Source of the DNA: Escherichia coli | GTDB lineage: Bacteria > Pseudomonadota > Gammaproteobacteria > Enterobacterales > Enterobacteriaceae | Length of the DNA: 64,000 nucleotides | Assembly: GCF_044324785.1 (NCBI RefSeq) | Contig: NZ_CP172127.1 | Strand: one strand, 5' to 3' | Part shown: positions 1-64,000 of the stretch, one piece after another | Layout of the letters: every line of letters begins with the position of its first letter | Position numbering within the stretch: the first letter of the stretch is position 1 | Notes under the pieces: model-generated | The model's database searches: none | Seen by the model: the letters and a program-made list of their open reading frames with translations, nothing else | Told to the model about the DNA's origin: nothing | Translations under genes and position numbers: made by a program

Positions 1-199
1 GTGTAAATGGGAGTTTAAAATAGCGAGATGGCTCTTTCACATAAGCAGAGATATTTTCTTTCGGGATAGCGGGTAATACTCCGACTGAGGAAGGCTTATG
101 AATTACTGTATCTGTAGCCGATGCTGTATTTGCCTGGTAAAAACATAGTAACCCCAAGCCAATTATTGCAGCACTTAATCTCAAAAATTTTCTTTCCAT
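1..199 (-). CDS. Partial CDS (N-terminus only; runs off window start): secreted protein with signal peptide, immediately downstream of the BcsA-like gene
   Basis: Reverse strand translates from ATG at 199 as MERKFLRLSAAIIGLGLLCFYQANTASATDTV..., a hydrophobic core followed by an ASA-type cleavage motif; an in-frame ATG also lies at 220. Frame stays open to position 1. Not in the ORF track because it is truncated by the window edge. Confidence 0.4.
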   Translation of the reverse strand, partial: MERKFLRLSAAIIGLGLLCFYQANTASATDTVIHKPSSVGVLPAIPKENISAYVKEPSRYFKLPFT

Positions 200-258
200 T
201 TTAAAAAATTCAACAACCATAATAAATACAAATAATATATTTAATTAGCAATCAGAAA

Positions 259-2379
259 TTAGAACTGACTTTTAGAACTGCCTTTCAGTGTCCGGAGAAT
301 ATAAAAAACCATATTGCAATAACCTTTCAGAGAGATAAAACATATTTCAATAAAACTCTTTAAAATATTGTCTCGTTTAATTTTATCATTCCACTCTTGC
401 CATAGTGAATCACGAGAAAACGTTGCTCTGACATAATTAACATTTTGTTCATGACTCATTGGCATAATCTTCAGACCAATTTTATTATTGTAGGCATGAA
501 CTATTTCTACCGGTATATCACACTTTCCGTTACTATCATCCAGATAAAGAGACAACCGCTGTGTTTTAACAATATTTTTTACGTCGGAGATATTATCAAG
601 GATAACGCCTAATCCTCCTTCGGAAAAATCAAGAACAGAACAAGGATAGCTCCGTCCATCTTCCAGTTGTATAACGCCCTTGAAAGAAACATCAATACGG
701 GGAGAAAAACGCACCTGCTTTTGTTCAATAGAAACAGCCAAAGTTGCGCCAATAATAATTGTATTATAAAACAGCCAAATCAAACAAAAAAAATTCAGGA
801 TGGCGATATGCCCTTGCAAACTATAAACATTAACAATACCTATTATCAGTCCAATTACATTTAAAATGGCAAAAATAAGATAGGGGTAGGAAATTCGCCA
901 GTCAACAAACTTATTTTTTATCAGCCCTCCTTTGGCCGTAACGTTGAAACGCCCTTTTGCTGGTGCAAGTAAAGCTACAAGAGTTGGTAGCGTAATATAC
1001 CAAGCCAGAACCATTTCATAAATCTCATTCCAGAATGAATGTCTGTATTTACCCTGTACTCTTGAATTAGTTAAAATAATAACAAATAAATAAGGTAAAA
1101 CATAAGACATAATATCTGCAACCGATGCTTCGATCAGGTTGACCGAAAAGAAAATAGGACATAACGGTGCGAACAAGAAAATCAGTCGTGGCACACCTGA
1201 TAAAAAATGCATCATGCTGCTGAGATAGCAAAGGCGCTGTGATAATGTCAGCCCCTTGCCCAATAATGGATTGTCAATACGCAAGATTTGAATCATGCCT
1301 CGAGCCCATCGAATCCGTTGTCCAATATGAGCAGACAATGTTTCTGTGGCTAGCCCGGCAGCCAGAGGATAGCGAAGATATGCAGAGCTATAACCTGCAC
1401 GATGCAAGCGTAACGACGTATGCGCATCTTCAGTTACTGTTTCGACTGCAATGCCTCCAACCTCATCCAGAGCAGATCTACGGATGATTGCACATGAACC
1501 ACAAAAAAATGAAGCATTCCATGTATCCGTACCATTCTGGATTAACCCATAAAAAAGGTGTCCTTCATTTGGCTTTTGCCGAAACTGCCCCAAATTTCGC
1601 TCAAAAGGATCGGGGGAAAAAAAATGATGTGGTGTTTGCAACATCGATAATTTTTTATCTGCAATAAACCAGCCCATCGTTTTCTTTAAAAAAGATACCG
1701 AGGGTATATGATCGCAATCGAAAATAGCAACAAATTCGCCATTAGCTATTTTAAGCGCATTATTTATATTTCCGGCCTTAGCATGTTCATGTGTTTCTCT
1801 TGCGACATAGTAAATTCCTGACTCGTTCGCAAATTTCCTGAACTCATCCCTGGCGCCATCATCAAGGATCCAGATATGTAATTTATCCTTTGGCCAGTCT
1901 AAAGCCAACGCACCATAAACTGTATTCTTCACGACTGTAAAAGGTTCGTTATATGTGGGTATTAATATATCTACGATGGGCCATTCTTCTTTATTCTCTG
2001 GTAAAGGTATACTTTCTCTGTTCAGCGGGAAGCAAACCTGAAAGTAACCAAGTAATAAAACAAACCAAGCATACGTTTCAGCAGTTAATAACGTGACTGA
2101 AAATAAGCAGTCTGGAAATTCATTCAGGATGACTGAAGAAGAGTACCGCCACCATAGATATCGGGATGAGATGAGTATTCCAACACCCATTAATATCAGG
2201 GTAATCATCCTTCCCTTGAACAAATTAAGGAAAATGACAGCGATGCAAATAATAATTGAAAATAATATTTGTTGATAAAATCCAAGTGGCTGCTCAACAA
2301 TTGATAAAAAGACAAAACATAGCAATATAGCAACAACCAAAAGGATTTTGTTTAATATTTCTTTATTTTTTAAGATCAT
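259..2379 (-). CDS. Processive family-2 glycosyltransferase, cellulose-synthase (BcsA)-like, with C-terminal PilZ c-di-GMP-binding domain
   Basis: 706 aa with multiple TM segments. Catalytic motifs visible in the translation: IPTYNE, DDG, FDCDH, QTPHHF, FFCGSCAIIRRSAL, TED, QRIRWARG (QxxRW). C-terminal PilZ signature RFSPR...DFSEGG. Gene is visibly AT-rich. Confidence 0.8.
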   Translation of the reverse strand: MILKNKEILNKILLVVAILLCFVFLSIVEQPLGFYQQILFSIIICIAVIFLNLFKGRMITLILMGVGILISSRYLWWRYSSSVILNEFPDCLFSVTLLTAETYAWFVLLLGYFQVCFPLNRESIPLPENKEEWPIVDILIPTYNEPFTVVKNTVYGALALDWPKDKLHIWILDDGARDEFRKFANESGIYYVARETHEHAKAGNINNALKIANGEFVAIFDCDHIPSVSFLKKTMGWFIADKKLSMLQTPHHFFSPDPFERNLGQFRQKPNEGHLFYGLIQNGTDTWNASFFCGSCAIIRRSALDEVGGIAVETVTEDAHTSLRLHRAGYSSAYLRYPLAAGLATETLSAHIGQRIRWARGMIQILRIDNPLLGKGLTLSQRLCYLSSMMHFLSGVPRLIFLFAPLCPIFFSVNLIEASVADIMSYVLPYLFVIILTNSRVQGKYRHSFWNEIYEMVLAWYITLPTLVALLAPAKGRFNVTAKGGLIKNKFVDWRISYPYLIFAILNVIGLIIGIVNVYSLQGHIAILNFFCLIWLFYNTIIIGATLAVSIEQKQVRFSPRIDVSFKGVIQLEDGRSYPCSVLDFSEGGLGVILDNISDVKNIVKTQRLSLYLDDSNGKCDIPVEIVHAYNNKIGLKIMPMSHEQNVNYVRATFSRDSLWQEWNDKIKRDNILKSFIEICFISLKGYCNMVFYILRTLKGSSKSQF

Positions 2380-2463
2380 TATACTTAGCGATTCATTAAC
2401 AATACAGCTTGAATAGTGTGATTTTTATAAACATTGATGACCAATGCCATGCAAATTTAAATA

Positions 2464-3795
2464 TCAACACCACGTTATCTGTGCTCTGCCATTTTGCTTA
2501 CTTTTGTATAACCGTTCATCTGCCAGCAATTTCAACCGTTCAATGTTATTCATGCACTCATCTGTACTGGCAACTCCTATGCTGCAACTACAATTTAACC
2601 CACCGATTGCGAAATGAACAACTCTGTGCAAAATTCTTGATAGTTTATTTTTATCTTTCTCATAATAAATAATAGCAAACTCATCACCGCCAAACCGGTA
2701 TATTTCCCCTTCACGACGGGGTAACTCATCTTTAATAAGGTTAACAAGTTTGATGAGTACTTCATCACCAAACAGATGGCCAAACTTATCATTAATGGTT
2801 TTAAATTTATCCACATCAAATAGACACAGGTAGCCAAAATTCTTGCTCAGCATCTTGATTTCCTTATCAAAACTCCGACGACCAGAAGCCCGAGTTAATG
2901 CATCACAAGTGCCAAAGTCATATATCTCTCGAATTGCATTAATCTCTTCCGTATTAAAGAATAGATTTTCTCCACATAAATCATATTGATGATTCGATAA
3001 TATAGATTCTTTTTCCAATCTACCCTTATTTATAATATTTCGTAGTAATTTAATATAATAAACATACAGTATAACTGCAGATATTGCCGATGCAAAAACG
3101 AATAGCATACATATATAGAGATATTTACTTTTTTTATAGGCAACAATAAACATCATTTCTGGAAGGTAAGAATACGACAGAGTGATAGCTGACATCTCAA
3201 ATACAGCATCATTTATCAAAAAATCATCACCTGTGATTTTCTTTTCATTATCATTAATATCATAAAATGAGATATAGATATCTTCTCGTTCCCCTGACTG
3301 ATTTCTAATCAAAGATAAATAACGTTCAGGATCTACCACTGATATCAAAATTGTTCGTTTGGCAATGGGATGAGCATAATAAACATAGTACTTATCTTTT
3401 AAACCAATAACACCTCTCTCAAATTCGTTCATTACTCGAATAGAGGAAACTATGTCGCCACAAAAATCATCCCCTTTCGTTGTAACTTTGATACATTTAC
3501 CATCGCTAATAATATAAGGACCGAGATCATACAAATATCCAGGATTTTCATAGCCAGCAAAGCTATTGCGTATTTTTTTTACCAATTCTTCTGGGGCAAT
3601 ATCTAGTTCATAAAATATATCATTAGATACTGAGCGGCGATACTCAGAAACATTAGCTATTGCAAGCCCACTATCTACAATAGATACCTTCACCGAATTA
3701 ATGCGGCCCTTAACATAAATGGTGTATAAATAACAAGTTACTACAGCGACGAACAAAAAACAGATTACTGCCGCCTTTTTCTTATATTTGAACAT
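2464..3795 (-). CDS. Membrane-anchored diguanylate cyclase (GGDEF domain) with predicted periplasmic sensor region
   Basis: 443 aa; N-terminal TM, ~190-aa loop, second TM, then a GGDEF domain with an intact RFGGDEF motif. No obvious RxxD I-site immediately upstream of the motif. AT-rich; 4-bp gap to the upstream EAL gene. Confidence 0.8.
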   Translation of the reverse strand: MFKYKKKAAVICFLFVAVVTCYLYTIYVKGRINSVKVSIVDSGLAIANVSEYRRSVSNDIFYELDIAPEELVKKIRNSFAGYENPGYLYDLGPYIISDGKCIKVTTKGDDFCGDIVSSIRVMNEFERGVIGLKDKYYVYYAHPIAKRTILISVVDPERYLSLIRNQSGEREDIYISFYDINDNEKKITGDDFLINDAVFEMSAITLSYSYLPEMMFIVAYKKSKYLYICMLFVFASAISAVILYVYYIKLLRNIINKGRLEKESILSNHQYDLCGENLFFNTEEINAIREIYDFGTCDALTRASGRRSFDKEIKMLSKNFGYLCLFDVDKFKTINDKFGHLFGDEVLIKLVNLIKDELPRREGEIYRFGGDEFAIIYYEKDKNKLSRILHRVVHFAIGGLNCSCSIGVASTDECMNNIERLKLLADERLYKSKQNGRAQITWC

Positions 3796-3799
3796 TGCT

Positions 3800-6148
3800 T
3801 TATTTTCTTTTTTTCGGTTTGCTGTCTATATGCCATTCTGAAAACGGTAGCGGTTTCTGGTATAAGTATCCCTGAACATGAGAGAATCCTAATTTTTGCA
3901 ATTCTCTGGCCTGACTTTCAGTTTCAACACCTTCAGCTATTACCGGCATATTTTCTTCACGAGCAAGGCTGGATATAAAGTACACAATTTTGTTAGTTTC
4001 GTTGAAAATACCAGAGGTAAACTCTGAATCAATTTTAATACTATCAGGTCTTACTTTATAAAGTTTTTTCAGGTCAGCTAATCCACTACCGAAATCATCA
4101 AGAGAAATCTTGATACCGTTTTCTTTTAAAATGTTTATATTATTGTAAAAGCTATCATTTATATCTTTTACTGCTGACTCGGTGATCTCCAGACAGATTT
4201 GTTCAGCATTTACATCAAATGCATTAATTAAAGTAAGAACACGAGTGTGGAAGTCAATTTCATTTAATTGCCATGGAGAAACATTGATATGCAGGAGAAA
4301 ATCGTTAGCAACCTCATATTCACGGCTAAAGGCACCAAATTCGCTAATAGCCGTTTCGAGAATAAAATCACCCAGTTCTTTAATTAATCCTATTTCTTCA
4401 GCAACAGGTACAAAAATTGATGGCGGTATTGCCCCATTTTCGACGGATAACCAGCGGCATAACGCCTCAGCACCGACAACCCTATTATTATCCATATCAA
4501 CAATCGGTTGATATACTAAATAAAGTTCACTACTCAAAATCGCTTTTTTTATATTTCCTGCCACCCAGACCTTTTGATCAAGTTCATGAACTTTGATATC
4601 ATCATAAAACATAAATTCAGATTCTTTATTTTCCCGCATAGCTGTTAATGCCAGTTTCAACTTCCCTTCATAAATCGAAACATTTTCCCCTGAAAAAGTT
4701 TCACAAATGGCAATCTTATGAATATAAATATTTCTTATGCAAAATATATGTTCAGGGAAGTTTAAAACAGATAATCTTTCGATGAACTCTTCGCAGTGCG
4801 TGTGGCACAGCAACAAGTATGTTTCAGTTGAGAATTTTACGATATCACAATATTTTGAATATTTTTGTGAAATCTTCGATTTTATATCATTAACAATTTC
4901 ATAAAATTTCTGACTTCCATATATCGCCTCAACAAACTCTAATCCATAGATGCAAAGCATACCAACTGCCAAATAGGTTTTATTATTAGTTTCAATAACA
5001 GCCTTATTAATATAGAAACAACTTCCTTGTTCATAGGACACAAGATTAAGTAAACGGTCCATACGCTCCTTGTATTTATCACTGATATTATTAATGATTT
5101 TTTTGAGTTCAACAATTTCGCTACTATCATTTTGCACAATATCAATTGTGTCATTGCGATATACTGAGTTAGCTAATTTTTTCAGATGTTCTATTAGTTT
5201 ACTGGATTCTCGTTTAATTTTTTTTGTTATATTTTCAACGATATACCATAATAAACAGAAACAAACCAAGCCACATAAAAACATCAATGTAAAATATTTA
5301 TTGATGTTTGCATCTTCTGCTTTTTGATAGTAAAAGTAATGGAATCTGACATCAGGAAGCCTGGGGAGTGAGATAATATTGTCTGTATAGTTTCCACTAT
5401 TATTACTTATGTTATAACTTCCCGATGACTCACGGACAATAAGATGTAACATTGATTTTTCATTACCTACCATTATCCTTTTATTTTGTTCCATGAATAG
5501 AATATCAGCATCACTACCTAGTTTATTTAAAAAATTACTGAAATATTTTTCATCAAGATCCAGATGCATTAACTTCAGAGCAAATGAATCTTTTTCTTCT
5601 TCGGATGGCCGTAGTGAAAACGAAAAACATTTTTTTCCGGCAATACCATAACAATTATACCATGGTGACCATTTTGAATAAGTCCCTGCCGGTAATTTAT
5701 TCCAGGGGCGTGATTCCGGGTTAAAGTAGTTATCGCTAATATTACCATCGTCCCCAATAAAAGGTTTGCCGGCTTCTGATTTCCCCAGGAATTTTACCTC
5801 ACCATCCTCAGTTCGAATAAAGCTAAGATAGTTTCCATTATTGAGCATTATCCCTACTAAATTAACAGCGTCTATTTTTTTCATGCGATGAAGGACTGCT
5901 CGCTTTATTTCACCTTCATCATTTAACAGATAAATTGCATCTTTTAATGCATCAGCCTCTTTTTCAACTTTAGAAAAAAAATTATTCAAATTGTTATTGA
6001 TGAGTATAAGGTTAATCCGTGAAGAGTTTTCTGCTATTTTTTTATGGAAGTCAATTGCGGTAATAAATGAAAAGACAATATAGACAGTAACAGCTAATAT
6101 AACCGCAGTGTTAAATCTTGAGTTTAATTTTTCGGTAATGCTATACAT
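3800..6148 (-). CDS. Membrane sensor c-di-GMP phosphodiesterase (EAL domain) with large periplasmic region
   Basis: 782 aa; two TM segments flanking a ~260-aa loop. C-terminal EAL domain with conserved YQPIVD, GAEALCRW, EITES, LDDFGSG, IKIDSEF, AEGVETE and QGYLYQKP motifs. First gene of an apparent three- or four-gene minus-strand operon. Confidence 0.8.
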   Translation of the reverse strand: MYSITEKLNSRFNTAVILAVTVYIVFSFITAIDFHKKIAENSSRINLILINNNLNNFFSKVEKEADALKDAIYLLNDEGEIKRAVLHRMKKIDAVNLVGIMLNNGNYLSFIRTEDGEVKFLGKSEAGKPFIGDDGNISDNYFNPESRPWNKLPAGTYSKWSPWYNCYGIAGKKCFSFSLRPSEEEKDSFALKLMHLDLDEKYFSNFLNKLGSDADILFMEQNKRIMVGNEKSMLHLIVRESSGSYNISNNSGNYTDNIISLPRLPDVRFHYFYYQKAEDANINKYFTLMFLCGLVCFCLLWYIVENITKKIKRESSKLIEHLKKLANSVYRNDTIDIVQNDSSEIVELKKIINNISDKYKERMDRLLNLVSYEQGSCFYINKAVIETNNKTYLAVGMLCIYGLEFVEAIYGSQKFYEIVNDIKSKISQKYSKYCDIVKFSTETYLLLCHTHCEEFIERLSVLNFPEHIFCIRNIYIHKIAICETFSGENVSIYEGKLKLALTAMRENKESEFMFYDDIKVHELDQKVWVAGNIKKAILSSELYLVYQPIVDMDNNRVVGAEALCRWLSVENGAIPPSIFVPVAEEIGLIKELGDFILETAISEFGAFSREYEVANDFLLHINVSPWQLNEIDFHTRVLTLINAFDVNAEQICLEITESAVKDINDSFYNNINILKENGIKISLDDFGSGLADLKKLYKVRPDSIKIDSEFTSGIFNETNKIVYFISSLAREENMPVIAEGVETESQARELQKLGFSHVQGYLYQKPLPFSEWHIDSKPKKRK

Positions 6149-7247
6149 ACTGGTGTTCTGACTAAAATGTTATCAATAGCTTTAATATAAGATCGTATAA
6201 AGTTCTGTATATTAGCCGATGTTACCCTCCTCTTTATGACTTTCTTAATTTCATTATCCCCATATAACAAATATGTCATGATGAGAAGATTAATTTTTTC
6301 TTAATTTCCACAAGTGATTATCATGCTTCTTATTTTAACCAGAACAATATTGTTATATGTAACACTCATCTTTGTATCTTTCACCCACGCTACCGCCTTT
6401 CGTTAATCATTCAACGAAATAATTTAGATATGAAAAAATTACCCTGTAACAACACAACTAGCACATCCTGCCGAGTTGTGACATCTACTCTATAATTATC
6501 CAAAAGAGGTATTAGTATCTATTGTCAGTAATCCATTCTGTTTATTTATCTTATTTAAGACATGTGTAATACGACTCTCTTAGCCCAAATATATTAATCA
6601 GTAACTTTAAAGTAAGATTTAGTCAGAAAGTGATCGTGAAAATTTCACTGCCCAGGCTGTAATTTGTCCATCAACCTAACAGATAAATATTTTCAGGAAC
6701 ACACGTTCGATAAAACAATAGATGCAACATTAGAGCACTATTTTATTTTTAAAACAAAAGACTGTGAACTACACCAGGCATGAGAAGATTCTGTCGTGAG
6801 ATGATTTTTTCCAGATTAAAACACTATAAAATATAACTTTTACAGAATATTACGCCAGTAAATCAATATGCCATCTGCATATTCAAACAATAACTGCAAT
6901 CATTCTCAGCAAATTTAACCATAATTAGCAACGTGCAAATTCATTGATGCAGATCAAAAATCCGAGTTTACATTACCAATCTTTGTTGAAAATTTAGCCG
7001 TAAAAATCATGTTATTACTATACGCAAGAGTTTACTCCAGAGCCCAAAATAATAACTTGCAAAATAACCAATAATTAAAACTATCACCATATCTAAAAAT
7101 AAAGGTCTCCGATAACTAAAATTCGTATTATCACGGTAGCGTTGATATTCTTCCATCTCTTAAGAAAAACTTAACTTTTACCCTATCAGGCCTGATCTAA
7201 TTTTAAACTATTTGATATCATAGCCCCGGCGAACCGGGGCATGATGA

Positions 7248-8678
7248 CTATTTTGTATTCGCTTTACGTGCAAGCAGCGGGAATATCAGCCCCAGTCCAA
7301 CGAGGACAAATGGCGTAGTTATGTTCAGTGCCAATTGGAATGTCCACTCTGCAGTGAAGGCTTCCATTTTAGGGAAAATTCCTGTCAGGCAGGCAAAAGC
7401 GGTAAAGGCAAAACACCAAATTCCGACGGTCATTGCCAGCGGCTTATTACGAATAAAGACATATTCCGGCTTATATTTCTGCGCCAGGCGAACAACTGCA
7501 ATAAATGCAACAAATACCCATAAATAACGCAGCGGCATCACTACCGAGTTAAGATTCAACAGCCATTTATAGAGATTGTTCATATCACCAATGCCGAGAG
7601 TCGGCAGCATTATCAGGATCGCCACCAGCACCAGGGTCAGAAAATAGCCATTAACGGGCGTACCAGAAGCGTTGGTACGACATAAACTGGCTGGAATATA
7701 TTTGCTGTCAGCATCGCCTAATAACACTTTAAGCGGCGCATCAATCGAGAATACCAGCGCAGCTACTTGTCCCAGGGTATTCGCAATGGCATAAATCACC
7801 ATTAAAGTATTACCCATGTTGTAATACTCGCCCAGCTTCTGAAAGGCGTAATACTGACCGTTAGTCATTAAGTCATCCGGGATATTACGCGAGTCAAACA
7901 TCATCCCCATCGCCAGTGAGCCCAGAATGGCACAAACCGCAACCATCACCGCCAGACATAACATCCCTTTTGGAAATTCTTTTCCTGGGTTGCGCGTTTG
8001 ATTAACGTAAGGAGAAATCTTCTCTGCTCCGCCAACCGCGAAAACCAGCATTGAAATAGTGGTAATGTAGGTAAAGTCGATATGAGGAATGAACGTTTCC
8101 CAGGTAATGTTTGTGGTCGCAATATGCACTTCAGTAATCGCAGGCGCGGTTACCGCCATCGCCACATACAGGAGCGACATAACAAACATCGCAATCCCTG
8201 CCACAGAACCGACGATTTTCAGCGATTTCATACCGCGTGAAGCAACCCACATAAAGAAGATAAACAGCACCAGCGTTAACCCCTGTAACGCTACGACTGA
8301 ATATTCTTTGATTAGCGAACCGTCGCCTTTCATCGCCCAACCGAGCGCAATCAGTATTGCCTGGGGTTTTTGTGCCAGATAGGGAATATGCACTACCCAG
8401 TAGGTCCACGCGGCGAGGTAAGCCAGTCCGGGTCCCATCGTGTGTTTAATCCAGGTACTGACCCCGCCCTTCCCATCTTTGAAGGTCGAGCCTAACTGAC
8501 CAACAATTAGCGCATAAGGTGTGAAATAGAGCGCAAAGATAAACACCCACGAAAAAACAACCACCAGCCCCTGGTTGGCGTAGTTATTAACAACGTTGCC
8601 AAAACCCCAGACAGTGATAAAAGACATCAGCGCAATGTTGTACCATCGCAGCTGTTTTTCCTGAACATTCCCAGCCAT
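7248..8678 (-). CDS. ycaM: Putative amino-acid/polyamine transporter YcaM
   Basis: The ORF-track frame extends to 8870, but the internal Met at 8678 (MAGNVQEKQLRWYNIALMSF...) gives 476 aa, matching the YcaM length as I recall it. Multi-TM permease. Confidence 0.8.
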   Translation of the reverse strand: MAGNVQEKQLRWYNIALMSFITVWGFGNVVNNYANQGLVVVFSWVFIFALYFTPYALIVGQLGSTFKDGKGGVSTWIKHTMGPGLAYLAAWTYWVVHIPYLAQKPQAILIALGWAMKGDGSLIKEYSVVALQGLTLVLFIFFMWVASRGMKSLKIVGSVAGIAMFVMSLLYVAMAVTAPAITEVHIATTNITWETFIPHIDFTYITTISMLVFAVGGAEKISPYVNQTRNPGKEFPKGMLCLAVMVAVCAILGSLAMGMMFDSRNIPDDLMTNGQYYAFQKLGEYYNMGNTLMVIYAIANTLGQVAALVFSIDAPLKVLLGDADSKYIPASLCRTNASGTPVNGYFLTLVLVAILIMLPTLGIGDMNNLYKWLLNLNSVVMPLRYLWVFVAFIAVVRLAQKYKPEYVFIRNKPLAMTVGIWCFAFTAFACLTGIFPKMEAFTAEWTFQLALNITTPFVLVGLGLIFPLLARKANTK

Positions 8679-8887
8679 AGACAAATCCTTCGCCAAAATT
8701 AAAGGGGCATCTGTAAAACGAGGGATTATGCGCGGCAAATAAGAAGTGCGGAAATAGCGAAATGCAAAATTATAACCTGCTGCACATTTTATTTTGAAAC
8801 GAATAAAATTTGGAAAAAAGCAAGTCAGAGAGAAGAAACAGAAAAGCAGAGTGTGAAACAGTAAGTTCACACTCTGCGTTAATTCAT

Positions 8888-10036
8888 TTACACGTGAGCA
8901 ACGGGTTTCGGCGTATGACCGGCGTTGCGAAGCAGCATCAGCAAATAGATAAACGATACGCTGGCGATCATGATAAACAATAAATTATCGGAGAAATTCT
9001 GCATTAGCATGGCAGTAAATGACGGGCCAAGCAGACTTCCCACAGTATAGCTCAACAGTAAGGCCTGGTTCATCGCCACCAGTTGATGATGTTCAACTTT
9101 CTCGCAAGCCCATGCCATCGCCACCGGATATAGCGTAAAGCCAGCGGCACCGAGGATGAATAACGCTGGGGCCATCGCCGCCTGGCTAAGCATCGCGATA
9201 CTGCCGAGAATGACGACAAAGACCTGAACACGCAACACCAGCAGTCGACCAAACTTATCCGCCAGACGTCCGATCGGCCATTGTCCGAGGATACCCGCAC
9301 TGACCAGTACCGCCATCCAGAAACCAATGCTGGCATTGCTCACCCCTTTGTGATTGAGGTACAGCGGCATCAGGCCATATAGAGATCCCAGCACGATTCC
9401 TGAGATAATGCAGCCATTCACGCCAAGCCGCGCCTGACGGAGTTTTAGCATTGACGTAATTGACGTCGAATCATGGTTTTCAGCCTGCTGATTCAGCACA
9501 CGCGTAAACAACAGCGGTAAGATCCCTGCCAACGTCAAACCTGTAACCCACGGCAATACGCTCATCAGCTCGGTTGAGACTTTGCTGACCAGTAACTGGC
9601 CTAAAAACGTTCCCACGTAATAAACCATCATGTATGCGGCAAGCAAACGCCCACGGTTACGTGACGTCCCACTGCACATCAGCGCGCTCTCAACGACTAC
9701 CCAAATCATGGCACAGCCGACGCCCGCGACAAAACGCCACGCCAACCAGCTCCAGAAACCAATCATCAGGCCAAGGCCGACACAGCCAGCGGCAAAAATG
9801 AAGGAGGCCAGATAATAGCTGCGGTTAAAGCCAATGCGCTTAATGACATACCCTGTCAGCAATGTACCGACCAGGTTGCCGGTAAAATAGGATGAGCTGA
9901 CAACGCCTACCTGCCATGTGGACATGTGTTCCTGGGCGAGCCAAAGCGGCACGAGTGTATTTAACACTGCGATCGCCAGAGTCAACAAAAGCAGGCCAGA
10001 CAGCAAAAGCATGACAGGCCGGGTATACGTGGACAT
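8888..10036 (-). CDS. ycaD: MFS transporter YcaD
   Basis: 382-aa 12-TM protein; sequence and position between ycaM and ycaC match K-12 synteny. Confidence 0.85.
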
Positions 10037-10350
10037 GAATTAAAACCGTGAGGAAGTTCAAATTTCATGCGCATCATGCCACCGCCAAAAACATTGTCAA
10101 TGGGTGAAAATACGCGCATATCGCAGCGGAGGTATTATCGATTTATATTACTCATTCATAACGCTAATGCTGGAGAGACGATTAATCTCATCTGATTGTT
10201 TTTATTGATCTAACACAAATTTCATACGCTTCGTTCAGTCGAAAAATTTCATGGTCACAGCAAACTCATATTTCCCGTCTATGCTTTCAGAGCAATGCAT
10301 CGCGTCTGACCGATTTCAGACGTACCACTGACTCTCGAAAGGAGAAGAGG

Positions 10351-10977
10351 ATGACCAAACCGTATGTTCGTCTTGATAAAAATGATGCTGCCGTTTTGCT
10401 TGTTGATCACCAGGCTGGTTTACTTTCCCTTGTACGGGATATCGAACCCGATAAGTTTAAAAATAACGTGCTGGCGCTGGGTGACCTGGCTAAGTATTTC
10501 AACTTACCAACTATTCTTACCACCAGTTTTGAAACCGGTCCTAACGGCCCATTAGTTCCAGAACTGAAAGCACAATTCCCCGATGCACCTTACATTGCTC
10601 GCCCGGGCAATATTAACGCCTGGGATAACGAAGATTTTGTAAAAGCAGTCAAAGCGACAGGTAAAAAACAGTTAATTATTGCCGGTGTGGTAACCGAAGT
10701 TTGCGTGGCATTCCCGGCGCTTTCAGCCATTGAAGAAGGGTTTGACGTCTTTGTCGTGACTGACGCGTCAGGGACCTTTAATGAAATTACCCGGCATTCG
10801 GCATGGGATCGCATGTCGCAAGCTGGTGCGCAATTGATGACATGGTTCGGCGTGGCGTGCGAGCTGCATCGCGACTGGCGTAATGATATTGAAGGACTGG
10901 CGACGTTGTTCTCTAACCATATTCCTGATTATCGTAATTTGATGACCAGTTATGACACGTTAACGAAGCAGAAATAA
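10351..10977 (+). CDS. ycaC: Isochorismatase-family hydrolase YcaC
   Basis: 208 aa; RBS-like GGAGAAGAGG upstream; conserved position next to dmsC. Confidence 0.85.
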   Translation: MTKPYVRLDKNDAAVLLVDHQAGLLSLVRDIEPDKFKNNVLALGDLAKYFNLPTILTTSFETGPNGPLVPELKAQFPDAPYIARPGNINAWDNEDFVKAVKATGKKQLIIAGVVTEVCVAFPALSAIEEGFDVFVVTDASGTFNEITRHSAWDRMSQAGAQLMTWFGVACELHRDWRNDIEGLATLFSNHIPDYRNLMTSYDTLTKQK

Positions 10978-10982
10978 AAGAG

Positions 10983-11004
10983 AACCGGGGCCGAAACCCC
11001 GGTT
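10983..11004. terminator. Hairpin between convergent ycaC and dmsC (candidate bidirectional terminator)
   Basis: aaccgggg-ccgaaa-ccccggtt perfect 8-bp stem directly after the ycaC stop. Confidence 0.5.
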
Positions 11005-11011
11005 GTTATGA

Positions 11012-11875
11012 TTAGCTTGCGACGGCCATCCCCACGGTCATATGCAAACCATAGAATACGCCACGACCGATTAATTCCCCTGCCAGAAGCAGAATGAATG
11101 ATACGGATAGTAGCGGAACCGCAGGCTGATAACCTTTTAGCTGTGGTGCAATCCACAAACACAGGGCAACAGCCAAAAGCACGATCCGCCAGGACATCAG
11201 CGCACCATAGTCCGGCACCAGCGCTGCGGCCTGCTGCACAGAGCTATGAATAGTCGCCAGCTCTGCGCCCTGCATCACTGACACCACGCCACTCACTACC
11301 AGGGCCAGTACAGAAATGGCTGGCAGCAGACGCATCGCCCAGCCATCGACGCCAGCCAGACTCAGCAACAGGTAACCCAGTAACGGGCCGCCCATAAACA
11401 TCGTCAGGAAGAAGCCCATCGGCGTCCAGATGCTGTACCAGGTCGGAACGGTATCAATGCTGTTATACACACGCACCATCATCCAGACAAAGATGACGCC
11501 AAGAACCATCGTCACTATCAGCCACAGCGTACGCAATGCCGGTGACAGCTTTTTCAGCATTGCCAGCAACCAGCCGATGCCACCAACAGCAAAAAAGATC
11601 GAACCGCTGGCGATTTCGTTACTGAGTGCTGAAGCCCCTACCCGGTTGAGCGAGTTAAAGGCGCGCATCGGTGAACCAAGATGAAGCATAGAGGCGATAA
11701 AGCCAATGCCCATCAGCACCCATAAACCAAACATGCAGGCAATAACACGCTGCTGGGCTTCTGCTCGCAGGTCGCCTTTGAGCAGCGCCAAAGCCAGAAC
11801 GATAAAACTACCCGCTACACATTGCCCGAAGACCGTGAAGATCATCAGCGGCCATTCATGCCATCCACTTCCCAT
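11012..11875 (-). CDS. dmsC: DMSO reductase membrane anchor subunit DmsC
   Basis: Multi-TM protein. Start placed at the internal Met (MGSGWHEWPLMIFTVF...), which overlaps the dmsB stop as in K-12; the ORF-track frame extends to 11938. Confidence 0.8.
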   Translation of the reverse strand: MGSGWHEWPLMIFTVFGQCVAGSFIVLALALLKGDLRAEAQQRVIACMFGLWVLMGIGFIASMLHLGSPMRAFNSLNRVGASALSNEIASGSIFFAVGGIGWLLAMLKKLSPALRTLWLIVTMVLGVIFVWMMVRVYNSIDTVPTWYSIWTPMGFFLTMFMGGPLLGYLLLSLAGVDGWAMRLLPAISVLALVVSGVVSVMQGAELATIHSSVQQAAALVPDYGALMSWRIVLLAVALCLWIAPQLKGYQPAVPLLSVSFILLLAGELIGRGVFYGLHMTVGMAVAS

Positions 11876-11876
11876 C

Positions 11877-12494
11877 TCACACCTCCTTCGGGTTTGCCAG
11901 ATAGCCAGTGGTATCCCCGGTCGGGCGGCTGTTGGCATTGGGTTTGATCACAATATTCGGTTTGGTAAAGTGAGCTCGCGGCAACGGCGCAACGGCCGCC
12001 AGATCGCCATGTTTTTTACGCAGCTCGTCGATAGGGCCGAAATCCAGCGCCCGCAGCGGGCAAGATTCAACACAGATCGGCTTTTTCCCCTCCGCAACAC
12101 GGTCATAACAACCATCGCATTTGGTCATATGGCCTTTCGTTTCGTTATATTGCGGTGCGCCATACGGGCAAGCCATATGGCAGTAGCGGCAGCCAATGCA
12201 CACATCTTCATCGACCACAACAAAACCATCTTCACGTTTATGCATCGCACCGCTCGGGCAGACTTTAGTACAAGCCGGATCTTCGCAGTGGTTACATGAA
12301 ATCGACAGATAGTAGGCAAACACGTTCTGATGCCAGACACCGTTATCTTCCTGCCAGTCACCGCCAGCATATTCATAAATGCGGCGGAAGCTGACTTCCG
12401 GCGTCAGATCTTTATAGTCTTTACAGGCCAGCTCGCAGGTTTTGCAACCGGTGCAACGGCTGGAATCAATAAAAAATCCATACTGGGTTGTCAT
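11877..12494 (-). CDS. dmsB: DMSO reductase iron-sulfur subunit DmsB
   Basis: 205 aa with four Cys-rich ferredoxin-type motifs (CxxCxxCxxxCP). Confidence 0.9.
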   Translation of the reverse strand: MTTQYGFFIDSSRCTGCKTCELACKDYKDLTPEVSFRRIYEYAGGDWQEDNGVWHQNVFAYYLSISCNHCEDPACTKVCPSGAMHKREDGFVVVDEDVCIGCRYCHMACPYGAPQYNETKGHMTKCDGCYDRVAEGKKPICVESCPLRALDFGPIDELRKKHGDLAAVAPLPRAHFTKPNIVIKPNANSRPTGDTTGYLANPKEV

Positions 12495-12504
12495 CGGTTA
12501 CTCC

Positions 12505-14949
12505 TTACACCTTTTCAACCTGAACAAGGTTTGTATGTGACGGATTCCCCTTAGCGAGAGGAGACGGACGTTGAGTGGTCAGTACGTTGATACAACCGCC
12601 CTTATCGACACGTTTTGCATCCGGGTCATACCAGGCACCTTCACCCAGTGCGACCACACCCGGCATCATTCGTGGCGTCACTTTCGCCTCAATATGAACC
12701 TCACCACGGTCGTTAAAGATCCTGACCTTATCGCCGTTGTTGATACCGCGTTTTTGTGCATCAAGCGGGTTGATCCACATTTCCTGACGGCAAGCTGCTT
12801 TCAGCACATCAACGTTGCCGTAAGTTGAGTGAACGCGAGATTTATAGTGGAAGCCAGTAAGCTGCAGCGGATATTGTTTGTTCAGCGGATCCTGATAACT
12901 TTCAAAGCCCGGCGTGTAGATCGGCAGTGGATCGATCACGTCGCCTTCTGGCAATTCCCAGGTAGCGGCAATGTCAGCCAGCGCCTGCGAATAAATCTCA
13001 ATTTTACCCGATGGCGTGGTCAGTGGATTTGCCTGCGGATCTTCACGGAAGGCTTTATAAGCAACGTGATGCCCTTGTGGGTCGCGCTTTTTAAAGATCC
13101 CCTGCTTGCGGAACTCTTCAAACGTTGGCAGTTCAGGAATCGCTTCCCGCGACTGGGCATACAGATGCCGCATCCACTCTTCCTGGGTACGGCCTTCAGT
13201 AAACTGTTGCTCAACGCCAAGACGTTTTGCCAGTTCGCTGGTCATTTCATAGATGGTCTTACATTCAAAGCGCGGTTTAATCACCTGATCGTTGAAAATC
13301 ACGTAAGACATATTCCCGCAGGATGCATCCAGTGCAAAGTCCATCTGTTCGGAAGCGGTGCAGTCAGGTAGCAGGATGTCAGCATATTTCGCCGATGAGG
13401 TCATGTGGCAGTCGATAACCACAATCAGCTCGCACTTCTTATCATCCTGAAGGATTTCATGGGTACGGTTGATTTCAGAATGCTGGTTAATCAGGCAGTT
13501 ACCGGCATAGTTCCAGATCATTTTGATCGGCACATCCAGCTTATCTTTCCCGCGCACACCATCACGCAGCGCCGTCATTTCCGGGCCACGTTCAATGGCA
13601 TCGGTCCACATAAACATAGAAATGCTGGTCTGGATCGGGTTTTCGAGGGTCGGCATACGGACAAACGGTAAGCTGTATGAACCTTCACGCGCGCCGCTGT
13701 TCCCTCCATTAATACCAACGTTACCGGTCAGAATCGCCAGCATCGAGATAGCACGGGTTGCGATTTCACCGTTAGCGTGACGCTGCGGGCCCCATCCCTG
13801 GCTGATAAACGCCGGTTTGGTACTACCGATTTCACGAGCCAATTTGATGATTTTGTCTGCCGGAACACCGGTGATTTGCGAGGCCCATTCCGGCGTTTTA
13901 GCCACGCCATCTGGCCCTTCACCCAGAATATAAGCTTTATAGTGACCATTTTTCGGCGCACTGGCTGGCAGTGTTTTCTCGTCGTAGCCAACGCAATATT
14001 TATCGAGGAATGCCTGATCCACCAGGTTTTCGGTGATCATGACATACGCCAGACCGTTAACCAGTGCGGCATCTGTTCCCGGACGAATAGGGATCCACTC
14101 ATCTTCACGCCCGGCACCGGTGTCGGTATAGCGCGGATCGATGATGATCATGCGAGCATTAGATTTCTGGCGCGCCTGTTCAAGATAGTAAGTCACCCCA
14201 CCGCCACTCATTCGCGTTTCGCCAGGGTTATTACCAAACAGCACTACCAGCTTACTGTTTTCGATATCCGACGGGCTGTTACCATCTGCCCAGCCGCCGT
14301 AGGTATAGTTCAAACCTTCCGCAATTTGCGCGGAAGAGTAGTCACCGTAATGGTTCAGATAACCGCCGCAGCAGTTCATCAGGCGCGCGACCAGGGTATT
14401 TCCCGGCGGCCAGGAGCGGGTCATGGTACCGCCCAGCGTACCGGTGCCATAGTTCAGATAGATAGACTCGTTGCCGTACTCTTTGATAAGGCGCTGCATA
14501 TTGGTCGCGATGATGTCGTAGGCTTCTTCCCAGCTAATGCGCTCGAATTTGCCTTCACCGCGCGCCCCGACTCGTTTCATCGGATATTTCAGGCGGTCCG
14601 GATTGTAGACACGGCGACGCATGGAACGACCACGCAGACAGGCGCGCACCTGGTGCAGGCCGTCATAGTTGTCATCGCCAGTATTATCCGTTTCAACATA
14701 TTTGATTTCACCGTCCACGACGTGCATACGTAGCGGGCAGCGACTACCACAGTTAACTGTACAGGCGCTCCAGATAACCTTTTCGTCTGATTTTGTTGGA
14801 ATGGCGCTATCGACAGCGTGCGCAATCCGACTAAAAGGTAATGTTAATGCGCTGCTGGCCATTGCCAGGCCGCCGATCGCTGTCGTTTTTACCAAACCAC
14901 GGCGACTCACCTCAGCAGCCAATACCGCATCAGGGATTTTCGTTTTCAT
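12505..14949 (-). CDS. dmsA: DMSO reductase catalytic subunit DmsA (molybdopterin oxidoreductase)
   Basis: 814 aa; twin-arginine signal (SRRGLVKTTAIGGLA); molybdopterin oxidoreductase fold. Confidence 0.9.
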   Translation of the reverse strand: MKTKIPDAVLAAEVSRRGLVKTTAIGGLAMASSALTLPFSRIAHAVDSAIPTKSDEKVIWSACTVNCGSRCPLRMHVVDGEIKYVETDNTGDDNYDGLHQVRACLRGRSMRRRVYNPDRLKYPMKRVGARGEGKFERISWEEAYDIIATNMQRLIKEYGNESIYLNYGTGTLGGTMTRSWPPGNTLVARLMNCCGGYLNHYGDYSSAQIAEGLNYTYGGWADGNSPSDIENSKLVVLFGNNPGETRMSGGGVTYYLEQARQKSNARMIIIDPRYTDTGAGREDEWIPIRPGTDAALVNGLAYVMITENLVDQAFLDKYCVGYDEKTLPASAPKNGHYKAYILGEGPDGVAKTPEWASQITGVPADKIIKLAREIGSTKPAFISQGWGPQRHANGEIATRAISMLAILTGNVGINGGNSGAREGSYSLPFVRMPTLENPIQTSISMFMWTDAIERGPEMTALRDGVRGKDKLDVPIKMIWNYAGNCLINQHSEINRTHEILQDDKKCELIVVIDCHMTSSAKYADILLPDCTASEQMDFALDASCGNMSYVIFNDQVIKPRFECKTIYEMTSELAKRLGVEQQFTEGRTQEEWMRHLYAQSREAIPELPTFEEFRKQGIFKKRDPQGHHVAYKAFREDPQANPLTTPSGKIEIYSQALADIAATWELPEGDVIDPLPIYTPGFESYQDPLNKQYPLQLTGFHYKSRVHSTYGNVDVLKAACRQEMWINPLDAQKRGINNGDKVRIFNDRGEVHIEAKVTPRMMPGVVALGEGAWYDPDAKRVDKGGCINVLTTQRPSPLAKGNPSHTNLVQVEKV

Positions 14950-15141
14950 AATGGCTCACTCAAGCTTGCTCACGATTGATTCCAGTAACAAACCGTATTG
15001 TGTAATTATTTCTATAGCAGGTCGCTATATAGGCTTGTATACATCGAATAATTTGAAAATCAAAGAGATAGGTAGATTTTCACTCGAAAGTAGTATTACG
15101 TGTAAGTGAGGAGTAATTATTGTTCGGTATCAAAGGGAGAC

Positions 15142-15167
15142 AAAAAAAGCGCCCGCAGGCGCTTTTT
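15142..15167 (-). terminator. Rho-independent terminator downstream of serS
   Basis: caaaaaaagcgcccgcaggcgcttttt: GC-rich stem with an A-run on one side and a T-run on the other; sits between the serS stop and the dmsA upstream region. Confidence 0.6.
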
Positions 15168-15187
15168 AGATTCAGAAAAATTGGGTA

Positions 15188-16501
<1,314 letters not shown>

Positions 16502-16570
16502 TTAAATGGGAGATGTGGCCACAGCCTGCGACCACAGGGATACAGTAACAACATTACCGCAACGATAACA

Positions 16571-17914
16571 TTAACGGTAGCGTTTTATGGGGCTATTTTG
16601 ATCCTGTTCAGCCAGCCAGGCGAGCTTTTCGCCAATCTTGCCTTCAAGGCCCCTGTTTGTCGGGAAATAATAGCGTGTTTGTGCTATTTCCGGCGGGAAG
16701 TAAACCTCACCGGCAGCATAAGCGTTTGCTTCATCATGAGCGTAACGATATTCCTGCCCGTAGCCCATTTCCTTCATTAATTTCGTCGGCGCATTACGCA
16801 AATGAACCGGCACGTCATAATCCGGACGTTCGCGAGCATCCGCCAGCGCGGCTTTAAACGCAGTGTAGACAGCGTTGCTTTTTGGCGCGCAGGCCAGGTA
16901 AACAATCGCCTGAGCAATGGCGCGTTCACCTTCCGCCGGGCCCACTCGGGTAAAGCAATCCCAGGCCGCAATTGCCACCTGCATCGCTCGTGGGTCAGCA
17001 TTACCAACGTCTTCCGACGCTATCGCCAGACAGCGACGCGCAACATATAACGGATCGCCACCGGCGGTAATAATTCGCGCATACCAGTACAGCGCCGCAT
17101 CGGGTGCGCTACCACGTACCGACTTATGCAGCGCAGAGATCAGATCGTAAAAGCGATCGCCTTTGTTATCAAAGCGGGCGCTACGTTCACCAGCGATTTC
17201 GGTCAGTAATTCAGGCTTCAGGACACGCTTGCCGCAGTCATCAACTTCGGCCATATCCGCCATCATTTCCAGCGTATTCAACGCCCGGCGCGCGTCACCA
17301 TTCACCAGTTCAGCAATGGCGCGTCGCGTTTCATCTGGCAGAACTATATCCTGACCACCATAGCCACGGGTTTTGTCTTCCATCGCCTGAGTAAGCACCT
17401 GCTCAATATCCTCTGTACTCAGGGATTTCAGCAGATAGACACGGGCACGGGAAAGCAGTGCCGAGTTAAGTTCAAACGACGGGTTTTCAGTGGTTGCGCC
17501 AATAAAAGTGATGGTGCCGTCTTCAATATGTGGCAGAAATGCATCCTGCTGGCTTTTGTTGAAACGGTGAACTTCGTCAACAAAAAGAATAGTGCGGCGA
17601 CCAGCATTGCGGTTTTGCCGAGCGCGCTCGATCGCCTCGCGAATCTCTTTCACGCCAGAAGTAACGGCAGAAATACGTTCCACATCAGCGTTCGCATAGC
17701 GGGCAATCACTTCAGCGAGGGTTGTTTTGCCGGTACCCGGTGGCCCCCAGAGGATCATAGAATGCAAATGCCCGGCTTCGATAGCACGCGGCAACGGCTT
17801 CCCCGCAGCCAACAAATGTTGTTGGCCGATATACTGTGCTAAATTTTCTGGCCGCATACGCGCGGCCAGAGGTTGAAAAGTATTATCCGAAAAATCGAGC
17901 GACAGATTGCTCAC
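16571..17914 (-). CDS. rarA: Replication-associated recombination protein A (AAA+ ATPase)
   Basis: 447 aa; Walker [10 protein letters not shown]. Confidence 0.9.
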
Positions 17915-17924
17915 TCAGGTGCCT

Positions 17925-18536
17925 CTACTTACGTTGATCATCTACCGTGACGCCTTGCGGCGGGGTGAAGGTAAATTTCGCTGCATCCACAGCCCCATTT
18001 TGCTGGGATTTCAGTTGATAACTGCTGCGCTGATCGTCCTGCTCCACCGCGCTAAACTGATGGATTGTGCCATCACGTCCCACGTTAATGGTGAACTGCT
18101 TCAGATTGCCATTGCTGGCTTTCGGCGTCAGGACAAAGTCATCGCCATTCTGTTTGATATTGTACTGCTGCCAGTCGCTGGACTGGTTGCGGGCAATCAG
18201 CATAAACGGCGTATTACCGGTGGCATCTTTCAGCCAGGTTGCCGTAGCTTGCTCAACGAACGGGTTATAGAACCACAGTGTTTTACCGTCAGAAACCAGA
18301 ATGCTTTCATCAGGTTGAGTCATATGCCAGTTGAATAAGTTTGGACGTTTCACCCACAGATCGCCCTGACCTTCCTGCACCGCCGCGCCGCTACCGTCAG
18401 TCACTTTTTGTGTGAAGCTGGCGTGGAAGCTGCTGACTTTATCCAGGCGGCTTTTCAGATCGCTTGCGGCATCAGCCCAAACGCTGCTTGCTACTAAGCT
18501 TGAGAGTAATGCACAGGTGATGGCAATTTTTTTCAT
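17925..18536 (-). CDS. lolA: Outer-membrane lipoprotein carrier protein LolA
   Basis: Signal peptide [21 protein letters not shown]; ~203 aa from the second Met. Confidence 0.9.
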
Positions 18537-18666
18537 CATTATTCCTCAAATTACGTCACTCCCGACCGGGAGTTCCCTCTACTCTCTATTCCAGGCTAAT
18601 AATCAGCTTGAGGAAAGAAGAAAATACTGAATTTTCAGTTGATAGAGTGCCGGATGCAACGCTACC

Positions 18667-19421
<755 letters not shown>

Positions 19422-19525
19422 ATCAGCATACTTGTCCTTAGCCTTCTGCAGTGACAGCTGGTAGTACAGCGTGCTTCTGGCCAGCCCTGCAGCCTTTAAC
19501 AGGTCAGACTGGCAGTGTCCGCACC

Positions 19526-20056
19526 TCAGGCTCCGGATGACTTTCGTTTTTTCTCCAGCTCCTGGCGCTTTTTTTCCAGGAGATGCTCCTGCATGGCTTT
19601 CAGATATGCATTTTCTGCGCGAAGATAACGCAGCTCATTCTTCATCTCTTCCGGCGTCATGTTTGCCTCGTTTTCATGGGTATCATCAGAACGGGTCATG
19701 CTTTTCTCCTTCCTGCGCCTGATAAAGGCCTCATTACCAGATTTGCGGTAGCCTTTTATCCAGTTTTTAACCGTGTTGTGGCTGGGAATGTTAAACCGGG
19801 CAGCTACCCGGGGTAGAGACTCAGAATGCCCGAGAGCATAAAGAACCACGCAAAGTTTATCTTCAGGAGAATAGCTACGCTTGTGTCTGCAATCCAGTGC
19901 CCGAGGACCGTGAAGAAGAAAAAGATTAATCCAGTGTGAGAGGCTGGTGTGAGAAAGTTGAAAGAGTTTTGCCGTAGAAATGATGCCTGCATGACCAGCC
20001 AGGTAATGATTTACAGCGGCAAGTTTTACTTCAAATGAATGTTTCATAAACTGCAC
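19526..20056 (-). CDS. IS3-family transposase OrfA (HTH DNA-binding)
   Basis: 176 aa with an HTH region and a C-terminal leucine-zipper-like coiled coil (ELRYLRAENAYLKAMQEHL). Confidence 0.75.
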   Translation of the reverse strand: MQFMKHSFEVKLAAVNHYLAGHAGIISTAKLFQLSHTSLSHWINLFLLHGPRALDCRHKRSYSPEDKLCVVLYALGHSESLPRVAARFNIPSHNTVKNWIKGYRKSGNEAFIRRRKEKSMTRSDDTHENEANMTPEEMKNELRYLRAENAYLKAMQEHLLEKKRQELEKKRKSSGA

Positions 20057-20102
20057 CTTCAGATGTCAGATTATGTCCAACATTTGGGGTGCAGTTCATA
20101 CC

Positions 20103-20123
20103 GCGCCTTATCCGGCCTACGAT
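20103..20123. repeat. REP-like (repetitive extragenic palindrome) remnant just 3' of ftsK
   Basis: cgccttatccggcctacg matches the canonical enterobacterial REP core as I recall it. Confidence 0.4.
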
Positions 20124-20130
20124 GCATTAA

Positions 20131-23100
20131 TTAGTCAAACGGCGGTGGGGCCAGCACTTCACGATTACCGTTGTGCCCCTGTTCGCTGACAATCCCCTGC
20201 GCTTCCATCTGTTCGATAATACGCGCTGCACGGTTATAACCAATGCGGAACTGACGCTGTACGCCAGAAATTGATGCTTTGCGTTTTTCAGTGACAAACT
20301 GCACCGCCTGATCGAACAACGGATCCAGTTCTTCAGCGCCATCGAAACCGCCCGCGCCACCTTCGCTTTCACTGTCGGAGGTGATGCCATCAACATACTG
20401 TGGGCGACCACGCGCTTTCCAGTCCTGCACCACGGCATGAACTTCCTGATCGCGAACAAAAGCACCATGAACACGTACCGGCAACGTGGAGTTCGGCCCA
20501 GAGTAAAGCATATCCCCCATACCCAGCAGTGATTCCGCGCCAGCCTGATCAAGAATGGTACGTGAGTCAATCTTACTGGATACGGTAAAGGCGATACGGG
20601 TCGGAATATTCGCTTTAATCAGACCAGTAATAACATCAACCGATGGACGCTGCGTTGCCAGTACGAGGTGGATACCCGCGGCACGGGCTTTTTGCGCCAG
20701 ACGTGCTATCAGCTCTTCCACTTTTTTACCTACCGTCATCATCAGGTCGGCAAATTCGTCCACCAACACCACAATGTACGGTTCTTTTTTCAGCACCGGA
20801 TGCTGGGCATCCATACTGTCACCCGGCTTCCAGTACGGGTCTGGAATCGGACGCATCATCCTATCGGCTTCAGCAATTTTTTCGTTATAACCCGCCAGAT
20901 TACGCACACCCAGCGCAGACATCAGTTTATAACGACGCTCCATCTCGTTAACACACCAGCGCAGCGCGTTGGCGGCATCTTTCATATCAGTAACGACTTC
21001 CGTTAACAGATGCGGGATGCCTTCATAAACCGAAAGCTCCAGCATTTTCGGGTCGATCATGATGAAACGCACATCTTCTGGCTGTGCTTTATAAAGCATG
21101 CTCAGGATCATCGCGTTCACACCGACAGACTTACCGGAACCGGTAGTCCCCGCAACCAACAAGTGCGGCATTTTCGCCAGATCGGCAACCACCGGCTCAC
21201 CGGCGATATCTTTACCCAGCACCACGGTTAATGGCGACGGATTATCGCGGAATTTGGCGTTATCCAAAACTTCGCGCAGATATACGGTTTGTCGTTTTTT
21301 ATTCGGTAACTCCAGACCTACATAGGGTTTGCCAGGAATAACTTCAACGACACGCACCGCCACCGTCGAAAGTGAACGGGCAAGGTCCCGTGACAAGTTA
21401 GAAATGCGCGCCGCTTTTACGCCCGGTGCCAGGTTCAATTCAAAGCGAGTGATAACCGGCCCCGGAGAATAATTGACGACATCGGCTTTAATACGGAAAT
21501 CAGCCAGACGCGCTTCCACCAGACGCGCCATTTGTTCAAGCGCAAAGGTATCTACCGGCTCCACTTCGCTCGGCGGAGGTGTCAGCAAATCCAGAGAAGG
21601 CAGCGGCGTCGTCGGTTTATGCAACGGACGGCTGTCGCCATTACGCATCAACAGCGGATGAAGCAGGGTATCCTGCGGCTGTGGCGCAACTGGCTGTTGT
21701 GGCTGCTGATACTGCGGCTGCGGTGCAACCGGTTGTTGTGGCTGCTGATACTGCGGCTGCGGCGCAACCGGTTGTTGTGGCTGCTGATACTGCGGCTGCG
21801 GTGCAACCGGTTGTTGCGGCTGCTGATATTGTGGCTGCGGCGCAACCTGCTGTTGTGGCTGCTGATACTGCGGCTGCGGCGCAACCGGCTGTTGCGGCTG
21901 CTGATATTGCTGCTGTGGCGCAACCGGCTGTTGTGGCTGCTGATACTGCTGCTGCGGTGCAACCGGTTGTTGCGGCTGCTGTACAGGTTCAACAATTGGC
22001 GTAAACAACGGTTCGTGTGGACCATCATCCAGCAACGCTTTCATTGGCGAAAATTCAAAATCATCCAGCGAGAACGGATTCGCCCCAGCCGGTTGTTCGC
22101 CGGAATAACGTTGTTGTTGAGTTTGCGCAAACTGACGAGCCAGTTCAGCCTCTGCCGCAGCATCTGCATCTTCTGCGTTTACGGGCACATCATGTTGATA
22201 CTGTTCGCCATAGCGTTGCTGCTGTGTCTGGGCGAACTGACGTGCCAGTTCATCCTGCTGCATCGCATCGATTTCATCATCGTTGTACTGATCGCCAGAA
22301 TCGTACTGATTGCGCTGGGCTTCACGGGCTTTTTCTTCCGCCGCACGCTGTGAGGGCAGCTTAATACCGTAAGACGCCAATTCACGACGAGTTGGCACGC
22401 GGATACGTTTCGGTCGTGGCAACTGCGGGCCAATCCCCTCTTTGACCTGCGGACGCGGTCCAGCGCTATTTGCCAGACTGAAGACTGGCGCGGCAACGGT
22501 TGCGGCAGCCCCCGTCGCCAGTGTCGCTTTTTTCACGCCAGATGCCAAAGGGGAAACAGCGGCAGCGGCTTCCACTGGAGGTACTGCTGCAACAGAAGGT
22601 GCTTTCAGCGAAGATTTGATCGGTTCTGGTTCTTTAACCGGTTCAGGAATCGGTTGATACCAGGCTGCAAGTTGTTCACGTTCACGGGCTCGCTTCTCTT
22701 CCACTTCTTCAAAGTAGTAAAGCGGCGGACGCGCGGGTTTTGTCTCTTCTACAACGGGTTCAGGCTCCACAACAGGCTGCTGTTCAACAGGTTGCGGCTG
22801 TTGGTACAACGGCTCCTGAGCGACTGGCTGCTGATAAGTTTGCTCAGTCTGGTATGTAGACTGTGGAGCAAAAGTGGATTGCTGCTCTTCGGCTTGCCAG
22901 GCGTTACCTGCCACCGATTGTTCTGGCGCAGGGGCGTAATACGGCTGTTGCGCAGACTGTTCCGCCGCAGTTGCATAATACGGCTGCTGAACAGGTTGTT
23001 CCGCCGCAGGCGCATAATACGGCTGCTGTGGCTGTACAGGTTGTTGCAGCGGCTCATTATATTGCACTGCAGGCTGCGCATATTGTGGCTGCTGTGGGTA

Positions 23101-24237
23101 ACCTTCCGGTGCAGGAGCAATCACCGGCTCTCCCGTTTGTGGCCCCGGTACAGGCTGCCAGGCTACTGTAGGTTGTGCAGGTGCAACATCAACAGAGGCA
23201 ACAGATGGCGTCTGAGTCACAGGTTCAACCGGTGCAGCCCAGCTTTGCGTCGCCGTGGTAGCAGCAGCTGCTACAGCAACAGGTTCGGTAATTGGCGCAC
23301 CGTTTAATAATGGATCGTACTCGTCATATTCTGGCTGCGTTGCACGATTGCCCGAAAAGAGGACGTCGTCAGGGTCGGCAGCCACACCGCGTGCAGTGTA
23401 GGTAATCTCTTCGTCATCATCCATCCGCTTACCGGAGAACAACGCAGCGTCTGTTTGCCGCCCCATCGGATTAATGAATTTTTCCGCCAACCGTTTACGA
23501 CGCGCTAGCGCGCCGCGAAGAATACGAGCACGGCGTGATTCATGCTGTTTGCCGTGATTTTCATCTTCATACTCTTCGTCATCTTCATACTCATCTTCAT
23601 CGACCCAGGTATCATCGCGACGGGTACGATTACTGGCGAAGGTGAGAATGTTTAAAATCCAGCCGCCGAGTTTTTCAGCAATGGTCACCCATGACCAACC
23701 GGTGAACAGCGTCAGACCCGCAGCCCAAACGCAGAGCAGCGCAATAGTTCCCCCGCTACTGTGTAGCAGTGGTTGTAGCGTAGTGCTTAGTAAGCTGCCA
23801 ATGACGCCACCGGAGGCAAAATACCAGATATCGTCAGCGTTGATTGCCGCCAGACCACAGGAGGTAAGGATGAGCGCCAAAACGCCAATGATGCGTAGCG
23901 AAACGGCAAAATAATCAATGTATTCGTCGCTGGACTGATGACGCCAGGCAAACCAACAACCGCCGACAATAATGACGGGAATGGTGTAAGCCATCACGCC
24001 AAAAATAAAGAACAGCGTATCTGCCAGCCATGCACCGGGCATCCCACCTAAATTATGGATAGGTTCATGCCAGGCCGTTTGCGACCAGCTGGGGTCCGAA
24101 GGGTTAAAGCTTAGTAAGGCAGCCATCAACCAGACGGCAAACAGGACAATAAGGATCAGCAACGCCTCCAGAAGGCGGCGGCCGCTACTTAACTTTGTCA
24201 ATGTGACTTCTTTGTCTTCAGTGTATTCCTGGCTCAA
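20131..24237 (-). CDS. ftsK: DNA translocase FtsK
   Basis: 1368 aa; N-terminal TM domain, long Pro/Gln-rich linker, C-terminal motor with Walker A GTTGSGKS. Confidence 0.9.
21680..21990. repeat. In-frame tandem 39-bp repeats within the ftsK linker (encoding [13 protein letters not shown] units)
   Basis: About 7-8 near-identical copies of ctgctgatactgcggctgcggtgcaaccggttgttgtgg read directly from the sequence. Confidence 0.8.
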
Positions 24238-24371
24238 GAAAGGCTCTCCAGGTTACAGGCTTTTCCTGCCCGATGCTAAAACGGACAACAGTACCAGGTT
24301 ACCCCAGTACTGTTGCTGTATGGATTAACAGGAGTGTAATCAAAATACGCCGATTTTGCACCTGTTCCGTG

Positions 24372-24866
24372 TTAGCGCGTCTTAATAACCAGACGATTAC
24401 TCTGCTTGACTTCTTCCATAACAACGTATGTCCGTGTGTCATTGACGCCAGGCAGACGCAGCAGGGTTTCCCCCAGCAACTTACGGTAAGCTGACATATC
24501 CGGCACGCGTGTTTTCAACAGGTAGTCGAAATCACCGGATACTAAATGACACTCCTGAATTTCTTCAAGTTTTTGTACAGCGGTATTGAATTGTTCAAAC
24601 ACATCCGGTGCGCCACGATTCAGAGTAATCTCAACGAATACCAGAAGTGATGCATCCAGATAATGAGGGTTCAGCAGCGCCGTATAGCCCTGAATAAACC
24701 CTTGTCTTTCCAGCCGACGCACACGCTCAAGGCACGGCGTTGGGGAAAGTCCCACACGTTTAGAAAGCTCGACGTTAGAAATACGCCCATCCTTTTGCAA
24801 CTCATTAAGAATGTTACGATCGATACGGTCGAGATCTTTGCCAGGGCGCTTCTTGCTATCTACCAT
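24372..24866 (-). CDS. lrp: Leucine-responsive regulatory protein Lrp
   Basis: 164 aa from MVDSKKRPGKDLDRIDRNIL...; the ORF-track frame extends 18 codons further upstream. Confidence 0.95.
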   Translation of the reverse strand: MVDSKKRPGKDLDRIDRNILNELQKDGRISNVELSKRVGLSPTPCLERVRRLERQGFIQGYTALLNPHYLDASLLVFVEITLNRGAPDVFEQFNTAVQKLEEIQECHLVSGDFDYLLKTRVPDMSAYRKLLGETLLRLPGVNDTRTYVVMEEVKQSNRLVIKTR

Positions 24867-25293
24867 TATTATTGTCTCTCTGTATTCCTTCCCTACTCCT
24901 GTCTGACCCTGAAACATCACTGTTCAGAGTCGCTACCCGTCACGATAGACCGAAATCATGAAGATTCACGGCGCGCAATGCCTGGGTCTACGGTGAGAAG
25001 ACCGTTGCCTTGTGGCAGCTATCGACATCACGAATGGCGTCTGTCCACGCCATACGTAGATTTCACTAGCACGGTAAACATGGTATTTACATGCATGGTT
25101 ATGCGCATATAAGAATACTGTTTTTTTTCTTCCTCGAATGTTTTCGCAAAACACCAGGGGATTGTCAAAGCAAAACATCGATTTTTAGTACAACATGCCA
25201 GATATTCATTACCAGGGGCGTTTATTCATCATTTAATCGGCTTATAAAGCGGGAAATTTAAGTAGCAGAGGTGATAATGACGGGAGAATTTGA

Positions 25294-26376
<1,083 letters not shown>

Positions 26377-26405
26377 TTTTACAAATCAGTAACAAAAGTA
26401 AAGAA

Positions 26406-26441
26406 GGCGACACCATGCGACTATGGGTCGCCTTTATTTTT
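26406..26441 (+). terminator. Rho-independent terminator after trxB
   Basis: ggcgac...gtcgcc stem followed by tttatttttt. Confidence 0.6.
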
Positions 26442-26498
26442 TCCTCGTTGTAACATTGCTCTGCAAATAATTCTGATAACTCACCTGCTAAGCGTGCA

Positions 26499-28265
26499 AT
26501 GAATAAATCCCGTCAAAAAGAGTTAACCCGCTGGTTAAAACAGCAAAGCGTCATCTCCCAACGTTGGCTGAATATTTCTCGTCTGCTGGGCTTTGTGAGC
26601 GGCATATTGATCATTGCCCAGGCCTGGTTCATGGCGCGAATTCTGCAACATATGATTATGGAGAATATTCCCCGTGAAGCCCTGCTGCTTCCCTTTACGT
26701 TACTGGTTCTGACCTTTGTACTGCGCGCATGGGTGGTCTGGTTACGCGAACGGGTGGGTTATCACGCCGGGCAGCATATCCGCTTTGCCATCCGCCGTCA
26801 GGTTCTCGACCGTCTGCAACAAGCAGGGCCAGCGTGGATTCAGGGTAAACCGGCGGGGAGCTGGGCGACGCTGGTACTCGAGCAAATTGACGATATGCAT
26901 GATTACTATGCACGCTACCTGCCGCAAATGGCGCTGGCAGTGTCGGTGCCGTTGCTGATTGTGGTAGCTATCTTCCCCTCTAACTGGGCTGCGGCGCTCA
27001 TTCTGCTGGGCACTGCTCCGTTAATTCCGTTGTTTATGGCGCTGGTTGGAATGGGGGCTGCCGATGCTAACCGACGTAACTTTCTCGCTCTTGCTCGCTT
27101 AAGTGGGCATTTTCTCGATCGCCTGCGCGGCATGGAAACATTGCGTATTTTTGGTCGTGGTGAAGCTGAAATTGAAAGTATTCGTTCTGCTTCGGAAGAT
27201 TTCCGCCAACGGACAATGGAAGTGCTACGGCTGGCGTTTTTATCCTCCGGCATTCTCGAATTTTTTACCTCGCTGTCAATTGCTCTGGTGGCGGTCTACT
27301 TTGGTTTTTCCTATCTCGGCGAGCTGGATTTTGGTCACTATGATACTGGCGTGACGCTGGCTGCGGGTTTTCTGGCCCTGATCCTTGCGCCGGAGTTTTT
27401 CCAGCCATTACGCGATCTCGGTACGTTTTATCATGCTAAAGCCCAGGCTGTTGGCGCAGCTGACAGTCTGAAAACGTTTATGGAAACCCCGCTCGCCCAT
27501 CCGCAACGTGGTGAGGCGGAATTAGCATCAACCGATCCGGTGACCATTGAAGCCGAGGATCTGTTTATTACATCACCAGAAGGTAAAACGCTGGCTGGAC
27601 CGCTGAACTTTACTTTGCCAGCAGGCCAACGTGCAGTGTTGGTTGGTCGCAGCGGTTCAGGTAAAAGCTCACTGCTGAACGCGCTTTCTGGTTTTCTCTC
27701 ATATCAGGGATCGCTACGAATCAACGGGATAGAATTACGCGATTTATCACCGGAATCATGGCGTAAGCATCTCTCCTGGGTTGGGCAAAACCCACAATTA
27801 CCGGCAGCAACACTACGGGATAACGTACTACTGGCACGACCTGATGCCAGCGAACACGAGTTACAAACAGCGCTGGATAACGCCTGGGTCAGTGAGTTTC
27901 TACCGCTCCTGCCACAAGGCGTTGATACGCCTGTTGGCGACCAGGCTGCCCGCCTTTCCGTGGGGCAGGCACAGCGCGTGGCGGTGGCCCGAGCATTACT
28001 AAATCCCTGTTCGCTATTACTGTTGGATGAACCCGCTGCCAGCCTTGATGCTCACAGTGAACAGCGCGTAATGGAGGCGCTTAATGCCGCCTCTCTGCGC
28101 CAGACAACGTTAATGGTCACCCACCAGTTAGAAGATCTTGCTGACTGGGATGTCATTTGGGTAATGCAGGATGGTCAGATTATTGAGCAAGGACGTTACG
28201 CGGAATTAAGCGTGGCTGGTGGTCCTTTCGCCACATTGCTGGCCCATCGTCAGGAGGAGATTTAA
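26499..28265 (+). CDS. cydD: Cysteine/glutathione ABC exporter subunit CydD
   Basis: 588 aa; TM domain plus ABC ATPase (GRSGSGKSS, LSVGQAQR). Confidence 0.95.
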   Translation: MNKSRQKELTRWLKQQSVISQRWLNISRLLGFVSGILIIAQAWFMARILQHMIMENIPREALLLPFTLLVLTFVLRAWVVWLRERVGYHAGQHIRFAIRRQVLDRLQQAGPAWIQGKPAGSWATLVLEQIDDMHDYYARYLPQMALAVSVPLLIVVAIFPSNWAAALILLGTAPLIPLFMALVGMGAADANRRNFLALARLSGHFLDRLRGMETLRIFGRGEAEIESIRSASEDFRQRTMEVLRLAFLSSGILEFFTSLSIALVAVYFGFSYLGELDFGHYDTGVTLAAGFLALILAPEFFQPLRDLGTFYHAKAQAVGAADSLKTFMETPLAHPQRGEAELASTDPVTIEAEDLFITSPEGKTLAGPLNFTLPAGQRAVLVGRSGSGKSSLLNALSGFLSYQGSLRINGIELRDLSPESWRKHLSWVGQNPQLPAATLRDNVLLARPDASEHELQTALDNAWVSEFLPLLPQGVDTPVGDQAARLSVGQAQRVAVARALLNPCSLLLLDEPAASLDAHSEQRVMEALNAASLRQTTLMVTHQLEDLADWDVIWVMQDGQIIEQGRYAELSVAGGPFATLLAHRQEEI

Positions 28266-29987
28266 ATGCGCGCTTTGCTACCCTATCTGGCACTGTATAA
28301 ACGTCATAAATGGATGTTAAGTCTTGGTATTGTGCTAGCAATTGTCACGCTGCTCGCCAGTATCGGTCTGTTGACACTTTCCGGCTGGTTCCTCTCCGCC
28401 TCAGCGGTAGCGGGGGTTGCCGGACTGTACAGCTTCAACTATATGCTACCCGCTGCGGGCGTGCGTGGCGCAGCAATCATCCGTACTGCCGGGCGCTATT
28501 TTGAACGTCTGGTAAGTCACGACGCGACTTTCCGCGTGTTGCAGCATCTGCGCATTTACACCTTCAGCAAATTGCTGCCCCTCTCCCCTGCCGGACTGGC
28601 GCGCTATCGTCAGGGCGAATTGCTCAACCGCGTGGTGGCGGATGTTGATACGCTCGATCATCTTTACCTGCGCGTTATCTCGCCGCTGGTGGGCGCTTTT
28701 GTGGTGATTATGGTGGTGACAATCGGGTTAAGTTTCCTTGATTTCACCCTCGCCTTTACGCTGGGCGGCATTATGTTACTGACGCTTTTCCTGATGCCAC
28801 CACTGTTTTATCGTGCGGGAAAAAGCACCGGGCAAAATCTGACTCATCTTCGCGGGCAGTATCGCCAACAACTGACGGCCTGGCTGCAAGGGCAAGCTGA
28901 GCTGACCATTTTTGGTGCCAGCGATCGTTATCGCGCGCAGTTAGAGAATACCGAAATTCAGTGGCTGGAAGCGCAACGTCGTCAATCTGAACTCACCGCA
29001 TTGTCGCAAGCGATAATGCTGCTCATTGGCGCGTTAGCGGTGATCCTGATGCTGTGGATGGCGTCTGGCGGCGTTGGCGGCAATGCTCAACCCGGCGCGT
29101 TAATTGCCCTGTTTGTCTTCTGCGCGTTAGCCGCGTTTGAAGCACTGGCACCAGTAACGGGTGCATTTCAGCATCTGGGGCAAGTCATTGCCTCTGCCGT
29201 ACGGATCACTGACTTAACGGATCAAAAACCGGAGGTCACCTTCCCTGATACCCAAACTCGTGTTGTCGATCGCGTTTCGCTGACGTTACGGGATGTTCAG
29301 TTCACTTATCCGGAGCAATCCCAACAGGCACTTAAAGGGATTTCTCTTCAGGTAAACGCCGGAGAACATATAGCGATTCTCGGGCGAACCGGATGCGGCA
29401 AATCAACACTGTTACAACTGCTGACCCGCGCATGGGACCCGCAACAGGGCGAGATTTTGCTTAACGATAGCCCCATAGCCAGCCTGAATGAAGCGACTCT
29501 ACGACAGACCATCAGCGTTGTGCCACAGCGAGTGCATCTGTTTAGCGCCACGCTGCGTGATAATCTGTTACTCGCCTCGCCTGGCAGTAGTGATGAGGCT
29601 CTGGCGGAGATCTTACGTCGCGTTGGTCTGGAGAAGCTGCTCGAGGATGCAGGTCTCAACAGTTGGTTAGGTGAAGGCGGACGCCAGCTCTCCGGTGGTG
29701 AACTACGCCGTCTGGCTATCGCCCGTGCGCTGTTACATAATGCGCCGCTGGTATTGCTGGATGAACCTACAGAAGGCTTAGATGCCACAACCGAAAGTCA
29801 GATCCTTGAATTGCTTGCAGAAATGATGCATGAGAAAACGGTGTTAATGGTCACCCATCGACTTCGCGGACTCTCTCGTTTCCAACAAATAATAGTGATG
29901 GACAACGGGCAAATTATTGAGCAAGGTACTCACGCAGAACTGCTTACCAGACAGGGGCGTTATTACCAGTTTAAGCAGGGTTTGTAA
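28266..29987 (+). CDS. cydC: Cysteine/glutathione ABC exporter subunit CydC
   Basis: 573 aa; TM domain plus ABC ATPase (GRTGCGKST, LSGGELRR); start abuts the cydD stop. Confidence 0.95.
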   Translation: MRALLPYLALYKRHKWMLSLGIVLAIVTLLASIGLLTLSGWFLSASAVAGVAGLYSFNYMLPAAGVRGAAIIRTAGRYFERLVSHDATFRVLQHLRIYTFSKLLPLSPAGLARYRQGELLNRVVADVDTLDHLYLRVISPLVGAFVVIMVVTIGLSFLDFTLAFTLGGIMLLTLFLMPPLFYRAGKSTGQNLTHLRGQYRQQLTAWLQGQAELTIFGASDRYRAQLENTEIQWLEAQRRQSELTALSQAIMLLIGALAVILMLWMASGGVGGNAQPGALIALFVFCALAAFEALAPVTGAFQHLGQVIASAVRITDLTDQKPEVTFPDTQTRVVDRVSLTLRDVQFTYPEQSQQALKGISLQVNAGEHIAILGRTGCGKSTLLQLLTRAWDPQQGEILLNDSPIASLNEATLRQTISVVPQRVHLFSATLRDNLLLASPGSSDEALAEILRRVGLEKLLEDAGLNSWLGEGGRQLSGGELRRLAIARALLHNAPLVLLDEPTEGLDATTESQILELLAEMMHEKTVLMVTHRLRGLSRFQQIIVMDNGQIIEQGTHAELLTRQGRYYQFKQGL

Positions 29988-30028
29988 GCTATTATTGAAC
30001 GATCCGACTTGCGTGGAGTTTTGCGGTC

Positions 30029-30733
30029 ATGCGCCTGGTTCAGCTTTCTCGCCATTCAATAGCCTTCCCTTCCCCGGAAGGCGCATTACGTGAGCCTAAC
30101 GGCCTGCTGGCACTTGGGGGCGATCTTAGCCCTGCGCGCCTGTTAATGGCTTACCAGCGTGGTATTTTTCCGTGGTTTTCTCCCGGCGACCCCATCCTCT
30201 GGTGGTCGCCCGATCCCCGCGCGGTGCTATGGCCAGAATCACTGCATATCAGCCGTAGTATGAAGCGATTTCATAAACGCTCGCCCTATCGAGTCACGAT
30301 GAATTACGCTTTTGGTCAGGTCATTGAAGGCTGTGCCAGCGATCGCGAAGAAGGAACCTGGATCACGCGTGGCGTGGTCGAAGCCTACCATCGCCTTCAC
30401 GAACTCGGTCATGCCCACTCCATTGAAGTCTGGCGTGAAGATGAGCTTGTCGGCGGTATGTACGGCGTGGCCCAGGGAACGCTATTTTGTGGCGAGTCCA
30501 TGTTCAGCCGGATGGAAAATGCGTCTAAAACGGCGCTTCTGGTATTCTGTGAGGAATTTCTTGGTCATGGCGGTAAACTTATCGACTGCCAGGTCCTTAA
30601 CGATCACACAGCGTCGCTTGGTGCCTGCGAAATTCCCCGCCGGGATTACCTCAATTATCTCAATCAAATGCGCCTCGGACGATTGCCGAATAATTTCTGG
30701 GTACCACGGTGCTTGTTTTCACCACAAGAATGA
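30029..30733 (+). CDS. aat: Leucyl/phenylalanyl-tRNA--protein transferase
   Basis: 234 aa; conserved position between cydC and infA. Confidence 0.9.
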
Positions 30734-31014
30734 ATGTTTTCGGCACATTTCTCCCCAGAGTGTTATAATTGCGGTCGCAGAGTTGGTTACGCTCATTACC
30801 CCGCTGCCGATAAGGAATTTTTCGCGTCAGGTAACGCCCATCGTTTATCTCACCGCTCCCTTATACGTTGCGCTTTTGGTGCGGCTTAGCCGTGTGTTTT
30901 CGGAGTAATGTGCCGAACCTGTTTGTTGCGATTTAGCGCGCAAATCTTTACTTATTTACAGAACTTCGGCATTATCTTGCCGGTTCAAATTACGGTAGTG
31001 ATACCCCAGAGGAT

Positions 31015-31236
<222 letters not shown>

Positions 31237-31275
31237 TTGTTTTACCGCCTGATGGGCGAAGAGAAAGAACGAGTA

Positions 31276-31305
31276 AAAGGTCGGTTTAACCGGCCTTTTT
31301 ATTTT
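31276..31305 (+). terminator. Rho-independent terminator after infA
   Basis: aaaggtcgg-tttaa-ccggccttt stem (one G-U pair) followed by a T-run. Confidence 0.6.
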
Positions 31306-31489
31306 GTGATATGTATGAAGTACTTTGGAAGTATAAATCCATAACTTGTCTCGATGTAGATATACTGCACAACTTGTTTACAGTATGAGCAAACAATAAT
31401 TATCATTAAAATTCTTCTTGACCGTTTTACTCCAACTCCCTATAGTAGCGCCCCGTTGCCACCCATGAGGTTTGGCAGCAAAACAATTT

Positions 31490-31577
31490 GGTGAGGTGTC
31501 CGAGTGGCTGAAGGAGCACGCCTGGAAAGTGTGTATACGGCAACGTATCGGGGGTTCGAATCCCCCCCTCACCGCCA
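31490..31577 (+). tRNA. serW: tRNA-Ser (anticodon GGA)
   Basis: 88-nt sequence GGTGAGGTGTCCGAGTGGCTGAAGGAGCACGCCTGGAAAGTG...GGTTCGAATCCCCCCCTCACCGCCA with a long variable arm and an encoded CCA; adjacent to infA as serW is in K-12. Confidence 0.95.
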
Positions 31578-31583
31578 GATTAT

Positions 31584-31620
31584 AAGCGCATGTTATTGTT
31601 TAACATGCGCTTTTTTATTT
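31584..31620 (+). terminator. Rho-independent terminator after tRNA-Ser
   Basis: agcgcatgtta-ttgtt-taacatgcgct perfect stem followed by ttttttattt. Confidence 0.65.
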
Positions 31621-31726
31621 ATCCTTCCGGACAGTATGCCATCGGGTATGCCATCTGAAACCGGTTTATATGCCCCGCGATCATATCTTATCGGACAATT
31701 TCCGATCTTTGAGCATACTGGCAAAG

Positions 31727-32569
31727 CTATACTGCCAGCATGTCAGGATAGTGTTTTGCGATAATATCATTCAGTCTGTCAACCAGTTCTGGTTTCCTGA
31801 ACGTGATGTGTGCGGAGCCCTTCTTAAAGTATCTGATGCTGAACATCTCATCTTCATAGTCCTCTTTACCCTGAACAGACTGGATGTGGTCATCCAGACG
31901 AAGGGTGATGTTTTCCCGGTTGTCGGGGATCGGTTTGCCGCTGAACAGGTGCAGCATTCTTTCCAGGTCGGCAAGTCGATCTACCTGGTGCCCGGTGATA
32001 AGATGAAATCCCCACCGGTCCCATCTCACCAGATTGTTGACGATAATTTTACTGCCAAATTTACAGGGGCAATTAGTTTTGTAATTCCAGCTCAATCCCC
32101 TGAAGACGTTGATCACCCCTCGCTCAAACACTTCATCTTTGTTCTGGTGCAGTTGTTCAAATGTGCTCAGAATGTTCGCTTCACTGACTTCCGGAAAATT
32201 ATCATACTCCAGTGACCGGTACCATGTATCACGGGCCTGTGCATCCATTAAGGAAAGCATCCCTGAACGTTGCATCAGGTCACGCCAGATTTCTCGGTCA
32301 AGATTCCGGGTAATGGCTTTCATTGCTGTTTCGGGTTTCTCCATCAGCCAGCAACCGCAGCGAAAATCCTGTTTCATGGCCCAGTCCGGGGCGGTTTTAC
32401 CTCCAATACTTTCTGTCATTGATGAGATTTCAGCCAGTTGCCGGATAAGTGTGTCGATTTGCAGCAGTGTACTCTTTCGTACAGCCAGAATGTGGCTGAC
32501 TGAGGTTGAGCAGATAACGTCCGTATGCCCGTTGACCACTTCCGGATGGGAGAGTGTGATTGCAGACAT
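31727..32569 (-). CDS. Island-associated DUF4942-like protein (methyltransferase-like), distal end of the CP4-44-like module
   Basis: 280 aa; resembles the protein that follows cbtA-linked genes in E. coli islands (recalled from memory, not searched). Confidence 0.6.
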   Translation of the reverse strand: MSAITLSHPEVVNGHTDVICSTSVSHILAVRKSTLLQIDTLIRQLAEISSMTESIGGKTAPDWAMKQDFRCGCWLMEKPETAMKAITRNLDREIWRDLMQRSGMLSLMDAQARDTWYRSLEYDNFPEVSEANILSTFEQLHQNKDEVFERGVINVFRGLSWNYKTNCPCKFGSKIIVNNLVRWDRWGFHLITGHQVDRLADLERMLHLFSGKPIPDNRENITLRLDDHIQSVQGKEDYEDEMFSIRYFKKGSAHITFRKPELVDRLNDIIAKHYPDMLAV

Positions 32570-32653
32570 AATTGATATTCCTTTTGGTTTATAAACGAAA
32601 ACGCCAGCCGTATTCAGGCTGGCGTCAGTGGAATGAAGTCTGGTGAGTAAGAC

Positions 32654-32851
32654 TCACCTGTTCTGTTGCAGAAGCTGCTGTTGGCGCAGGGTACGGATAT
32701 CTTCCCTGGCCTGTTCAATGCAGGGCAGCAGTGCTGCTGAATCCGTTTTATCCTCATCGTTGTCGAAGATAATCCCTGATTCGCAGTCAATATTGTCCTG
32801 CAGCCACGCAATCAGAATATCCAGCGCCGTTTCTGTGGTTAATGATTTCAT
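32654..32851 (-). CDS. Small island protein (DUF957-like)
   Basis: 65-aa acidic protein; position in the CP4-44-like gene order. Confidence 0.45.
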   Translation of the reverse strand: MKSLTTETALDILIAWLQDNIDCESGIIFDNDEDKTDSAALLPCIEQAREDIRTLRQQQLLQQNR

Positions 32852-32867
32852 GTTGTGAATTTACGGG

Positions 32868-33356
32868 TTACCAGTCGAAAGTGGGGAACCCCGGCAGACA
32901 TTCTGCGCCGGCGTCCAGATGAATGAGACTGACGCCATAACGCCGGGTGAGAGTGACGACCAGACGACGGAACGTTCTTGACAGGCCCAGGCGTTTAAGC
33001 CGCAGAACCGGGTACGACCATGCATCGGTACGTAACAGATAGCCGCTGCCTGTAAAATGAATCCATTCTGTTTCGCCGTCGTCATTAGTCTGGTGTGACA
33101 GCGAGTACAGCCAGGCGTTGTCCGTTTCCGTGATATGTGCGGTACTGCAACGTATGCCGGTAAGGGTTGTTAACGGTGGTGGTGTACTGGTTGACTGCTG
33201 GTCGGATTTATCGACCACGCGGAGTGAATAACCGTTTTCAGAGACCTTGTTAATCAGTTCAGCGAGATTAACACCATCGACGTCAACGACAATGCGCCCC
33301 ATGTTCAGCGCCTGCATGTTAATGCTGTCGGCTTCCGGCGTCAGGGAAAGGTTCAT
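32868..33356 (-). CDS. YeeW-like protein (DUF5983-like) downstream of cbtA
   Basis: 162 aa; start overlaps the cbtA stop by 4 bp, suggesting translational coupling. Confidence 0.5.
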
Positions 33357-33736
33357 TGTTTCGCCTCCTCCGGATGCTTGCCCAGGGTAATGTTATTTAC
33401 CATTCTGTAATTGTCCCGGGTCATCAGGCCGGTCGCCCTGCGAGCCCGGAGAATATCAATGCTGTTGATTAACTGAGACGACGGGGCTCCTGCGCTGAAT
33501 CCCGGCTGGTCAGTTCGTACCAGCACGTATTTTTCAACGAGAAAGTTCACCGCGTCACACAGTGAAATCCCTGCCTCAATATGCTGCTCAATCACACGTT
33601 CATCAGCGAACGGTGTGTCATTCAACGTAAGGCCATAGTGCTGGTCCAGCAGTCGGGTGAGCAGTGTCTGCCAGATTTCAACCGGAGACGGGCAGCGCGA
33701 TGCCGCCCGTACGTGTGTGTCGGGTAATGTTTTCAT
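33353..33736 (-). CDS. cbtA: Type IV toxin-antitoxin toxin CbtA (YeeV family; cytoskeleton-binding toxin)
   Basis: Start at the internal Met ([59 protein letters not shown]...), which closely matches K-12 YeeV as I recall it. Confidence 0.85.
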
Positions 33737-33812
33737 ACTGAAGGTTTTCCTGATATGCAGAGATGAAAAATGGAAAAGTGGCGTGGTGAAAGCACCAGGC
33801 CGGAGCAGAAGG

Positions 33813-34193
33813 CTATTCCGGAGGGTTACTTTCCGTTTCGGTCGCAGGATAAACAGCCAGATAAACGTAACCACAGGAGCCGAGGGTGTCGGCATCGCAG
33901 GTCAGCCCTTTCGCATACAGCGTGACGGTATGCTGATGCCGGGGATTCAGTTCACCGCTGGTGAGCATGAGTTCCAGTTGTTTCATCAGCAGTGGAAAAG
34001 CCTGGTCCAGATGGTATGCATCCGCATTGCTGAACCGGCCTCTGATACCGGCGCGGTCTGCAAGGTAATGCAACCGGTTACCCTCCTGCACCAGACGTGC
34101 CCCGAAACAGGGCGTCACGATGCAGGGCAGCCCCCACCAGGGGCGGTCTTTGTTGTCGTCGGGAAGCGTTGTCCCGGGGAGTGTGTCTGACAC
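33813..34193 (-). CDS. cbeA: Type IV toxin-antitoxin antitoxin CbeA (YeeU family)
   Basis: GTG start at 34193 gives [49 protein letters not shown]..., matching YeeU as I recall it. Confidence 0.85.
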
Positions 34194-34203
34194 GATAAAA
34201 TCC

Positions 34204-34887
34204 TCACAGAAAATCGGTGAATGATAGTTTAACGATGACGGGGCAGCCGGCGCGCAGACCGGCTTCGGTGAAGGTATATTCGTTGATGAGAAGGGCCTCA
34301 TCCACAGCGGCGTCTGAGGTCAGCCAGTCGTACTCGTTTTCCAGTTGACGGTACAACCAGAAGGCCAGGTCGCGCAGGGCTTCGCTGACTGCGGCTTCCG
34401 CATCGGTTGTCATAGCCTGACCAGTCGGACTGTTCCGGGTGACGGTGATATCCATGCAGTACGGATGGCAGTAACGTCCCCGGTGGTGGATTTCAGCCTG
34501 CAGTTGCCAGAAGTTACGCTTCTGCACCGCCTGCAGGGCATCCGCGATACGATGAAGCTCACGGTCCTGCGGGGCATACACCCCGACTCTCCTGGCTGTT
34601 GCTGACTGCCAGTGCCAGCGTCCTTCAAAACAGGCTCCGTCCCCCTGGCTGCAGAATCCGCTGAACCAGATGCACGGCTCTTCCATAAACCTGCCGTTGC
34701 TGAGCCGGATAACACGCTGGCGGAGGTCAATCCCGAAAATGCCACAGACCTCCCTGAAGTCCCCATACACGTTTTCATACCAGTTGCTGTCAGCATGATG
34801 CTGACGGTACCAGTCGCGGGCTTTTTCCTGTGCGGTGGAGGATAGCTCATTCAGTGTATACACAGTGGTGGTGATAATTCTGCTCAT
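34204..34887 (-). CDS. Hypothetical protein (227 aa), no family recognised, inserted between yeeT and cbeA
   Basis: Uninterrupted ORF tightly packed between yeeT (stop 34906) and cbeA (start 34193). I recognise no motifs. Confidence 0.5.
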   Translation of the reverse strand: MSRIITTTVYTLNELSSTAQEKARDWYRQHHADSNWYENVYGDFREVCGIFGIDLRQRVIRLSNGRFMEEPCIWFSGFCSQGDGACFEGRWHWQSATARRVGVYAPQDRELHRIADALQAVQKRNFWQLQAEIHHRGRYCHPYCMDITVTRNSPTGQAMTTDAEAAVSEALRDLAFWLYRQLENEYDWLTSDAAVDEALLINEYTFTEAGLRAGCPVIVKLSFTDFL

Positions 34888-34905
34888 CAGAGTGCCCTTA
34901 CTGAC

Positions 34906-35127
34906 TCAGTTCAGAGTGACGTTCATCAGCCGGACATACGGGCCAAAACTGTCCTTACGGCGTTCAGCAAACACGGCCAGCACACCGGGAATATCCTGCA
35001 CTTCACGACCGGTATACGCCTCAGCACTGCCGTGCCAGCGGTATTTGCCGGTACAGAAAGGAAAAAGACGGGATGCCGGATGTTGTTGGTGAATACGCAT
35101 GGCTTCACCACGGGTGATGATTTTCAT
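34906..35127 (-). CDS. yeeT: YeeT-family protein (DUF987)
   Basis: 73 aa MKIITRGEAMRIHQQHPASRLFPFCTGKYRWHGSAEAY..., matching YeeT as I recall it. Confidence 0.8.
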   Translation of the reverse strand: MKIITRGEAMRIHQQHPASRLFPFCTGKYRWHGSAEAYTGREVQDIPGVLAVFAERRKDSFGPYVRLMNVTLN

Positions 35128-35189
35128 AGTGTGATACCTCTGAAGACAGAAGATAAAAGTGCAAACAAGCGTGATGTGGTTGTGACGGG

Positions 35190-35681
35190 TTAAAGCAGAC
35201 CATGTTCGGCAAAGGAGAAAACCTGGTTGCCACCGACTATCAGATGGTCCGGCACCCGGATATCCACCAGGCCCAGTGCCTGTACCAGACGTTCCGTGAT
35301 AAGGCGGTCTGCCTTGCTGGGTGTGACTTCACCGGACGGGTGATTGTGCGCCAGCACCACGGCAGCGGCATTGTGGTACAGGGCGCGTTTAATCACTTCC
35401 CGGGGATGGACTTCCGTGCGGTTGATGGTGCCGGTGAAGAGGGTTTCACCGGCAATCAGCTGATTCTGGTTGTTCAGATACAGCACCCGGAATTCTTCAC
35501 GCTCCAGTCCCGCCATGTTCAGAATCAGCCATTCCCGTGCCGCACGGGTGGAGGTGAAGGCCACGCCGGGTTCATGAAGATGGCGGTCCAGAGTTTTCAG
35601 GGCCCGCAGAATGAGACTGCGCTCGCCGGGCGTCATCTCTCCGGGCAGAAAGGAAAGCTGCTGCATTGTCCCTGCCTCCAT
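35190..35681 (-). CDS. yeeS: RadC-like JAB-domain protein (YeeS family)
   Basis: JAB/MPN metalloprotease-like motif HNHPSGEVTPSKAD; the true start may be the Met at 35666. Confidence 0.8.
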   Translation of the reverse strand: MEAGTMQQLSFLPGEMTPGERSLILRALKTLDRHLHEPGVAFTSTRAAREWLILNMAGLEREEFRVLYLNNQNQLIAGETLFTGTINRTEVHPREVIKRALYHNAAAVVLAHNHPSGEVTPSKADRLITERLVQALGLVDIRVPDHLIVGGNQVFSFAEHGLL

Positions 35682-36167
35682 TCAGTCGATGATGCGCATA
35701 ATGGCGCTGCATTCCGGATGCTGCAGGGCGTAATCCCGCAGCCGGTAATAATGGACCGTCATGGCATAACACTCCGTACGACAGGCGTGATGACTGTACG
35801 TCATCAGACAGGCAGCAATGCCGGCAGCTTCCGGACTCATTTCAGCGCGGTTACCGTTCATGGCATTGAACAGTACCCATGTTTCGTCATCATCGTCATC
35901 CGGTTCGGGTGCCATAAATGCCCCGCCGTTGTTCAGGGTGTACAGATTCCAGATACCACCGCAGTAGTCTTCACACAGACGGTCCATCCAGCCGAAGACA
36001 CGGGGCTCCAGGGCCACCCACTGTGGAATGAGGCCAAAGTGCTGCGGCCAGAAGCTGATGCGCTGTTCATCAGGGACTATGGTGGCAACCAGCTGAGGCT
36101 GGTCATTCCCTGATGCAGCGGTTACGGAAACAGAAGGAGTGGTGGAATTATGCAAGACGGTTGTCAT
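35682..36167 (-). CDS. Antirestriction-like protein (YfjX/KlcA-like family)
   Basis: 161-aa acidic protein containing a DDDDDE stretch; position upstream of radC-like as in CP4-type modules. Confidence 0.65.
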   Translation of the reverse strand: MTTVLHNSTTPSVSVTAASGNDQPQLVATIVPDEQRISFWPQHFGLIPQWVALEPRVFGWMDRLCEDYCGGIWNLYTLNNGGAFMAPEPDDDDDETWVLFNAMNGNRAEMSPEAAGIAACLMTYSHHACRTECYAMTVHYYRLRDYALQHPECSAIMRIID

Positions 36168-36258
36168 GAGATTATTCCTTATAAAAAGTAAATGAATGGA
36201 AGAAATCCCGGGGGAAGGGACAGACGTGAGTCAGAACTGCGCTTTCAGGGAAACGGCA

Positions 36259-37077
36259 TCAGCGCATACTCTCCAGCAGCGTTTCAGCCATCACCCACAA
36301 TGCGCGGTTGAGCTTAATGTCGGTGTCGATGCTGTGAATGGCACGGGTATGGATACGTTTTCCTCTGGCACTGCGACCGGAAATCCCGCCTTTCAGCATA
36401 TTCTCCTGAATGGTCTGATAAGCACTCCACAGGTCCTTACCGTAATCCTCCCGGCGTCGTGGCGTCAGAATGTCGGCGGTGGTGACGGGCCGATGTTCGT
36501 CACCATAACGGTAAGTCAGTGCCGCCTGTGCCAGCGCCTGGCGTGCCGGTGGCGGCAGAATCAGCGACTGCATGGCATCACGCTTTTCCTCAATCCGGTC
36601 AAAAACCCCCACCACCTCGTAAGCCCCTTCAATAACTTTCTCCACCACATTTCCCCGGTGCGGAACACGCACTTCCCCCAGAGACTGACCACAGACGCAT
36701 CCGTTCTGACAGACGAACCTGAAGTAACCCGGCAGCATCTGGTAGCTGGAGGTACCGTCATGGGAGTTGAGCAGAATGATTTCAGGGACATGTTCTCCGT
36801 TTATCTCTCCGGCCCGCCGCAGACGCAGCATATGTTTTGTGTATCCCCGGCGGCCCGGGTCGCGCACACGGGTCTGGCAGGCGAAGAATGGCTGAAAGCC
36901 TTCCCGCTGCAGGCTTTCCAGTACGGTGATGGTGGGAATGTACGCATATCGTTTACTGCGGGAAGTATGCCGGTCTTCACCGAAAATACTGGGAACATAG
37001 TGCATCAGTTCTTCGTGTGTCAGCGGACGGTCACGGCGTATCTGGTTCGTATAACCAAAACGACTGGCTAGTCGCAT
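36259..37077 (-). CDS. DUF932-like island protein (YafZ family)
   Basis: 272 aa; position within the CP4-type module. The overlapping plus-strand ORF 36196-37071 is taken as an artefact. Confidence 0.65.
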   Translation of the reverse strand: MRLASRFGYTNQIRRDRPLTHEELMHYVPSIFGEDRHTSRSKRYAYIPTITVLESLQREGFQPFFACQTRVRDPGRRGYTKHMLRLRRAGEINGEHVPEIILLNSHDGTSSYQMLPGYFRFVCQNGCVCGQSLGEVRVPHRGNVVEKVIEGAYEVVGVFDRIEEKRDAMQSLILPPPARQALAQAALTYRYGDEHRPVTTADILTPRRREDYGKDLWSAYQTIQENMLKGGISGRSARGKRIHTRAIHSIDTDIKLNRALWVMAETLLESMR

Positions 37078-37403
37078 AATTTGCTCCTTATGAATGAGTT
37101 AGCGGTATAAATGAAAAAGCCGCGTCTCCCGGAGAAGACACGGCCTGACAGATGAAATGAATGACGTTTATTGTCTGAGAAGCCCTTCACTGGCGAGCTG
37201 CGTATTTTTATGGAAGGAGATCACCCAATAACCCCATCGGGATCGGGTAATAACCGGCCAGACTGTGATCGATTCAGATGCCATTTGGCAGCAAAAGAGC
37301 CTTCGGCAATAAACGTGATGTACAACCCGGCATATCTGTTACTCCCTGAAAGTAAAAGGCCCCGGTCATTATGACCGGGGCCTGAAGGGGAGTGACCTGA
37401 TTA

Positions 37404-40250
37404 TCAGAAAGTCACATTCAGCGTGGCCTGACCGTTATAGCCTTCGGCGCTGCTGCCGCTGACGCTGTGGGCATAACCGGCCTGAACGCCCAGGGTGATA
37501 TTTTCCCGGACACGGGCTTCCAGTCCGGCCTGCAGGTCCAGTGACGTGCCATTCTGGGACGGTGAGAACGTCATGTTACTGCCGGCGGCGGCTGTCCCCA
37601 TGCTCATGTCACCCCGGGAACTGAAGGTGCGGATAACAGAAGGCTGTACCCACCAGTTCACCGGCAGTTCACGCACACGGTGTTTTGCACTGTCGCGCAG
37701 GGTGTCACGGGATGAGGTGCCTTCACCAAAGCTCATATCGTTGTGGCTGCCCAGACGGAAGCCGGCACGCATATGTTGTGCACTGCCATGCCCGAACTTC
37801 ACATAACCGGCGTTATCCTGGCCGTCATCCAGGGAAAGTCCCTGCCAGGTGTACTGCAGTTGTGGTTCCAGCATCAGGTTGTCAGTGATACTGAAGGGCA
37901 GACCGGTTTCCAGTGAGCCCAGCCAGCCCCAGCCCCGGGCGCGGAAGTCGTTATTGTCCGATGACGCTTTCATGCTGTGGCGGGTTCCCTGTGCCATAAT
38001 GTCAGCCCACAGGCCGGAGGACGTGTGTACCAGATTCAGGTATCCGCCCAGGCTGCCGGCATCATCCCGGACCGTGCCGGCGCGGGAGCCGTCATCATCC
38101 TTAACATCAACGGAAGAATGGCCAGCAGCACTATATACCCCCGCGGTCACAGACATACCGGCAACCTCTGTTCTCAGCAGGTCACTCTCCAGACGGACGA
38201 AGCCATAGCTGCCGCTGCTTTCCGGCGTGGCCCCACGGGCAATACCGCCGTTGTTATCGTGACCGAGATGACCGCCCTGAATGCTGAGACGGACGCTGTT
38301 ATTTTCACCGTTTACACCGGTCTGATGGCTGCGGGAGCCTGCCAGAATCCGGTCATAGTCCATTGCCTGTGTCAGCATGGAGGCATACAGGGGGACTTCA
38401 GCACGATAAGCATTTTCACTGCGCAGGTACCAGTCTTCATCGCTGTCACGGTTCAGGGTGTAGTTAAAGGCACCGGCCTGAAGCGGGCGACTCAGGGCAA
38501 ACGCACCTTCTTCTGTGGTGGCACCATTCTGTGCATCCACAACCCGGATACCCTGTCCGGAAGTTGCCACCCCGAGGTTACTGTTTCCGACATTTGTGAA
38601 CGCAAGCCAGGTTTTGCCGGTTGCCTGACCACCATTAATCACCAGCTGGTCAGAGGCATTGCTGCCATCAAGGCGAACACGCATATTGATGGTGCCACCC
38701 TGACCGGTGAGGTTACTGGTGGTCAGTTTATGGAACGTTACCGGGGCGTCGCCTTTTGCAACAGCACGGCTCAGGACGGCATCCTGTGTCGTCTGATTAT
38801 CAAAGCGAATCTCCCCTGCGTTAACAATATCGCCGGTACTGACCACATCACCATTCAGTACCATGCTGGCGCCTTTACTGAGCTGTGTTCTGCCACTCAG
38901 ACTTCCCCCGGCAGCCAGCGTCAGTGTTCCACGATGTCCGACAGTGGTGTTGCCAGCCTGTCCCCCGGCATTAACCGTAAAGCTGCCGCCATTTTCCAGC
39001 AGCAGGCCGCTGGCCTGACCGGATATGCCATCAATACTGAACTTACCGCTGGCATTGGTCCCCTCAACAGTGGCACCACTGTCTGCAATCAGGGCACCAC
39101 CGGATGTCATGGTGACACCTGTCGCCTTACCACCGGCAGACACTGCCAGGGTACCGCCGTCATCCACCCGTGTTTTCTGCGCTGAATGACCCTCCAGTAC
39201 ATCCAGACGACCGCCGGACTCCAGAACAACACCGTCAGCCTTACCGTTTTCCACCGCGAAATTGCCCAGACGGTTGCTGCCGGTGACGGTTGCCGCCGTA
39301 CTGGTGACCAGTGCGCCTCCCTGCTTCAGGGTGACATTCGTGGCTGTACCACCGGCGTTCACCTGCAGTTTGCCTTTCTGGTTAACGGTGGTGAAATCCG
39401 CCAGACCACCTTCCTTGATAATCTGCCAGCCGTCACTGTTCACAACAGTGTCAGACGTTGTACCGCCGTTGTGTACATACTGGTTACCGCCATTCAGCGT
39501 GGTATCCAGTGCGTGGCCATGTACCGTCTGGTCGCCGCCGGCATAAACCACAGTGGTATTTGCTGTTCCTTCAACAGTCACAATCTGACGACCATTTTTA
39601 TTGATGGTGGTACGTACGGCATTTCCGCGAACAAACTGCCCGGTATCACCATTTTCTGCATCCGGTCCTCCTTCTGCGCCGGTATTCACAACGGTGTCTG
39701 TTGCCACTGCGCCGGGTTTGACGACCTGCCAGCCCTTATCATTAATGACGGTTCCTGTGGCTATCGCACCTTCATGCATCCACTGCTCGCCACCATTCAG
39801 CGTGGTGTTCAGTGCCAGTCCCTTCAGGCTTTGTCCGCCTCCTTCATTGATTATTGTGTCTGTAGCCTTTCCCCCGGCACCTACAAACTGGAGCCCGCCG
39901 CTGCTGATGGTGGTATTACTGGCTGTGCCGCCATCCTGTACCCATTGCCCGCCGGTATTGGCCTCGTTATCCGTCCCATACTCCAGCCCGGTACTGATGG
40001 TCATTCCGTTGGTCGTACCGAAGACAATCTGGTTGTCATGATTTGTCAGTGTTCCGCCGTTCACGGTTTCTCCCGCCTCTACAACCGTGTCAGCAGCCAG
40101 TGCCGGGACTGGCGTGACAGCAGCAAGAGACAGCGCAACCGCCACACCGGCGCGTTTTCCCCGTGAGCGGGCCAGTTCGGAAGCCACCACCAGGGTGCCC
40201 GTAATGTGATTCCATACCAGCCTGTAGCTGGTGTTCAGATGTCGTTTCAT
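37404..40250 (-). CDS. flu: Antigen 43 (Ag43/Flu) self-associating autotransporter adhesin
   Basis: Start taken at MKRHLNTSYRLVWNHITGTLVVASE... (extended autotransporter signal peptide); Gly/Thr-rich beta-helix passenger; C-terminal beta-barrel ending ...GQATLNVTF. The ORF-track frame extends 25 codons further upstream. Confidence 0.9.
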   Translation of the reverse strand: MKRHLNTSYRLVWNHITGTLVVASELARSRGKRAGVAVALSLAAVTPVPALAADTVVEAGETVNGGTLTNHDNQIVFGTTNGMTISTGLEYGTDNEANTGGQWVQDGGTASNTTISSGGLQFVGAGGKATDTIINEGGGQSLKGLALNTTLNGGEQWMHEGAIATGTVINDKGWQVVKPGAVATDTVVNTGAEGGPDAENGDTGQFVRGNAVRTTINKNGRQIVTVEGTANTTVVYAGGDQTVHGHALDTTLNGGNQYVHNGGTTSDTVVNSDGWQIIKEGGLADFTTVNQKGKLQVNAGGTATNVTLKQGGALVTSTAATVTGSNRLGNFAVENGKADGVVLESGGRLDVLEGHSAQKTRVDDGGTLAVSAGGKATGVTMTSGGALIADSGATVEGTNASGKFSIDGISGQASGLLLENGGSFTVNAGGQAGNTTVGHRGTLTLAAGGSLSGRTQLSKGASMVLNGDVVSTGDIVNAGEIRFDNQTTQDAVLSRAVAKGDAPVTFHKLTTSNLTGQGGTINMRVRLDGSNASDQLVINGGQATGKTWLAFTNVGNSNLGVATSGQGIRVVDAQNGATTEEGAFALSRPLQAGAFNYTLNRDSDEDWYLRSENAYRAEVPLYASMLTQAMDYDRILAGSRSHQTGVNGENNSVRLSIQGGHLGHDNNGGIARGATPESSGSYGFVRLESDLLRTEVAGMSVTAGVYSAAGHSSVDVKDDDGSRAGTVRDDAGSLGGYLNLVHTSSGLWADIMAQGTRHSMKASSDNNDFRARGWGWLGSLETGLPFSITDNLMLEPQLQYTWQGLSLDDGQDNAGYVKFGHGSAQHMRAGFRLGSHNDMSFGEGTSSRDTLRDSAKHRVRELPVNWWVQPSVIRTFSSRGDMSMGTAAAGSNMTFSPSQNGTSLDLQAGLEARVRENITLGVQAGYAHSVSGSSAEGYNGQATLNVTF

Positions 40251-40459
40251 CAGCTTTTCCTTACAGAGGGTGAATAAAAAAGCCGGTACCCACAAATGTG
40301 GATACCGGCAGGTACAAAACAGCATGGTCAGATAAAGTGGTTTTTCCCGGACATAAATGCTTCCCCTCTCTCATCCGCCAGAGAAGTATCAGTCCGTTGT
40401 GTGCAATTCCGTTCTGCATGATGAAGAGATTCAGCTGCCTTTTCGCAGACCATTAACCA

Positions 40460-40510
40460 CCATAAACGATCGATGACAACGATCGATACCTGTTTTATCG
40501 ATCGTTTTAT
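40460..40510 (-). promoter_or_regulatory. Ag43 phase-variation switch: cluster of three GATC (Dam) sites in the flu upstream region (expected OxyR-binding region)
   Basis: GATC at 40468, 40481 and 40500 within ~35 bp, 210-260 bp upstream of the flu start. Confidence 0.6.
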
Positions 40511-40621
40511 TCTATTAACAGCAAGGCAGTCACGCAAGAGAAAGAGGTGGGTATGAGGTGTTTGTATCATGTTTTCAGTTGGTTAACGCAATGTAATCAG
40601 GCATTTCCCCTGGCAGAATGT

Positions 40622-41494
40622 TCAGAAGAAAATCCAGTTCCATACAGCGCGGGCAACAGAGACCACCGTGTCACGGACGACACGCAGAACCGTACGAGCC
40701 ACAGAGGCAACACAGACGCTCTCCGCCGTGTCAAATATCCGGTCCACCGCACCGGTAAACTGTTCACGGGCCTGCCCCCGGACAGATTCCGTGCACAGCT
40801 CGTCCTGCAGGCGGGTCATCAGGGGACTGGCGGCATGGTCGGGAAGTGCTGTCATGAGCGCACTGACCAGCGTATCCAGTTCCCAGCCGGTGCGGGCCGA
40901 TACGGCCACAACCGGATGTACGGGCCGGAACAGACGGAATACCGCCTCCGTTTTTTCGCGAATGTTCTGTGCCTGTGCGGGAGAAGGCTGAATACCGGCC
41001 ATATCCCATTCATGGCAGGGCTCCGTTTTATCGGCCTGCGTCACCACAAACAGCACCTGCTGATGTCCCCGGTGCAGGATGTGTCGCCAGAAATACTCAT
41101 CCACAGACAGGGCACGGTCATCGGCTTTAATCAGCCACAGTACCAGGTCAAGTTCAGGCAGAATGTCACGGTACAGGGCTTCATACTCTGCATCCCTGTC
41201 CCGGCTCTCGCCCACCCCGGGCAGGTCAGTGATAACCATGCTGTGACCGTGGCCACTCAGACGGAAGCGCCGCACTTCCCGGGTGCCGGCGTGAACATCA
41301 CTGACCGGGGTGACCTCCCCCTGAAACAGTGCATTACAGAGTGAGGATTTACCGGCCCCGCTTTTCCCCATAATGCCAATCACGGGTTCGTGACTGGTGA
41401 GTTTACGCAGATGTTCCAGGATGTGACGGGAAAGTGAGTAAGGCAGGGAAGAAAGTGGTTTTTCAATTGCCTCAATGGCATCAGACGGATTCAT
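40622..41494 (-). CDS. YeeP/YkfA-like GTPase (50S ribosome-binding GTPase family)
   Basis: P-loop GIMGKSGAGKSSLCNALF and DLPG G3-like motif; start taken at MNPSDAIEAI... Confidence 0.75.
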   Translation of the reverse strand: MNPSDAIEAIEKPLSSLPYSLSRHILEHLRKLTSHEPVIGIMGKSGAGKSSLCNALFQGEVTPVSDVHAGTREVRRFRLSGHGHSMVITDLPGVGESRDRDAEYEALYRDILPELDLVLWLIKADDRALSVDEYFWRHILHRGHQQVLFVVTQADKTEPCHEWDMAGIQPSPAQAQNIREKTEAVFRLFRPVHPVVAVSARTGWELDTLVSALMTALPDHAASPLMTRLQDELCTESVRGQAREQFTGAVDRIFDTAESVCVASVARTVLRVVRDTVVSVARAVWNWIFF

Positions 41495-41757
41495 ACATGT
41501 ATTCCCGGTGAAAAAAGACAAAACCCCGCGCACCGGAAAGGTGGCGGGGGATTCACGGAGATAATATCTGTCTGAAATTATTTAGAATGCACCTGGTGCA
41601 CTGCAAAGGAAAGGCAATATTCCGTTCCTCCTCCTTGTCGTGAATACCCCAGGTATCTCACAATGTACACCGACTTACTCCGGGGCTGCCTGAACCACAA
41701 GATTGCTGTAGAATTGCCCCCAATGATTCAGGTCCAAACCAGGAAAATGGATTAAAA

Positions 41758-43167
41758 ATGACAAGTATTCAACAACGAGCAGAACTGCACCGCCAGATAT
41801 GGCAAATTGCCAATGATGTCAGAGGTTCTGTTGACGGATGGGATTTTAAGCAATACGTTCTGGGCGCGCTTTTCTACCGTTTTATCAGCGAAAATTTTTC
41901 CAGCTATATTGAAGCCGGTGATGACAGTATCTGTTATGCGAAACTGGATGACAGCGTAATTACTGATGACATTAAAGACGATGCCATCAAAACTAAAGGC
42001 TACTTCATCTACCCAAGTCAGCTTTTCTGCAACGTAGCTGCGAAAGCAAATACCAATGACAGACTGAATGCAGATTTAAACAGTATCTTCGTTGCTATCG
42101 AAAGTTCTGCTTACGGTTACCCTTCAGAAGCTGACATCAAAGGTTTGTTTGCTGATTTCGATACCACCAGTAACCGCCTGGGTAACACCGTTAAGGATAA
42201 AAATGCCCGCCTGGCTGCGGTTCTGAAAGGGGTTGAAGGGTTAAAACTTGGTGACTTCAACGAACATCAGATTGACCTGTTCGGCGATGCCTATGAGTTC
42301 CTGATTTCTAACTATGCGGCGAATGCTGGTAAGTCAGGCGGCGAGTTTTTTACACCGCAGCATGTCTCTAAGCTGATTGCACAACTGGCTATGCACGGGC
42401 AGACCCACGTTAACAAAATCTACGACCCAGCCGCAGGTTCCGGTTCGCTGTTGTTACAGGCGAAAAAGCAGTTTGATGACCATATCATCGAAGAAGGCTT
42501 TTTTGGTCAGGAGATCAACCATACGACCTATAACCTGGCGCGTATGAACATGTTTTTGCACAACATCAACTACGACAAGTTTGATATCAAGCTGGGCAAT
42601 ACGCTGACTGAGCCGCACTTCAGAGATGAAAAACCGTTTGATGCCATCGTTTCTAACCCGCCGTATTCAGTGAAATGGATTGGCAGCGATGACCCGACGC
42701 TGATTAACGATGAGCGTTTTGCCCCGGCTGGCGTCCTGGCCCCCAAATCAAAAGCTGACTTCGCGTTTGTATTACATGCGCTGAACTATCTTTCGGCCAA
42801 AGGTCGCGCCGCGATTGTCTGCTTCCCGGGTATTTTTTACCGTGGCGGCGCAGAGCAGAAAATCCGTCAGTATCTGGTCGATAATAACTATGTCGAAACC
42901 GTGATTTCACTGGCACCGAACCTGTTCTTTGGCACCACCATTGCCGTAAACATTCTGGTGCTGTCTAAACATAAAACGGATACCAAAGTTCAGTTTATTG
43001 ACGCCAGCGAACTGTTCAAAAAAGAGACTAACAACAATATCCTGACCGATGCCCATATCGAACAGATTATGCAGGTATTTGCCAGCAAGGAAGATGTTGC
43101 TCATCTGGCGAAATCTGTTGCGTTTGAGACTGTTGTCGCGAATGACTATAACGGCTTTGTTGAATAA
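41758..43167 (+). pseudogene. hsdM: Type I restriction-modification methyltransferase subunit HsdM (IC/EcoR124-like), 3'-truncated by IS903; no hsdR or hsdS present
   Basis: N-terminus [47 protein letters not shown]; SAM-binding motif [10 protein letters not shown]; catalytic NPPY motif ([11 protein letters not shown]). The last 4 codons plus stop (GFVE*) are encoded by the IS903 terminal repeat starting at 43153. 469 aa versus ~520 expected. Confidence 0.75.
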
Positions 43168-44209
43168 ATCAGATTTCGGGTAAGTCTCCCCCGTAGCGGG
43201 TTGTGTTTTCAGGCAATACGCACGCTTTCAGGCATACCTGCTTTCGTCATTTTGTTCAGCGCTCGTACCAGGGCCATAGCCTCCGCAACCTGACCATCGT
43301 AGTCACGCAGCGTCAGTGAACCCCCGAACAGCTGTTTTACCCGGTACATCGCCGTTTCCGCTATCGAGCGACGGTTGTAATCTGTTGTCCATTTCCACCG
43401 CGCATTACTCCCGGTCATTCGCTGATTAGCCACTGCACGGTTACGGTCTGCATATTCACCGGGCCAGTAACCCGCACCTTTTCGGGGAGGGATAAGCGCG
43501 CTGATTTTCTTACGCCGCAGTTCATCGTGACATAGCCGGGTATCGTAAGCGCCATCGGCGGCGGCTGACCTGATTTTCCGGTGGGTTTGCCGGATTAACC
43601 CGGGGAAGGCCTCTGAGTCCGTAACGTTGTTCAGCGACAGGTCAGCGCAGATGATTTCATGTGTTTTACTGTCAACGGCGAGATGCAGCTTACGCCAGAT
43701 ACGGCGGCGTTCCTGGCCATGCTTTTTGACTTTCCACTCGCCTTCACCGAAGACCTTCAGCCCGGTGGAATCAATTACCAGGTGTGCGATTTCACCCCGG
43801 GTGGGCGTTTTGAAACTGACATTAACCGACTTTGCCCGCCTGCTGACACAGCTGTAATCCGGGCAGCGTAGCGGAACGTTCATCAGAGAAAAAATGGAAT
43901 CAATAAAGCCCTGCGCAGCCCGCAGGGTCAGCCTGAATACGCGTTTAATGACCAGCACAGTAGTGATGGCAAGGTCAGAATAGCGCTGAGGTCTGCCTCG
44001 TGAAGAAGGTGTTGCTGACTCATACCAGGCCTGAATAGCTTCATCATCCAGCCAGAAAGTTATGGAGCCACGGTTGATGAGGGCTTTATTGTAGGTGGGC
44101 CAGTTGGTGATTTTGAACTTTTGCTTTGCCACGGAACGGTCTGCGTTGTCGGGAAGATACGTGATCTGATCCTTCAACTCAGCAAAAGTTCGATTTATTC
44201 AACAAAGCC
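43153..44209 (-). mobile_element. IS903-like insertion sequence (IS5 family), 1057 bp, without target-site duplication
   Basis: 18-bp terminal inverted repeats GGCTTTGTTGAATAAATC at 43153-43170 and, inverted, at 44192-44209. Length equals IS903 as I recall it. The 9-bp flanks differ (gactataac vs gttacccgc). Confidence 0.85.
43209..44132 (-). CDS. IS903 transposase (DDE)
   Basis: GTG start at 44132 gives a 307-aa product (VAKQKFKITNWPTYNKALINRGSITFWLDDEAIQAWY...); the ORF-track frame extends to 44177. Confidence 0.85.
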   Translation of the reverse strand: MAKQKFKITNWPTYNKALINRGSITFWLDDEAIQAWYESATPSSRGRPQRYSDLAITTVLVIKRVFRLTLRAAQGFIDSIFSLMNVPLRCPDYSCVSRRAKSVNVSFKTPTRGEIAHLVIDSTGLKVFGEGEWKVKKHGQERRRIWRKLHLAVDSKTHEIICADLSLNNVTDSEAFPGLIRQTHRKIRSAAADGAYDTRLCHDELRRKKISALIPPRKGAGYWPGEYADRNRAVANQRMTGSNARWKWTTDYNRRSIAETAMYRVKQLFGGSLTLRDYDGQVAEAMALVRALNKMTKAGMPESVRIA

Positions 44210-45339
44210 GTTACCCGCTCTTCAATCTCATGCAATTGATTATGCAATATCGCATTTTCATCCTTTTGCCCGGCTAATGAGTGGGTAAGCGTCTCAACTT
44301 CTTGCTGTAATGCGGAGCTCCTGGCCTGGAAAAACTCAAGTTCCTTCAGAACCCGATCTTTAAGAGAGAATAGGTACTCTTCAGCTGACAGCGTGGTGAT
44401 CCTATGATGGGCGGCGGCGATAAATTCATCATAAAAATCATCACTCTTTGCATCCAGGGCAACAACAAACTCTTTCACTTGCTGATAAAACGGGTGAAAT
44501 GCCGGACCAGAAATCGTGTTTAAATGCCACTCAAGGAACACGACAACATAGTTTTTATAATCTCTGAGACGGTGTTCCATCATCCCCTGCTGACAGATAA
44601 ACGCTTTAAGCGCCACCAATGCTTCAACAGCACAGCGGTGCGACTCTGCTCGCGTGGCGGATAGGGATTCACTACGGTTGATGGTATGAGAAATTAACGT
44701 TTCATTTAAGACCGAAATTCTGTTCGCCATGAGCATAAATGCGCAGACGAAGAAAAGATCGTTGGTCGTCCTGATTTCCTGAAAGCGAAGCTGATGACTA
44801 GTAATAAATTGACGCCTGAGAAGCTTGTCCCATGGCCACCAGACAAAGGTGCGGAAAAAGTCAGAGGGAATATCCTGGGATGAAAAAAACTTGAGATCAG
44901 GTAACAGCTCCTGGCGCACTGACCACGGCATCGGAGCATAAACCTGCAAGGCGGGATCAAAAGACTGGCTGCGACAGATAACGACATCCGCTTGTATATC
45001 GCTAGCACGTGCGTACATGCGCTCCAACATCATGTTATCGACATAATCGTCGTCATCAAGAAAAATAACGTACTCACCGGTAGCAGCATCCAACCCGATG
45101 TTTCTTGAGCCTCCCCCACCAAGATTTGTCGTGTTGTTAATGACTCTAATTCGTGAATCAGTTTCAGCCAGCGCCGAGACAATCTCTAAGGTATTATCGT
45201 CAGAACAATCGTTGACAATAATGATTTCAATATCATTTAATGTTTGCGACAAAACAGTGCTCAATGTGTCGGAAATATATCCCGCCGCATTGTGCACAGG
45301 GATAATAACGGAAACAGCTATACTCTCTTTTTCAGACAT
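44179..45339 (-). CDS. Family-2 glycosyltransferase; C-terminus replaced by IS903-derived codons
   Basis: N-terminal GT-A fold (VIIPVHNAAGYISDTLSTVLSQTLNDIEIIIVNDCSDDNT ... FLDDDD). The last 9 codons and the stop lie inside the IS903 right inverted repeat (IS boundary 44209). Confidence 0.7.
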   Translation of the reverse strand: MSEKESIAVSVIIPVHNAAGYISDTLSTVLSQTLNDIEIIIVNDCSDDNTLEIVSALAETDSRIRVINNTTNLGGGGSRNIGLDAATGEYVIFLDDDDYVDNMMLERMYARASDIQADVVICRSQSFDPALQVYAPMPWSVRQELLPDLKFFSSQDIPSDFFRTFVWWPWDKLLRRQFITSHQLRFQEIRTTNDLFFVCAFMLMANRISVLNETLISHTINRSESLSATRAESHRCAVEALVALKAFICQQGMMEHRLRDYKNYVVVFLEWHLNTISGPAFHPFYQQVKEFVVALDAKSDDFYDEFIAAAHHRITTLSAEEYLFSLKDRVLKELEFFQARSSALQQEVETLTHSLAGQKDENAILHNQLHEIEERVTALLNKSNFC

Positions 45340-45460
45340 GCAATCACCTTGACGCTTAGCTTATAAACGTAATTATATTTATTTATGGGTAGCGTTTAAT
45401 TTGTAGGTTGCCAGTTTATTAAGGATGGGTAAGATGAAAGCGACTGAGCTTCATCAAAAA

Positions 45461-46606
45461 TTACTCTTCAACAACATCACGATATGTTTTTAATGTTTTA
45501 TTAATGATCATCACACTCGAGAATTTATCTTGAATGCGTTTTCTGCCATTGATACCCATTGCGACGCGCGTTTCTGGGTTATCCAACAGGAAACCGAGTT
45601 TCTCCGCTAATTCCTCGACAGATTTACTTTTTACAATCAACCCATTATAGTTATTGATAATTAAGCTATCACAGCCACCAACATCATAAGCGATACAAGC
45701 GCGCCCGACAGAGGAAGCTTCCAGCAAGATACGCGGTACGCCTTCGGCGTAGACCGACGGCAAAGCAACGATATTTGATTCTTCAATTAAATCAAATACA
45801 TTAGAGCAATGACCGAGCCAGTTAATCACGCCTTCGCTTTGCCACTTCTGTATCGTCGCCAGCGGAATTGCGTCTTTATCATTCTCAACTAAAATACCGG
45901 CAACATTCAGCGTAAAGTGAATATTTTTATTACTCAGTATTTTTTTGGCTTCAATCAGGTCACCCAGTCCTTTACTCCACAGCATACGGCTGGCAAAAAG
46001 GACGACCGGAACATCACGCTGCTGCTCCAGAGAGTATTTGTAAATCTCTGGATTAATACCCGCGCCATCAATAACAATAGTCTGTTTGTAATCGATACCA
46101 ACCAGATCGGCAAGTTTAGCTCTGTCTTTATCATGTTCGAACATAAACAAACTGCATTTGTTACTGGCGATATACTTATATGCCATAACAGTAAAACTTC
46201 GCAGCAGCTTAAGACAGGCAGACTCTGCGGAAAATACTCGGCCCAAACCGACAAAACTCAGAATAACAGGACGATGGGTACTTTTAGCCAGAAAACCGCC
46301 GATCAAACAGGGCTTGATGGTAATGCAGTGCAACAAATCTGGATTGATGTTTTGAATAATTTTCCGAGCCTTAGAAAAGGCCCGAAAGAAAATCAAAACG
46401 TTGAATGATTGGGCGACAAGTGGAATGTTATGGCAAACAAAACCTAATGTCCTGAATTTTTCCGCTATTTTATCATCGACAAAATGGCTAATAATGTGAA
46501 TCTCATAACCGGCATCTCGGGCGGCAATTGCACGATCGGTCCAATGCAAATCAAAATACCAATCCGAATTTATGAAATAACACAGTTTTTTCATTGCTAT
46601 GTCCAC
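45461..46606 (-). CDS. wbbO: GT4-family glycosyltransferase, WbbO-like (galactosyltransferase of D-galactan I pathway)
   Basis: 381 aa; GT-B C-terminal signature EGVPRILLEASSVGRACIAYDVGG; position matches the last gene of the Klebsiella wzm-wzt-wbbM-glf-wbbN-wbbO order. Confidence 0.75.
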   Translation of the reverse strand: MDIAMKKLCYFINSDWYFDLHWTDRAIAARDAGYEIHIISHFVDDKIAEKFRTLGFVCHNIPLVAQSFNVLIFFRAFSKARKIIQNINPDLLHCITIKPCLIGGFLAKSTHRPVILSFVGLGRVFSAESACLKLLRSFTVMAYKYIASNKCSLFMFEHDKDRAKLADLVGIDYKQTIVIDGAGINPEIYKYSLEQQRDVPVVLFASRMLWSKGLGDLIEAKKILSNKNIHFTLNVAGILVENDKDAIPLATIQKWQSEGVINWLGHCSNVFDLIEESNIVALPSVYAEGVPRILLEASSVGRACIAYDVGGCDSLIINNYNGLIVKSKSVEELAEKLGFLLDNPETRVAMGINGRKRIQDKFSSVMIINKTLKTYRDVVEE

Positions 46607-48666
<2,060 letters not shown>

Positions 48667-50559
48667 TTAGCCAAGAATCGAACGGCGAACTTTATAATAA
48701 TATTTGATGAGCTTATTTCTTCTTGGCGAACCGACAGGAGCATATTTGTTAACATATGGCATTAAAGCTCTTTTAATCTTTGTCTGCAGTAACACGGTTT
48801 GCTGCAGTTCAGTATGTTGGTTAGGTACTACCGTGGCCACAGGTAACTGGCGATAGTAGATTTCTTTCTCCCATGGCGTACTTAAAACATTCTCAAGAAA
48901 ATCATCATAGAAATCGACTTTCTCAGTATTCCATGGTTTGTTTTCACCCGCATAGTGAATCATTTTTGGATTTCTTCTGGCTTGCAAAAAGCGCATATAG
49001 GTTGAAAACTTGAGATTCGGGAAGAAATCATCGGTATTACCATTACCATGGTACACGTTCCATTCTAATGGTAAGAATTTGACTCGGCCAAAGAAGACTT
49101 TGTTCATGATATCCTGATCTAAGAACCAATACTTTTTGGCTTTCAATGCTGACATCAATTGAGCAAAGGTATTCTCTGTAACCATTTGTTCGACATTAAA
49201 AACAATAATCCCGGCCTGAAAATATTCGTCAGGATTAGTCATTCCTAATGTCTTTTTCAGGTATTGCTCTGCAGGCATAATGCCATCATCTGATTCTGAC
49301 ATGGTACCAAACTTCACAAACCCTTCCATGACGATGTCTTTAACAGCGGCAACCAGGTTAGTGCCGATCTCGACATCCAGAAGTGTCGCCAAATCAGCCT
49401 TCACCACGGTGTCAGAATCGATAAACACAACTTTTTTATACTCGCGGAAAAGTTGCGGGATGAACAAGCGCGCATAGGTCGACGCACTAAAATGTGCACG
49501 GGTATGAACATCACTCATCTCAGTGAATGAATTCACATCAAAAAAGCGCAATGATATGTTGTTATGACCAGCAACTAGCTTGATAAGGCGTTGTTTATTT
49601 AAATGACTGACCTTATTTTCCAGAACAACGATATCATAGTTTCTGCTCGCATCAGAATGGAGAACAATTGAATTGATTAATGCCCCGCCACTTAATGCAT
49701 AGTTATTATCAAAACTAATAACAACCGGTACGCTTTCGTCAAAAACGGGCTTTAATTTACCATTAAATGTTTCAGCAGTAACAAACGTGCGCTGTAGTTC
49801 TTTTATTTTTAGCTGTTTATCTTGTTGACATTTGATGATATAGATATTGAATAAACGCTCAGCAATGTGTCCTATAACTCGTTTTTCTTGAGCGTTGTAG
49901 TTATTCATCGAAATCCGATCTTCAAGATTAGACAAAATAGCAAAAAGCCATTCAGAATAATCCAGGAACATGTCTTTGCGCATAACAAACATGTTCGTAT
50001 AATAACCATCAGTTGCATTATTGAATTGTTGAATCGCAGCTTTATATTGTGGATACAGCTCTTCAACGACATCCAGGGCAGACTGATAGTCTTTAATGTG
50101 TAAAAACTCACCTTTTGCATAATGATCAAGGTTATTCTTACTTCCTGCCGATGTTACCGACCATTTTTTGGGTAACAGCAGATCATATCCATCGACGCAG
50201 GTGCTTATGGATTCATCACTTAATCCAAACTGGCTTTCGTATTCGGCATTGATGAGCGGGTAGTTGACTACCCCCCAGTTATCCTCAGGATGATTTTGTT
50301 GTTCTGCAAAGTTCAAGTGTCTGCGGTAATGCATGAATCCCACATAGTCAGCCAGAGATTCATTCTTCCACACCCAGTAGTGGGCCGTCAGCTCACAATA
50401 GAAGGGGTTTTTAAAGGAAATGTTGTCTCCGCTATCATCCCCTTCACAGCCAATATCATTATAAGTATTAGCCTTCCCGACATGCAGTGGTTTAATAATA
50501 GAGGCATTTAGAAAAGCACTGGGTTTGTGGTGACATGTATAAATTTTGATACTATTCAT
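48667..50559 (-). CDS. wbbM: WbbM-like bifunctional glycosyltransferase (N-terminal DUF4422-like domain + C-terminal GT8 domain)
   Basis: 630 aa; C-terminal GT8-like region (VVISFDNNYA...FIDSDTVV). Size and position match Klebsiella WbbM. Confidence 0.8.
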   Translation of the reverse strand: MNSIKIYTCHHKPSAFLNASIIKPLHVGKANTYNDIGCEGDDSGDNISFKNPFYCELTAHYWVWKNESLADYVGFMHYRRHLNFAEQQNHPEDNWGVVNYPLINAEYESQFGLSDESISTCVDGYDLLLPKKWSVTSAGSKNNLDHYAKGEFLHIKDYQSALDVVEELYPQYKAAIQQFNNATDGYYTNMFVMRKDMFLDYSEWLFAILSNLEDRISMNNYNAQEKRVIGHIAERLFNIYIIKCQQDKQLKIKELQRTFVTAETFNGKLKPVFDESVPVVISFDNNYALSGGALINSIVLHSDASRNYDIVVLENKVSHLNKQRLIKLVAGHNNISLRFFDVNSFTEMSDVHTRAHFSASTYARLFIPQLFREYKKVVFIDSDTVVKADLATLLDVEIGTNLVAAVKDIVMEGFVKFGTMSESDDGIMPAEQYLKKTLGMTNPDEYFQAGIIVFNVEQMVTENTFAQLMSALKAKKYWFLDQDIMNKVFFGRVKFLPLEWNVYHGNGNTDDFFPNLKFSTYMRFLQARRNPKMIHYAGENKPWNTEKVDFYDDFLENVLSTPWEKEIYYRQLPVATVVPNQHTELQQTVLLQTKIKRALMPYVNKYAPVGSPRRNKLIKYYYKVRRSILG

Positions 50560-50573
50560 CTTATTACCAATTA

Positions 50574-51314
50574 TTAAGCCATTGCTTGCTTGTAAAGTTC
50601 AATGATTCTCTCTGCTGAGCCAATTTCGCGGAGTTTATGGTTTTCGATCCAAACAACTCTGTCACAGATTTTTTCAACATCACTCATATTGTGGCTAACG
50701 AATAATATCGTTACACCCTTATTTTTGAAGTCTCGTATTGTTTGTATACATTTGGCCTGGAACGAAATGTCACCGACAGCAAGTACCTCATCGATAATAA
50801 GTATATCGGGTTCTACCTGGCTGATGACAGAGAATCCAAGCTTCGCAAGCATACCACTTGAGTACACGCGAATAGGTTCGTCAATGAAATCACCCAGCTC
50901 GGAGAACTCAATTATCCGATCCATCCGTTGCTGAACCTCTTTGCGGCGTAGCCCAAGCAGGGTCGCATTGAGATAAATATTTTCTCGCCCGGTTAATTCA
51001 GGGTGAAAACCGCCGCCTAGCTCAAGCATTGAGGCAACGCGTCCCTGGGTTGTAACAGTGCCTTTTGTAGGCTTAATGACGCCGGCCACCAGCCCGAGGG
51101 AGGTACTTTTCCCTGCGCCGTTACGACCAATCAGCGCTACGGCCTCGCCTTTACCCACGGTGAAGGTAATGTCTTCGATCGCAAGATATTTACGCCCTTT
51201 TAACAGCTGAAAAGCTCTTTTAGGGTGAAATACGAGATCCTTAATTCCTGAGCCAATATGGTGGTAAAGAGGATACTCTTTCGTAACGTGACTAAAGTTT
51301 ATTACTGGTTCCAT
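50574..51314 (-). CDS. wzt: O-polysaccharide ABC transporter ATP-binding protein Wzt (short form, no carbohydrate-binding extension)
   Basis: 246 aa; Walker A GRNGAGKST, signature YSSGMLAKL, Walker B ILIIDE. Confidence 0.9.
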   Translation of the reverse strand: MEPVINFSHVTKEYPLYHHIGSGIKDLVFHPKRAFQLLKGRKYLAIEDITFTVGKGEAVALIGRNGAGKSTSLGLVAGVIKPTKGTVTTQGRVASMLELGGGFHPELTGRENIYLNATLLGLRRKEVQQRMDRIIEFSELGDFIDEPIRVYSSGMLAKLGFSVISQVEPDILIIDEVLAVGDISFQAKCIQTIRDFKNKGVTILFVSHNMSDVEKICDRVVWIENHKLREIGSAERIIELYKQAMA

Positions 51315-52093
51315 TACAAAATCTCTGCAAATCGATATTTTAATTTATTAAAAATACTCAGGCCCACAATTGTCAGGACTAAACCTGTAATGTAAAGGAT
51401 TGAAATATATTCATAATTTAAGACGCCATCCATGAACAGCTGCCGCCAGCTGAGGATCATGCTTGCCAGAGGATTATAGGTAATAATCCAGCTAAATTTT
51501 TCAGGAATCATATCTGACGCATATAATATCGGCGTGCAATAAAACATGAGCATGATACCAAGGCTGACAAATCGCTCTAAATCCCTGAAGAACAGATTTA
51601 GCGTAGAAAATATGATTGAAATACCAAATGTAAAAATCACCTGACCAAGCGCAATAATTGGTACGCCCCAGAGCCATGAGAGCGATGGACGCATACCATA
51701 CACGAACAGGAATGCAATAATCACAGGAATTGTACACAAGAAATGTACCCCTTCCATCATGACATTACTCAATGGAATAACTGAGCGCGGAAAAACTGTT
51801 TTTTTGATTATTTGCGCATTGGCTATAAACGAAAACAAGGAATTTGTCGCCGAGCTGGCAAACCATTGCCACGGAAATAAACCGGTAATCAAGAAAAGGG
51901 TATAATTCGGGATCTGCACTCGCATAACGAGCTTAAAAATGAAATAATATATCATTGCAAAAAGCAGTGGATTCGCAATTGACCATAAGTAACCAAATAC
52001 GCTGCTTTTATAACGTACCTTTAAATCTTTGTTTGTTATAACAACAAGAAGATCAAACAAATACCCTATATTATACTTCATTTTTATACTCAT
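51314..52093 (-). CDS. wzm: O-polysaccharide ABC transporter permease Wzm
   Basis: 259 aa; six-TM ABC-2-type permease; stop overlaps the wzt start. Confidence 0.9.
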   Translation of the reverse strand: MSIKMKYNIGYLFDLLVVITNKDLKVRYKSSVFGYLWSIANPLLFAMIYYFIFKLVMRVQIPNYTLFLITGLFPWQWFASSATNSLFSFIANAQIIKKTVFPRSVIPLSNVMMEGVHFLCTIPVIIAFLFVYGMRPSLSWLWGVPIIALGQVIFTFGISIIFSTLNLFFRDLERFVSLGIMLMFYCTPILYASDMIPEKFSWIITYNPLASMILSWRQLFMDGVLNYEYISILYITGLVLTIVGLSIFNKLKYRFAEIL

Positions 52094-52390
52094 AAATTAT
52101 TCTACAAAAAATTCCGTACGTAATATGTATCAAACAGAATTATCGATAAGATCTGCTGTGCTCGAGAGACGAACAGCTATTCCCATAAACAAAGACCAAT
52201 TGTAACATCATTTTGCACAAGCAATATGTAAACAATCTTTCCTGCGCATTAGCACTCCGGAATCGGAGATGATCGCTAACCTCAGTAACCGCTGAATGAA
52301 AATGTGATTCTCGTGGAAGATACATAAACCATCCTTTAAGATTGTAAATAAAATGTTAAATCGAACAATGAGTTTATTCTAAAATTCAGA

Positions 52391-52402
52391 CACGCTACCG
52401 CC
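52391..52402 (-). promoter_or_regulatory. ops element (RfaH recruitment site, part of a JUMPstart) in the leader of the wzm operon
   Basis: Plus strand reads cacgctaccgcc; its reverse complement is the exact ops sequence GGCGGTAGCGTG, on the operon strand about 300 bp upstream of wzm. Confidence 0.7.
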
Positions 52403-53051
52403 ATTGGCTATCGCAACCAAAATGCGGACTCCCCTCTCTAAAGTGTCTGTCTTACCCGGTCTTACCGTAACGAAGAGGATACGCTCGTCGTTAGCTCCAC
52501 AAGCATTACCGGCGCAGCATTCATGAAGCCACAAACAGCCTAGTCAGCGTTCGGCAAAAAAGCTAAAAACAAACGGATATCTGTACTCAGCGCCCCTCTC
52601 CGGACTCACATCCATCGCTACACCGCAACAAATGCACCGCTACTTTCCCCAGTTTATGGCATCCTATCCATCAGGACTTTCTCATTTCACCCTTGAAACC
52701 AACAAAAAGCGTCACTCTCGGCAGTATGACTTCAACAGCCATGTAGCTGGGCGCTCCGCATCTCTACATGAGTCAGGCAGAGTATTAAGTTCGCGGGCAG
52801 GCAGCGGCAACACCACCAGGATAACGTACTTCCTCATCCTATCTTGCATAAAAGTGAATTTGACTTTTCTTCAAAAGTGGTCAAATCCGAGCGTCGTAGG
52901 GTACGTTTGCTGCGCATTATCAATAATGCATCCGTAGGACGTGAATTACGCGCGCATTATAGCTCTGGTCTGGAAGAATAAAAATGAAAAAGCATGACCA
53001 ATCCATCCAGCCAAAAAATACTGAAGTGGTCAACAAAAACTGGCCACCGAG

Positions 53052-53455
<404 letters not shown>

Positions 53456-53640
53456 GTAAGCGTCGTCTGAGTACCGTCTGGTCCCGAATCCAGGATCCTG
53501 TAACTTAAGCACCCACTTATTTTGCAGGTGGACACCTCATGCGCACCAAAGAACGACTCCCCCGGAAACGCTATTCTCCTGAATTTAAAATGGAACTGGT
53601 CAGGCTGGCCCTTGAACAAGATGTCACGAACGGTGCAATA

Positions 53641-55366
53641 GTGGTTCTTCCGCAACTTGGGTGGAAGAAAATGGATGAAACTTTCTGGTGAACAAGGATC
53701 TAAGCTGTTTTAAGTTATGGGCAACGCAATGCACTCTCTTAAGACACTTCTACAGTTACCTTGCGGATGGCGATGCAGTCGACAAATTATTAGCTCTGAC
53801 GGTATCACCCTCCATCTCCACGGAAAACGCAAAACAGCACAATGTCCTGAATGCTCTAAGCGTAGCGACTCTGTTCATAGTTCTCGTCGGCGCCGGATAC
53901 AGCATCTACCCTGCTCCGGGCAGACGCTATGGCTTGTATTTTCCGTCCGCCACTGGTACTGCCGTAACCCTGTTTGTTCACGAAAAATTTTTGCCGAGTC
54001 GCTTGCTCCCTTCGCCGGTTCACACCAGCAGTCTTCACAGGCGTTACAAAATTTACAACGTCAACTGGGATTAATAGCCGGAGGTGAGGCTGGAAAACGG
54101 GCTGCAACGGCAGTGGGTCTCCGTTGCAGTGCAGATACTCTTCTTCGCAGGGTTATCAATACCCCGGGGACGAAACAGTCAGGCGCGCCTCATGTCGGTA
54201 TTGATGAGTGGGCGTGGCATCGGGGCCACCGTTACGGTAAGTTAATCGTCAATCTTGATACTCACCGTCCCCTCGTCCTGCTTCCCGGTCGTGATCAGCG
54301 TACGCTGGCGACCTGGTTCAGAAAATATCCGGAAATACAGGTTGTCTCGCGTGATCGCAGTGGAGTCTATGCAACAGCAGCACGTGAAGGTGCACCTCAG
54401 GCCAGACAGGTGGCCGATCGATGGCACCTGCTAAAAAATATTGGCGATGCGCTTGAACGAATGATGTACAGACATATACCTCTGATACGTCTTGTTGCCA
54501 GTGAGTTGTCACTAAAGAAATCACCTGAGCCAGAACTGTCTGTGCCTGCAGTATCGCTCCGTCGTCCGGAACGCCTTAAACAGCAAACCCGCAAAAAACG
54601 GCATCAGCGTTGGACAGAGGTTATGGCCCTGCATAACAAGGGATGTAGTTTCAGGGAAATATCCCGTATTACAGGCCTGTCGCGTGTGACAGTCAGTCGC
54701 TGGGTGCGTTCAGGAACATTCCCTGAAATGTCAACCCGACCTCCAAAGCGAGGGCTTCTGGACCCATGGAGGGAGTGGTTAAAAGAGCAACGAGAAAGCG
54801 GTAATTATAACGCCAGCCGGATATGGCGGGAAATGGTGGCCCGGGGGTTTACAGGCAGTGAAACCATCGTCAGGGATGCTGTTGCCAAATGGCGTAAAGG
54901 CTGGATCCCACCGGTTACTACTGCCGCCAGACTTCCTTCAGTGTCCCGGGTAAGCCGGTGGTTGATGCCCTGGAGAATAATCAGGGGGGAAGAAAATTAT
55001 GCTTCCCGATTTATTAGTCTGATGTGTGAAAAAGAACCGGAGCTGAAAATAGCGCAGCAACTGGTACTCGAGTTCTACCGTATTCTGAAAACCCAAAATA
55101 AATCACAGCTTAGCAGCTGGTTCACTCGAGTCCACGAAAGCGGCTCAGCAGAACTTCGGCGCGTGGCTGCGGGGATGGAAGCTGATGCTGCGGCTATATG
55201 TGAGGCAATCAGCAGTCGCTGGAGTAATGGTGTTGTCGAAGGTCATGTAAATCGCCTGAAGATGTTGAAACGCCAGATGTATGGTCGAGCCGGATTTGAA
55301 CTGCTCAGGCAGAGGGTCATGAGTCCACTGGCATGAAAATCTCCACCCAAGTTGCGGAAGAACCAC
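53641..55366 (+). mobile_element. ISL3-family insertion sequence nested inside the IS66-like orfA
   Basis: 25-bp perfect terminal inverted repeats GTGGTTCTTCCGCAACTTGGGTGGA at 53641-53665 and, inverted, at 55342-55366; encloses a single transposase gene. Confidence 0.75.
53717..55336 (+). CDS. ISL3-family transposase
   Basis: 539 aa; N-terminal zinc-finger-like region (CGWRC...CPEC); ISL3-like architecture. The second Met at 53729 is an alternative start. Confidence 0.8.
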   Translation: MGNAMHSLKTLLQLPCGWRCSRQIISSDGITLHLHGKRKTAQCPECSKRSDSVHSSRRRRIQHLPCSGQTLWLVFSVRHWYCRNPVCSRKIFAESLAPFAGSHQQSSQALQNLQRQLGLIAGGEAGKRAATAVGLRCSADTLLRRVINTPGTKQSGAPHVGIDEWAWHRGHRYGKLIVNLDTHRPLVLLPGRDQRTLATWFRKYPEIQVVSRDRSGVYATAAREGAPQARQVADRWHLLKNIGDALERMMYRHIPLIRLVASELSLKKSPEPELSVPAVSLRRPERLKQQTRKKRHQRWTEVMALHNKGCSFREISRITGLSRVTVSRWVRSGTFPEMSTRPPKRGLLDPWREWLKEQRESGNYNASRIWREMVARGFTGSETIVRDAVAKWRKGWIPPVTTAARLPSVSRVSRWLMPWRIIRGEENYASRFISLMCEKEPELKIAQQLVLEFYRILKTQNKSQLSSWFTRVHESGSAELRRVAAGMEADAAAICEAISSRWSNGVVEGHVNRLKMLKRQMYGRAGFELLRQRVMSPLA

Positions 55367-55467
55367 TTTTCATCCGTCGTTGACACAAGAGGGCAGTATC
55401 GCTGCTCTGGCCCGTCAACATGACGTCAACGATAATCTGCTCTTTAAATGGATAAGGCTCTAGCAAC

Positions 55468-55695
55468 GTGAAGGGCGGGCGGGTCTGTCGACCCCGAAAA
55501 AATGCATCGTCGCTTCCTACCCTGATACCCGTGCAACTTCAGGCGGAGCCTTCTCTCCCGGAATTCGAACCACTATCCTGTTCACCTCCCACTGCCTGCC
55601 ACATAAAATGTCGGGGCGGAGAAATAACGCTGACCTCTCCCTCAGTTGAGCTTATGAGCACTGTCCTGCGCGAACTGATGCGGGGGTCTGTATGA
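55468..55695 (+). pseudogene. IS66-family OrfA C-terminal fragment
   Basis: 75-aa ORF ending ...LMSTVLRELMRGSV, whose stop overlaps the orfB start in the typical IS66 arrangement. Confidence 0.5.
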
Positions 55696-56057
55696 TAAAT
55701 CTTCCCGCAGGCACAAAAATCTGGCTGGTTGCCGGTATCACCGATATGCGCAACGGCTTCAATGGTCTCGCCGCAAAGGTGCAGACAGCGTTGAAAGATG
55801 ACCCGATGTCCGGCCACGTCTTCATCTTCCGGGGCCGCAGCGGCAGTCAGGTCAAACTGCTGTGGTCCACCGGCGACGGACTGTGCCTGCTGACCAAAAG
55901 GCTGGAGCGTGGCCGCTTCGCCTGGCCGTCGACCCGCGATGGCAAAGTGTTCCTGATGCCGGCGCAGCTGGCGATGCTGATGGAAGGTATCGACTGGCGA
56001 CAGCCAAAGCGGTTACTGACGTCCCTGACATGTTGTAGCCCAGGTCTTCTTCGTTGA
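55692..56057 (+). CDS. IS66-family accessory protein TnpB (OrfB)
   Basis: MINLPAGTKIWLVAGITDMRNGFNGLAAKVQTALKDDPMSGHVFIFRGRSGSQVKLLWSTGDGLCLLTKRLERGRFAWP matches the IS66 OrfB family as I recall it. Confidence 0.8.
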   Translation: MINLPAGTKIWLVAGITDMRNGFNGLAAKVQTALKDDPMSGHVFIFRGRSGSQVKLLWSTGDGLCLLTKRLERGRFAWPSTRDGKVFLMPAQLAMLMEGIDWRQPKRLLTSLTCCSPGLLR

Positions 56058-56877
56058 TAAAGTTCACATCCAGAGGATGGATACTTCCTGTAGCCCGTAA
56101 TATCGTCGATTCAATATCCTGCACATTCATCGGGATCACCGATGCAAGAAAAGCCCATTGATCAGAATAAGGCTGGAAATTAATATCAACAAAAACGCTT
56201 CCCCCCGATGCACGCGGTCTTTTTTGCAGAGGTAACGCGATAAGATTACCAAATCCTCCTTTTGGCATAGTATCCTGATTAGGAAATAATCGGTCATAAG
56301 AACTCAATTGCAGCTGTCGGGTCCGGCTGCACGTATAGCTAATAATAGCAGTCCCCAGACGGCGAGCTTCGCGGGCCGAAACTCGTGAAGCAAAAAATAT
56401 CCAGACATGCGCTCCCTGACGTGAGCGGGATATTTCCAGCGCAGCAGGTACACTCAGCTCATCACAGGCTCGCATGAACGCGGATGCATCCTTCTGCCAT
56501 TCAGCTTTATCAAAATCAACAGCCAGAAAATAACAGGAATCATCTTCCAGCAACGGATATAACCCGGCAGTATGCGTGCCTGCCAGATGCTGGTAGATGA
56601 CAAGATCAGATACAGGGAGTAACTGACGGTGCGTACAGTCCCCGCATTTTATCCGGGGTTTACCGCATATTCTCGCCTGCCATTCGTTAGCGCAGGCAGG
56701 AGAGTACCCTGATTTGCCGCTGGTTTTACTTTCCCAACGAAGGGCCCATATATCATCACGCCCACGAAACAACCGACGAAATAATGCAACCTTCTCGTCG
56801 GTGGATAATACGGAAACGCGCTGCACAGGGCTCGGCGGTTTACGTCGCCATTCCAAGTAATGAGACCAGACGGGCAT
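56058..56877 (-). pseudogene. Primase-like protein (archaeo-eukaryotic primase / prim-pol type N-terminal domain), 3'-truncated at the IS66 boundary
   Basis: Motifs LAVDFD (DxD) and RQGAHVWIFF (H-containing motif). The reading frame continues into antisense IS66 orfB sequence (to 55852), so the native C-terminus, where a helicase domain would be expected, is missing. Confidence 0.5.
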
Positions 56878-57080
56878 TTTCTGCCCTCAATGCAGCTAAT
56901 TCATCGCTGTCAGATTTATGAACCATATTCGTTACCTGTATCCGATCCACTGAGGCACCACGGCAGAAATTCGGGTCCCCTACACTGATGACAAAGCGCC
57001 CCGCCCTCTTCTGCCTATTAACTCAAGCACCTCCCAACAACTTACAGAAACTTAATTCTAATACCTAATACAGCTGTAAT

Positions 57081-57644
57081 TCAGTTGTGTCGTGGTCGGC
57101 CCCGGTTACTTTTTTCGGGAAGCCTGCTACGGCCCAGAATAATACCGTGTTCTTTCTGATCCTGTTTAGCCAGGTAGCTGAGGGCGTAACGTAAGTCGTC
57201 TACTGCGGACTTATCACTATAGTGAATCACGTGATCGATACGCACCGGGTATTTATCTTTAGCCCGGCACAGATGAAAATAACCCTCCCCTTCCGTGATC
57301 CGCCTCCAGATATCCCCCAGTTGCCTGGATATCTGATAAGAGTTCTTGTGACGTTGCCCATCCAGATAGCCGATAAAATGAATATGAAGCCCTTTGTCTG
57401 GTGTATATTCCATAACCCAGTAATATCCTGCCAACATCGTCTGGGTTTCGCTAAGTAAACGGTATATTTCCATACACATACTGTGCTTACAGGAATGCCC
57501 GAAACTGGGCGTGTCTTTCCTGTAGGCAAAATCAATTCTGAAAGGTAACAGTTTAGAAAAACGTTGAAACAATCCCTCCATGTGTTCATTCACATCTTTC
57601 AGAATCGCGAAATTCATTTCGTAATTGGGATTGGCATTATACAT
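57081..57644 (-). CDS. Inovirus Gp2-family protein (YfjJ/YagK-like), typical of CP4-57/P4-like elements
   Basis: 187 aa; resembles the YfjJ family recalled from CP4-57. Confidence 0.65.
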   Translation of the reverse strand: MYNANPNYEMNFAILKDVNEHMEGLFQRFSKLLPFRIDFAYRKDTPSFGHSCKHSMCMEIYRLLSETQTMLAGYYWVMEYTPDKGLHIHFIGYLDGQRHKNSYQISRQLGDIWRRITEGEGYFHLCRAKDKYPVRIDHVIHYSDKSAVDDLRYALSYLAKQDQKEHGIILGRSRLPEKSNRGRPRHN

Positions 57645-58775
57645 TTTATAGTCCTTAATTTATAAAACTCACAGGAAGAGGAAATTATGTAAATACTGAG
57701 AGAACATAAACGCCGTAGCACGGCATTAATAAACGAAGTAAACCAGCAGCACAGACACCCTGATAAAACTGTTTTGTATTACCGCATCGCTGTAACGAGG
57801 TAATACTTCAGAATTCAGTGAGGCTCTCTTAAACAGAGGACCAGTAAGAATTACAATGGTAAAAACACACCTCATAGAATTGAGTTTAAGGAAGCACCAT
57901 TCACTCAACCTGACATTCACAAAAGTCAGTACCAGGTGGCCTCAGGTAACATCGCTATTAATATTATCCTGCCATTAAGTAAAAACAGAAACTCTGTGAG
58001 GAAGTCTCACCAATATTTGACCAGTAGCATAAAGAATAACGATATGAGAGATACGCCCACACCAGAGATGATTACCCCATACAAAAAGATAATATTTATT
58101 AATACCACCGCACCTCAATAGACTAATAACACACTAATAGCGTTTTGGTACACACTTAACACTAACTATGCACCAGACACATACTCAGGATTAACATTCC
58201 CAACATTTATGGTACTCTCAAAGAGTATAATTCACCACACAGGTAAACTCTCACACCAGTAGTATGGAGATAATGCTGTACACATACTTACAGAGTAAAG
58301 TGTACAGTTAGCATACAGTGGCGAGCAGACATTACAACATAAAGACATAAGATAGCATAATAAGAACATAACAAAACTCCCACTAATAATACTAATTAAC
58401 CTTAATTCTTTTTTGAACAGGAAATCAACATAGCTCCAGACCTCTTCAGGTCATACACTTTTGTATTGGATGTTCAATGTGTACTTCTGCACAAACAAAA
58501 AAATAAAACCCGCAAAATAAAATATCAGCCCCAAAAATACAGCGTGAAACACCACGTTATGGATATGTTTTCATATCACCAGAAGCATATTTCACACATA
58601 CAATACAGAAACAATTCATCATATAATCAGGGTTACTGTTCACTCCTCTCGGTTATCCGCGAGACGATAAAACATGACACTAATCACAAAAACGAGAGAT
58701 AGTATTTGCGAAATATAAACAACATAAAAATCAATGCGTTGCGATTTTTTATTTTTTCAGACATGCATGCCCCCT

Positions 58776-58811
58776 CTGCTATTGTTGCTAGCCGGCTAGC
58801 AACAATAGCAG
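58776..58811. repeat. Perfect 36-bp palindrome (18-bp arms, no spacer) just downstream of the 607-aa gene
   Basis: ctgctattgttgctagcc|ggctagcaacaatagcag read directly; preceded on the plus strand by tttttatttttt. Confidence 0.7.
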
Positions 58812-58853
58812 GGATATACAAACATCGGATGCCAAAAACACGTTCCGATAATA

Positions 58854-60677
58854 TCATCGAGGATCTGACTGGTTGTTTTTAGTATCATCACCACAAATGA
58901 TGGTTAATGCGTTGTAGATCAGTCTGCGTCTGTTCTTGTTTTCAGCATTATTTCCATACAACATCATGACGTTTTTAATATCATCAACCGGTGATATTAC
59001 ATAATCAACCAATACGCCAAGCTTCTCAATACATTGCAGTAAAGTATATTTGTGTCTGCCCGTAAATAATCCTATCAGGTTTTCTTTACTTTCACGACTG
59101 GATAATATTTTGTTCTCTGTAATTAATTCAGCCAACGTTTCACCATCGTAAACACGTTCTTTATCTATCAGAATATTTATCTTATCTAACGCCCTCTCTA
59201 CATTATCAAGAAGACCTGTAATATACGGAGGCTGAATATCTGACTTTGTACTAATATTTGCAAGCATCGAATTATACATTTTAATGACACGCATCAGAGT
59301 AAAATTATTCGCATCATATTGTATTTCATCTTCATTATACGCAGGATCCGTCACGACCCTTAAGTCCATAAATGCATCCTGATAAGCTTTTACATAATCA
59401 AGTAATTCGAACAGTGAACCATGCTTTATTTTCTCCCTGTTTAATTTGATCTCCAGCGCTATCCTGAGAACTGAAAAAGCGCCGGGAAGATACCCAGAAG
59501 GTAACTCGTATTTTGGGGATTCATCATAAAACCGAAGAGCTTTGTGGAGTTTGTTCCGCCGAATCAGATAAATAAGGACGGCCAGTAACATGTAGCACCT
59601 GGTCACATAACCACGGGCATTCTGCAACTGTTCAAAATAATTAATAATGTTTTCCAGATATACATCATCATAACTTTTCTTATCAGAAAGATTAAACACC
59701 ATATCTTTTAAAGATTCGATATATTCTTGTGATTTATCATCAAGTGACACAATATAACGAGTTAATGCTCCTTTGGGGCCACTCTCAAACTCATGAAACC
59801 GTTCAAGTAATGCTCTTGCATAAGGCGTTGTGTCAAAAATATTAAAATCATAAAGATAGCGTGCAGCGTAGCCATACAACCCATGTACCCAAAGCCCTTC
59901 TCTTATCAGCACTCTGAGATAATATGCAATACTGTCAAGTATCTTTACCTTCCGTTGCATATCAAGCAAAATACTTAATGAATAAAATGCATAATAGAAC
60001 TTGTCAATGTTGTTGAGTATTCTGTCCAGCTCACTCTTATCAAGCTTCTTCTCTCTGTAATCCTTCTTGTATTCATTCTTACAGGCCTTTATATATTGTT
60101 TCATAAGGCTCTTCCTTTTACCGTACCCTTTTCGAATAGTTCCCTGGTATTTTCCCAGCTCATACATTTTTCCGTTTTCCCGAAAATCTTCTCTGTTAAA
60201 TCCCAGTTCAGCAAGATACTCCCGGAGATAACGTTTAACGGCAGCCTCATCGCTTTCTGTACCAGAGTAATCCAGGCAGGGACAATATGATTTTTGCAAA
60301 AAATTATAGATATGATAATAAAACCCTGTTTCATTCTCCGGACGATATGTGTTATATATATCCAGCACAATAAAAACAACTCCAAAGCTTTTCAGAAAAT
60401 AGTTACGGATATATTCGGACTTTAATGTTGAATACACAGGGTAAGAATTCATCATGTAATAAAAATATTCATACCGGGAAAATATAATTCGCCGTTGTTC
60501 CAGACTATACACCCCTTCAGCATCAATAATTTGACTGAGCTCATTATAACGTTGATCCCAGAATCTTTGATGCGCTCCAAAATCAGTACTCTTCCGCTTA
60601 TCTCTCGGACTCTCTCCTTCCTTAAACAACTCAAAAACTGTACAAATATCATACAAAAGATTTGTAAACATGCGCAT
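58854..60677 (-). CDS. Hypothetical protein (607 aa), no recognisable domain; AT-rich orphan gene in a P4/CP4-57-like module
   Basis: Long uninterrupted ORF in a visibly AT-rich block; Lys/Tyr/Asn/Glu-rich; no P-loop or nuclease motif identified by eye; divergently arranged with alpA. Confidence 0.6.
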   Translation of the reverse strand: MRMFTNLLYDICTVFELFKEGESPRDKRKSTDFGAHQRFWDQRYNELSQIIDAEGVYSLEQRRIIFSRYEYFYYMMNSYPVYSTLKSEYIRNYFLKSFGVVFIVLDIYNTYRPENETGFYYHIYNFLQKSYCPCLDYSGTESDEAAVKRYLREYLAELGFNREDFRENGKMYELGKYQGTIRKGYGKRKSLMKQYIKACKNEYKKDYREKKLDKSELDRILNNIDKFYYAFYSLSILLDMQRKVKILDSIAYYLRVLIREGLWVHGLYGYAARYLYDFNIFDTTPYARALLERFHEFESGPKGALTRYIVSLDDKSQEYIESLKDMVFNLSDKKSYDDVYLENIINYFEQLQNARGYVTRCYMLLAVLIYLIRRNKLHKALRFYDESPKYELPSGYLPGAFSVLRIALEIKLNREKIKHGSLFELLDYVKAYQDAFMDLRVVTDPAYNEDEIQYDANNFTLMRVIKMYNSMLANISTKSDIQPPYITGLLDNVERALDKINILIDKERVYDGETLAELITENKILSSRESKENLIGLFTGRHKYTLLQCIEKLGVLVDYVISPVDDIKNVMMLYGNNAENKNRRRLIYNALTIICGDDTKNNQSDPR

Positions 60678-60765
60678 CTGCTCTGATCTCCGGTTGGTTT
60701 CCGTTTTATCACAGGGGACATTCTGGCCTTAACGTAGCAAATTAATGACATAGCCTTCAACTCAC

Positions 60766-61026
60766 ATGGAGAACAATATGTCAACCCAGACCGGACATTT
60801 TTATACCCCCTCACGCATCCTGCGTATGGCTGAACTTACCCGACTCCTTGGTATATCAAGATCGACCATCTACGAAAAAATGAATCCGGCATCAAAATAC
60901 TACGATGCCACCTTTCCCCGGCCTGTCCGGCTTGGGAGTTCGGCTGTAGGCTGGCGGGCATCTGCCATTGATGAGTGGTTAACTTTACATACAACACCAA
61001 CCAGATCCGTAACTAAGGATAAATAA
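60766..61026 (+). CDS. alpA: AlpA-family transcriptional regulator (prophage/island excisionase-like HTH)
   Basis: LRMAELTRLLGISRSTIYEKM...FPRPVRLGSSAVGWRASAIDEW is the AlpA signature; immediately upstream of the DUF3987-like gene. Confidence 0.7.
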   Translation: MENNMSTQTGHFYTPSRILRMAELTRLLGISRSTIYEKMNPASKYYDATFPRPVRLGSSAVGWRASAIDEWLTLHTTPTRSVTKDK

Positions 61027-61041
61027 GGAAAACTGTACGCC

Positions 61042-62607
61042 ATGACAAAATTATCCCCCCCTGAACTTGACATAACTAAACTGCCTGACAGGTGCCAGGC
61101 ATTACTTGATGAAATGCATGAAGAAACGGGAATAAGCCGTGAAATACTGCTGTCTGTTATGCTGACGGTCAAGGCTGTCTCGGTCCAGGATACGCATGAA
61201 GTTGAACTTTCTGGAGGGCAGCGTACCAGTCTTCAGATATATATGTGTCTTTCATCAGCATCAGGCAGTGGAAAAACCTCTGCCTGCGCAAAATTAATCG
61301 CCCCTGTTCATGAAACAGAAGAAGAACTACATCAGGCATATATCGACGATAAAAAAAACTATGATCGCATGATGGAAATGTGGACAACAGATAAAAAAAT
61401 CCTGGAGCGGAGATATAAAAAGGAAATGGAAAGATCCCCGGAAAATGCTGCTGCTGCACGAGCAGCGCTTGAAAAGTGTATAGCAAATAAACCCGTACCT
61501 CCCGTACAACAGGTTCTCATCGTGAATGACGCGACACCAGAAGGGATAGCTTTGAAACTCAGCCAGTCACCTTCTCTTCTGTTGCTGTCTGATGAAGGAG
61601 GAACTATTCTGGATAAGCGTTTCGAACGCAAATCGGCGCTGTACAACACATTATGGAGTGGGCAACCAGTCACCGTAGAACGGGCATCCAGACCCGGGTT
61701 CCGGGTAAAGGATTCCCGTCTCACTATGCTTATACTGACTCAACCGGTAATATTTGATAAGTTTTTTACTCTCACTGGCGACCAGATCCGGGGCAATGGC
61801 TTTCTGGCCCGGGTGCTATTTTGCGAACCCGGAGCAAATAAAATAATGACGACAGAACCGCATACTGCCACTCCTGTTGTAACGCAGCAATGTGCAACCT
61901 GTTTTCATGAGAAAAGTTTTGGCAGTCAGATCAGAGACTCTCTGAGAGCGTCCCGGGAAAGGCGTGCAAAAGGTGAGCAACGCATCCGCATGACATTATC
62001 ACACGCAGCATCCCACGATCTGGAAATCTTTCACGAAGAAAATATGAGTGCTGTCAGGCAGAACCCACGTATGACCACTTTCGAAGACATTATCGTCAGG
62101 AAAAGAGAACAGGCTGTTCGAATAGCCGCACTTCTGGAGCTGGAGAACAATCCACATGGTACAGTAATAACACGAGAAAGTATCAATAGTGCTATTTATC
62201 TCGTTGATTTTTATTTTCAGCATCTTATATCCAAACTGGAATCACTTCGGGAAATATCTCCTGCAGAAAAACTGGATAAATGGCTCAGAGAAAATATCAT
62301 CCGGGTAAAAGGATACGAATATCAAAAAAGCCATATACTACAATATGGTCCATATGCTCTCAGGAATAAATGTGTTCTTGATGAAGCACTTGATATACTT
62401 GCAGAACAGAAAAAAATCGTAATTGATTATTCAATCGGCCAAAAAATCATTTATATCGGTGACGCGATTACACCTTGTGAATTAGCAAATGAGGCAAACA
62501 TCCCGATAATGGAGCGTGGAATGTTTATAGTCTGTTGGGACCATAAGCTGAATAAGTACAGAAATGAAGAACAGACTAAAATATGGAACATAACTACAAA
62601 AAATTAA
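61042..62607 (+). CDS. DUF3987-like protein (YfjI-like), typical partner of alpA in P4/CP4-57-like elements
   Basis: 521 aa; operon position after alpA as in CP4-57 (alpA-yfjI), recalled from memory. Confidence 0.65.
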   Translation: MTKLSPPELDITKLPDRCQALLDEMHEETGISREILLSVMLTVKAVSVQDTHEVELSGGQRTSLQIYMCLSSASGSGKTSACAKLIAPVHETEEELHQAYIDDKKNYDRMMEMWTTDKKILERRYKKEMERSPENAAAARAALEKCIANKPVPPVQQVLIVNDATPEGIALKLSQSPSLLLLSDEGGTILDKRFERKSALYNTLWSGQPVTVERASRPGFRVKDSRLTMLILTQPVIFDKFFTLTGDQIRGNGFLARVLFCEPGANKIMTTEPHTATPVVTQQCATCFHEKSFGSQIRDSLRASRERRAKGEQRIRMTLSHAASHDLEIFHEENMSAVRQNPRMTTFEDIIVRKREQAVRIAALLELENNPHGTVITRESINSAIYLVDFYFQHLISKLESLREISPAEKLDKWLRENIIRVKGYEYQKSHILQYGPYALRNKCVLDEALDILAEQKKIVIDYSIGQKIIYIGDAITPCELANEANIPIMERGMFIVCWDHKLNKYRNEEQTKIWNITTKN

Positions 62608-62830
62608 AGTTCCCGTCTTTTATCATTCAGTTACCAACCTGAATATCTGAAACAATGCCAGACATCGGTTACAAACTGGCATTGTTTTTATCATTCAATT
62701 TATAAACTACAATATTACGTATTATTTTTACATTTATGTCATTGCAAATATCAGACAAACAAGCATTATAACTCAATAAGTATATTTTTCGTGATTACAG
62801 ACGACATCTGCAAATCTGTGAGATGTGATT

Positions 62831-63985
62831 TCATCGCTGGTTTTCCATAATCTGAGACATCACATAATCCGCCCATGCCTGCATCATCGGTATACGCTGA
62901 TCCAGCAGATCAGTCCGGTGATATGCCGCCTCAACCTTATTTTTCAGCGTATGGGCAAGCGCCCTTTCCGCCAAATCCCGCGAATATCCCTGTTCGCTAC
63001 ACCAGTCCCTGAATGTTGAACGAAAACCATGTGCTGTAGCCACTCGTCCGGGTATATCACTGATGGCCTTCTTTTTACGCAGAAAACTCGTCAACACCAT
63101 ATCTGAAAGGATCTGCTGCTTTCTGGGAGAAGGAAACACCAGTTCGTCATGCAGACCACGTATATTTTCCAGAACGTGAATGGCCTGTCGGGATAAAGGA
63201 ACACGATGCTGTATCCTGGCTTTCATTCTTTCTGCGGGTATCGTCCATATCCGCTTATGAAAATCAATTTCAGCCCAGCGCATTCCCCTTGCTTCGCCCG
63301 AGCGGGTTGCTGTCAGTATCACCATTAATAACAGTGCCCGGGTAACATTATAAGGTTCATCTGTATACACACTGGTCGCCACAAAAAGCGGTAACTGCCT
63401 CCAGGGCATTGCCGGCTGGTGTTCATCACGTCCTCTTGATTGCTGTGGAAGCAAATGATCAACCACATCAACAGGATTCGCCACACAAAAACCATGCGCC
63501 CAGCCCCACTGCATAACAACATGAATGCGCTGTTTAACCCGGCTTGCCGTTTCTGACAAGGTTAACCAGACTGGACGCAGTGTTTCTGCCACGTCCGCAG
63601 CCGTAATCGAATCCAGCGTTTTTGCTCCCAGTTGAGGAAACGCGTAATTCTCAAGCGTCGATAACCACTGCCTTACATGCTTTGGATTTTCCCATCCAGG
63701 AGACAGTTCTGCATGTACACGCCTGGCTGCATCGGCAAATGTTGGGATAACAACTTTTTCAGCTTCAGCCTTTTTAATCTCCAGAGGATCATCACCTGCA
63801 GCAAGTTGCTCTCGCATTATCCGGGCAGTACGTGCAGCTTCAGCAATACTGACCTCAGGATAAGTTCCCAATCCAGCATTACGCCTTTTTTGTGTCACCG
63901 GACTTACATAACGAAAAACCCATTTACCCCTCCCCTTTACTGAAGAAGGATGAAGAGTCAGTCCTGTAATTCCCCCATGGGGCAA
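62831..63985 (-). CDS. int: Tyrosine recombinase / P4-type integrase (N-terminus may extend beyond the window)
   Basis: N-terminal arm-binding region (GGITGLTLHPSSVKGRGKWVFRY), AYPEVS-like motif (GTYPEVS) and C-terminal catalytic region (HGFRSTFRDW ... AYHRTDLLDQR). The ORF-track start is a TTG and the frame is still open at position 64000. Confidence 0.85.
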   Translation of the reverse strand: MPHGGITGLTLHPSSVKGRGKWVFRYVSPVTQKRRNAGLGTYPEVSIAEAARTARIMREQLAAGDDPLEIKKAEAEKVVIPTFADAARRVHAELSPGWENPKHVRQWLSTLENYAFPQLGAKTLDSITAADVAETLRPVWLTLSETASRVKQRIHVVMQWGWAHGFCVANPVDVVDHLLPQQSRGRDEHQPAMPWRQLPLFVATSVYTDEPYNVTRALLLMVILTATRSGEARGMRWAEIDFHKRIWTIPAERMKARIQHRVPLSRQAIHVLENIRGLHDELVFPSPRKQQILSDMVLTSFLRKKKAISDIPGRVATAHGFRSTFRDWCSEQGYSRDLAERALAHTLKNKVEAAYHRTDLLDQRIPMMQAWADYVMSQIMENQR

Positions 63986-64000
63986 TGGTTTGTCATCAGG

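Follow-up and report, generated by a model that had tools for sequence, protein, structure and literature searches.

The window, the whole stretch of 64,000 nucleotides of Escherichia coli DNA that was analysed, begins with an AT-rich gene cluster, followed to the right by a spacer and the core gene ycaM (Table 1). The complete cluster includes five genes, in the order pdeI-like, dgcI-like, bcsA-like, bcsB-like and bcsC-like, of which the window holds the three promoter-proximal ones and part of bcsB. Window position 199 marks the start of bcsB, and strain N3 shows bcsC immediately past the window edge. The window was 99.5–99.9% identical to N3 only as far as tRNA-Ser; beyond that point the island differs and the window carries an additional IS element. 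All genes of the cluster are on one strand, with gaps of 4 nt between the phosphodiesterase and cyclase genes, 84 nt between the cyclase gene and bcsA, and 59 nt between bcsA and bcsB, and a promoter and terminator scan detected no terminator-like hairpin in the intergenic gaps. The three complete ORFs were found where the first-pass annotation had placed them, and its description of an AT-rich minus-strand stretch agrees with the GC content, 0.30–0.38 over positions 1–7000 versus approximately 0.50 to the right.

Table 1. Features at the left end of the window.
Feature	Coordinates	Strand	Description
Phosphodiesterase gene	3800..6148	(-)	PdeI/YliE-like, predicted c-di-GMP phosphodiesterase, 782 aa, intact ORF
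Cyclase gene	2464..3795	(-)	DgcI/YliF-like, predicted diguanylate cyclase, 443 aa, intact ORF
bcsA-like synthase gene	259..2379	(-)	Predicted cellulose synthase catalytic subunit, 706 aa, intact ORF
bcsB-like gene, 5' end	1..199	(-)	ORF 2-199, first 66 codons; signal peptide MERKFLRLSAAIIGLGLLCFYQANTASA; gene runs off the window
Spacer	6149..7247		1.1 kb, AT-rich (31.7% GC), non-coding; from ycaM stop codon to phosphodiesterase start
ycaM	7248..8678	(-)	Core gene, right-hand boundary of the inserted segment; ORF call and K-12 homology

Pfam searches of the synthase identified a GT2 domain (1e-23), Cellulose_synt and a PilZ domain (PF07238, E = 5.7e-11, aa 555–651), giving a layout of GT2 domain, transmembrane channel region and C-terminal PilZ. 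The catalytic motifs were intact, including DDG (172–175), DCD (221–223), FFCGS (291–295), TED (316–318) and QRIRW (354–358), and so was the gating loop FNVTAK (478–483; FxVTxK). Also both c-di-GMP-binding motifs of the PilZ domain were present, RFSPR (557–561; RxxxR) and DFSEGG (584–589; DxSxxG). The protein exceeded two NCBIfam equivalog cut-offs for BcsA, with 1014.1 bits against 992 in NF008558 and 843.3 against 699.1 in TIGR03030. It was 53% identical to K-12 BcsA over 690 aa, the alignment beginning at K-12 residue 150, and it lacks the approximately 150-aa N-terminal extension of core BcsA. The difference in length, 706 versus 872 aa in K-12, was 166 aa, close to the shortening of about 170 aa estimated earlier. 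The match to PDB 7lby had an E-value of 3e-260, with 53% identity to the E. coli BcsA of known structure, and the GT2 core was 41–44% identical to glycosyltransferases of rhizobial plasmids. The claim of a BcsA-like synthase with a PilZ domain was borne out by the domains, cut-offs and motifs, and the possibility that the protein lacks a PilZ fold, raised in the first-pass annotation, is contradicted by the detected domain and its intact binding motifs. The synthase is accordingly predicted to be a BcsA-type processive GT2 enzyme with PilZ.

Full-length bcsB and bcsC were found downstream of the synthase gene in strains N3, 06-00048, MS 21-1 and E69. The signal-peptide protein noticed at the window edge is the N-terminal 66 aa of a protein homologous to BcsB, and when the locus was followed leftward in N3 the secreted protein was identified as BcsB, with the export component BcsC after it. 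The BcsB-like protein, 766 aa in the near-identical N3, was 65% identical to K-12 BcsB and reached 1168 bits against the cut-off of 922 in NCBIfam NF008325 (BcsB). Also the BcsC-like protein exceeded its NCBIfam equivalog cut-off. The earlier statement that no bcsB, bcsZ or bcsC neighbours were visible held for bcsZ, but bcsB begins inside the window and bcsC is just outside it. Neither bcsZ nor bcsQ, bcsR or bcsEFG was found within the five-gene cluster. The accessory bcsC is a mosaic with 60 and 97% identity to core K-12 BcsC. An assembly artefact in a single genome was ruled out as the source of this chimeric gene, the same breakpoints being present in four independent assemblies.

The cyclase included a periplasmic GAPES2 domain between two transmembrane segments (aa 23–229, 2e-39) and a GGDEF domain after them (aa 297–438, 2e-24; Pfam). 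Its active site was intact (GGDEF at 369–373, and FDVDKFKTIND), and the sequence preceding GGDEF was RREGEIYRF, with no RxxD I-site. The phosphodiesterase included CHASE9 (aa 35–150, 6e-39) and EAL (aa 533–766, 2e-64) domains in Pfam, arranged as a transmembrane segment, a periplasmic CHASE9-containing domain, a second transmembrane segment, a long linker and EAL, with hydrophobic segments at 14–32 and 286–304. Its catalytic motifs EALCR (561–565), DDFGSG (684–689) and EGVE (739–742) were present, and the signature was completed by YQP, the N in HINVS, EITE, KID and QGY. For the linker a Pfam search at E ≤ 10 gave no GGDEF domain; a recent preprint calls this region a degenerate GGDEF (10.1101/2025.05.09.653004). 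These domains and full catalytic signatures uphold the earlier description of an intact EAL phosphodiesterase and an intact GGDEF cyclase, both in the membrane.

The closest K-12 counterparts of the two signalling genes are pdeI (yliE) and dgcI (yliF). The phosphodiesterase was 39% identical to PdeI and the cyclase 42% identical to DgcI, both over the full length, and the pairs share gene order, lengths (782/782 and 443/442 aa), domain architecture, intact EAL and GGDEF and the missing I-site, which has been noted also for YliF (PMC3484386). They differ in their surroundings, K-12 pdeI–dgcI adjoining gsiABCD and rimO in a neighbourhood free of polysaccharide genes, and in GC content, 42–44% in K-12 versus 33% in the accessory pair. 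DgcI, the closest cyclase paralogue, is barely expressed in K-12 (PMC5635695). The genes of the window are not ordinary core GGDEF and EAL paralogues present at this position in most E. coli, the alternative that the first-pass annotation had left standing, yet the pair is paralogous to pdeI–dgcI. The names dgcY and pdeY from the Hengge-lab census were considered for the cyclase and phosphodiesterase and rejected, PdeY being SfaY, an unrelated EAL protein of a fimbrial cluster.

The spacer upstream of the phosphodiesterase gene is presumed to be the promoter or regulatory region of the operon. It included no ORF of at least 60 aa and no Rfam family above threshold, and a search of positions 1–7400 at E ≤ 1 gave only three sub-threshold chance matches. 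A promoter search of the 1.1 kb gave nothing convincing, promoter-like sites being as frequent as in shuffled sequences. Neither this spacer nor the one between pflA and bcsC contained remnants of ycaN or ycaK, and neither resembled the plasmid cluster or the sequence upstream of pdeI. Identity between alleles in the spacer was 72–95%, below that of the genes.

In the carriers the cluster replaces ycaN–ycaK, which K-12 has at this position, as the first-pass annotation had stated. The junctions are exactly at the stop codons of ycaM and pflA, and K-12 homology (97.6%) resumes exactly at the former. Comparison with other E. coli showed that the locus is present in 9 of the 5,426 complete genomes and absent from the remaining 5,417. 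All nine full-length E. coli matches were chromosomal and at a single site, and the core bcs locus was retained in each of the nine carriers, all of which have two places for bcsC; in N3 the core locus is intact and separate from the cluster. The identical synthase sequence was present on 214 contigs, and 414 member sequences make up its 90% cluster. Among 5.8 billion proteins, the clusters at least 73% identical to the synthase carried only the names E. coli, E. ruysiae and E. marmotae, and the next matches were core BcsA at 51–56%. A low-GC donor genus (e.g. Morganellaceae) was sought, and no relatives were found between the Escherichia-only classes (at least 73%) and core BcsA. The species-representative genomes included a single match, an Escherichia.

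The four sequenced alleles (N3, 06-00048, MS 21-1 and E69) had the same five-gene arrangement at one site and all five ORFs intact, and were 5–17% apart in DNA. The cluster of E. coli 06-00048 was 99.3% identical to that of E69, a divergent Escherichia, while the flanks were only 85–89% identical, and the cluster has therefore been swapped as a cassette between Escherichia lineages. Its spread among them is proposed to have relied on homologous recombination between conserved flanking sequences and not on a mobile element. The horizontal acquisition suggested earlier from composition finds support in the rarity of the locus and in these exchanged alleles. Across the five genes dN/dS was 0.05–0.25, with 0.018 in the GT2 core, which indicates purifying selection on the cluster genes. 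Between alleles dS reached approximately 0.55–0.74 with dN/dS of 0.07–0.14, and together with the intact ORFs this requires that function has been under selection for a long time in some part of the genus.

The locus was compared with three known kinds of bcs cluster. It matches the bcs3 type (Hosseinpourlamardi et al., 2025, 10.1101/2025.05.09.653004) as judged from shared properties and from a 90%-identical E. marmotae cluster, which fits the E. marmotae BcsA3 of the preprint, rather than from comparison with the reference proteins themselves, WP_309491259.1 of E. coli MOD1-EC7261 and WP_000576412.1 of E. marmotae NCTC8196. According to the preprint, bcs3 is a chromosomal bcsABC-only cluster away from the core bcs locus, with adjacent genes for TM-GAPES2-TM-GGDEF (YliF-like) and CHASE9-...-EAL (YliE-like) proteins, and BcsA3, like the window synthase, has the GT2 and PilZ motifs of BcsA1 without its C-terminal tail and its N-terminus of approximately 150 aa. 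Global identity to core BcsA was approximately 42% (365/872) for the window synthase, and the preprint gives approximately 41% for BcsA3 and 43% for BcsA2. The identities of the cyclase to DgcI and the phosphodiesterase to PdeI can be set beside 32–41 and 28–37%, respectively, for the variants of the preprint. The bcs3 class is restricted to Escherichia, as are the clusters at least 73% identical to the window synthase. The closest synthase outside its own class was that of the plasmid bcs2 clusters (BcsA2, e.g. p13QT4), 701 aa, which are also bcsABC-only. With only 72–74% amino acid identity, and a chromosomal site where bcs2 resides between IS elements on large plasmids, the window locus does not belong to this class. 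Moreover, the BcsB of bcs2 was only 60% identical, its bcsC was full-length and 99.7% identical to core K-12 BcsC, and in p13QT4 bcsB is separated from bcsC by a group II intron and no YliE/YliF homologue is adjacent.

Nor is the cluster a core type IIa system (bcsRQABZC–bcsEFG, E. coli/Salmonella). It resembles this system in BcsA (53%), BcsB (65%), the mosaic BcsC and the PilZ motifs, but is without the BcsA N-terminal domain, bcsR, bcsQ, bcsZ, bcsE, bcsF and bcsG, and, unlike the core system, has a cyclase and a phosphodiesterase of its own in the operon. The core locus adjoins pdeK and dppF, whereas the AT-rich accessory cluster is between pflA and ycaM. Three of the missing genes, bcsQ, bcsR and bcsZ, are important to the core system of E. 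coli.

The sequence evidence for a second cellulose synthase cluster is solid. The locus is probably a five-gene accessory operon for cellulose synthesis with its own c-di-GMP cyclase and phosphodiesterase, which replaces ycaN–ycaK in a few Escherichia lineages. We infer that the five genes are co-transcribed, that the enzymes are active, that the polymer is cellulose and that the signalling is dedicated and local. The self-contained module from c-di-GMP to polysaccharide claimed in the first-pass annotation is supported, at the level of sequence, by the PilZ synthase, the complete catalytic signatures and the tight spacing on one strand. Modelled on the well-studied BcsA–BcsB system, the membrane GAPES2-GGDEF cyclase would make c-di-GMP and the CHASE9-EAL phosphodiesterase would degrade it, each governed by a periplasmic signal. 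The c-di-GMP would bind the synthase at its PilZ domain (RxxxR, DxSxxG) and release the gating loop (FxVTxK). The GT2 domain could then polymerise UDP-glucose to beta-1,4-glucan, extruded via the membrane channel of the synthase itself, BcsB, with its C-terminal helix anchor, would aid catalysis and guide the chain across the periplasm, and BcsC would export the glucan through the outer membrane. Since the synthase is without the N-terminal extension and the six bcs genes listed above are missing, the cluster appears to be a minimal bcsABC system, which may either be self-sufficient or borrow accessory proteins from the core bcs locus kept in every carrier.

It is unlikely, although it deserves some weight, that the GGDEF and EAL genes serve the global c-di-GMP pool or other targets and are hitch-hikers with the bcs genes. 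K-12 pdeI–dgcI is far from any bcs gene, and the examined plasmid bcs2 cluster (p13QT4) has no such neighbours, so the link between synthase and signalling is not obligatory. Deletion of yliF in CFT073 altered adherence, and an unrelated cyclase complemented it (PMC3484386). Against such a role, the five-gene arrangement was kept in all four diverged alleles, with gaps of only 4 nt within the pair and 84 nt to bcsA, and every gene of the cluster is under purifying selection. The association with YliE/YliF genes also recurs, according to the preprint, on plasmids as well as in the bcs2 and bcs3 clusters of chromosomes, and a functional link of the signalling genes to the synthase is already proposed there for bcs3 (10.1101/2025.05.09.653004).

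A bolder form of the preferred reading, an accessory cellulose operon with its own signalling genes, is that of a locally wired sensor-to-synthase unit producing an unmodified or distinct glucan on a CHASE9/GAPES2 periplasmic cue, with bcsC kept interchangeable with the core machinery by recurrent gene conversion. We regard this as doubtful. If true, it would reveal control of a BcsA-type synthase as the ancestral output of the PdeI/DgcI family, and the gene conversion in bcsC would mean that the two synthases share outer-membrane and periplasmic parts physically or functionally.

It is quite improbable that the synthase makes a different matrix polymer, either a non-cellulose glucan (e.g. mixed-linkage beta-1,3/1,4) or a chemically distinct, unmodified cellulose. 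The identity to core BcsA of only 53%, the missing N-terminal domain, the similarity of the GT2 core to the rhizobial plasmid enzymes and a cluster without bcsZ and the phosphoethanolamine transferase gene bcsG would be compatible with such a product, but both BcsA equivalog cut-offs were exceeded, FFCGS, TED, QxxRW, FxVTxK and PilZ are all there, and the BcsB and BcsC partners pass cut-offs of their own. The mixed-linkage synthase BgsA is not known to carry a PilZ domain or to pair with a BcsB, which counts further against a mixed-linkage product. Unmodified cellulose is quite possible as a variant of the main explanation. Very unlikely, too, is a silent, cryptic passenger, silenced for instance as AT-rich foreign DNA and without phenotype in its present hosts: the very low GC content (30–38%) makes silencing under laboratory conditions plausible, and the presence in only 9 of 5,426 E. 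coli genomes, the want of a strong promoter match and the conclusion of the preprint that a second bcs operon is not established in the population (10.1101/2025.05.09.653004) point the same way, but five ORFs have stayed intact in four alleles at the dS and dN/dS given above, and the exact synthase is found on 214 contigs and in a 90% cluster of 414 members.

A rare, horizontally exchanged second bcs cluster is thus real and was rightly read in the first-pass annotation, and its kind is already known from the 2025 preprint. Current understanding is unchanged, because both the architecture and the hypothesis were given there (10.1101/2025.05.09.653004). Its experiments concern the plasmid bcs4 cluster only, and the text consulted does not mention the insertion between pflA and ycaM, several diverged alleles, exchange between species or a mosaic bcsC. 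No experiment on the accessory chromosomal class was found in the literature searched.

Cellulose is a main component of the E. coli biofilm matrix, and the way c-di-GMP controls it serves as a model of local second-messenger signalling. A minimal second synthase equipped with its own cyclase and phosphodiesterase would offer a compact natural system in which to study dedicated signalling, and the locus gives a first contextual clue to a possible target of the poorly understood core PdeI/DgcI pair. The alleles further show that Escherichia species exchange matrix-polysaccharide genes as allelic cassettes, at one fixed site on the chromosome and with no mobile-element genes.

The stretch carries, next to ycaM, part of an accessory cellulose-synthase locus of a class that the literature already describes, and RefSeq already annotates its genes as bcsA, bcsB and bcsC. 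The six-frame ORF list placed three long minus-strand ORFs where the first-pass annotation had put them, and Pfam upheld its reading of them as an EAL phosphodiesterase, a GGDEF cyclase and a BcsA-like synthase with PilZ domain. The described AT-richness was also evident (GC 0.30-0.38 over window positions 1-7000, about 0.50 directly to the right), and K-12 MG1655 has ycaN and ycaK between ycaM and pflA, in line with the first-pass annotation. The supposed secreted protein at the window edge does start with a typical signal peptide, but given the locus order in strain N3, with bcsB at the edge, it is the N-terminus of BcsB. Likewise, the reported lack of bcsB, bcsZ and bcsC neighbours held only for bcsZ, since bcsB and bcsC both lie just off the window.

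Features of the accessory cellulose-synthase locus, related loci and the rest of the window
Feature	Sequence	Position	Strand	Remarks
Short ORF, BcsB N-terminus	window	2-199	minus	signal peptide
Synthase, 706 aa	window	259-2379	minus	six-frame ORF list; Pfam GT2/Cellulose_synt + C-terminal PilZ
Cyclase, 443 aa	window	2464-3795	minus	six-frame ORF list; Pfam GAPES2 + GGDEF
Phosphodiesterase, 782 aa	window	3800-6148	minus	six-frame ORF list; Pfam CHASE9 + EAL
Cyclase gene, 446 aa	L001 (N3)	14464-15804
Accessory bcsC	L001 (N3)	6679-9786		just left of window position 1
Accessory bcsC	L006	3679-6786
Accessory bcsC	L007 (MS 21-1)	3687-6794
Accessory bcsC	L008	14594-17701
pflA	L007 (MS 21-1)	2800-3540
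bcs2 cluster	L011 (plasmid p13QT4)	9962-20883
1.4-kb insertion between lolA and ftsK	window	18667-20098		ORFs on minus strand
tRNA-Ser(GGA) gene	window	31490-31577		end of N3 collinearity
Genomic island, part tested	window	31400-56000		100% identical to E. coli SMS-3-5 and others

In a megablast of window positions 1-7300, only nine of 5,426 complete E. coli genomes had the full locus, always chromosomal and adjoining ycaM, at identities of 99.9% (N3, n=1), 94% (06-00048, n=1) and 83% (n=7). The match length of 7,309 versus 7,300 bases is due to a 9-bp (three-codon) in-frame indel between the cyclase genes of N3 and the window. The order in N3 is pflA / bcsC bcsB bcsA GGDEF EAL / ycaM with the five cluster genes on one strand, and the arrangement is repeated in 06-00048 and MS 21-1; the cluster includes no bcsZ, bcsQ, bcsR or bcsEFG. 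Homology to K-12 breaks off precisely at two stop codons, those of ycaM and pflA, and thus a 12.7-kb segment, containing neither ycaN/ycaK remnants nor mobile-element genes, replaces the 1.7-kb ycaN-ycaK segment. Every one of the nine carriers has two sites that match the accessory bcsC, and the core bcsRQABZC-bcsEFG locus of N3 is intact at its usual site; therefore the carriers have two cellulose-synthase systems.

The gene gaps in the window sequence (4, 84 and 59 nt) include no terminator-like hairpin, and this spacing is consistent with a single operon, though short of proof. The spacer 5' of the phosphodiesterase gene is 1.1 kb long with 31.7% GC, and no ORF of at least 60 aa, Rfam family above threshold or outstanding promoter match was found in it.

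The synthase aligned with K-12 BcsA from residue 150 of the latter onward (53% identity over 690 residues) and with the solved E. coli BcsA structure 7lby (E=3e-260); being 166 aa shorter than K-12 BcsA, it fits the earlier estimate of about 170. It exceeded both NCBIfam BcsA equivalog cut-offs (1014 vs 992 and 843 vs 699 bits), and the homologues of BcsB and BcsC encoded in N3 likewise scored above theirs. All catalytic-core motifs (DDG, DCD, FFCGS, TED, QRIRW), the gating-loop motif FNVTAK and the PilZ motifs RFSPR and DFSEGG were found. A non-cellulose or unmodified glucan as product is a less well supported reading.

The phosphodiesterase aligned end to end with K-12 PdeI/YliE (both 782 aa, 39% identity) and the cyclase with DgcI/YliF (442 aa, 42%), and in the K-12 pdeI-dgcI pair, too, the cyclase gene comes a few bases after the phosphodiesterase gene. 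The two signalling genes are therefore diverged paralogues of pdeI-dgcI, distinct from the core copies. Both the signature residues of the EAL domain and the active site of the GGDEF domain are intact, and the cyclase sequence has no RxxD inhibition site, as is also the case with YliF (PMC3484386). That the signalling genes are not dedicated to the synthase is again less well supported; a Römling-group preprint of 2025 reports YliF-like GGDEF and YliE-like EAL genes directly next to chromosomal bcs2 and bcs3 clusters, and takes this co-localisation to mean that a functional link is probable (10.1101/2025.05.09.653004). The first-pass annotation had proposed the same signalling-to-polysaccharide circuit, a reading that the sequence evidence bears out.

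None of the five ORFs is disrupted in any of four alleles (N3, 06-00048, MS 21-1 and E69). Comparison of the N3 and MS 21-1 alleles gave dS of 0.55-0.74 and dN/dS of 0.07-0.14, with 0.018 in the GT2 core, a pattern of purifying selection and not of decay. The cluster as a silent passenger is less well supported.

How BcsA-BcsB works is known from crystal structures of the Cereibacter complex, both bound to c-di-GMP and free of it, and from E. coli cryo-EM structures, and the best-supported model leans on this knowledge at each step. The cyclase and the phosphodiesterase would each respond through a periplasmic sensor domain; c-di-GMP made by the former would bind the PilZ domain and release the gating loop, UDP-glucose would be polymerised and the chain translocated through the synthase, BcsB and BcsC would carry it across the periplasm and outer membrane, and the phosphodiesterase would turn the system off. 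Since it lacks the N-terminal domain of core BcsA as well as bcsRQ and bcsEFG, the system probably either works by itself as a minimal one or relies on core accessory proteins.

Among 5.8 billion proteins, only three clusters were close to the synthase: its own (414 member sequences from E. coli and E. ruysiae, one E. ruysiae protein being 97.7% identical to the window allele), an E. marmotae cluster (90%) and a plasmid BcsA2 cluster (72-74%). Beyond these, identity dropped abruptly to 51-56%, the core BcsA of all Enterobacteriaceae, and so the search points to no candidate for the ultimate donor. A one-genome-per-species scan added a single locus at the same site, in "E. coli" E69; the core genes around it share no more than 85-92% identity with those of E. 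coli. Segment by segment, the clusters of 06-00048 and E69 are 99.3% identical while ycaD, ycaC and dmsC are 85-89% identical; the clusters of N3 and MS 21-1 are 83-87% identical, yet ycaD is 98.4%. It follows that the cluster passes from one Escherichia lineage to another as an allelic cassette, presumably when the conserved flanks recombine. Horizontal acquisition, earlier suggested from composition, is thus confirmed through allele exchange, a route other than AT-richness alone suggests. In MS 21-1-type carriers, pflA is only 92.6% identical to that of N3 in DNA (protein 100%), with ycaD on the opposite side at 98.4%; on the pflA side, therefore, the imported segment probably reached across this gene as well.

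The accessory bcsC has a mosaic structure: identity to core bcsC is about 70% over the 5' 550 nt, 405 contiguous nt of the core gene are lacking, and the 3' 2,556 nt match the core bcsC of K-12 at 88-96%; the breakpoints are identical in all four alleles. The 3' part in N3 includes stretches that share 99-100% identity with the core bcsC of N3 itself, so that the two copies resemble each other more than either resembles K-12, an indication of intragenomic gene conversion. The mosaic was not found in the text of the preprint (10.1101/2025.05.09.653004). The accessory bcsC query also matched 127 plasmid places. In the bcs2 cluster of p13QT4, bcsA and bcsB are diverged (74% identity to the window synthase, and 60% for bcsB), whereas bcsC is full-length and shares 99.7% identity with core K-12 BcsC. 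The bcsB and bcsC genes are separated by a reverse transcriptase gene of a group II intron, and no YliE/YliF homologue adjoins the cluster.

Elsewhere, the insertion between lolA and ftsK, not present in N3, has two overlapping ORFs of 176 and 240 aa, as is typical of transposase pairs in the IS3 family. The SMS-3-5-type island includes genes for an Ag43/Cah autotransporter, glycosyltransferases, a type I restriction-modification system and an ISL3 transposase, and GC is 36-46% across much of 44-64 kb. SMS-3-5 had no bcs cluster in the megablast search of complete genomes.

The preprint describes accessory synthases BcsA2, BcsA3 and BcsA4 in E. coli, which retain all motifs of BcsA1 without its first 150 aa or its C-terminal tail, with BcsA2 and BcsA3 confined to Escherichia and bcsA3 found in chromosomal bcsABC clusters; only a plasmid bcs4 cluster was tested experimentally (10.1101/2025.05.09.653004). 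The window locus agrees with the bcs3 class in every property tested, the assignment being by shared properties and not by identity to a reference accession, and no experiments on this chromosomal class were found in the literature searched. What is added to that description is incremental: the precise site of insertion, the existence of several diverged alleles that are exchanged between species, the finding that all five genes are under purifying selection, and a mosaic bcsC homogenised with the core gene.

Follow-up and report, generated by a model that had tools for sequence, protein, structure and literature searches.

The stretch of DNA which we have analysed (the window, 64,000 nucleotides from Escherichia coli) starts inside a gene. 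On the minus strand an ATG at positions 199–197, with a product starting MERKFLRL, opens a reading frame which runs off the window. The reverse-strand translation of positions 1–220, MVVEFFKMERKFLRLSAAIIGLGLLCFYQANTASATDTVIHKPSSVGVLPAIPKENISAYVKEPSRYFKLPFT, is free of stops and reads MVVEFFKMERKFLRLSAAIIGLGLLCFYQANTASATDTV...KLPFT. The preceding gene on the same strand codes for a BcsA-like protein and ends in a TAA at 261–259: the distance from this stop to the ATG at 199 is 59 nt, and it would be 38 nt for a second ATG at 220. The original prediction had placed a truncated reverse-strand frame at the window start, beginning 40–60 bp past the synthase stop, and this is borne out by the sequence. 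It had also attributed the absence of the frame from the list of open reading frames to its incompleteness; the listing does omit frames which run off an end. When the 258-nt stretch was shuffled (mononucleotide shuffling), an ATG-started frame of at least 66 codons reaching the edge appeared in 82 of 20,000 shuffles. The features of the region are collected in Table 1.

Table 1. Features at the start of the window, with their positions and the evidence for each
Feature	Position	Strand	Evidence
5' end of bcsB (66 codons), accessory bcs cluster	1..199	-	sequence, N3 continuation, profiles
Predicted Sec signal peptide, codons 1-28, cleavage A28/T29 (ASA/TD)	116..199	-	sequence inspection
bcsA-bcsB spacer with alternative in-frame ATG at 220-218	200..258	-	
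bcsA-like cellulose synthase, 706 aa, GT2 + PilZ	259..2379	-	domain search, alignment
GAPES2-GGDEF diguanylate cyclase, 443 aa (446 in N3)	2464..3795	-	domain search, alignment
CHASE9-EAL phosphodiesterase, 782 aa in N3	3800..6148	-	domain search, alignment
AT-rich non-coding stretch, about 31% GC, 1.1 kb, 5' of the phosphodiesterase gene up to the ycaM stop	6149..7247	.	

The closest complete genome is that of E. coli N3 (NZ_CP031609.1), which is identical to the window over positions 1–3760. In N3 these genes are part of an island of 12.7 kb with five genes on one strand: pdeI-like, dgcI-like, bcsA, bcsB and bcsC. The island lies between pflA and ycaM, in place of 1.7 kb which contain ycaN and ycaK in K-12. 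Homology with K-12 ends exactly at the stop codon of pflA and resumes at the stop codon of ycaM. From the upstream region through bcsB the GC content is 29–46%, while the flanks have about 50%. The N3 annotation shows no integrase, IS element or tRNA gene at the borders of the island. This strain also keeps a complete canonical locus, bcsRQABZC with bcsEFG, at 1192892–1207084. Further along, N3 is annotated with an IS110-family transposase gene which separates aqpZ from lysO, with a frameshift in potH and with a pentapeptide-repeat gene, close to ybjQ, which is split; the regions concerned correspond to window positions ~41140–42170 and ~62800–63740.

The synthase has the motifs DDG, DCD, TED, QRIRW and FFCGS, together with RFSPR (RxxxR) and DFSEGG (DxSxxG) in its PilZ domain. 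It lacks the N-terminal extension of about 150 aa of K-12 BcsA: the alignment starts at K-12 residue 150, and 52.9% of the 690 aligned positions are identical, which is about 42% of 872. The other two complete genes code for full-length paralogues of K-12 proteins: the cyclase of DgcI/YliF (42% identity, GGDEF kept) and the phosphodiesterase of PdeI/YliE (39% identity, EAL kept). The order of the pair is the same as that of PdeI and DgcI in K-12. The AT-rich stretch beyond them contains no open reading frame longer than 51 aa and is without Rfam matches; the regulation of the island presumably resides here, and the stretch is possibly a target of silencing. In an Rfam scan of the whole island (E up to 0.1) the single hit was a snoRNA at chance level, with 22.8 bits where the gathering score is 60. 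A promoter scan was uninformative, with 37 promoter-like sites for 34.8 expected. In a terminator scan the only convincing case was a hairpin between pflA and bcsC, and none was found in the bcsA-bcsB spacer.

The visible start of the frame has the anatomy of a classic Sec signal peptide, as the original prediction had proposed. The n-region is MERKFLR, with a net charge of +2. It is followed by an h-region of 13 residues, L8–F20, with a mean Kyte-Doolittle value of 2.4, and by a c-region YQANTASA with Ala at -3 and -1. The ASA motif is retained in all three island variants. The cleavage site given in Table 1 is a rule-based prediction derived from these three regions. Two other export routes were considered and rejected. 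Tat export is ruled out by the sequence, as inspection of the bcsB signal peptide found no twin-arginine motif. A lipoprotein is also ruled out: the end of the h-region has no lipobox [LVI][ASTVI][GAS]C, and C19 is preceded by L-L and is not conserved (it is Trp in MS 21-1). For comparison, the K-12 BcsB of the published structures starts at residue 26, with a chain of 754 aa against a precursor of 779 aa.

What this signal peptide belongs to is apparent in N3, where the frame has 766 codons (N3 locus L001, 11899–14199) and is annotated in RefSeq as bcsB, WP_373889485.1; bcsC follows after 112 nt. Our statements on the full-length gene of the window rest on two proxies, N3 and the Logan contig SRR31073010_9 described below. 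For the profile tests we used the protein of N3; over the 66 shared codons it does not differ from that of the window. The Pfam family BcsB (PF03170) is matched with 699 bits (cut-off 21), residues 63–667 lying on positions 6–606 of a profile of 606. The NCBIfam equivalog NF008325 gives 1168 bits (cut-off 922), aligned over 1–765 of 766. Identity with K-12 BcsB is 64.6%, and residues 36–764 align with the E. coli BcsB chains of PDB entries 6yg8, 7l2z, 9fmt and 9b8v. Near the C-terminus there is one hydrophobic helix at about 733–756, nearly identical to that of K-12. The maximum of the Kyte-Doolittle profile in a 19-residue window, 2.65, falls at residues 725–756; the sequence there is HPILLAVLATLSVVLLAWVVW, followed by a basic tail. 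In all loci examined the gene stands directly 3' of bcsA and 5' of bcsC. The protein is thus a full-length BcsB, in which an export signal at the N-terminus precedes the BcsB fold (residue 63 onwards) and a C-terminal anchor. The name 'cyclic di-GMP-binding protein' given to BcsB is a historical label: in our domain search the PilZ domain is found in BcsA.

The window itself shows only the signal peptide and a variable linker, since the conserved fold begins at residue 63. The 66 visible residues match no NCBIfam model (E up to 1), so that the earlier call of a periplasmic partner, 'BcsB-like or other', was drawn from context alone. The N3 continuation supports BcsB by annotation, Pfam and NCBIfam, and the homology search with this protein gives a full-length family match. 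An early in-frame stop was looked for and does not appear: in N3 the frame has its 766 codons, and at least 567 are open in a contig which is identical to the window. Linkage with the synthase is conserved as well, with bcsA and bcsB adjacent in every locus examined, that of plasmid pS56 included. We therefore consider it very probable that positions 1–199 of the minus strand are the start of bcsB, the partner of the adjacent BcsA-like synthase, in an accessory bcsABC island of low GC content.

The gene may have a different fate in the genome of the window itself. N3 and the window are not the same strain sequence: at 3760/3761 the window lacks 9 nt, which removes YFL from a FLYFLF repeat in the first transmembrane helix of the GAPES2-GGDEF cyclase (443 against 446 aa). 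In the first 16.4 kb compared there are 40 SNPs, all of them at 12709–16178, a cluster which spans roughly from dmsA towards serS. Such a cluster, set in sequence which is otherwise identical, has the look of a recombination tract. When the 443-aa cyclase was searched for exact matches, we found the Logan contig SRR31073010_9 (locus L018), which is 100% identical to window positions 1–13795, including the 9-nt deletion and the SNPs, and extends 1533 nt past window position 1. In this contig bcsB can be read through 567 codons, in which two substitutions distinguish it from N3. The last 30–32 nt of the contig (L018 15297–15328) are unrelated to bcsB: we counted 18166 occurrences of this tail, spread over 4471 E. 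coli genomes, and in NZ_CP025869.1 it is followed, after about 60 nt, by an IS2 transposase gene which interrupts zitB. Since the tail is repeated throughout the genomes and adjoins an IS2 transposase gene, the contig ends at an IS2 end. The gene could then be a bcsB which has become a pseudogene in the window's own genome, by an IS2 insertion after codon 567. A window-identical contig meets the IS2 end at that point and stops there, as short-read assemblies do at repeats. However, a single junction has been seen, on one side of the insertion only; the contig stems from an assembly different from that of the window, and an uninterrupted bcsB is present in N3, 06-00048, MS 21-1 and E. marmotae. 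The chances of a disrupted gene are in our opinion somewhat below even. If the insertion is true, BcsB would lose its C-terminal membrane anchor and the last portion of its periplasmic part, with a probable polar effect on bcsC, and the signal-peptide frame visible in the window would belong to a dead accessory cluster.

Whether intact or interrupted, bcsB has two candidate starts. Translation from the upstream ATG (window 220–218) would give a precursor of 773 aa with a longer n-region (MVVEFFKMERKFLR...). This ATG is in frame and present in all three island variants, the 773-aa form is the one of most database entries in the bcsB protein cluster, and no Shine-Dalgarno-like motif is found upstream of either ATG. 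The current RefSeq annotation uses ATG-199 instead. Besides, the seven extra codons behave much like spacer: between N3 and MS 21-1 they differ at 4 of 18 variable positions, non-synonymously. We favour ATG-199 because the family model NF008325 and K-12 BcsB align from the MERK/MKRK methionine; the longer form appears unlikely, at about one chance in a few. The export prediction is identical for either start.

A third alternative, that the synthase and its partner make another polymer (a mixed-linkage or distinct beta-glucan, for example) with the 'BcsB' homologue in a different role, is suggested by the limited identity of BcsA with its K-12 counterpart (about 53% over the aligned part), but it is very improbable: BcsA is above the NCBIfam equivalog cut-offs for cellulose synthase (1014 against 992, and 843 against 699 for TIGR03030) and has all the signature motifs of the enzyme, BcsB and BcsC pass their own equivalog cut-offs, and BcsC is largely the canonical cellulose porin.

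The working of a BcsA-BcsB pair is known from structures and in-vitro work on the Bcs complexes of Rhodobacter and E. coli, and the steps which we propose here are inferred from that knowledge; our own data concern family membership, architecture, linkage and selection. Sec would export the BcsB precursor, with cleavage after Ala28. The C-terminal helix would tether the mature protein, pack against BcsA and be needed for BcsA activity, while the carbohydrate-binding and flavodoxin-like domains of BcsB would hand the nascent glucan towards BcsC. The neighbouring cyclase and phosphodiesterase would produce and degrade cyclic di-GMP, which may gate BcsA through its PilZ domain. As the island has no bcsEFG, the expected product is unmodified cellulose.

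This second cellulose synthase is horizontally acquired and is found in few Escherichia strains. The island is present in 9 of 5426 complete E. coli genomes, always adjoining ycaM-ycaD. In E. marmotae contigs it adjoins ycaD, without ycaM. The order PDE-DGC-bcsA-bcsB-bcsC is kept in N3, 06-00048, MS 21-1, the E. marmotae contigs and further E. coli contigs. The E. marmotae locus has the same architecture, with a bcsA 87% identical in nucleotides to that of the island. There are at least three island lineages at the same site, represented by the N3, MS 21-1 and E. marmotae loci. The alleles of N3 differ from those of MS 21-1 or E. marmotae with dS of about 0.6–0.8, which appears much deeper than the typical divergence of E. 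coli strains. Between island variants dN/dS is 0.14–0.25 for bcsB and 0.07–0.15 for the neighbouring genes. These ratios indicate purifying selection on all five island genes, which argues for a function where the genes are intact.

In a large protein search the relatives of this BcsB above 68% identity are only from E. coli, E. marmotae, E. ruysiae and Escherichia sp. The next tier, at 61–68%, contains the canonical proteins of Escherichia, Citrobacter, Salmonella and Klebsiella, and no relative was found between 68% and 84%. An origin of the island in a distant genus of low GC content was also considered and is unsupported: the nearest relatives outside the island are the canonical BcsB proteins of Enterobacteriaceae, at 61–68%. 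A search of a plasmid collection gave only a distant relative, on pS56.

The last gene of the island has a different history. In every variant bcsC is a mosaic (N3 locus L001 8679–11786, ~2.2–5.3 kb beyond window position 1). Over its first ~520 nt the identity with canonical bcsC is about 70%; then comes an in-frame gap of 366 nt, which corresponds to K-12 residues 177–298; the 2556 nt at the 3' end are 88–97% identical to the canonical gene, with the stop codon as the exact limit of the similarity. In N3 the 3' part of the island gene shares N3-specific polymorphisms with the canonical copy of the same strain over about 1 kb, with a longest identical run of 338 nt. Near the 3' end it matches instead the island copy of 06-00048. 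Such patchy matching suggests gene conversion between the island and canonical loci. Short-read contigs break inside the island bcsC. Recurrent conversion might keep the porin/TPR part interchangeable while bcsA and bcsB remain diverged by about 30% in nucleotides, and the accessory module may be tied in this way to the canonical system through its outer-membrane component; we offer this only as a tentative and rather doubtful reading.

Several differences separate the island from the canonical system. K-12 BcsB (b3532; 6yg8, 7l2z, 7lby, 9fmt, 9fnn) has the same plan of signal peptide, BcsB fold and C-terminal anchor, but the N-terminal 60 residues of the island protein are unrelated to it in sequence, and this part is shorter by 11–13 residues. 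Between bcsA and bcsB there are 59 nt in the island and 10 nt in K-12. The canonical type II bcs locus of E. coli has bcsRQ upstream, bcsZ between bcsB and bcsC, and a divergent bcsEFG, whereas the island has none of them; in N3 they are found only at the canonical locus.

Accessory clusters of this kind have been described recently. Hosseinpourlamardi et al. (2025, Romling laboratory, 10.1101/2025.05.09.653004) reported BcsA2, BcsA3 and BcsA4 clusters in E. coli, with YliF/YliE homologues, and tested only the type 4 cluster experimentally. In their preprint BcsA3 is a chromosomal bcsABC which adjoins YliF/YliE homologues and is restricted to Escherichia; the supplement lists it in E. marmotae, and its representatives are HDP8224287.1 and, from E. 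marmotae, WP_000576412.1. Our island shares with this type a short BcsA with about 41–42% full-length identity to BcsA1, a chromosomal bcsABC and YliF/YliE-like neighbours. It fits class BcsA3, an assignment made by description only. The prediction of unmodified cellulose is also made in the preprint (10.1101/2025.05.09.653004). The insertion site between pflA and ycaM is found here and is absent from that work. There BcsC clusters with BcsA and recombination is not mentioned, whereas in our island most of bcsC is canonical-like.

A related accessory pair, BcsA2/BcsB2 (WP_074014783.1 / WP_074014782.1), is found on plasmid pA of E. coli S56, also beside GGDEF and EAL genes. The island proteins are 73% (BcsA) and 60% (BcsB) identical to it, but the pA copy is plasmid-borne and surrounded by IS elements. 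In this plasmid (L004 2769–11522) the diverged bcsA and bcsB are accompanied by a full-length K-12-like bcsC (97–99% in nucleotides) and a remnant of bcsZ. Its bcsB and bcsC are separated by a group II intron together with an IS200/IS605 transposase gene.

Both bcsB and the type of cluster are thus already known, from annotation, from the NCBIfam model and from the 2025 preprint: as the gene is annotated and the cluster recently described, the finding is correct but ordinary. The context is of modest value: it fixes the chromosomal site of an accessory cluster and shows that the host retains its canonical bcs locus. A second cellulose system appears here to be reshaped or lost in two ways, by gene conversion of bcsC and by a possible IS2 hit in bcsB. 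Should selection, and not mechanism alone, lie behind the homogenisation of bcsC, both cellulose systems may use, or compete for, the same periplasmic or outer-membrane partners. This context bears on the continued rarity of second cellulose operons in E. coli.

Follow-up and report, generated by a model that had tools for sequence, protein, structure and literature searches.

A long gene-free stretch separates ycaM from an accessory cellulose operon in a small number of Escherichia coli chromosomes. Is this stretch merely an AT-rich spacer, or does it control the operon that follows? Here, the region is studied in a window of 64,000 nucleotides (the whole stretch of DNA that was analysed), where it forms a gap of 1099 bp at positions 6149–7247, between the start of an EAL ORF (6148, minus strand) and the stop codon of ycaM (7248–7250, minus strand). 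The best explanation is that the region is a non-coding, cis-regulatory leader, oriented along the minus strand, of a mobile, AT-rich accessory cellulose (bcs) operon of ~12 kb.

A gene-free gap in an AT-rich island

The GC content of the gap is 31.7%, compared with 34.7% in the genes of the island and 50.7% in the flanking core genes. Its AT-richness (68% AT) matches that of the whole island and is not much above it, i.e., the gap is no exception within the island. The longest ORFs that it contains or overlaps, of 51 aa (6124–6279, minus strand) and 49 aa (7007–7156, minus strand), are both broken by frameshifts in sister lineages. A six-frame comparison of four lineages found no conserved ORF of at least 20 aa in the leader, the longest stop-free segments gave no above-threshold match and no remnant of a family in Pfam, and the RefSeq annotation of nine genomes has no feature in the interval. 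The initial annotation, which described a long AT-rich non-coding gap without a convincing ORF upstream of an EAL-GGDEF-synthase operon, is thus borne out down to its exact coordinates. A conserved protein-coding gene, named there as the finding that would overturn it, was looked for in the four lineages and in Pfam and was not found. Rfam matches in the leader were noise only (E<=10, permissive filters, scans of 1.6 kb and 151 nt), and no intrinsic terminator was scored within it.

All genes of the operon are co-directional on the minus strand, in the order EAL, GGDEF, bcsA, bcsB, bcsC. The first gene (3800–6148) encodes a CHASE9-EAL phosphodiesterase, a paralogue of PdeI (YliE) with 39% identity to the K-12 protein, both being 782 aa long. 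The second (2464–3795) encodes a GAPES2-GGDEF diguanylate cyclase, paralogous to DgcI (YliF) with 42% identity, and the third (259–2379) the PilZ-domain protein BcsA, an accessory cellulose synthase. bcsB and then bcsC continue the operon past the left end of the window. With CHASE9-EAL and GAPES2-GGDEF genes beside bcsA(PilZ)-bcsB(-bcsC), outside the core bcs locus, the operon is an accessory cluster of the BcsA2/BcsA3 type. These clusters were described in a 2025 preprint from the Romling lab as chromosomal or plasmid bcsABC genes flanked by YliE-like EAL and YliF-like GGDEF genes, in Escherichia only (10.1101/2025.05.09.653004), and the operon in the window is of the same type. The preprint covers genes and phylogeny, and the terms RfaH, ops, H-NS, upstream and intergenic do not occur in its text. 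The cluster type is therefore already known; the leader and its ops are not described there.

The first four genes of the operon (EAL, GGDEF, bcsA, bcsB) lack Shine-Dalgarno sequences. This includes the conserved translation-initiation region of the EAL gene (6138–6173, minus strand). The energies of their duplexes with the anti-Shine-Dalgarno sequence range from +0.2 to -2.2 kcal/mol, against -4.1 to -8.7 kcal/mol in seven of eight neighbouring core genes; the eighth, ycaD, has -2.4.

The island is a segment of ~13 kb that stands in place of ycaN-ycaK, between pflA and ycaM. Of 5426 complete E. coli genomes, 9 carry it, in three sequence lineages. The window and E. coli strain N3 are almost the same in sequence: the leaders are 100% identical, the GGDEF gene has an indel of 9 nt, and dmsA has diverged by 1.1%. 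Between the E. coli lineages, identity is 75–94% in the leader, 83–95% in the island genes and 97–99% in the core flanks. The leader has diverged like the island genes and unlike the core flanks, and therefore it belongs to the island. The boundary is marked by a GC-rich hairpin, GCCCCGGCGAACCGGGGC (7223–7240), just past the stop codon of ycaM. It is invariant in the island-bearing lineages and missing from K-12, where ycaN abuts ycaM, so that the junction between island and core lies at or adjoining this hairpin. As it lacks a T-run, it is not scored as an intrinsic terminator.

The leader accompanies the operon at a second chromosomal site

The same module is found in E. fergusonii, with an EAL protein of 68% identity and without bcsC. 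Its site in that chromosome is unrelated, with a TetR-family gene on one side and tusA/yedE on the other, and the module is again headed by a gene-free gap, of 1085 bp. Since a leader of similar length (1085–1099 bp) recurs with the operon at two unrelated chromosomal sites, the gap is not a chance spacer. Judging from these comparisons, the leader travels with the module. The horizontal acquisition of the module, already proposed in the initial annotation, agrees with its presence in only 9 of the 5426 genomes, its AT-richness and this second, unrelated site.

Outside the conserved elements, the E. coli and E. fergusonii leaders share 42–51% identity in segment-by-segment global alignments, where shuffled sequences give 43–47%, and a blastn search of the E. 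fergusonii leader against E. coli genomes returned no match. Two elements survive in this otherwise randomised leader: a promoter and a hairpin followed by an ops element. The chromosomal comparison comprises four lineages, three from E. coli and one from E. fergusonii, to which one plasmid lineage is added, and its power is limited accordingly. Motif scans of genome and metagenome contigs for further lineages gave the same four, plus unrelated high-GC chance matches.

A hairpin and an ops element form a conserved block

The ops element GGCGGTAGCGTG (6386–6397, minus strand) matches the RfaH recruitment site at 12 of 12 positions on the sense strand. The same sequence is the ops12 oligonucleotide used in RfaH recruitment studies, where the consensus is GGCGGTAGnnTG (PMC5995543). 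It lies 237 nt upstream of the EAL ATG and ~335–337 nt past the predicted start site, i.e., downstream of the conserved promoter and on the non-template (sense) strand, the strand of EAL-GGDEF-bcsABC. All RfaH-controlled operons have such a 12-nt signal in their leader, read on the non-template strand (PMC5995543). In the bcs operon, a single ops serves ~12 kb and is sited in an untranslated leader, with no conserved ORF or Pfam remnant around it. The element is invariant in all four lineages, E. fergusonii included. For the extended ops 20-mer, the expected number of occurrences in the window is 0.00, also with three mismatches allowed. The pattern GGCGGTAGnnTG occurs exactly twice in the window, both times on the sense strand and in the leader of an AT-rich polysaccharide operon; the second copy (52402–52391) is upstream of an IS-flanked polysaccharide cluster of the ABC-transporter type. 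The gene for RfaH itself, rfaH, was found in 5425 of the 5426 complete E. coli genomes.

The ops is part of a conserved block of ~40 nt (6427–6382), in which a hairpin, UUUCGUUGA-loop-UUAACGAAA (6398–6419, minus strand), is followed without a gap by GGCGGTAGCGTGGG; the 3' end of the hairpin abuts the ops. Apart from the hairpin loop, this block is invariant in the three E. coli lineages and E. fergusonii. The loop varies in both sequence and length, with 7 or 8 nt unpaired between the UUUCGU and ACGAAA arms, and the stem does not vary. An invariant stem with a variable loop would suit an RNA hairpin better than a protein site of fixed spacing. The stem shows no compensatory changes across the lineages, which makes RNA structure indistinguishable from plain sequence conservation, and its z-scores for folding are modest, from -1.4 to -2.3. 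Were the polymerase to pause at ops U11, the hairpin would stand 11–12 nt behind the RNA 3' end, the placement in which hairpins of the nascent RNA act on a paused polymerase.

By its architecture, the element is JUMPStart-like, as its stem-loop ends 0 nt before the ops, compared with 1 nt in canonical elements. The Rfam JUMPstart model RF01707 gave no match to it at E<=10, in scans of 1.6 kb and of 151 nt. The positive control, positions 52391–52427 of the window, scored 25.6 bits (E = 0.0025), which is itself under the gathering score. Thus, the bcs-leader element combines a canonical ops with a JUMPStart-like architecture and is by sequence outside the JUMPStart family.

Two further features of the ops were considered and rejected. 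One is long-range pairing with the complementary ACGCTACCG (~7143–7135); neither MS21-1 nor E. fergusonii has kept this sequence, which is also upstream of the predicted start. An antisense ORF of 30 aa crosses the ops on the plus strand; E. fergusonii shares only its ops-encoded residues.

One predicted promoter is conserved upstream of the ops

The sequence TTCACA-N17-TAAAAT (6740–6768, minus strand; -35 at 6768–6763 and -10 at 6745–6740) scores best of the sigma-70 sites in each of the four lineages. Its two hexamers and their 17-nt spacing do not vary, and the sequence of the spacer differs in E. fergusonii. Transcription is predicted to start near 6733, which would give an untranslated 5' leader RNA of ~585 nt (6149–6733, minus strand) with ordinary predicted folding (z = -0.62). 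That this predicted site is the exact promoter used is, in our view, an even bet.

The initial annotation expected complex promoters here and suggested promoter prediction as a check. This expectation was not supported, as the leader contains fewer promoter-like sites than shuffled sequence (2 vs 7.5 +/- 2.8) and one single promoter is conserved.

The promoter lies 324–343 nt upstream of the ops (324 vs 342–343 nt between lineages), a spacing that is kept although the intervening sequence is randomised.

Upstream of the promoter, a distal block (7046–7136, minus strand) is also strongly conserved. It has invariant runs of 26 and 42 nt (7136–7111 and 7087–7046) and repeated GTGATA(A/G)T motifs; among the E. 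coli lineages this block, and not the ops, is the most extended invariant stretch. It lies ~370 nt upstream of the -35 hexamer and occurs only in the island; it is non-coding and poorly structured as RNA, and in E. fergusonii it is only weakly recognisable by a weak collinear similarity. It probably binds regulators as a platform, or else acts as a distal promoter.

An ops-like site in a sister cluster on plasmids

A sister cluster is carried on plasmids. Its EAL protein is 37% identical to the chromosomal one and its leader, represented by a single monomorphic lineage (at least 99% identity), cannot be aligned to the chromosomal leader. This leader carries GGCGGTAGCGTT at a position similar to that of the chromosomal ops, namely 270 nt before its EAL gene; a hairpin lies 1 nt, and perfect TATAAT promoter boxes lie 60–80 nt, further upstream. 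A caveat is that this site has a T in place of G at position 12 (G12T). Validated E. coli targets all keep TG at ops positions 11–12, and a G12C ops mutant still recruited RfaH in vitro (PMC5995543).

Three hairpins can thus be compared, from the canonical JUMPStart, the chromosomal bcs leader and the plasmid bcs leader. They are mutually dissimilar and all end 0–1 nt before the ops. It can be speculated, tentatively, that a hairpin directly before an ops is a functional RfaH-loading unit that was assembled more than once from unrelated sequences, and that RfaH would through this unit gate c-di-GMP enzymes together with an accessory cellulose synthase.

Proposed role of RfaH

A perfect, conserved ops with its hairpin points to a control of elongation and not of initiation alone. 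We consider it likely that the region works as an RfaH-dependent leader with a functional ops, as the sequence predicts, which would probably make the bcs operon an RfaH target not reported before. By analogy, its profile is typical of such targets: it is an exopolysaccharide operon, long, AT-rich and horizontally acquired, and its leader holds the only ops. In CFT073, all eight non-template ops sites in leaders were bound by RfaH, and ops sequences within coding regions were not (PMC9765446). An ops in the leader suffices for RfaH to control a foreign lux operon (PMC7593976).

We suggest the following mechanism. Transcription would start at the conserved sigma-70 promoter (6768–6740), near 6733, and RNA polymerase would cross ~335 nt of untranslated leader before it meets the nascent-RNA hairpin and then the ops (6397–6386) on the non-template strand, where it would pause. 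The paused polymerase could load RfaH, which would displace NusG. So modified, the polymerase would read on through the last 237 nt before the ATG and then through ~12 kb of AT-rich genes, resisting pausing, Rho termination and roadblocks of H-NS/StpA. The RfaH KOW domain, which recruits 30S subunits to leaders without a Shine-Dalgarno sequence (PMC5995543), may also aid ribosome recruitment to the genes of this operon that lack one. Regulators of initiation probably bind to the ~450 bp that precede the promoter and include the strongly conserved block of 90 bp. One point against a role of RfaH is that the ops is ~337 nt from the predicted start, so that NusG or Rho could act earlier. The sense RNA of the leader contains more G than C, hence no obvious C-rich Rho-utilisation signature.

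The RfaH regulons of E. coli are small, with two operons in K-12 and eight in CFT073, and they determine which of the surface and virulence operons gained by horizontal transfer escape silencing by H-NS and Rho. If the bcs operon belongs to them, the regulon gains a biofilm-matrix and c-di-GMP module, and the expression of a 12-kb operon with 65–70% AT and no Shine-Dalgarno sequences is explained. If the hairpin and ops act together as proposed, elongation control and counter-silencing would be tied to second-messenger signalling and the biofilm matrix in some Escherichia. This would extend a well-known kind of regulation and leave the concept itself unchanged. For work on BcsA2/BcsA3 clusters, rfaH and the ops provide a concrete, testable handle, and the hairpin beside the ops, which is not of the JUMPStart type, is a natural variant for testing the role of the hairpin in RfaH loading.

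H-NS and alternative explanations

Silencing by H-NS, the earlier interpretation of this gap, is plausible from base composition, as the AT content is far above that of the host genome in horizontally acquired DNA. It would also fit the CFT073 data, where all eight RfaH target loci are coated by H-NS-StpA (PMC9765446). High-affinity H-NS motifs are not enriched in the leader (4 matches vs 3.0 +/- 1.9 in shuffled sequences), nor do A/T tracts exceed what its composition gives (8 vs 6.6 +/- 2.5). The sequence itself shows the elements, their strand and conservation and the missing Shine-Dalgarno sequences, as genome comparison shows the presence of rfaH; the start site, RfaH loading and a plausible involvement of H-NS at the bcs leader are inferred. 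The leader could also be nothing more than a generic xenogeneic spacer, AT-rich DNA coated by H-NS with several weak promoters, controlled at initiation only and with an irrelevant ops match. Its 68% AT, like that of the whole island, agrees with this, as do the numerous promoter-like 9/12 matches across the AT-rich island, and H-NS binding is likely regardless because the known RfaH loci are all H-NS targets too (PMC9765446). However, the leader has a deficit and not an excess of promoter-like sites, neither H-NS motifs nor A-tracts go beyond composition, and a spacer leaves unexplained why a 40-nt hairpin and ops block and one promoter survive in a randomised leader. We therefore regard the spacer explanation as unlikely. 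Much the same evidence bears on the idea that the ops is a non-functional relic or hitchhiker, for example recombined from a polysaccharide JUMPStart, and retained by chance or for some other reason, such as protein binding to the DNA at this site. The absence of a match to RF01707, the lack of covariation in the hairpin and the long distance from the predicted start site would all agree with a relic. Nevertheless, a 12/12 match has been kept in the four lineages even though substitutions have otherwise saturated their leaders, its orientation and location in the leader are both correct, an independent ops-like site occurs at the same relative place in the non-alignable plasmid leader, and the loop length (7 vs 8 nt) varies more than a dimeric DNA site of fixed spacing should allow. 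A relic is thus quite improbable.

Other explanations place a function in the RNA or in a product of the gap. A hidden gene might be a small membrane protein, encoded by the 49-aa ORF (7156–7007), which has a hydrophobic stretch in this lineage, or a small RNA in the distal block, where 7136–7046 contains the longest invariant run of the leader. The ORF is however frameshifted in MS21-1 and absent from E. fergusonii, the conservation is at the nucleotide level and lacks a codon pattern, the block folds worse than shuffled sequence on both strands (z = +1.8 and +0.8), and neither Rfam nor Pfam gave a match, so that we give this explanation very little weight. A riboswitch or other structured cis-regulatory RNA, for example of the c-di-GMP type, is suggested by the length of the predicted UTR (~585 nt) and by the c-di-GMP-related genes that follow, i.e., the enzymes and the PilZ-type synthase. 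Yet c-di-GMP-I/II (GEMM-I/II) and every other Rfam family were without a match at E<=10, the folding energy of the UTR is ordinary, and in E. fergusonii nothing is conserved outside the promoter and the ops; this is the least credible of the explanations, and we hardly expect it to hold.

Relationship to known leaders

The predicted RfaH-dependent leader resembles the JUMPStart/ops leaders of K-12 waaQ/rirA and rfb and of window positions 52402–52391. The identical GGCGGTAGCGTG is found on the sense strand of an untranslated leader, in K-12 waaQ inside the annotated rirA RNA, and both kinds of leader head long AT-rich exopolysaccharide operons. The hairpins are however unrelated in sequence, with UUUCGUU...AACGAAA in the bcs leader and the conserved CUGGUAGC...GCCAG in JUMPStart, and the gap between hairpin and ops is 0 nt in the bcs leader but 1 nt at waaQ, rfb and window 52402–52391. 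The RF01707 model of the 39-bp JUMPStart (CAGCGcAcUGGuAGC...gCCAgG plus ops) does not score the bcs-leader element. The distances differ as well. From start site to ops, the bcs leader has ~337 nt (predicted), compared with ~45 nt in K-12 waaQ, and from ops to ATG it has 237 nt, compared with 40–67 nt for wzx/kps/rfa (PMC9765446).

The core-genome paralogues of the first two genes in K-12, pdeI-dgcI (yliE-yliF), have an identical order and near-identical lengths (782 and 442–443 aa). Unlike the bcs island, this pair has an upstream region of 177 bp without an ops, and no bcs genes follow it.

In its long distances, the bcs leader resembles that of hlyCABD from uropathogenic E. coli, which also has a long leader, an ops distant from the start codon and promoters hundreds of nt upstream. 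The hly ops is ~600 nt from the start codon, and the hly promoters are 0.77 and 1.6 kb upstream of hlyA (PMC9765446). hlyCABD is horizontally acquired, silenced by H-NS and rescued by RfaH (PMC9765446); its RfaH dependence is proven, whereas that of the bcs operon is predicted. The cargo also differs, being a toxin in hlyCABD, and c-di-GMP enzymes and a cellulose synthase in the bcs operon.

Mobility of the leader and the operon

A copy of the bcs module together with its leader of ~1.1 kb is found in E. fergusonii (JAIBOS010000001.1, 6916-16080), where it lacks bcsC and lies between a TetR/RutR-like gene on one side and tusA/yedE on the other. As module and leader jointly occupy this different site, the comparison shows that the bcs leader and the operon form one mobile unit. 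In the window, the island takes the place of ycaN-ycaK between pflA and ycaM and is not inserted beside them (window 1-7222 versus 6661-8259 of the K-12 locus L005).

At the ycaM junction, a GC-rich hairpin, GCCCCGGCGAACCGGGGC, is located at 7223-7240, immediately after the ycaM stop codon. It is 100% conserved across the island-bearing lineages and missing in K-12, where ycaN abuts ycaM. The hairpin has no T-run, and therefore transcription of ycaM may read through into the bcs leader.

Conserved elements within the leader

Across the E. coli lineages, the leader's longest invariant block lies distally (7046-7136, minus strand), with invariant runs of 26 nt and 42 nt and repeated GTGATA(A/G)T motifs. 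This block is restricted to the island, non-coding and has little structure. Downstream of ops, the RfaH-recruitment signal, there is a weak promoter-like site, TATACA-N16-TATATT (9/12; 6184-6211, minus strand), which is partially conserved and precedes the EAL start codon by 35 nt. Should this site function as a promoter, transcripts starting there would not pass through the RfaH loading step.

Loss of the EAL gene in plasmid-type clusters

The leader of the plasmid-type bcs cluster, the sister clade, is found in 129 E. coli genomes, about half of which match only its first 42-55%; the partial matches are 215 nt in most of the listed hits. Both the promoter and the ops-like site are within this retained first part. 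In the bcs locus of plasmid pHS30-1 (NZ_CP029493.1, 1625-4558), an IS1 follows where the leader match stops. The EAL phosphodiesterase gene has been lost to this insertion, and what remains is a shortened GGDEF gene with bcsA and bcsB behind it. In plasmid-type clusters, phosphodiesterase loss appears to be either recurrent or clonally spread.

A second ops site and other features of the window

A second perfect ops, GGCGGTAGCGTG, is located at 52391-52402 on the minus strand, accompanied by a hairpin of the canonical JUMPStart type, which Rfam RF01707 matches at 25.6 bits (E = 0.0025), short of the gathering score. This second site is part of the leader of an IS-flanked accessory polysaccharide cluster (52093-44179, minus strand), which starts ~297 nt downstream and contains an ABC-transporter permease and ATPase, a DUF4422 protein, glf and three glycosyltransferases. 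About 305 of the 5426 E. coli genomes carry this cluster.

Compared with the nearly identical strain N3, the window differs by 1.1% in dmsA, and its GGDEF gene carries a 9-nt indel; its source is thus closely related to N3 without being that strain. IS3-family transposase ORFs (18699-20056) adjoin lolA.

Follow-up and report, generated by a model that had tools for sequence, protein, structure and literature searches.

The 39-bp tandem repeat in the FtsK linker of an Escherichia coli genome is the known typing locus CVN001

The tandem repeat at the end of the FtsK linker encoded in the window (the whole 64-kb stretch of E. coli DNA that was analyzed) is CVN001, an already known 39-bp VNTR of E. 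coli ftsK, and the allele that the window carries is an ordinary one. We refer to this repeat as array 1 and to a second, smaller repeat in the same gene as array 2; the coordinates of both, together with those of the other features discussed, are collected in table 1. Taken as a whole, the account that we favor, in which array 1 is the CVN001 VNTR, gains and loses units by slippage or unequal exchange, and lies in a tether that tolerates changes in its length, is in our judgment highly probable.

Table 1. Features in and around the repeat arrays of ftsK, in window coordinates
Feature	Position	Strand	Basis or remark
ftsK CDS, DNA translocase FtsK, 1368 aa, TTG start	20131-24237	-	ORF (4107 nt), Pfam, and RefSeq match
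FtsK_alpha (PF17854), aa 879-979	21301-21603	-	Pfam; first folded domain past array 1
Antisense ORF, 273 aa, through array 1; periodic low-complexity L/R/W peptide	21532-22353	+	Repeat artefact
CVN001 original reverse primer site, GGCGGCGGTGTCAGCAAATC, 1 mismatch	21572-21591	+	Primer from PMC8143711, Table 1
Antisense ORF, 141 aa, through array 1	21579-22004	+	Repeat artefact
CVN001 redesigned reverse primer site, exact	21581-21602	+	Primer from PMC11773471, Table 1
Same-strand out-of-frame ORF, 126 aa, through array 1	21648-22028	-	Repeat artefact
Array 1, eight in-frame 39-bp units, FtsK aa 753-856	21670-21981	-	Tandem Repeats Finder and reading in the ftsK frame; CVN001 allele 7
CVN001 forward primer site, ACAACCGGCTGGGGCGAATCC, exact	22076-22096	-	Published primer match
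Array 2, second in-frame 39-bp array, aa 404-442, 2.8 copies (Tandem Repeats Finder)	22919-23028	-	Tandem Repeats Finder and K-12 alignment

Array 1 and the typing locus CVN001

The gene that contains the array encodes a member of the FtsK/SpoIIIE translocases: all four Pfam domains, that is, FtsK_4TM (PF13491, aa 20-191), FtsK_alpha, the FtsK_SpoIIIE motor (PF01580, aa 987-1200), and FtsK_gamma (PF09397, aa 1303-1363), score well over their cut-offs, and the matching gene is labeled ftsK in every E. coli RefSeq record examined, strain N3 among them. No Pfam domain covers aa 192-878. Reviews describe the linker of FtsK as unstructured and Pro/Gln-rich, with a length of ~650 aa in E. coli that differs among species, and report that FtsK needs it to function normally and that it makes contact with further proteins of the divisome (PMC5357621; PMC3870252). 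Array 1 makes up the final 104 residues of this Pro/Gln-rich disordered linker. The crystallized E. coli FtsK motor construct of PDB entry 2IUS (512 aa) aligns to aa 857-1368 of the window protein and thus starts at the residue directly after array 1 (aa 857, window position 21669); in the Pfam and PDB comparisons, neither a domain model nor a solved structure spans the array.

Tandem Repeats Finder reported a repeat at 21673-21981 with a period of 39 bp, 7.9 copies, 90% matches, no indels, and a score of 485, and a separate repeat search found copies spaced exactly 39 nt. The periodicity is far beyond chance because identity at a lag of 39 nt is 90.1%, compared with at most 37% over 2000 shuffles of the same bases. 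Reading in the ftsK frame gives eight complete units of 13 residues each, ending in (P/Q)QY, in agreement with a preliminary description of this DNA that had counted seven to eight near-perfect 13-residue (39-bp) repeats in the FtsK linker. That description had placed them at 21680-21990, where the array indeed lies, although each end is off by ~10 nt. In order, the units comprise one peptide type present twice, a second and a third present once each, a fourth present three times, and a distinct terminal type, whereas at the DNA level all eight are distinct (types ABCDEFGH); exact runs shared between units are 38-44 nt long. The 104 residues consist of 51 Q, 29 P, 8 V, 8 A, 7 Y, and 1 D.

CVN001, with its 39-bp unit, is part of the generic E. 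coli MLVA (GECM-7/GECM-10) of Lindstedt et al. (2007, J Microbiol Methods 69:197), as referenced in PMC5217547. The locus has also been written "CNV001 (ftsK)" and given redesigned primers (PMC11773471, Table 1), and the original primers are listed elsewhere together with the allele formula (PS-250)/39 (PMC8143711, Table 1). Each of the CVN001 primers has one single site in the 64-kb window, and together they bracket array 1. In silico, the original pair is predicted to yield an amplicon of 523 bp (21572-22094), and (523-250)/39 = 7.0 gives allele 7 for the window; the allele in K-12 is 5. Array 1 therefore has the flanking primers of CVN001, its 39-bp unit with an integer amplicon, its location within ftsK, and its polymorphic copy number, and we found nothing in which the two differ, allele 7 corresponding to eight units with the MLVA offset absorbing one of them.

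Copy number of the two arrays among E. coli genomes

FtsK of the window has 1368 aa, and the length of 1329 aa that the preliminary description had given for K-12 is confirmed by FtsK of MG1655. Protein alignment assigns 26 of the 39 extra residues (two units) to array 1 and the remaining 13 (one unit) to array 2, which has three copies in the window and two in K-12; for array 1, the comparison is therefore eight units with six, not eight with five.

From a ranking of 5,426 complete genomes of E. coli we took a systematic sample of 60 evenly spaced records. Two 300-bp flanking segments, joined with the repeat excluded, served as the megablast query, and the matched span was measured in every sampled genome; this flank-only query produced one clean span per genome, whereas with a query containing the repeat the match was fragmented in 10 of 60 rows. 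Seven units were most frequent (26/60, 43%), followed by six (21/60, 35%) and by eight, the state of the window (6/60, 10%). Nine units were found in 2/60 genomes (3%) and a single unit in 1/60 (2%), while 3/60 (5%) were 24 nt off register (about 4.4 or 6.4 units) and 1/60 (2%) gave a partial match, in a record with ftsK annotated as frameshifted. Alleles with five units are also present in other E. coli genomes, as seen with the repeat-containing search and among the parsed alleles described below. At the short extreme, the one-unit FtsK is 1277 aa long (strain B2) and occurs on 68 public contigs from several sources; at the other, public proteins reach 13 units in array 1 and FtsK lengths of up to 1446-1461 aa. 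In a search with the full-length protein, in which bit scores favor longer arrays, the best 120 hits were all from Escherichia or Shigella.

The expectation that the locus is strain-variable is thus borne out, with 1-9 units in complete genomes and as many as 13 among public proteins, and comparison of ftsK from multiple strains shows unit counts that differ from one another and, in the window, from the K-12 reference. Calling the array "expanded", as the preliminary description did, is accurate relative to K-12, but eight units are an ordinary allele found in ~10% of genomes, close to a mode of seven. The sampled unit counts, which correspond to the MLVA allele after subtraction of one, closely match the published frequencies of CVN001 in Swedish isolates, among which allele 5 accounts for 40%, allele 6 for 40%, allele 7 for 13%, and allele 8 for 5% (PMC5217547, Table 3). 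The locus appears to change slowly: ST131 isolates nearly all share one CVN001 allele (PMC3407997), and records that adjoin each other in the flank-identity ranking mostly have the same copy number.

Array 2 resembles array 1 in that it lies in the same gene, has the same 39-bp/13-aa period, is Pro/Gln-rich, and is polymorphic (2-5 copies), but it has another unit sequence and fewer copies, and its units are less alike, with an inter-unit identity of 83% and a longest exact run of 17 nt. Among the 60 complete genomes, two copies are present in 19, three in 18, and four in 22, with one odd length; five copies occur in some public proteins. We found no description of array 2 as a typing locus in the literature. 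FtsK proteins of 1368 aa occur with 8+3, 7+4, and 9+2 units in arrays 1 and 2, respectively. Strain differences in ftsK length thus stem from two 39-bp arrays and, because these vary independently, the CVN001 allele cannot be read from protein length alone.

Two individual genomes deserve mention for their relation to the window. In strain N3, both arrays are identical to those of the window, the IS1397 insertion is missing, and the 3' end of ftsK differs; IAI39 has the IS position in common with the window and shows 118 nt differences in ftsK. Outside the genus, Salmonella enterica carries a 39-bp repeat of 9.3 copies in ftsK, STTR7 (= SENTR2), which is a standard MLVA marker (PMC2430564). 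It is like array 1 in its period, its location in the Pro/Gln-rich FtsK linker, and its use in MLVA, and unlike it in belonging to another genus, with putative orthology resting on the literature and on the matching position. An indel in Salmonella ftsK has been described at P757-Q784; its size is 84 bp, which is not a multiple of 39 (PMC6137255).

Gain and loss of units and probable tolerance of the linker to length

We assigned a letter to each distinct 39-nt unit and wrote alleles as letter strings, which allowed 16 alleles of array 1 to be parsed. The differences among them consist of entire units or of unit blocks. KMi029 (IJLMN) has lost one unit relative to K-12 (IJKLMN), CRE444 (APAPCDQRS) carries a two-unit duplication, the same pair being present three times in one public protein, and the 13-unit protein of P0109 corresponds to a 7-unit allele in which a block of six units has been duplicated. 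The alleles that are 24 nt shorter hold a truncated unit, QQPQY, and their sequences fit a deletion between copies of the octamer CAGCCGCA at a distance of 24 nt from each other in the unit. All 16 parsed alleles, the 24-nt variants included, are in frame.

The proposal that the locus is prone to recombination is supported indirectly, by these whole-unit and block differences and by the exact inter-unit repeats. Over their 38-44 nt of exact identity, neighboring units would permit replication slippage or unequal sister-strand exchange, and such events may occasionally add or delete whole units or blocks of units; this reading is suggested by the fact that alleles differ by whole units with the reading frame kept, as it would be in each change because the unit of 39 nt is 3 x 13. 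At the protein level, the Pro/Gln-rich unstructured spacer links the DNA-pumping motor (alpha/beta/gamma) with the septal membrane anchor, and if this tether tolerates varied length, alleles of 1 to 13 units could persist as lineage markers. The window carries the eight-unit allele, two units longer than that of K-12. Both the mutational mechanism, whether slippage or unequal exchange, and the near-neutrality of copy number are what we infer from these comparisons.

Among 43 distinct in-register units, variable sites number 3, 4, and 11 at codon positions 1, 2, and 3, respectively (11 of 18 at the third position), and pairwise comparison of the eight units of the window gives 81 synonymous and 26 nonsynonymous codon differences. 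This third-position bias and the 81:26 ratio indicate that purifying selection acts on the unit peptide as read in the ftsK frame and that the peptide is better conserved than the DNA. The units are not constraint-free and might do more than act as a passive spacer. We concluded that array 1 is a length-tolerant part of the tether whose composition is somewhat constrained; length tolerance is suggested because the one-unit FtsK is found on 68 contigs and because an allele swap in Salmonella was without effect, exchange of alleles two repeats apart having left survival in egg white, the sole phenotype tested, unchanged (PMC6137255).

Conservation of the unit peptide despite synonymous divergence would also be expected if copy number were functionally tuned, setting the reach or stiffness of the tether or the number of binding motifs for a divisome partner, with lineage lengths kept by selection and not by drift. 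The Tyr that recurs every 13 residues and a distribution centered on 6-8 units with rare extremes are compatible with such tuning, as are the literature reports of contacts between segments of the linker and FtsZ, FtsQ, FtsL, and FtsI and of filamentation after deletions in the linker (PMC5357621). However, both the widespread one-unit allele and the 13-unit alleles exist, the Salmonella swap left the one phenotype tested unaltered, and array 2 varies independently, leaving the total length of the linker not constant. Moreover, our literature search found general statements on the linker and the Salmonella swap, and no study that ties FtsK repeat number to function or phenotype in E. coli. We therefore regard tuning of copy number as unlikely, and it is quite unlikely that the units of array 1 together with array 2 determine the effective length or the valency of the FtsK tether, such that lineage copy numbers would be adaptive settings of the coupling between septum closure and DNA pumping.

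If tuning did occur, the FtsK linker would be a cytoplasmic analogue of the variable-length "periscope" proteins (PMC8201768), in which in-frame repeats of strain-variable copy number likewise make the spacer that separates an anchor from a functional domain longer or shorter. The repeats of Periscope proteins are folded domains of surface proteins and have been proposed to regulate surface interactions, whereas array 1 is a disordered cytoplasmic linker of 13-residue units. Array 1 does not itself belong to the Periscope proteins: it is cytoplasmic, between the membrane domain and the motor, in a region (aa 192-878) that matches no Pfam domain, and its units are built from Q, P, V, A, and Y.

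Reliability of the count and alternate-frame ORFs

Assemblies built from short reads are often interrupted at this locus, with many of the FtsK entries labeled "partial" in public data ending at aa 759-791, within array 1, and one complete genome has a frameshifted ftsK, which raises the question of whether the repeat was mis-expanded or mis-collapsed in the window. This is very improbable. Assembly error at array 1 is unlikely because strain N3, an independent complete genome, matches the window with 100% identity over 1,101 bp that span the array, because the identical 1368-aa protein is present on 264 public contigs, and because the eight units are all distinct in DNA, so that their order is resolvable; the frequency of eight-unit alleles among the complete genomes sampled also speaks against it. 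Nevertheless, as draft assemblies break inside array 1, copy numbers taken from drafts need care.

A tandem repeat in a coding region whose copy number varies among strains might also be taken for a contingency locus, that is, a phase-variable switch for ftsK expression. At contingency loci, a change in copy number shifts the reading frame or promoter spacing, whereas the unit of array 1 is a multiple of three (39 nt = 3 x 13) and 16 of 16 parsed alleles are in frame; in addition, the gene is essential for division, and the locus is nearly monomorphic in clones such as ST131 (PMC3407997). The phase-switch reading is effectively refuted.

Long ORFs in other frames cross array 1 because five of the six frames of the array, with its CAG/CCG-rich unit, are free of stop codons. 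The preliminary description had called the antisense ORFs repeat artefacts, and the lack of stops, the concentration of variation on third codon positions of ftsK, and the RefSeq records examined, in which no feature other than ftsK is annotated over the array, all agree with it. It is scarcely credible that any of these antisense or out-of-frame ORFs of 126-273 aa is a genuine overlapping gene, since the unit without stops accounts for their presence, their products are periodic and of low complexity, their length shifts with each change in copy number, and unit variation that is synonymous in the ftsK frame is therefore nonsynonymous in the others. Long ORFs crossing array 1 should not be annotated as genes.

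With array 1 in use as a typing marker since 2007 and the window carrying an ordinary allele, the repeat matters little beyond bookkeeping. The natural alleles of 1 and 13 units nonetheless provide a ready series for testing the effect of linker length on FtsK.

Repeat variation in the FtsK linker

Besides array 1, the 39-bp repeat of eight units that is typed as CVN001, the FtsK linker carries a second in-frame 39-bp array (array 2). This FtsK is 39 residues longer than that of K-12, and array 2 supplies 13 of them. Array 2 is polymorphic in copy number in E. coli, with two, three, and four copies each accounting for roughly one third of our 60-genome sample and a maximum of five copies among public proteins. 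We found no naming of array 2 as a typing locus. Two smaller repeats were also identified in FtsK: an 18-bp tandem repeat encoding a 14-residue acidic stretch a little past the membrane domain, and a 14-residue linker motif present in two copies that lie 35 residues apart.

Repeats in ftsK and the adjacent insertion element (window coordinates)
Feature	Position	Strand	Size or copies	Location and remarks
Array 2	22919-23028	minus	39-bp in-frame repeat, 2.8 copies	FtsK aa 404-442; units resembling a 13-residue motif
18-bp tandem repeat	23561-23601		18 bp x 2.3, 9-bp substructure	Inside ftsK, around aa 213-226
Dispersed duplication	22105-22146 and 22210-22251		Non-tandem	FtsK linker, aa 663-676 and 698-711
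IS3-family element	18667-20098		1432 bp	lolA-ftsK intergenic region; IS1397 by annotation in E. coli IAI39

A single-unit allele and signs of assembly or sequencing difficulty at array 1

In the swine strain B2 (NZ_CP082327.1; ftsK at 1759-5592 of the extracted locus L003), FtsK is 1277 aa and array 1 is reduced to one hybrid unit. The exact 1277-aa protein is present on 68 public contigs; therefore, the single-unit form is a genuine, naturally circulating allele, and a one-off assembly error was rejected on the same grounds. Among the public proteins that cluster with the window's FtsK are many "partial" entries of 759-791 aa that end within array 1 and are contig breaks in short-read assemblies. 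Together with the annotation of ftsK as frameshifted in the complete genome of strain CRE10 (L008), these entries indicate difficulties in assembling or sequencing the array 1 repeat.

Flanking insertion and the 3' end of ftsK

The IS3-family element sits within a REP-like palindrome on the 3' side of ftsK, approximately 30 nt past the stop codon. A query spanning the insertion junction was matched over at least 80% in only 2 of the 5,426 complete genomes, namely IAI39 and JNE12-007, and N3, an independent complete genome in which both arrays are identical to those of the window, lacks this insertion between lolA and ftsK. Comparison of ftsK between the window and N3 revealed 27 nucleotide differences, 26 of which are bunched in the terminal ~520 nt at its 3' end (20191-20653), where they result in a single amino acid change, E1290D. 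This cluster looks like a recombination tract, which suggests that ftsK may be a mosaic gene.

Follow-up and report, generated by a model that had tools for sequence, protein, structure and literature searches.

A short-class agn43 (flu) allele of Escherichia coli with a three-GATC cluster and a predicted OxyR site upstream

Results

Gene and domain organisation

The minus strand of the window, which is the whole 64-kb stretch of E. coli DNA that was analysed, carries an intact agn43/flu coding sequence of 948 codons and a stop codon, free of frameshifts and internal stops. In E. coli, antigen 43 (Ag43) drives the clumping of cells, the formation of biofilms and persistence; the Dam/OxyR switch of agn43 is the textbook case of bacterial epigenetic inheritance. 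To judge from its sequence, the locus is a complete, functional-looking agn43 on a horizontally acquired island beside a tRNA-Ser gene. The gene and its surroundings are laid out as follows.

37404..40250, minus: CDS agn43/flu, Ag43/Cah family autotransporter adhesin, class C4 (ORF, Pfam, NF033177)
40095..40250, minus: extended signal peptide (ESPR), aa 1-52 (PF13018 at aa 6-50; aligned with K-12 and with the Ag43 table in the literature)
38412..40094, minus: passenger (beta-helix SL-EJ-BL) and autochaperone, aa 53-613 (gapless alignment to PDB 7KO9)
37407..38411, minus: linker and beta-barrel translocator, aa 614-948 (PF03797 at aa 690-924; similarity to K-12 Flu)
37357..37383, minus: intrinsic terminator right after the flu stop codon (12-bp stem, 9 GC pairs, T run)
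40622..41494, minus: upstream YeeP-like GTPase gene, intact, a pseudogene in K-12 (genomic context)

The open reading frame was called as 973 aa (37404..40325, minus), and the length of 948 aa is counted from the conserved MKRHLNT start at 40250. Residues 1-948 align with positions 1-948 of the NCBIfam equivalog model auto_Ag43 (NF033177, profile length 948), with a score of 1958.4 bits against a cut-off of 1200. The order of Pfam domains from N to C terminus, namely ESPR (PF13018), AIDA (PF16168, six stretches), AC_1 (PF18883) and Autotransporter (PF03797), is that of a type Va autotransporter. The protein matches RefSeq WP_000820472.1, from E. coli SMS-3-5, at 100% identity, and several complete E. 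coli genomes, all of which annotate it as Ag43/Cah, contain identical DNA (100%), upstream region included. The allele is real but ordinary, of a kind already known and catalogued, and that the copy is intact matters only for the annotation of the source strain.

An earlier note on this DNA, made from the letters alone, had described a flu homologue of about 948 aa, shorter than that of K-12, and this length was confirmed (948 versus 1039 aa). It had also called the gene a variant; a homologue it is, but not an oddity, since 948 aa is the standard length of the short class (SF-II, C4) and of the NCBI model itself. The internal frameshift that the note had reckoned with as a possible objection is not present, and a passenger of solved structure can be aligned to this one with no gap.

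Membership of the short-passenger class

By its sequence features, the 948-aa protein belongs to the known short-passenger subfamily with the organisation SL1b-EJ2-BL2-AC1, class C4 of Ageorges 2023. The short lower arm of this class (EJ2-BL2), which is present here and gives a passenger of about 430 rather than about 500 aa, accounts for the 948 instead of 1039 residues. In the published Ag43 table, the C4 row VAEP_399.163 has an N terminus identical to that of the present allele over the part that the table shows, and the distinctive SL peptide of the allele (SSGGLQFVGAGGKATDTIINEGGGQ...) also occurs in the part of the C4 prototype row shown, which points to an SL1b-type stem. No entry for SMS-3-5 or WP_000820472 was found in the supplementary Ag43 table, in which peptide searches did match rows. 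The C4 prototype WP_014640065.1 (ETEC H10407; Ageorges 2019, 2023) shares the SL1b peptide, the EJ2-BL2 arm and the length of 948 aa, and no substantial difference from it appears over the available part of its sequence.

Alleles of 948 aa have been published for E24377A and Nissle (PMC3232201, PMC11056357), and the H10407 copy was given as 973 aa, equal to the over-long reading frame here (PMC3232201). Cell aggregation was reported for C4 proteins in Ageorges 2019; for Nissle Ag43c (948 aa), one report found no cell aggregation (PMC11056357).

The passenger aligns without gaps to that of Ag43-UTI89 from UPEC (PDB 7KO9, residues 53-613; 91.8% identity), and over aa 52-613 it also aligns gaplessly to Cah/Ag43 of EHEC EDL933 (PDB 7KOH), so that its fold is probably the L-shaped beta-helix of the solved Ag43 structures. 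With both of these EJ2-BL2 proteins, identity reaches 96-97% in the elbow, bottom arm and autochaperone. In contrast, the N-terminal tip (aa 52-150, the first 100 or so passenger residues, which hold the self-association interface) is only 78% identical to that of UTI89, and partner specificity may therefore differ; it is in this tip that the SL peptide shared with the C4 prototype lies. K-12 Flu (b2000; 1039 aa, class C1, EJ1-BL1), whose gene also lies behind a YeeP-like GTPase gene, has the same signal peptide and is 72% identical overall; its C-terminal 400 aa, the beta-domain, are 91% identical, and the 91-residue difference is restricted to the EJ/BL region.

GATC cluster and predicted OxyR site

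The elements found or predicted between the GTPase gene and the flu start codon are listed in the direction of transcription.

40532..40537, minus: -35 hexamer TTGCGT, 17-nt spacer (K-12 has TTGTCC at the same position)
40469..40515, minus: predicted OxyR site, half-sites ATAGAATAAAACGAT and ATCGTTGTCATCGAT, centres 32 bp apart (consensus match)
40509..40514, minus: -10 hexamer TAGAAT, identical in K-12, 5 nt 5' of GATC-I
40269..40505, minus: leader RNA, IsrC-like transcript (Rfam RF00124, IS102; 71.6 bits, gathering score 46)
40500..40503, no strand: GATC-I; the minus-strand G at 40503 is the predicted transcription start, by homology to the K-12 isrC annotation
40481..40484, no strand: GATC-II, spacing as in K-12
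40468..40471, no strand: GATC-III, spacing as in K-12
40251..40325, minus: 25 codons that precede the true start in frame (giving the 973-aa frame), with no Shine-Dalgarno sequence and overlapping the leader terminator
40274..40309, minus: intrinsic leader terminator with a 12-bp stem at 40282-40309, followed by a T run (as in K-12 isrC, one base different)
40257..40262, minus: Shine-Dalgarno sequence AAGGAA before the ATG at 40250 (identical in K-12)

The three GATCs lie 221-253 nt 5' of the ATG with a spacing of 19 and 13, equal to that of K-12. This 19/13 geometry is common to K-12 and five further flu alleles, a sixth (SCU-101) having lost GATC-II from the set, and it occurs only once in the 64-kb window. 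No further GATC occurs within 3.2 kb to one side or within 2.0 kb to the other. The regulatory region of O157, 88% identical, has an identical set of three GATCs.

Comparison with the OxyR consensus (ATAGnTnnnAnCTAT-N17-ATAGnTnnnAnCTAT) revealed a match at 16 of 20 positions at 40469-40515, the best in the 64 kb (the next scored 14/20), in which each GATC overlaps an ATAG/CTAT arm of the predicted half-sites. Seven alleles score 16-17/20, with variation confined to unspecified positions: in the second half-site, the three bases between the arms read GTC, TAT, GCT, TCC, TCT or AAT depending on the allele, and the specified bases are constant. With a half-site spacing of 22 bp the best score was only 13/20 (10/20 for the K-12 register applied here), so that the OxyR call depends on the 32-bp geometry, that of reduced OxyR. 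The reading of a weak OxyR site, suggested by the 22-bp score, was dropped once the 32-bp spacing gave 16/20, unique in the window. The half-site centres of opvAB are likewise 32 bp apart (PMC4856963). Thus the upstream three-GATC switch that the earlier note had called intact does have its sites in place (40468, 40481 and 40500), and the OxyR similarity whose absence that note would have counted against itself is there. The genes dam and oxyR are absent from the 64-kb window.

The -10 hexamer and the AAAAC spacer are kept across the alleles compared, and the -10 box, GATC spacing and OxyR half-sites are all as in K-12. A generic promoter scan missed the agn43 promoter, because its -35 box matches the consensus at only 3 of 6 positions. 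A sigma-70 start at the G of the first GATC is predicted from the conserved -10 box and spacing, and K-12 isrC is annotated from that G. The 15 nt between GATC-I and GATC-II have few bases in common with K-12.

Leader RNA and start codon

The RF00124 match covers model positions 1-206 and takes in both the hairpin of the GATC box at the 5' end and the terminator at the 3' end; in a control, K-12 isrC scored 252.6 bits with this model, at its annotated position. From the predicted start to the ATG the leader measures 253 nt, versus 222 nt in K-12 (isrC, b4435). The terminator hairpin and the Shine-Dalgarno sequence are alike in the two leaders, whereas their middle parts, from the GATC box to the terminator, show no relationship, so that results obtained on the K-12 leader may not transfer. 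Of 5426 E. coli genomes, 3445 have the leader and regulatory type seen here, which is thus the majority type, the K-12 type being the minority; the mechanistic work cited below was done on K-12.

The 25 upstream codons are probably untranslated. Use of the ATG at 40325, either as the true start or for a leader peptide that melts the terminator, was rejected, as it has no ribosome-binding site and is missing from the K-12 leader.

Discussion

Expected mode of switching

We favour, with a probability of about 0.88, an intact class C4 agn43 with the classical Dam/OxyR phase-variable expression; by analogy with K-12, phase variation at this locus is very likely. Transferred from the mechanism described in K-12 (PMC3764049, PMC4872104, PMC2909390, PMC5389530), transcription would start at the G of the first GATC, from the sigma-70 promoter TTGCGT-17-TAGAAT. 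Reduced OxyR would bind the two half-sites 32 bp apart, which overlap all three GATCs as well as the -10 box, and block transcription (OFF). Methylation of the GATCs by Dam after replication would exclude OxyR and turn the gene ON, and both states would be heritable. Within the 253-nt leader, transcripts would then have to pass an intrinsic terminator, and those ending there would be the IsrC-like RNA. The protein made in the ON state is expected to act as a type Va self-associating autotransporter, with ESPR, L-shaped beta-helix passenger, autochaperone and beta-barrel, whose passenger would bind the identical protein on adjacent cells and so lead to clumping and biofilm. The strain probably yields mixed ON and OFF populations, which have to be allowed for whenever aggregation or biofilm is measured from single colonies (PMC3764049).

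The Salmonella gtr and opvAB switches likewise have OxyR half-sites that contain GATC, at a spacing consistent with reduced OxyR, and half-sites limited to 8/10, since the GATC would be lost from a half-site that matched the consensus perfectly (PMC2909390, PMC4856963). They differ in that they have four GATCs and, 5' of the promoter, alternative sites for activation and for repression, whereas agn43 here has a single predicted site for repression, which spans the -10 box and the start of transcription.

Alternative readings

The gene could be intact and its switch not behave as in K-12, being fixed in the ON or the OFF state or controlled in another way, since this allele departs from the K-12 sequences used in all the mechanistic experiments in its promoter, in the interval from GATC-I to GATC-II and in its leader. 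The -35 box that matches at 3/6, the 15 nt with little likeness to K-12 and the unrelated middle of the leader speak for this, as does plasmid curing in Nissle, after which expression changed in the 948-aa copy only (PMC11056357), an outcome that may reflect allele-specific control or the picking of ON colonies. However, the OxyR positions specified by the consensus and the GATC geometry stay constant in otherwise diverged alleles, which indicates selection on the site, and the regulatory type concerned is that of the E. coli majority. We regard such a departure from the K-12 mode as improbable.

That the three GATCs came together by chance in AT-rich intergenic DNA and play no part in regulation might be argued from the frequency of such groups: the window has three triplets within 36 bp, where about one is expected (P=0.09), so that they are not rare per se. 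This reading is effectively refuted by the comparative data, as no other triplet in the window has the 19/13 spacing, which recurs at K-12 and five further flu alleles, the GATC-free flanks are kilobases long, and the best OxyR match in 64 kb falls at the same place.

Effectively refuted as well is a decaying pseudogene or truncated Ag43, with 91 residues deleted and the plus-strand ORFs as the real genes: the protein is shorter than K-12 Flu and the antisense ORFs are longer than expected, but members of the short class have been published with 948 aa, the match to the family model is full-length, the crystallised passenger aligns without gaps, and the antisense frames are interrupted in related alleles.

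These plus-strand ORFs (37977..39185 and 39186..40166; 402 and 326 aa) lie in the codon-aligned antisense frame of flu and exceed the length that average codon usage would predict (P about 0.003). In that frame a stop arises solely from a sense TTA, CTA or TCA codon, and it stays open because these are rare in flu (7 TCA, no TTA and no CTA; CTG makes up 62 of the 73 Leu codons). Close alleles have antisense stops at codons 47 and 130, and another has one at codon 700, so that the frames are not conserved. The earlier note was thus right to take the ORFs for artefacts; the Gly/Thr richness that it gave as the cause contributes, the precise cause being the scarcity of codon-aligned stops.

GATC content of the island module and a second triplet

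The whole island module is short of GATC at synonymous sites, with 3 observed versus 28 expected. The flu coding sequence had no GATC in any of the six intact alleles examined, K-12 among them, and neither had the flu-linked GTPase gene at five of six loci, versus 3-4 GATCs in the flu-less K-12 paralogues. Synonymous-site selection may keep this zone free so that the switch GATCs are the only Dam, SeqA or MutH targets for several kb, which would stabilise the inheritance of the methylation state; we hold this to be unlikely. A more mundane reading is element-wide avoidance, because GATC is scarce in the flu-less sister modules CP4-57 and CP4-6 too, and mobile elements of E. coli have already been reported to contain GATC-free stretches (PMC4659465). 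The same two modules make it less likely that the GATC desert is due to insulation of the switch alone.

A second GATC triplet, at 37219-37270, is the scar of an IS21-family end. A role as a second epigenetic switch before the DUF932 gene was considered and rejected, since the stretch matches the outer terminal repeats of ISEc12 (IS21 family) at 89% identity. It stops at precisely the point where two unrelated plasmid copies of this IS stop, and it interrupts a DUF905 pseudogene.

The flu locus is a known Ag43 locus of the short class

The flu (agn43) locus, on the minus strand, is already known: a textbook case in the commonest allelic form, for which annotation, classification and structural representatives exist. 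The earlier note had described an Ag43 variant with an intact three-GATC phase-variation switch, and both its observation and its interpretation hold at this locus. The coding features are:

37404..40325, minus: long ORF of 973 aa (ORF scan)
40257-40262, minus: AAGGAA, a good ribosome-binding site for the start at 40250

The first 25 codons of the 973-aa ORF lie upstream of the conserved MKRHLNTSYRLVWNH... start at 40250, and counted from there the protein has 948 aa, as first estimated. The published length of the H10407 copy, 973 aa, corresponds to the same over-long ORF. Pfam detected an ESPR signal peptide, six AIDA repeat stretches, the autochaperone AC_1 and the beta-barrel, which is the full type Va autotransporter layout, and the NCBIfam Ag43/Cah equivalog NF033177 (948 positions, cut-off 1200) covered residues 1 to 948 with 1958 bits. 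The gene and its upstream region (3.35 kb) have exact matches (100% identity) in several complete E. coli genomes. One of these is SMS-3-5, where the annotation of the gene reads Ag43/Cah family autotransporter adhesin (WP_000820472.1). Of 5426 complete E. coli genomes, 4240 have related sequence.

Compared to K-12 Flu (1039 aa), the protein is 72% identical with both ends highly conserved, and all 91 absent residues belong to the middle and lower passenger. Ag43 proteins have been sorted into two subfamilies (PMC6668479, PMC10058404): classes C1 and C3 are long (EJ1-BL1), whereas classes C2 and C4 to C6 are short (EJ2-BL2), their passenger measuring about 430 aa. The difference between 948 and 1039 aa is this published division, and 948-aa alleles are found in the published lists for ETEC E24377A and Nissle 1917 (Ag43c). 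No frameshift was found in flu, and passenger plus autochaperone (aa 52-613) align without gaps to the crystal-structure sequence of UTI89 Ag43 (7KO9, 91.8% identity), as well as to EDL933 Cah (7KOH). The elbow, bottom arm and autochaperone are 96-97% identical to UTI89 Ag43, but the first hundred passenger residues just 78%. The N-terminal passenger stretch holds the peptide SSGGLQFVGAGGKATDTIINEGGGQ, which also occurs in the C4 prototype (Ageorges 2023), and a C4-labelled row in Table S1 of that study agrees with the window allele in its N-terminus, over the part shown there. The window flu is thus an already catalogued C4 allele, neither truncated nor a novel variant.

Two plus-strand ORFs across the gene had been dismissed as artefacts, and the codon content of flu bears this out:

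37977..39185, plus: antisense ORF of 402 aa
39186..40166, plus: antisense ORF of 326 aa

Both use the antisense frame that has codon boundaries in common with flu, in which stops arise solely opposite sense TTA, CTA or TCA. These codons are rare in flu (seven TCA, no TTA, no CTA; CTG encodes 62 of 73 leucines), and about 22 stops would be expected at average E. coli usage. Closely related 948-aa alleles have extra antisense stops at codons 47 and 130, and at codon 700 in one of them. Therefore, the antisense frames are not conserved.

The switch region has K-12 geometry and a predicted OxyR site

The features upstream of the start are:

40500, 40481 and 40468: GATC-I, GATC-II and GATC-III, the switch sites upstream of flu (sequence scan)
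40269-40505, minus: IS102 (IsrC) leader, Rfam, 71.6 bits (gathering score 46)
40274-40309, minus: leader terminator, a 12-bp hairpin and T run, just 5' of the ribosome-binding site

The gene-strand order is TTGCGT-17 nt-TAGAAT-AAAAC-GATC-15 nt-GATC-9 nt-GATC. The three-GATC cluster is thus present with K-12 geometry, the -10 box, AAAAC and 19/13 GATC spacing being common to K-12 flu and the window allele; in K-12, the annotated isrC RNA starts at the G of the first GATC. Five more alleles (O157:H7, O55:H7 and three other strains) have the same geometry. Three GATC triplets within 36 bp were observed in the window versus about one expected (P=0.09), so that such a triplet alone is not significant; the 19/13 pattern occurs a single time in the 64 kb. 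In the agn43 promoter of E. coli C3728, the -10 box is TAGAAC for TAGAAT, with the conserved last T lost and the OxyR-specified positions intact, which may weaken the promoter in that strain.

At the classical half-site spacing of 22 bp, the OxyR consensus reaches only 13/20 in the switch region. Half-site centres are 32 bp apart in the Salmonella Dam/OxyR switch opvAB (PMC4856963), and the spacing at gtr is described as fitting reduced OxyR (PMC2909390). With 32-bp spacing, the predicted OxyR site at 40469-40515 scored 16/20, the best on both strands of the window (runner-up 14/20); the OxyR similarity on which the earlier note had made its reading depend is found around the GATC cluster. Predicted half-site one, ATAGAATAAAACGAT, overlaps the -10 box and GATC-I, while the arms of predicted half-site two, ATCGTTGTCATCGAT, are GATC-II and GATC-III; with both GATCs kept, the ceiling for this second half-site is 8/10. 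The score was 16 or 17 in all seven alleles compared, and these differ within the site at unspecified positions only (at the centre of the second half-site they have the triplet GTC, TAT, GCT, TCC, TCT or AAT), which is what purifying selection on the site would predict. OxyR binding, methylation sensitivity and actual switching at the window locus would follow by extension from K-12 work.

Upstream of a 1040-aa agn43, E. coli SCU-101 (L008, ~3240-3290) carries CAATAG instead of GATC-II in a K-12-like allele, which leaves two GATCs in the switch and raises the OxyR consensus match to 17/20. Possibly, this is a naturally occurring variant whose switching is altered and biased towards OFF.

In a K-12 control, the Rfam IS102 model matched the annotated isrC with 252.6 bits. 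The GATC box and terminator hairpin are common to both leaders, whereas the ~150 nt from one to the other are unrelated to the K-12 leader, and the length is 253 nt versus 222 nt in K-12. Expression of K-12 flu is said to be under antitermination control of the leader, in the passage of PMC5389530 that cites Wallecha 2014. In 3445 of 5426 genomes, the window leader type was present along 80% or more of its length, and only its last 64 nt were matched in K-12-type genomes; it is the common type in E. coli.

GATC avoidance extends over the island module

The module (32115-44162) contains 7 GATCs versus 44 expected from trinucleotide frequencies. GATC is its most depleted tetramer (0.16, versus 0.85 in neighbouring core genes), and eleven consecutive genes have none. 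When synonymous codons were shuffled per gene, 27.9 GATCs were expected in twelve coding sequences versus 3 observed, and none of 2000 shuffles of the module gave fewer than 15; for core genes, 75 were expected and 74 observed. No GATC was observed in flu (5.7 expected) or K-12 flu (8.6 expected), nor in the flu coding sequence of any of the six intact alleles examined. The flu-less K-12 sister modules CP4-57 and CP4-6 are GATC-poor too, less completely, and GATC-free stretches have been reported in E. coli mobile elements (Forde 2015, PMC4659465). Therefore, GATC avoidance is real and mostly element-wide.

The interval between flu and the DUF932 gene contains:

37198-37255: 58-bp ISEc12-like (IS21 family) terminal-repeat scar
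37168-37197 and 37305-37333: DUF905 (YkfF-like) gene remnants, split and frameshifted by the scar
37117-37146 and 37357-37383: two terminator-like hairpins

A GATC triplet at 37219, 37241 and 37267 was ruled out as a second switch, being an IS21-family terminal-repeat remnant. The scar shares ~89% identity with the ends of IS copies on two plasmids (L004, L005), and intact ISEc12 ends carry one GATC about every 23 bp (comparison locus L003, 8162-8231). A DUF905 gene or pseudogene occupies the equivalent place in other strains (L003 4571-4766, L009 6427-6622). In a Nissle study, fluC and the downstream yfjQ (DUF932) increased together (PMC11056357); this is a hint of read-through from ON-phase flu into the module, despite the two hairpins.

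The island and the wider window

The island in which flu lies adjoins a tRNA-Ser gene (31490-31574) at its 3' end. Read along the flu strand, from upstream of flu towards the tRNA, the module has the order GTPase, flu, DUF932, antirestriction, RadC/JAB, DUF987, YeeU/CbtA, followed by other genes. The end of the island that faces the tRNA is the flu end and not an integrase end. The module adjoins the tRNA-Ser gene beside infA-aat-cydCD in the window and SMS-3-5, and lies beside ghrA-ycdX-csg in CFSAN061769, which suggests that two tRNA-Ser loci have undergone exchange or inversion.

The type I restriction-modification M subunit gene is shortened (469 aa, versus 523 aa in SMS-3-5) and is adjoined by an IS903B-like element (41758-43167 and 43153-44177). 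The IS-rich segment of SMS-3-5 and CFSAN061769 (pyruvyl transferase, large glycosyltransferase) is absent from the window. At 44179-52093, past the IS, follows a polysaccharide cluster of the ABC-transporter type (permease, RfbB ATPase, DUF4422, the UDP-galactopyranose mutase gene glf, three glycosyltransferases), which we take to resemble galactan-type O-antigen loci and whose ORF sizes agree with the CFSAN061769 annotation (L010 1-7486).

In the core-genome part, Rfam matched the enterobacterial sRNA STnc130 at 15040-15174, plus strand (140 bits). Positions 1-8000 have a low G+C content (0.35-0.36) and three large minus-strand ORFs of 706, 443 and 782 aa, and are probably another acquired region.

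Follow-up and report, generated by a model that had tools for sequence, protein, structure and literature searches.

An intact YeeP-family GTPase gene with a conserved terminator-like leader in a tRNA-associated island of Escherichia coli

Is the yeeP-type gene of an Escherichia coli island a maintained GTPase gene, or is it a relic whose reading frame has stayed open? In K-12, yeeP (b1999, 426 nt) is annotated as a pseudogene, as a preliminary description of the present locus had stated when it pointed here to an uninterrupted ORF with a complete P-loop. The locus lies in a 64,000-nucleotide stretch of E. coli chromosome, called the window below, and the features discussed are collected in Table 1. 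In the ORF listing the gene is uninterrupted from the ATG at 41494 and consists of 290 codons and a stop (873 nt). The region 40300-41800 is 100% identical to E. coli SMS-3-5 and to many other complete genomes, and RefSeq/PGAP gives the same coordinates in identical genomes, where the product is WP_001069757.1, “GTPase family protein”.

Table 1. Features of the GTPase locus, in window coordinates
Feature	Position	Strand	Basis
YeeP-family GTPase CDS, intact	40622..41494	-	ORF, PGAP, Pfam, family alignment, dN/dS
G1 / P-loop GKSGAGKS, residues 43-50	41345..41368	-	read from sequence; family alignment
G3 / switch II DLPG, residues 90-93	41216..41227	-	family alignment and motif scan
G4 guanine-specificity motif TQAD, residues 152-155	41030..41041	-	family alignment and motif scan
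C-terminal helix, residues 264-290, proposed membrane-targeting sequence	40625..40705	-	AF2, hydrophobic moment, paralogues
Promoter-like box TTCTAA, 15-nt spacer, TATTAT	41561..41587	-	cross-genus conservation; paralogue SELEX
Leader hairpin and T-run, intrinsic-terminator-like, 16 nt before ATG	41511..41549	-	terminator scan, fold, covariation
Ag43/Cah autotransporter gene, next downstream, between GTPase and DUF932 genes	37404..40250	-	ORF; SMS-3-5 PGAP
hsdM remnant, divergent, 469-aa ORF, authentic to residue 465	41758..43167	+	ORF; SMS-3-5 comparison

The mechanical ORF is longer than the gene (40622..41533, minus strand, 303 aa) and begins at an upstream in-frame GTG at 41533. This form was rejected: the GTG lies inside the leader hairpin described below and no homologue reaches that far, while the ATG is the N-terminal limit of the alignment for YkfA, YfjP and the 291-aa orthologues of other genera. 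The 290-aa form is therefore the gene, and the 303-aa ORF is an artefact of ORF calling. With GGGAA, the window gene has a weaker Shine-Dalgarno sequence than its relatives, which have GAGG.

The protein is matched by Pfam MMR_HSR1 at E = 9e-15 (55 bits against a cut-off of 21.9), and it turned out that the complete G1-G5 set of the family (GxxGxGKS, T, DxPG, [NTS]QxD and SA) is present, so that the P-loop noticed at first is one of five intact motifs. In the family alignment G43, G46, G48, K49 and S50 of the P-loop are invariant, as are D90, P92 and G93 of G3; in G4, for which the family consensus is NQxD, D155 is nearly invariant. The motif scan places G2 at T71 and G5 at the SA of residues 199-200. 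GTP binding and hydrolysis are predicted from these motifs.

The preliminary description had proposed an alignment with K-12 yeeP and YkfA as the check, and in this comparison the window protein is full length and only the K-12 copy is shortened. K-12 and its derivatives keep only nt 321-873 of the window gene (96.6% DNA identity; DNA alignment, BLAST), and on translation what is left matches residues 108-290 of the window protein at 97% identity and aligns nowhere else. With codons 1-107 the K-12 copy has lost the P-loop, G2 and G3; its promoter and leader are gone too, and the lost 5' part is replaced by unrelated sequence beside a fragment of yoeA. YkfA (b0253, CP4-6) and YfjP (b2632, CP4-57), both 287 aa and intact in K-12, are co-linear end to end with the window protein at 50-51% identity and have the G motifs and the C-terminal VVSVARAVW helix in common with it. 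Besides, 29 diverse full-length family members are co-linear end to end in a 32-sequence alignment, with identity down to about 30%, and the 291-aa orthologues align at 100% query coverage. An N- or C-terminal truncation was looked for against YkfA, YfjP and the 29 other members, and none was found. Unlike ykfA and yfjP, the window gene belongs to the YeeP sub-lineage (97% to the K-12 yeeP remnant), and K-12 yeeP, whose downstream neighbours IsrC and flu/Ag43 are like those of the window gene, is shown to be a 5'-deleted remnant of the same, orthologous gene.

Such copies are common. Among 5426 complete E. coli genomes, 4754 have any match to the window gene, at a median of two places (any match) per matching genome, and in 4125 a copy spans at least 80% of the gene; the cluster of the 290-aa protein at 98% identity holds 18,190 member sequences. 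An intact gene is the norm in E. coli and K-12 is the exception. The family has also been described in the SRL pathogenicity island of Shigella flexneri, in which orf46 is a full-length YeeP/YfjP homologue, 97% to YeeP, and the order GTPase, Ag43, YfjQ, YfjX/KlcA, YeeS, YeeT, YeeU is as in the window (PMC6980539); orf46 belongs to another host and another island, and its likeness is taken from the published description, not from a residue-by-residue comparison. Since intact copies are usual in E. coli and were described long ago, the preliminary description judged its own observation rightly as a minor one.

Pairwise dN/dS values (NG86) were calculated among the window gene and two further intact E. 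coli alleles, which are 96-97% identical, and come to 0.07, 0.09 and 0.20; the protein is thus under purifying selection, and this supports calling the gene “intact” in the functional sense also. These values bear directly on the view that the gene is a functionless relic in a decaying cryptic island, with an ORF that is open but not yet disabled. The island is indeed heavily rearranged (hsdM is truncated, there are several IS elements, and about 9 kb found in SMS-3-5 is missing), disabled copies exist in K-12 and, as a frameshifted gene, in E. coli GPEC1356, and no phenotype is known for the YeeP/YkfA/YfjP family; but a relic is highly improbable given the low dN/dS between intact copies, the retention of every catalytic motif, the full-length conservation to about 30% identity across many genera, the conserved promoter box and leader, and the expression of YfjP from its native locus. 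The window gene is an intact, selectively maintained GTPase gene of the YeeP/YkfA/YfjP family (about 290 residues), a statement that we make, jointly with that on the K-12 remnant, with high confidence. An intact gene of this kind is already annotated and known.

To what kind of GTPase the protein belongs was considered from its structure. The AlphaFold2 model made with the 32-sequence alignment (pLDDT 92, pTM 0.90) has helices at residues 3-14 and 19-34, a G domain, and long helices at 236-260 and 264-289; as modelled, the protein is a TRAFAC-class G domain with five motifs, placed between two N-terminal helices and a C-terminal helical hairpin. From the Pfam name “50S ribosome-binding GTPase” one might expect a ribosome-associated protein of the Era/EngB/Der type, which would modulate host translation or ribosome assembly for the island. 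A PDB sequence search does find similarity to Der, Era and MnmE, in the G domain only, and the NCBIfam equivalogs, whose matches likewise cover only the G domain, all score far under their cut-offs: Era at 51.7 against 237 bits (NF000908) and 36.7 against 116 (TIGR00436), EngB/YihA/YsxC at 38.4 against 124.45 (TIGR03598), and Der/EngA at 46.7 against 306.7 (TIGR03594). Because of these scores, and because the modelled helical-hairpin C-terminus has no KH or other RNA-binding domain, identity with Era, EngB or Der was rejected. The window protein also differs from these three in its extra N- and C-terminal helices, in its membrane-type tail, and in being encoded by a mobile-element gene and not a core gene. 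With the localisation of YfjP given below added, a ribosome-associated role is very unlikely.

The leading Foldseek matches of the model are Irga6/IIGP1, Toc34, GIMAP7 and Irgb6/10 (TM about 0.55 over about 290 columns, 17-20% sequence identity). Like the window protein as modelled, the IRG proteins (Irga6/IIGP1), Toc34, GIMAP/AIG1 and the dynamin-like LeoA/BDLP have a G domain between N- and C-terminal helices. IRG, Toc34, GIMAP/AIG1 and dynamin-like GTPases are membrane-associated and act as nucleotide-dependent dimers. The window protein has no Pfam IIGP (PF05049) or AIG1 (PF04548) match at E <= 0.01; distant relatives reach 25.4 against 24 bits for IIGP and up to 44.5 against 27 for AIG1 (Pfam), and one of them has a C-terminal Gly-zipper. 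Pfam Dynamin_N gives 35.9 bits against a cut-off of 27, over profile positions 99-167 only. The protein is much smaller than IRG or bacterial dynamin-like proteins, and with 290 aa it lacks the stalk or neck, the paddle or membrane region and the length of more than 550 aa that define the latter. We read it as a TRAFAC GTPase near the Toc34/AIG1/IRG/dynamin group, without assignment to any of those families.

This relationship raises the question of defence, in which the protein would be a mini dynamin-like GTPase (LeoA/DynA) or an IRG/GIMAP analogue that protects or remodels the membrane on phage attack. The leading position of IRG proteins in Foldseek would agree with it, and so would the PADLOC matches to LeoBC (E = 4e-8) and LeoA (E = 4e-4) and the Dynamin_N match; the PADLOC and Dynamin_N matches are, however, limited to the G domain of a 290-aa protein with no stalk, paddle or transmembrane region, and from PADLOC and PHROGs came nothing beyond weak matches to the G domain or families without a known function, with no assignment to a defence system. 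The genomic context can be read both ways: the GTPase gene adjoins variable defence cargo such as type I R-M, and in one E. coli locus (GPEC1356) a dynamin family gene stands directly after it, whereas the genes conserved with it are of the antirestriction (anti-defence) and toxin-antitoxin kinds, with no known defence effectors among them. The literature searches brought up no experimental tie to phage resistance, and we consider a defence role unlikely.

What the protein is proposed to do starts from its C-terminus. The C-terminal helix is modelled with confidence (block pLDDT 89-94 for residues 264-289), and residues 265-284 (RTVLRVVRDTVVSVARAV) have a hydrophobic moment of 0.71, the highest in the protein, with an arginine face. 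This cationic amphipathic helix ends in the aromatic tail WNWIFF; a C-terminal helical hairpin with an aromatic tail of the W-x-x-F/L-F type is a feature of the family, and the window protein has it. Among the E. coli paralogues VVSVARAVW is invariant, and no part is better conserved than the C-terminal helix. A YfjP-EYFP fusion tagged on the chromosome was reported to be membrane-associated, while Era, EngA and EngB fusions are diffusely cytoplasmic in the same study (PMC1874593). Residues 259-287 of YfjP were isolated twice in a BACTH screen with mostly membrane proteins as positives, and the authors of that two-hybrid study classed YfjP as cytosolic (PMC13232886). The membrane data belong to YfjP, a 50%-identical paralogue and not the window protein itself; taken with the modelled helix, they suggest a GTPase switch that is associated with the membrane.

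Upstream of the start codon the gene carries a box and a hairpin. The box includes a conserved stretch, TTCAGACAGATATTATC (41560-41576), of which this is the sole perfect match in the window. The GC-rich hairpin begins within 11 nt after the box and reads CCCCGCCACC-TTTCC-GGTGCGCGGGG (41524-41549, minus strand), followed by the T-run TTTTGTCTTTTTT (41511-41523, minus strand); the fold of the leader has -19.5 to -21 kcal/mol (z = -2.0). A GC-rich hairpin directly followed by a U-tract, with conservation of structure rather than sequence, is what is found at intrinsic terminators, and both are found here. The same layout of box, hairpin and T-run precedes ykfA and yfjP and the orthologues in Yersinia, Serratia, Erwinia and IMG/VR contigs, although the stem sequence of the window leader is completely different from those of ykfA and yfjP. 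Generally, the hairpin and T-run are present in all 21 aligned loci (-10.5 to -23.4 kcal/mol), with at least six unrelated stem sequences. More distant loci, at about 40% protein identity, have kept the box but not the terminator.

The covariation of the stem rests on a plain MAFFT alignment of 13 yfjP-type leaders (alignment A7), in which 96% of the cells are paired and 6 of 12 pairs are changed on both sides. None of 500 shuffles of this alignment matched the observed percentage paired, the number of both-side-changed cells or the covariation score, and shifting the partner strand cut the pairing to 26-54%. The figures from a second alignment (A8) are inflated, because the covariance model had added extra downstream hits and minus-strand hits. 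The minus-strand hits are mirror images of the same hairpins, and the extra hits in three loci (L014, L026, L040) were rejected as ordinary intergenic hairpins with a T-run and no box. In these three loci a hairpin and T-run follow straight after the GTPase stop (L014 6900-6935 and 9905-9935; L026 6885-6915; L040 6875-6905), only 20-30 nt ahead of the Shine-Dalgarno sequence and ATG of the next gene.

For the paralogues, genomic SELEX with RpoD holoenzyme alone lists the box of ykfA and yfjPQ (TTGAAA-15-TATCAT) as a bound site (PMC3946193). A simple promoter scan of 40200-41900 gave no sigma-70 site; it missed the box because of the 15-nt spacer and the weak -35. A permissive Rfam search of 36000-44500 returned nothing at the leader and only IS102/IsrC downstream, and the SMS-3-5 PGAP feature table, for identical sequence, has no feature at 41511-41587. 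A mention of ykfA in a riboswitch screen was set aside as irrelevant, its coordinates being about 3 kb off inside CP4-6.

The most economical reading of the leader has a sigma-70 promoter with a promoter-proximal intrinsic terminator behind it, which would make this an attenuated or regulated leader. Instead, the hairpin could mainly end transcription arriving from upstream, or stabilise the 5' end. Analogues of an attenuated or regulated leader are lambda PR'/tR' with Q and Pseudomonas aeruginosa PalpB/tB with AlpA, in which promoter-proximal terminators are combined with loaded antiterminators (PMC7969949, PMC9371919). The layout is alike, with a sigma-70 promoter, a conserved spacer element and a close intrinsic terminator before an operon; the likeness to Q/AlpA-type antitermination targets is an analogy only, with no antiterminator identified in these islands. 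The AlpA of the islands (PF05930, about 70 aa) was considered for this part and rejected, since it shares no homology with P. aeruginosa AlpA, which is 21Q-like and has eight helices (PMC9371919). A search of E. coli AlpA against PDB sequences did not retrieve P. aeruginosa AlpA and gave only a weak match to 8c3t (E = 0.56), and the idea was dropped because a shared name is not evidence.

The genes of the family lie on P4-like integrative islands of Enterobacterales that are associated with tRNA genes (CP4-44, CP4-6 and CP4-57 type), and the island of the window lies at tRNA-Ser(GGA) (31490-31577). In the identical SMS-3-5 annotation the order from the tRNA is DUF4942, DUF957, DUF5983, CbtA-family toxin, YeeU-family antitoxin, a hypothetical protein, DUF987, JAB/RadC, antirestriction, DUF932, Ag43 and GTPase, all on the minus strand. 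In the direction of transcription the GTPase gene is thus the first, co-directional gene of a module of GTPase, (Ag43 here), DUF932, antirestriction, RadC/JAB, DUF987, YeeU and CbtA. As in the window, ykfA and yfjP are the first gene before a DUF932 gene; the Ag43 gene that stands between the two in the window sets this locus apart from them. In Yersinia ruckeri, Serratia and Erwinia the GTPase gene heads the same co-directional series (WYL/YfjR-like, YfjS/YafY, IrmA/YfjT, DUF932, antirestriction, RadC, DUF987, CbeA/CbtA), and the cargo upstream of it is variable (type I R-M, AlpA, Gp2-like). A tblastn search covered 34 loci from the genomes of these three and from IMG/VR, and in 28 of them module genes follow downstream in the same orientation; the remaining six are the most divergent, and the upstream box is absent from them. 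Terminator-then-RBS junctions recur within the co-directional module, which would fit an operon dependent on read-through.

On the other side of the gene, the hsdM remnant is divergent, as had been described at first, and is cut after residue 465: residues 1-465 match those of the 523-aa SMS-3-5 protein at 100% identity, and the frame then continues into an IS903B-like element. The IS903B-like transposase gene (43209-44177) abuts hsdM, and no hsdS or hsdR follows. About 9 kb of SMS-3-5 is absent from the window here (IS1, two polysaccharide genes and IS256/IS5/IS3 fragments), and this loss is consistent with an IS-mediated adjacent deletion. In SMS-3-5 the island runs on to a DUF3987 protein and a tyrosine integrase adjoining clpA.

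Taken as a whole, the best explanation of the locus is an intact island GTPase, with a proposed role as a membrane switch and with a putative promoter and terminator-like leader of its own; as a whole we think this explanation very probable. As proposed here, the gene would be transcribed from its own sigma-70 promoter box, which we infer for the window gene and which is partly shown in the paralogues, and the transcript would have to pass the promoter-proximal terminator-like hairpin; since read-through would be needed there, the output would probably be attenuated or regulated. The product would be a switch controlled by GTP, anchored peripherally at the inner membrane through its C-terminal helix and probably activated by nucleotide-dependent dimerisation, by analogy with Toc34/AIG1/IRG/dynamin-type GTPases. 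It would serve the island, in establishment, maintenance or conflict with other elements, and not host ribosome assembly. We regard this membrane-switch mechanism as plausible, though somewhat doubtful. A bolder version is more speculative still: the box and the covarying hairpin might form an undescribed cis-regulatory leader that silences the whole accessory operon until an island or helper factor permits read-through, and the GTPase under its control might be a small bacterial relative of IRG/AIG1/Toc34 at the inner membrane, involved in element establishment or inter-element conflict.

Literature searches on yeeP, ykfA and yfjP brought up no functional, biochemical or genetic study of any family member, and PMC3239186 and PMC3401170 have nothing on the YeeP/YkfA/YfjP family; a yfjP deletion was unremarkable in one persister assay. 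The family is thus common, under purifying selection and widespread in Enterobacterales islands, where it heads an operon including antirestriction and toxin-antitoxin genes, yet it is functionally uncharacterised. One or more near-full-length copies are present in most E. coli genomes, so that K-12 is unrepresentative, and the conserved accessory end of the window island is better preserved than K-12 CP4-44. The gene itself is known and ordinary, and the conserved leader is the only mildly new element; together with the proposed membrane-targeting tail, it offers a concrete handle on the function of the family, two such handles in all.

Several further observations were made around the locus. 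Between the GTPase and Ag43 genes, Rfam IS102 (IsrC sRNA) matches 40269-40505 on the minus strand (71.6 bits against a gathering threshold of 46), and at 40467-40506 there are three GATC sites within a near-palindrome, which resembles the known Dam/OxyR phase-variation switch of agn43/flu. In E. coli GPEC1356 (NZ_CM142777.1, L048 3001-6872) the YeeP-type gene is frameshifted, and in place of Ag43 it has behind it the genes for a 798-aa dynamin family protein and for an RdcB-family member; the slot behind the GTPase gene thus takes differing cargo. From about 44179 to 64000 the window holds an IS-riddled polysaccharide cluster far from the usual O-antigen locus (seen also in L001 23880-40767 and L050), with glycosyltransferases, glf, DUF4422, and the RfbB ATPase and permease of an O-antigen-type ABC exporter. 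In K-12 CP4-57 there is a second, near-perfect yfjP-type leader (L004 22452-22570, record 2775451-2775569; 94 bits), followed by seven GTPase N-terminal codons (MSNSEGW and a stop) at the start of the pseudogene ypjI. This start looks like the stump of a second YfjP-like gene, which hints that CP4-57 is a composite of two islands.
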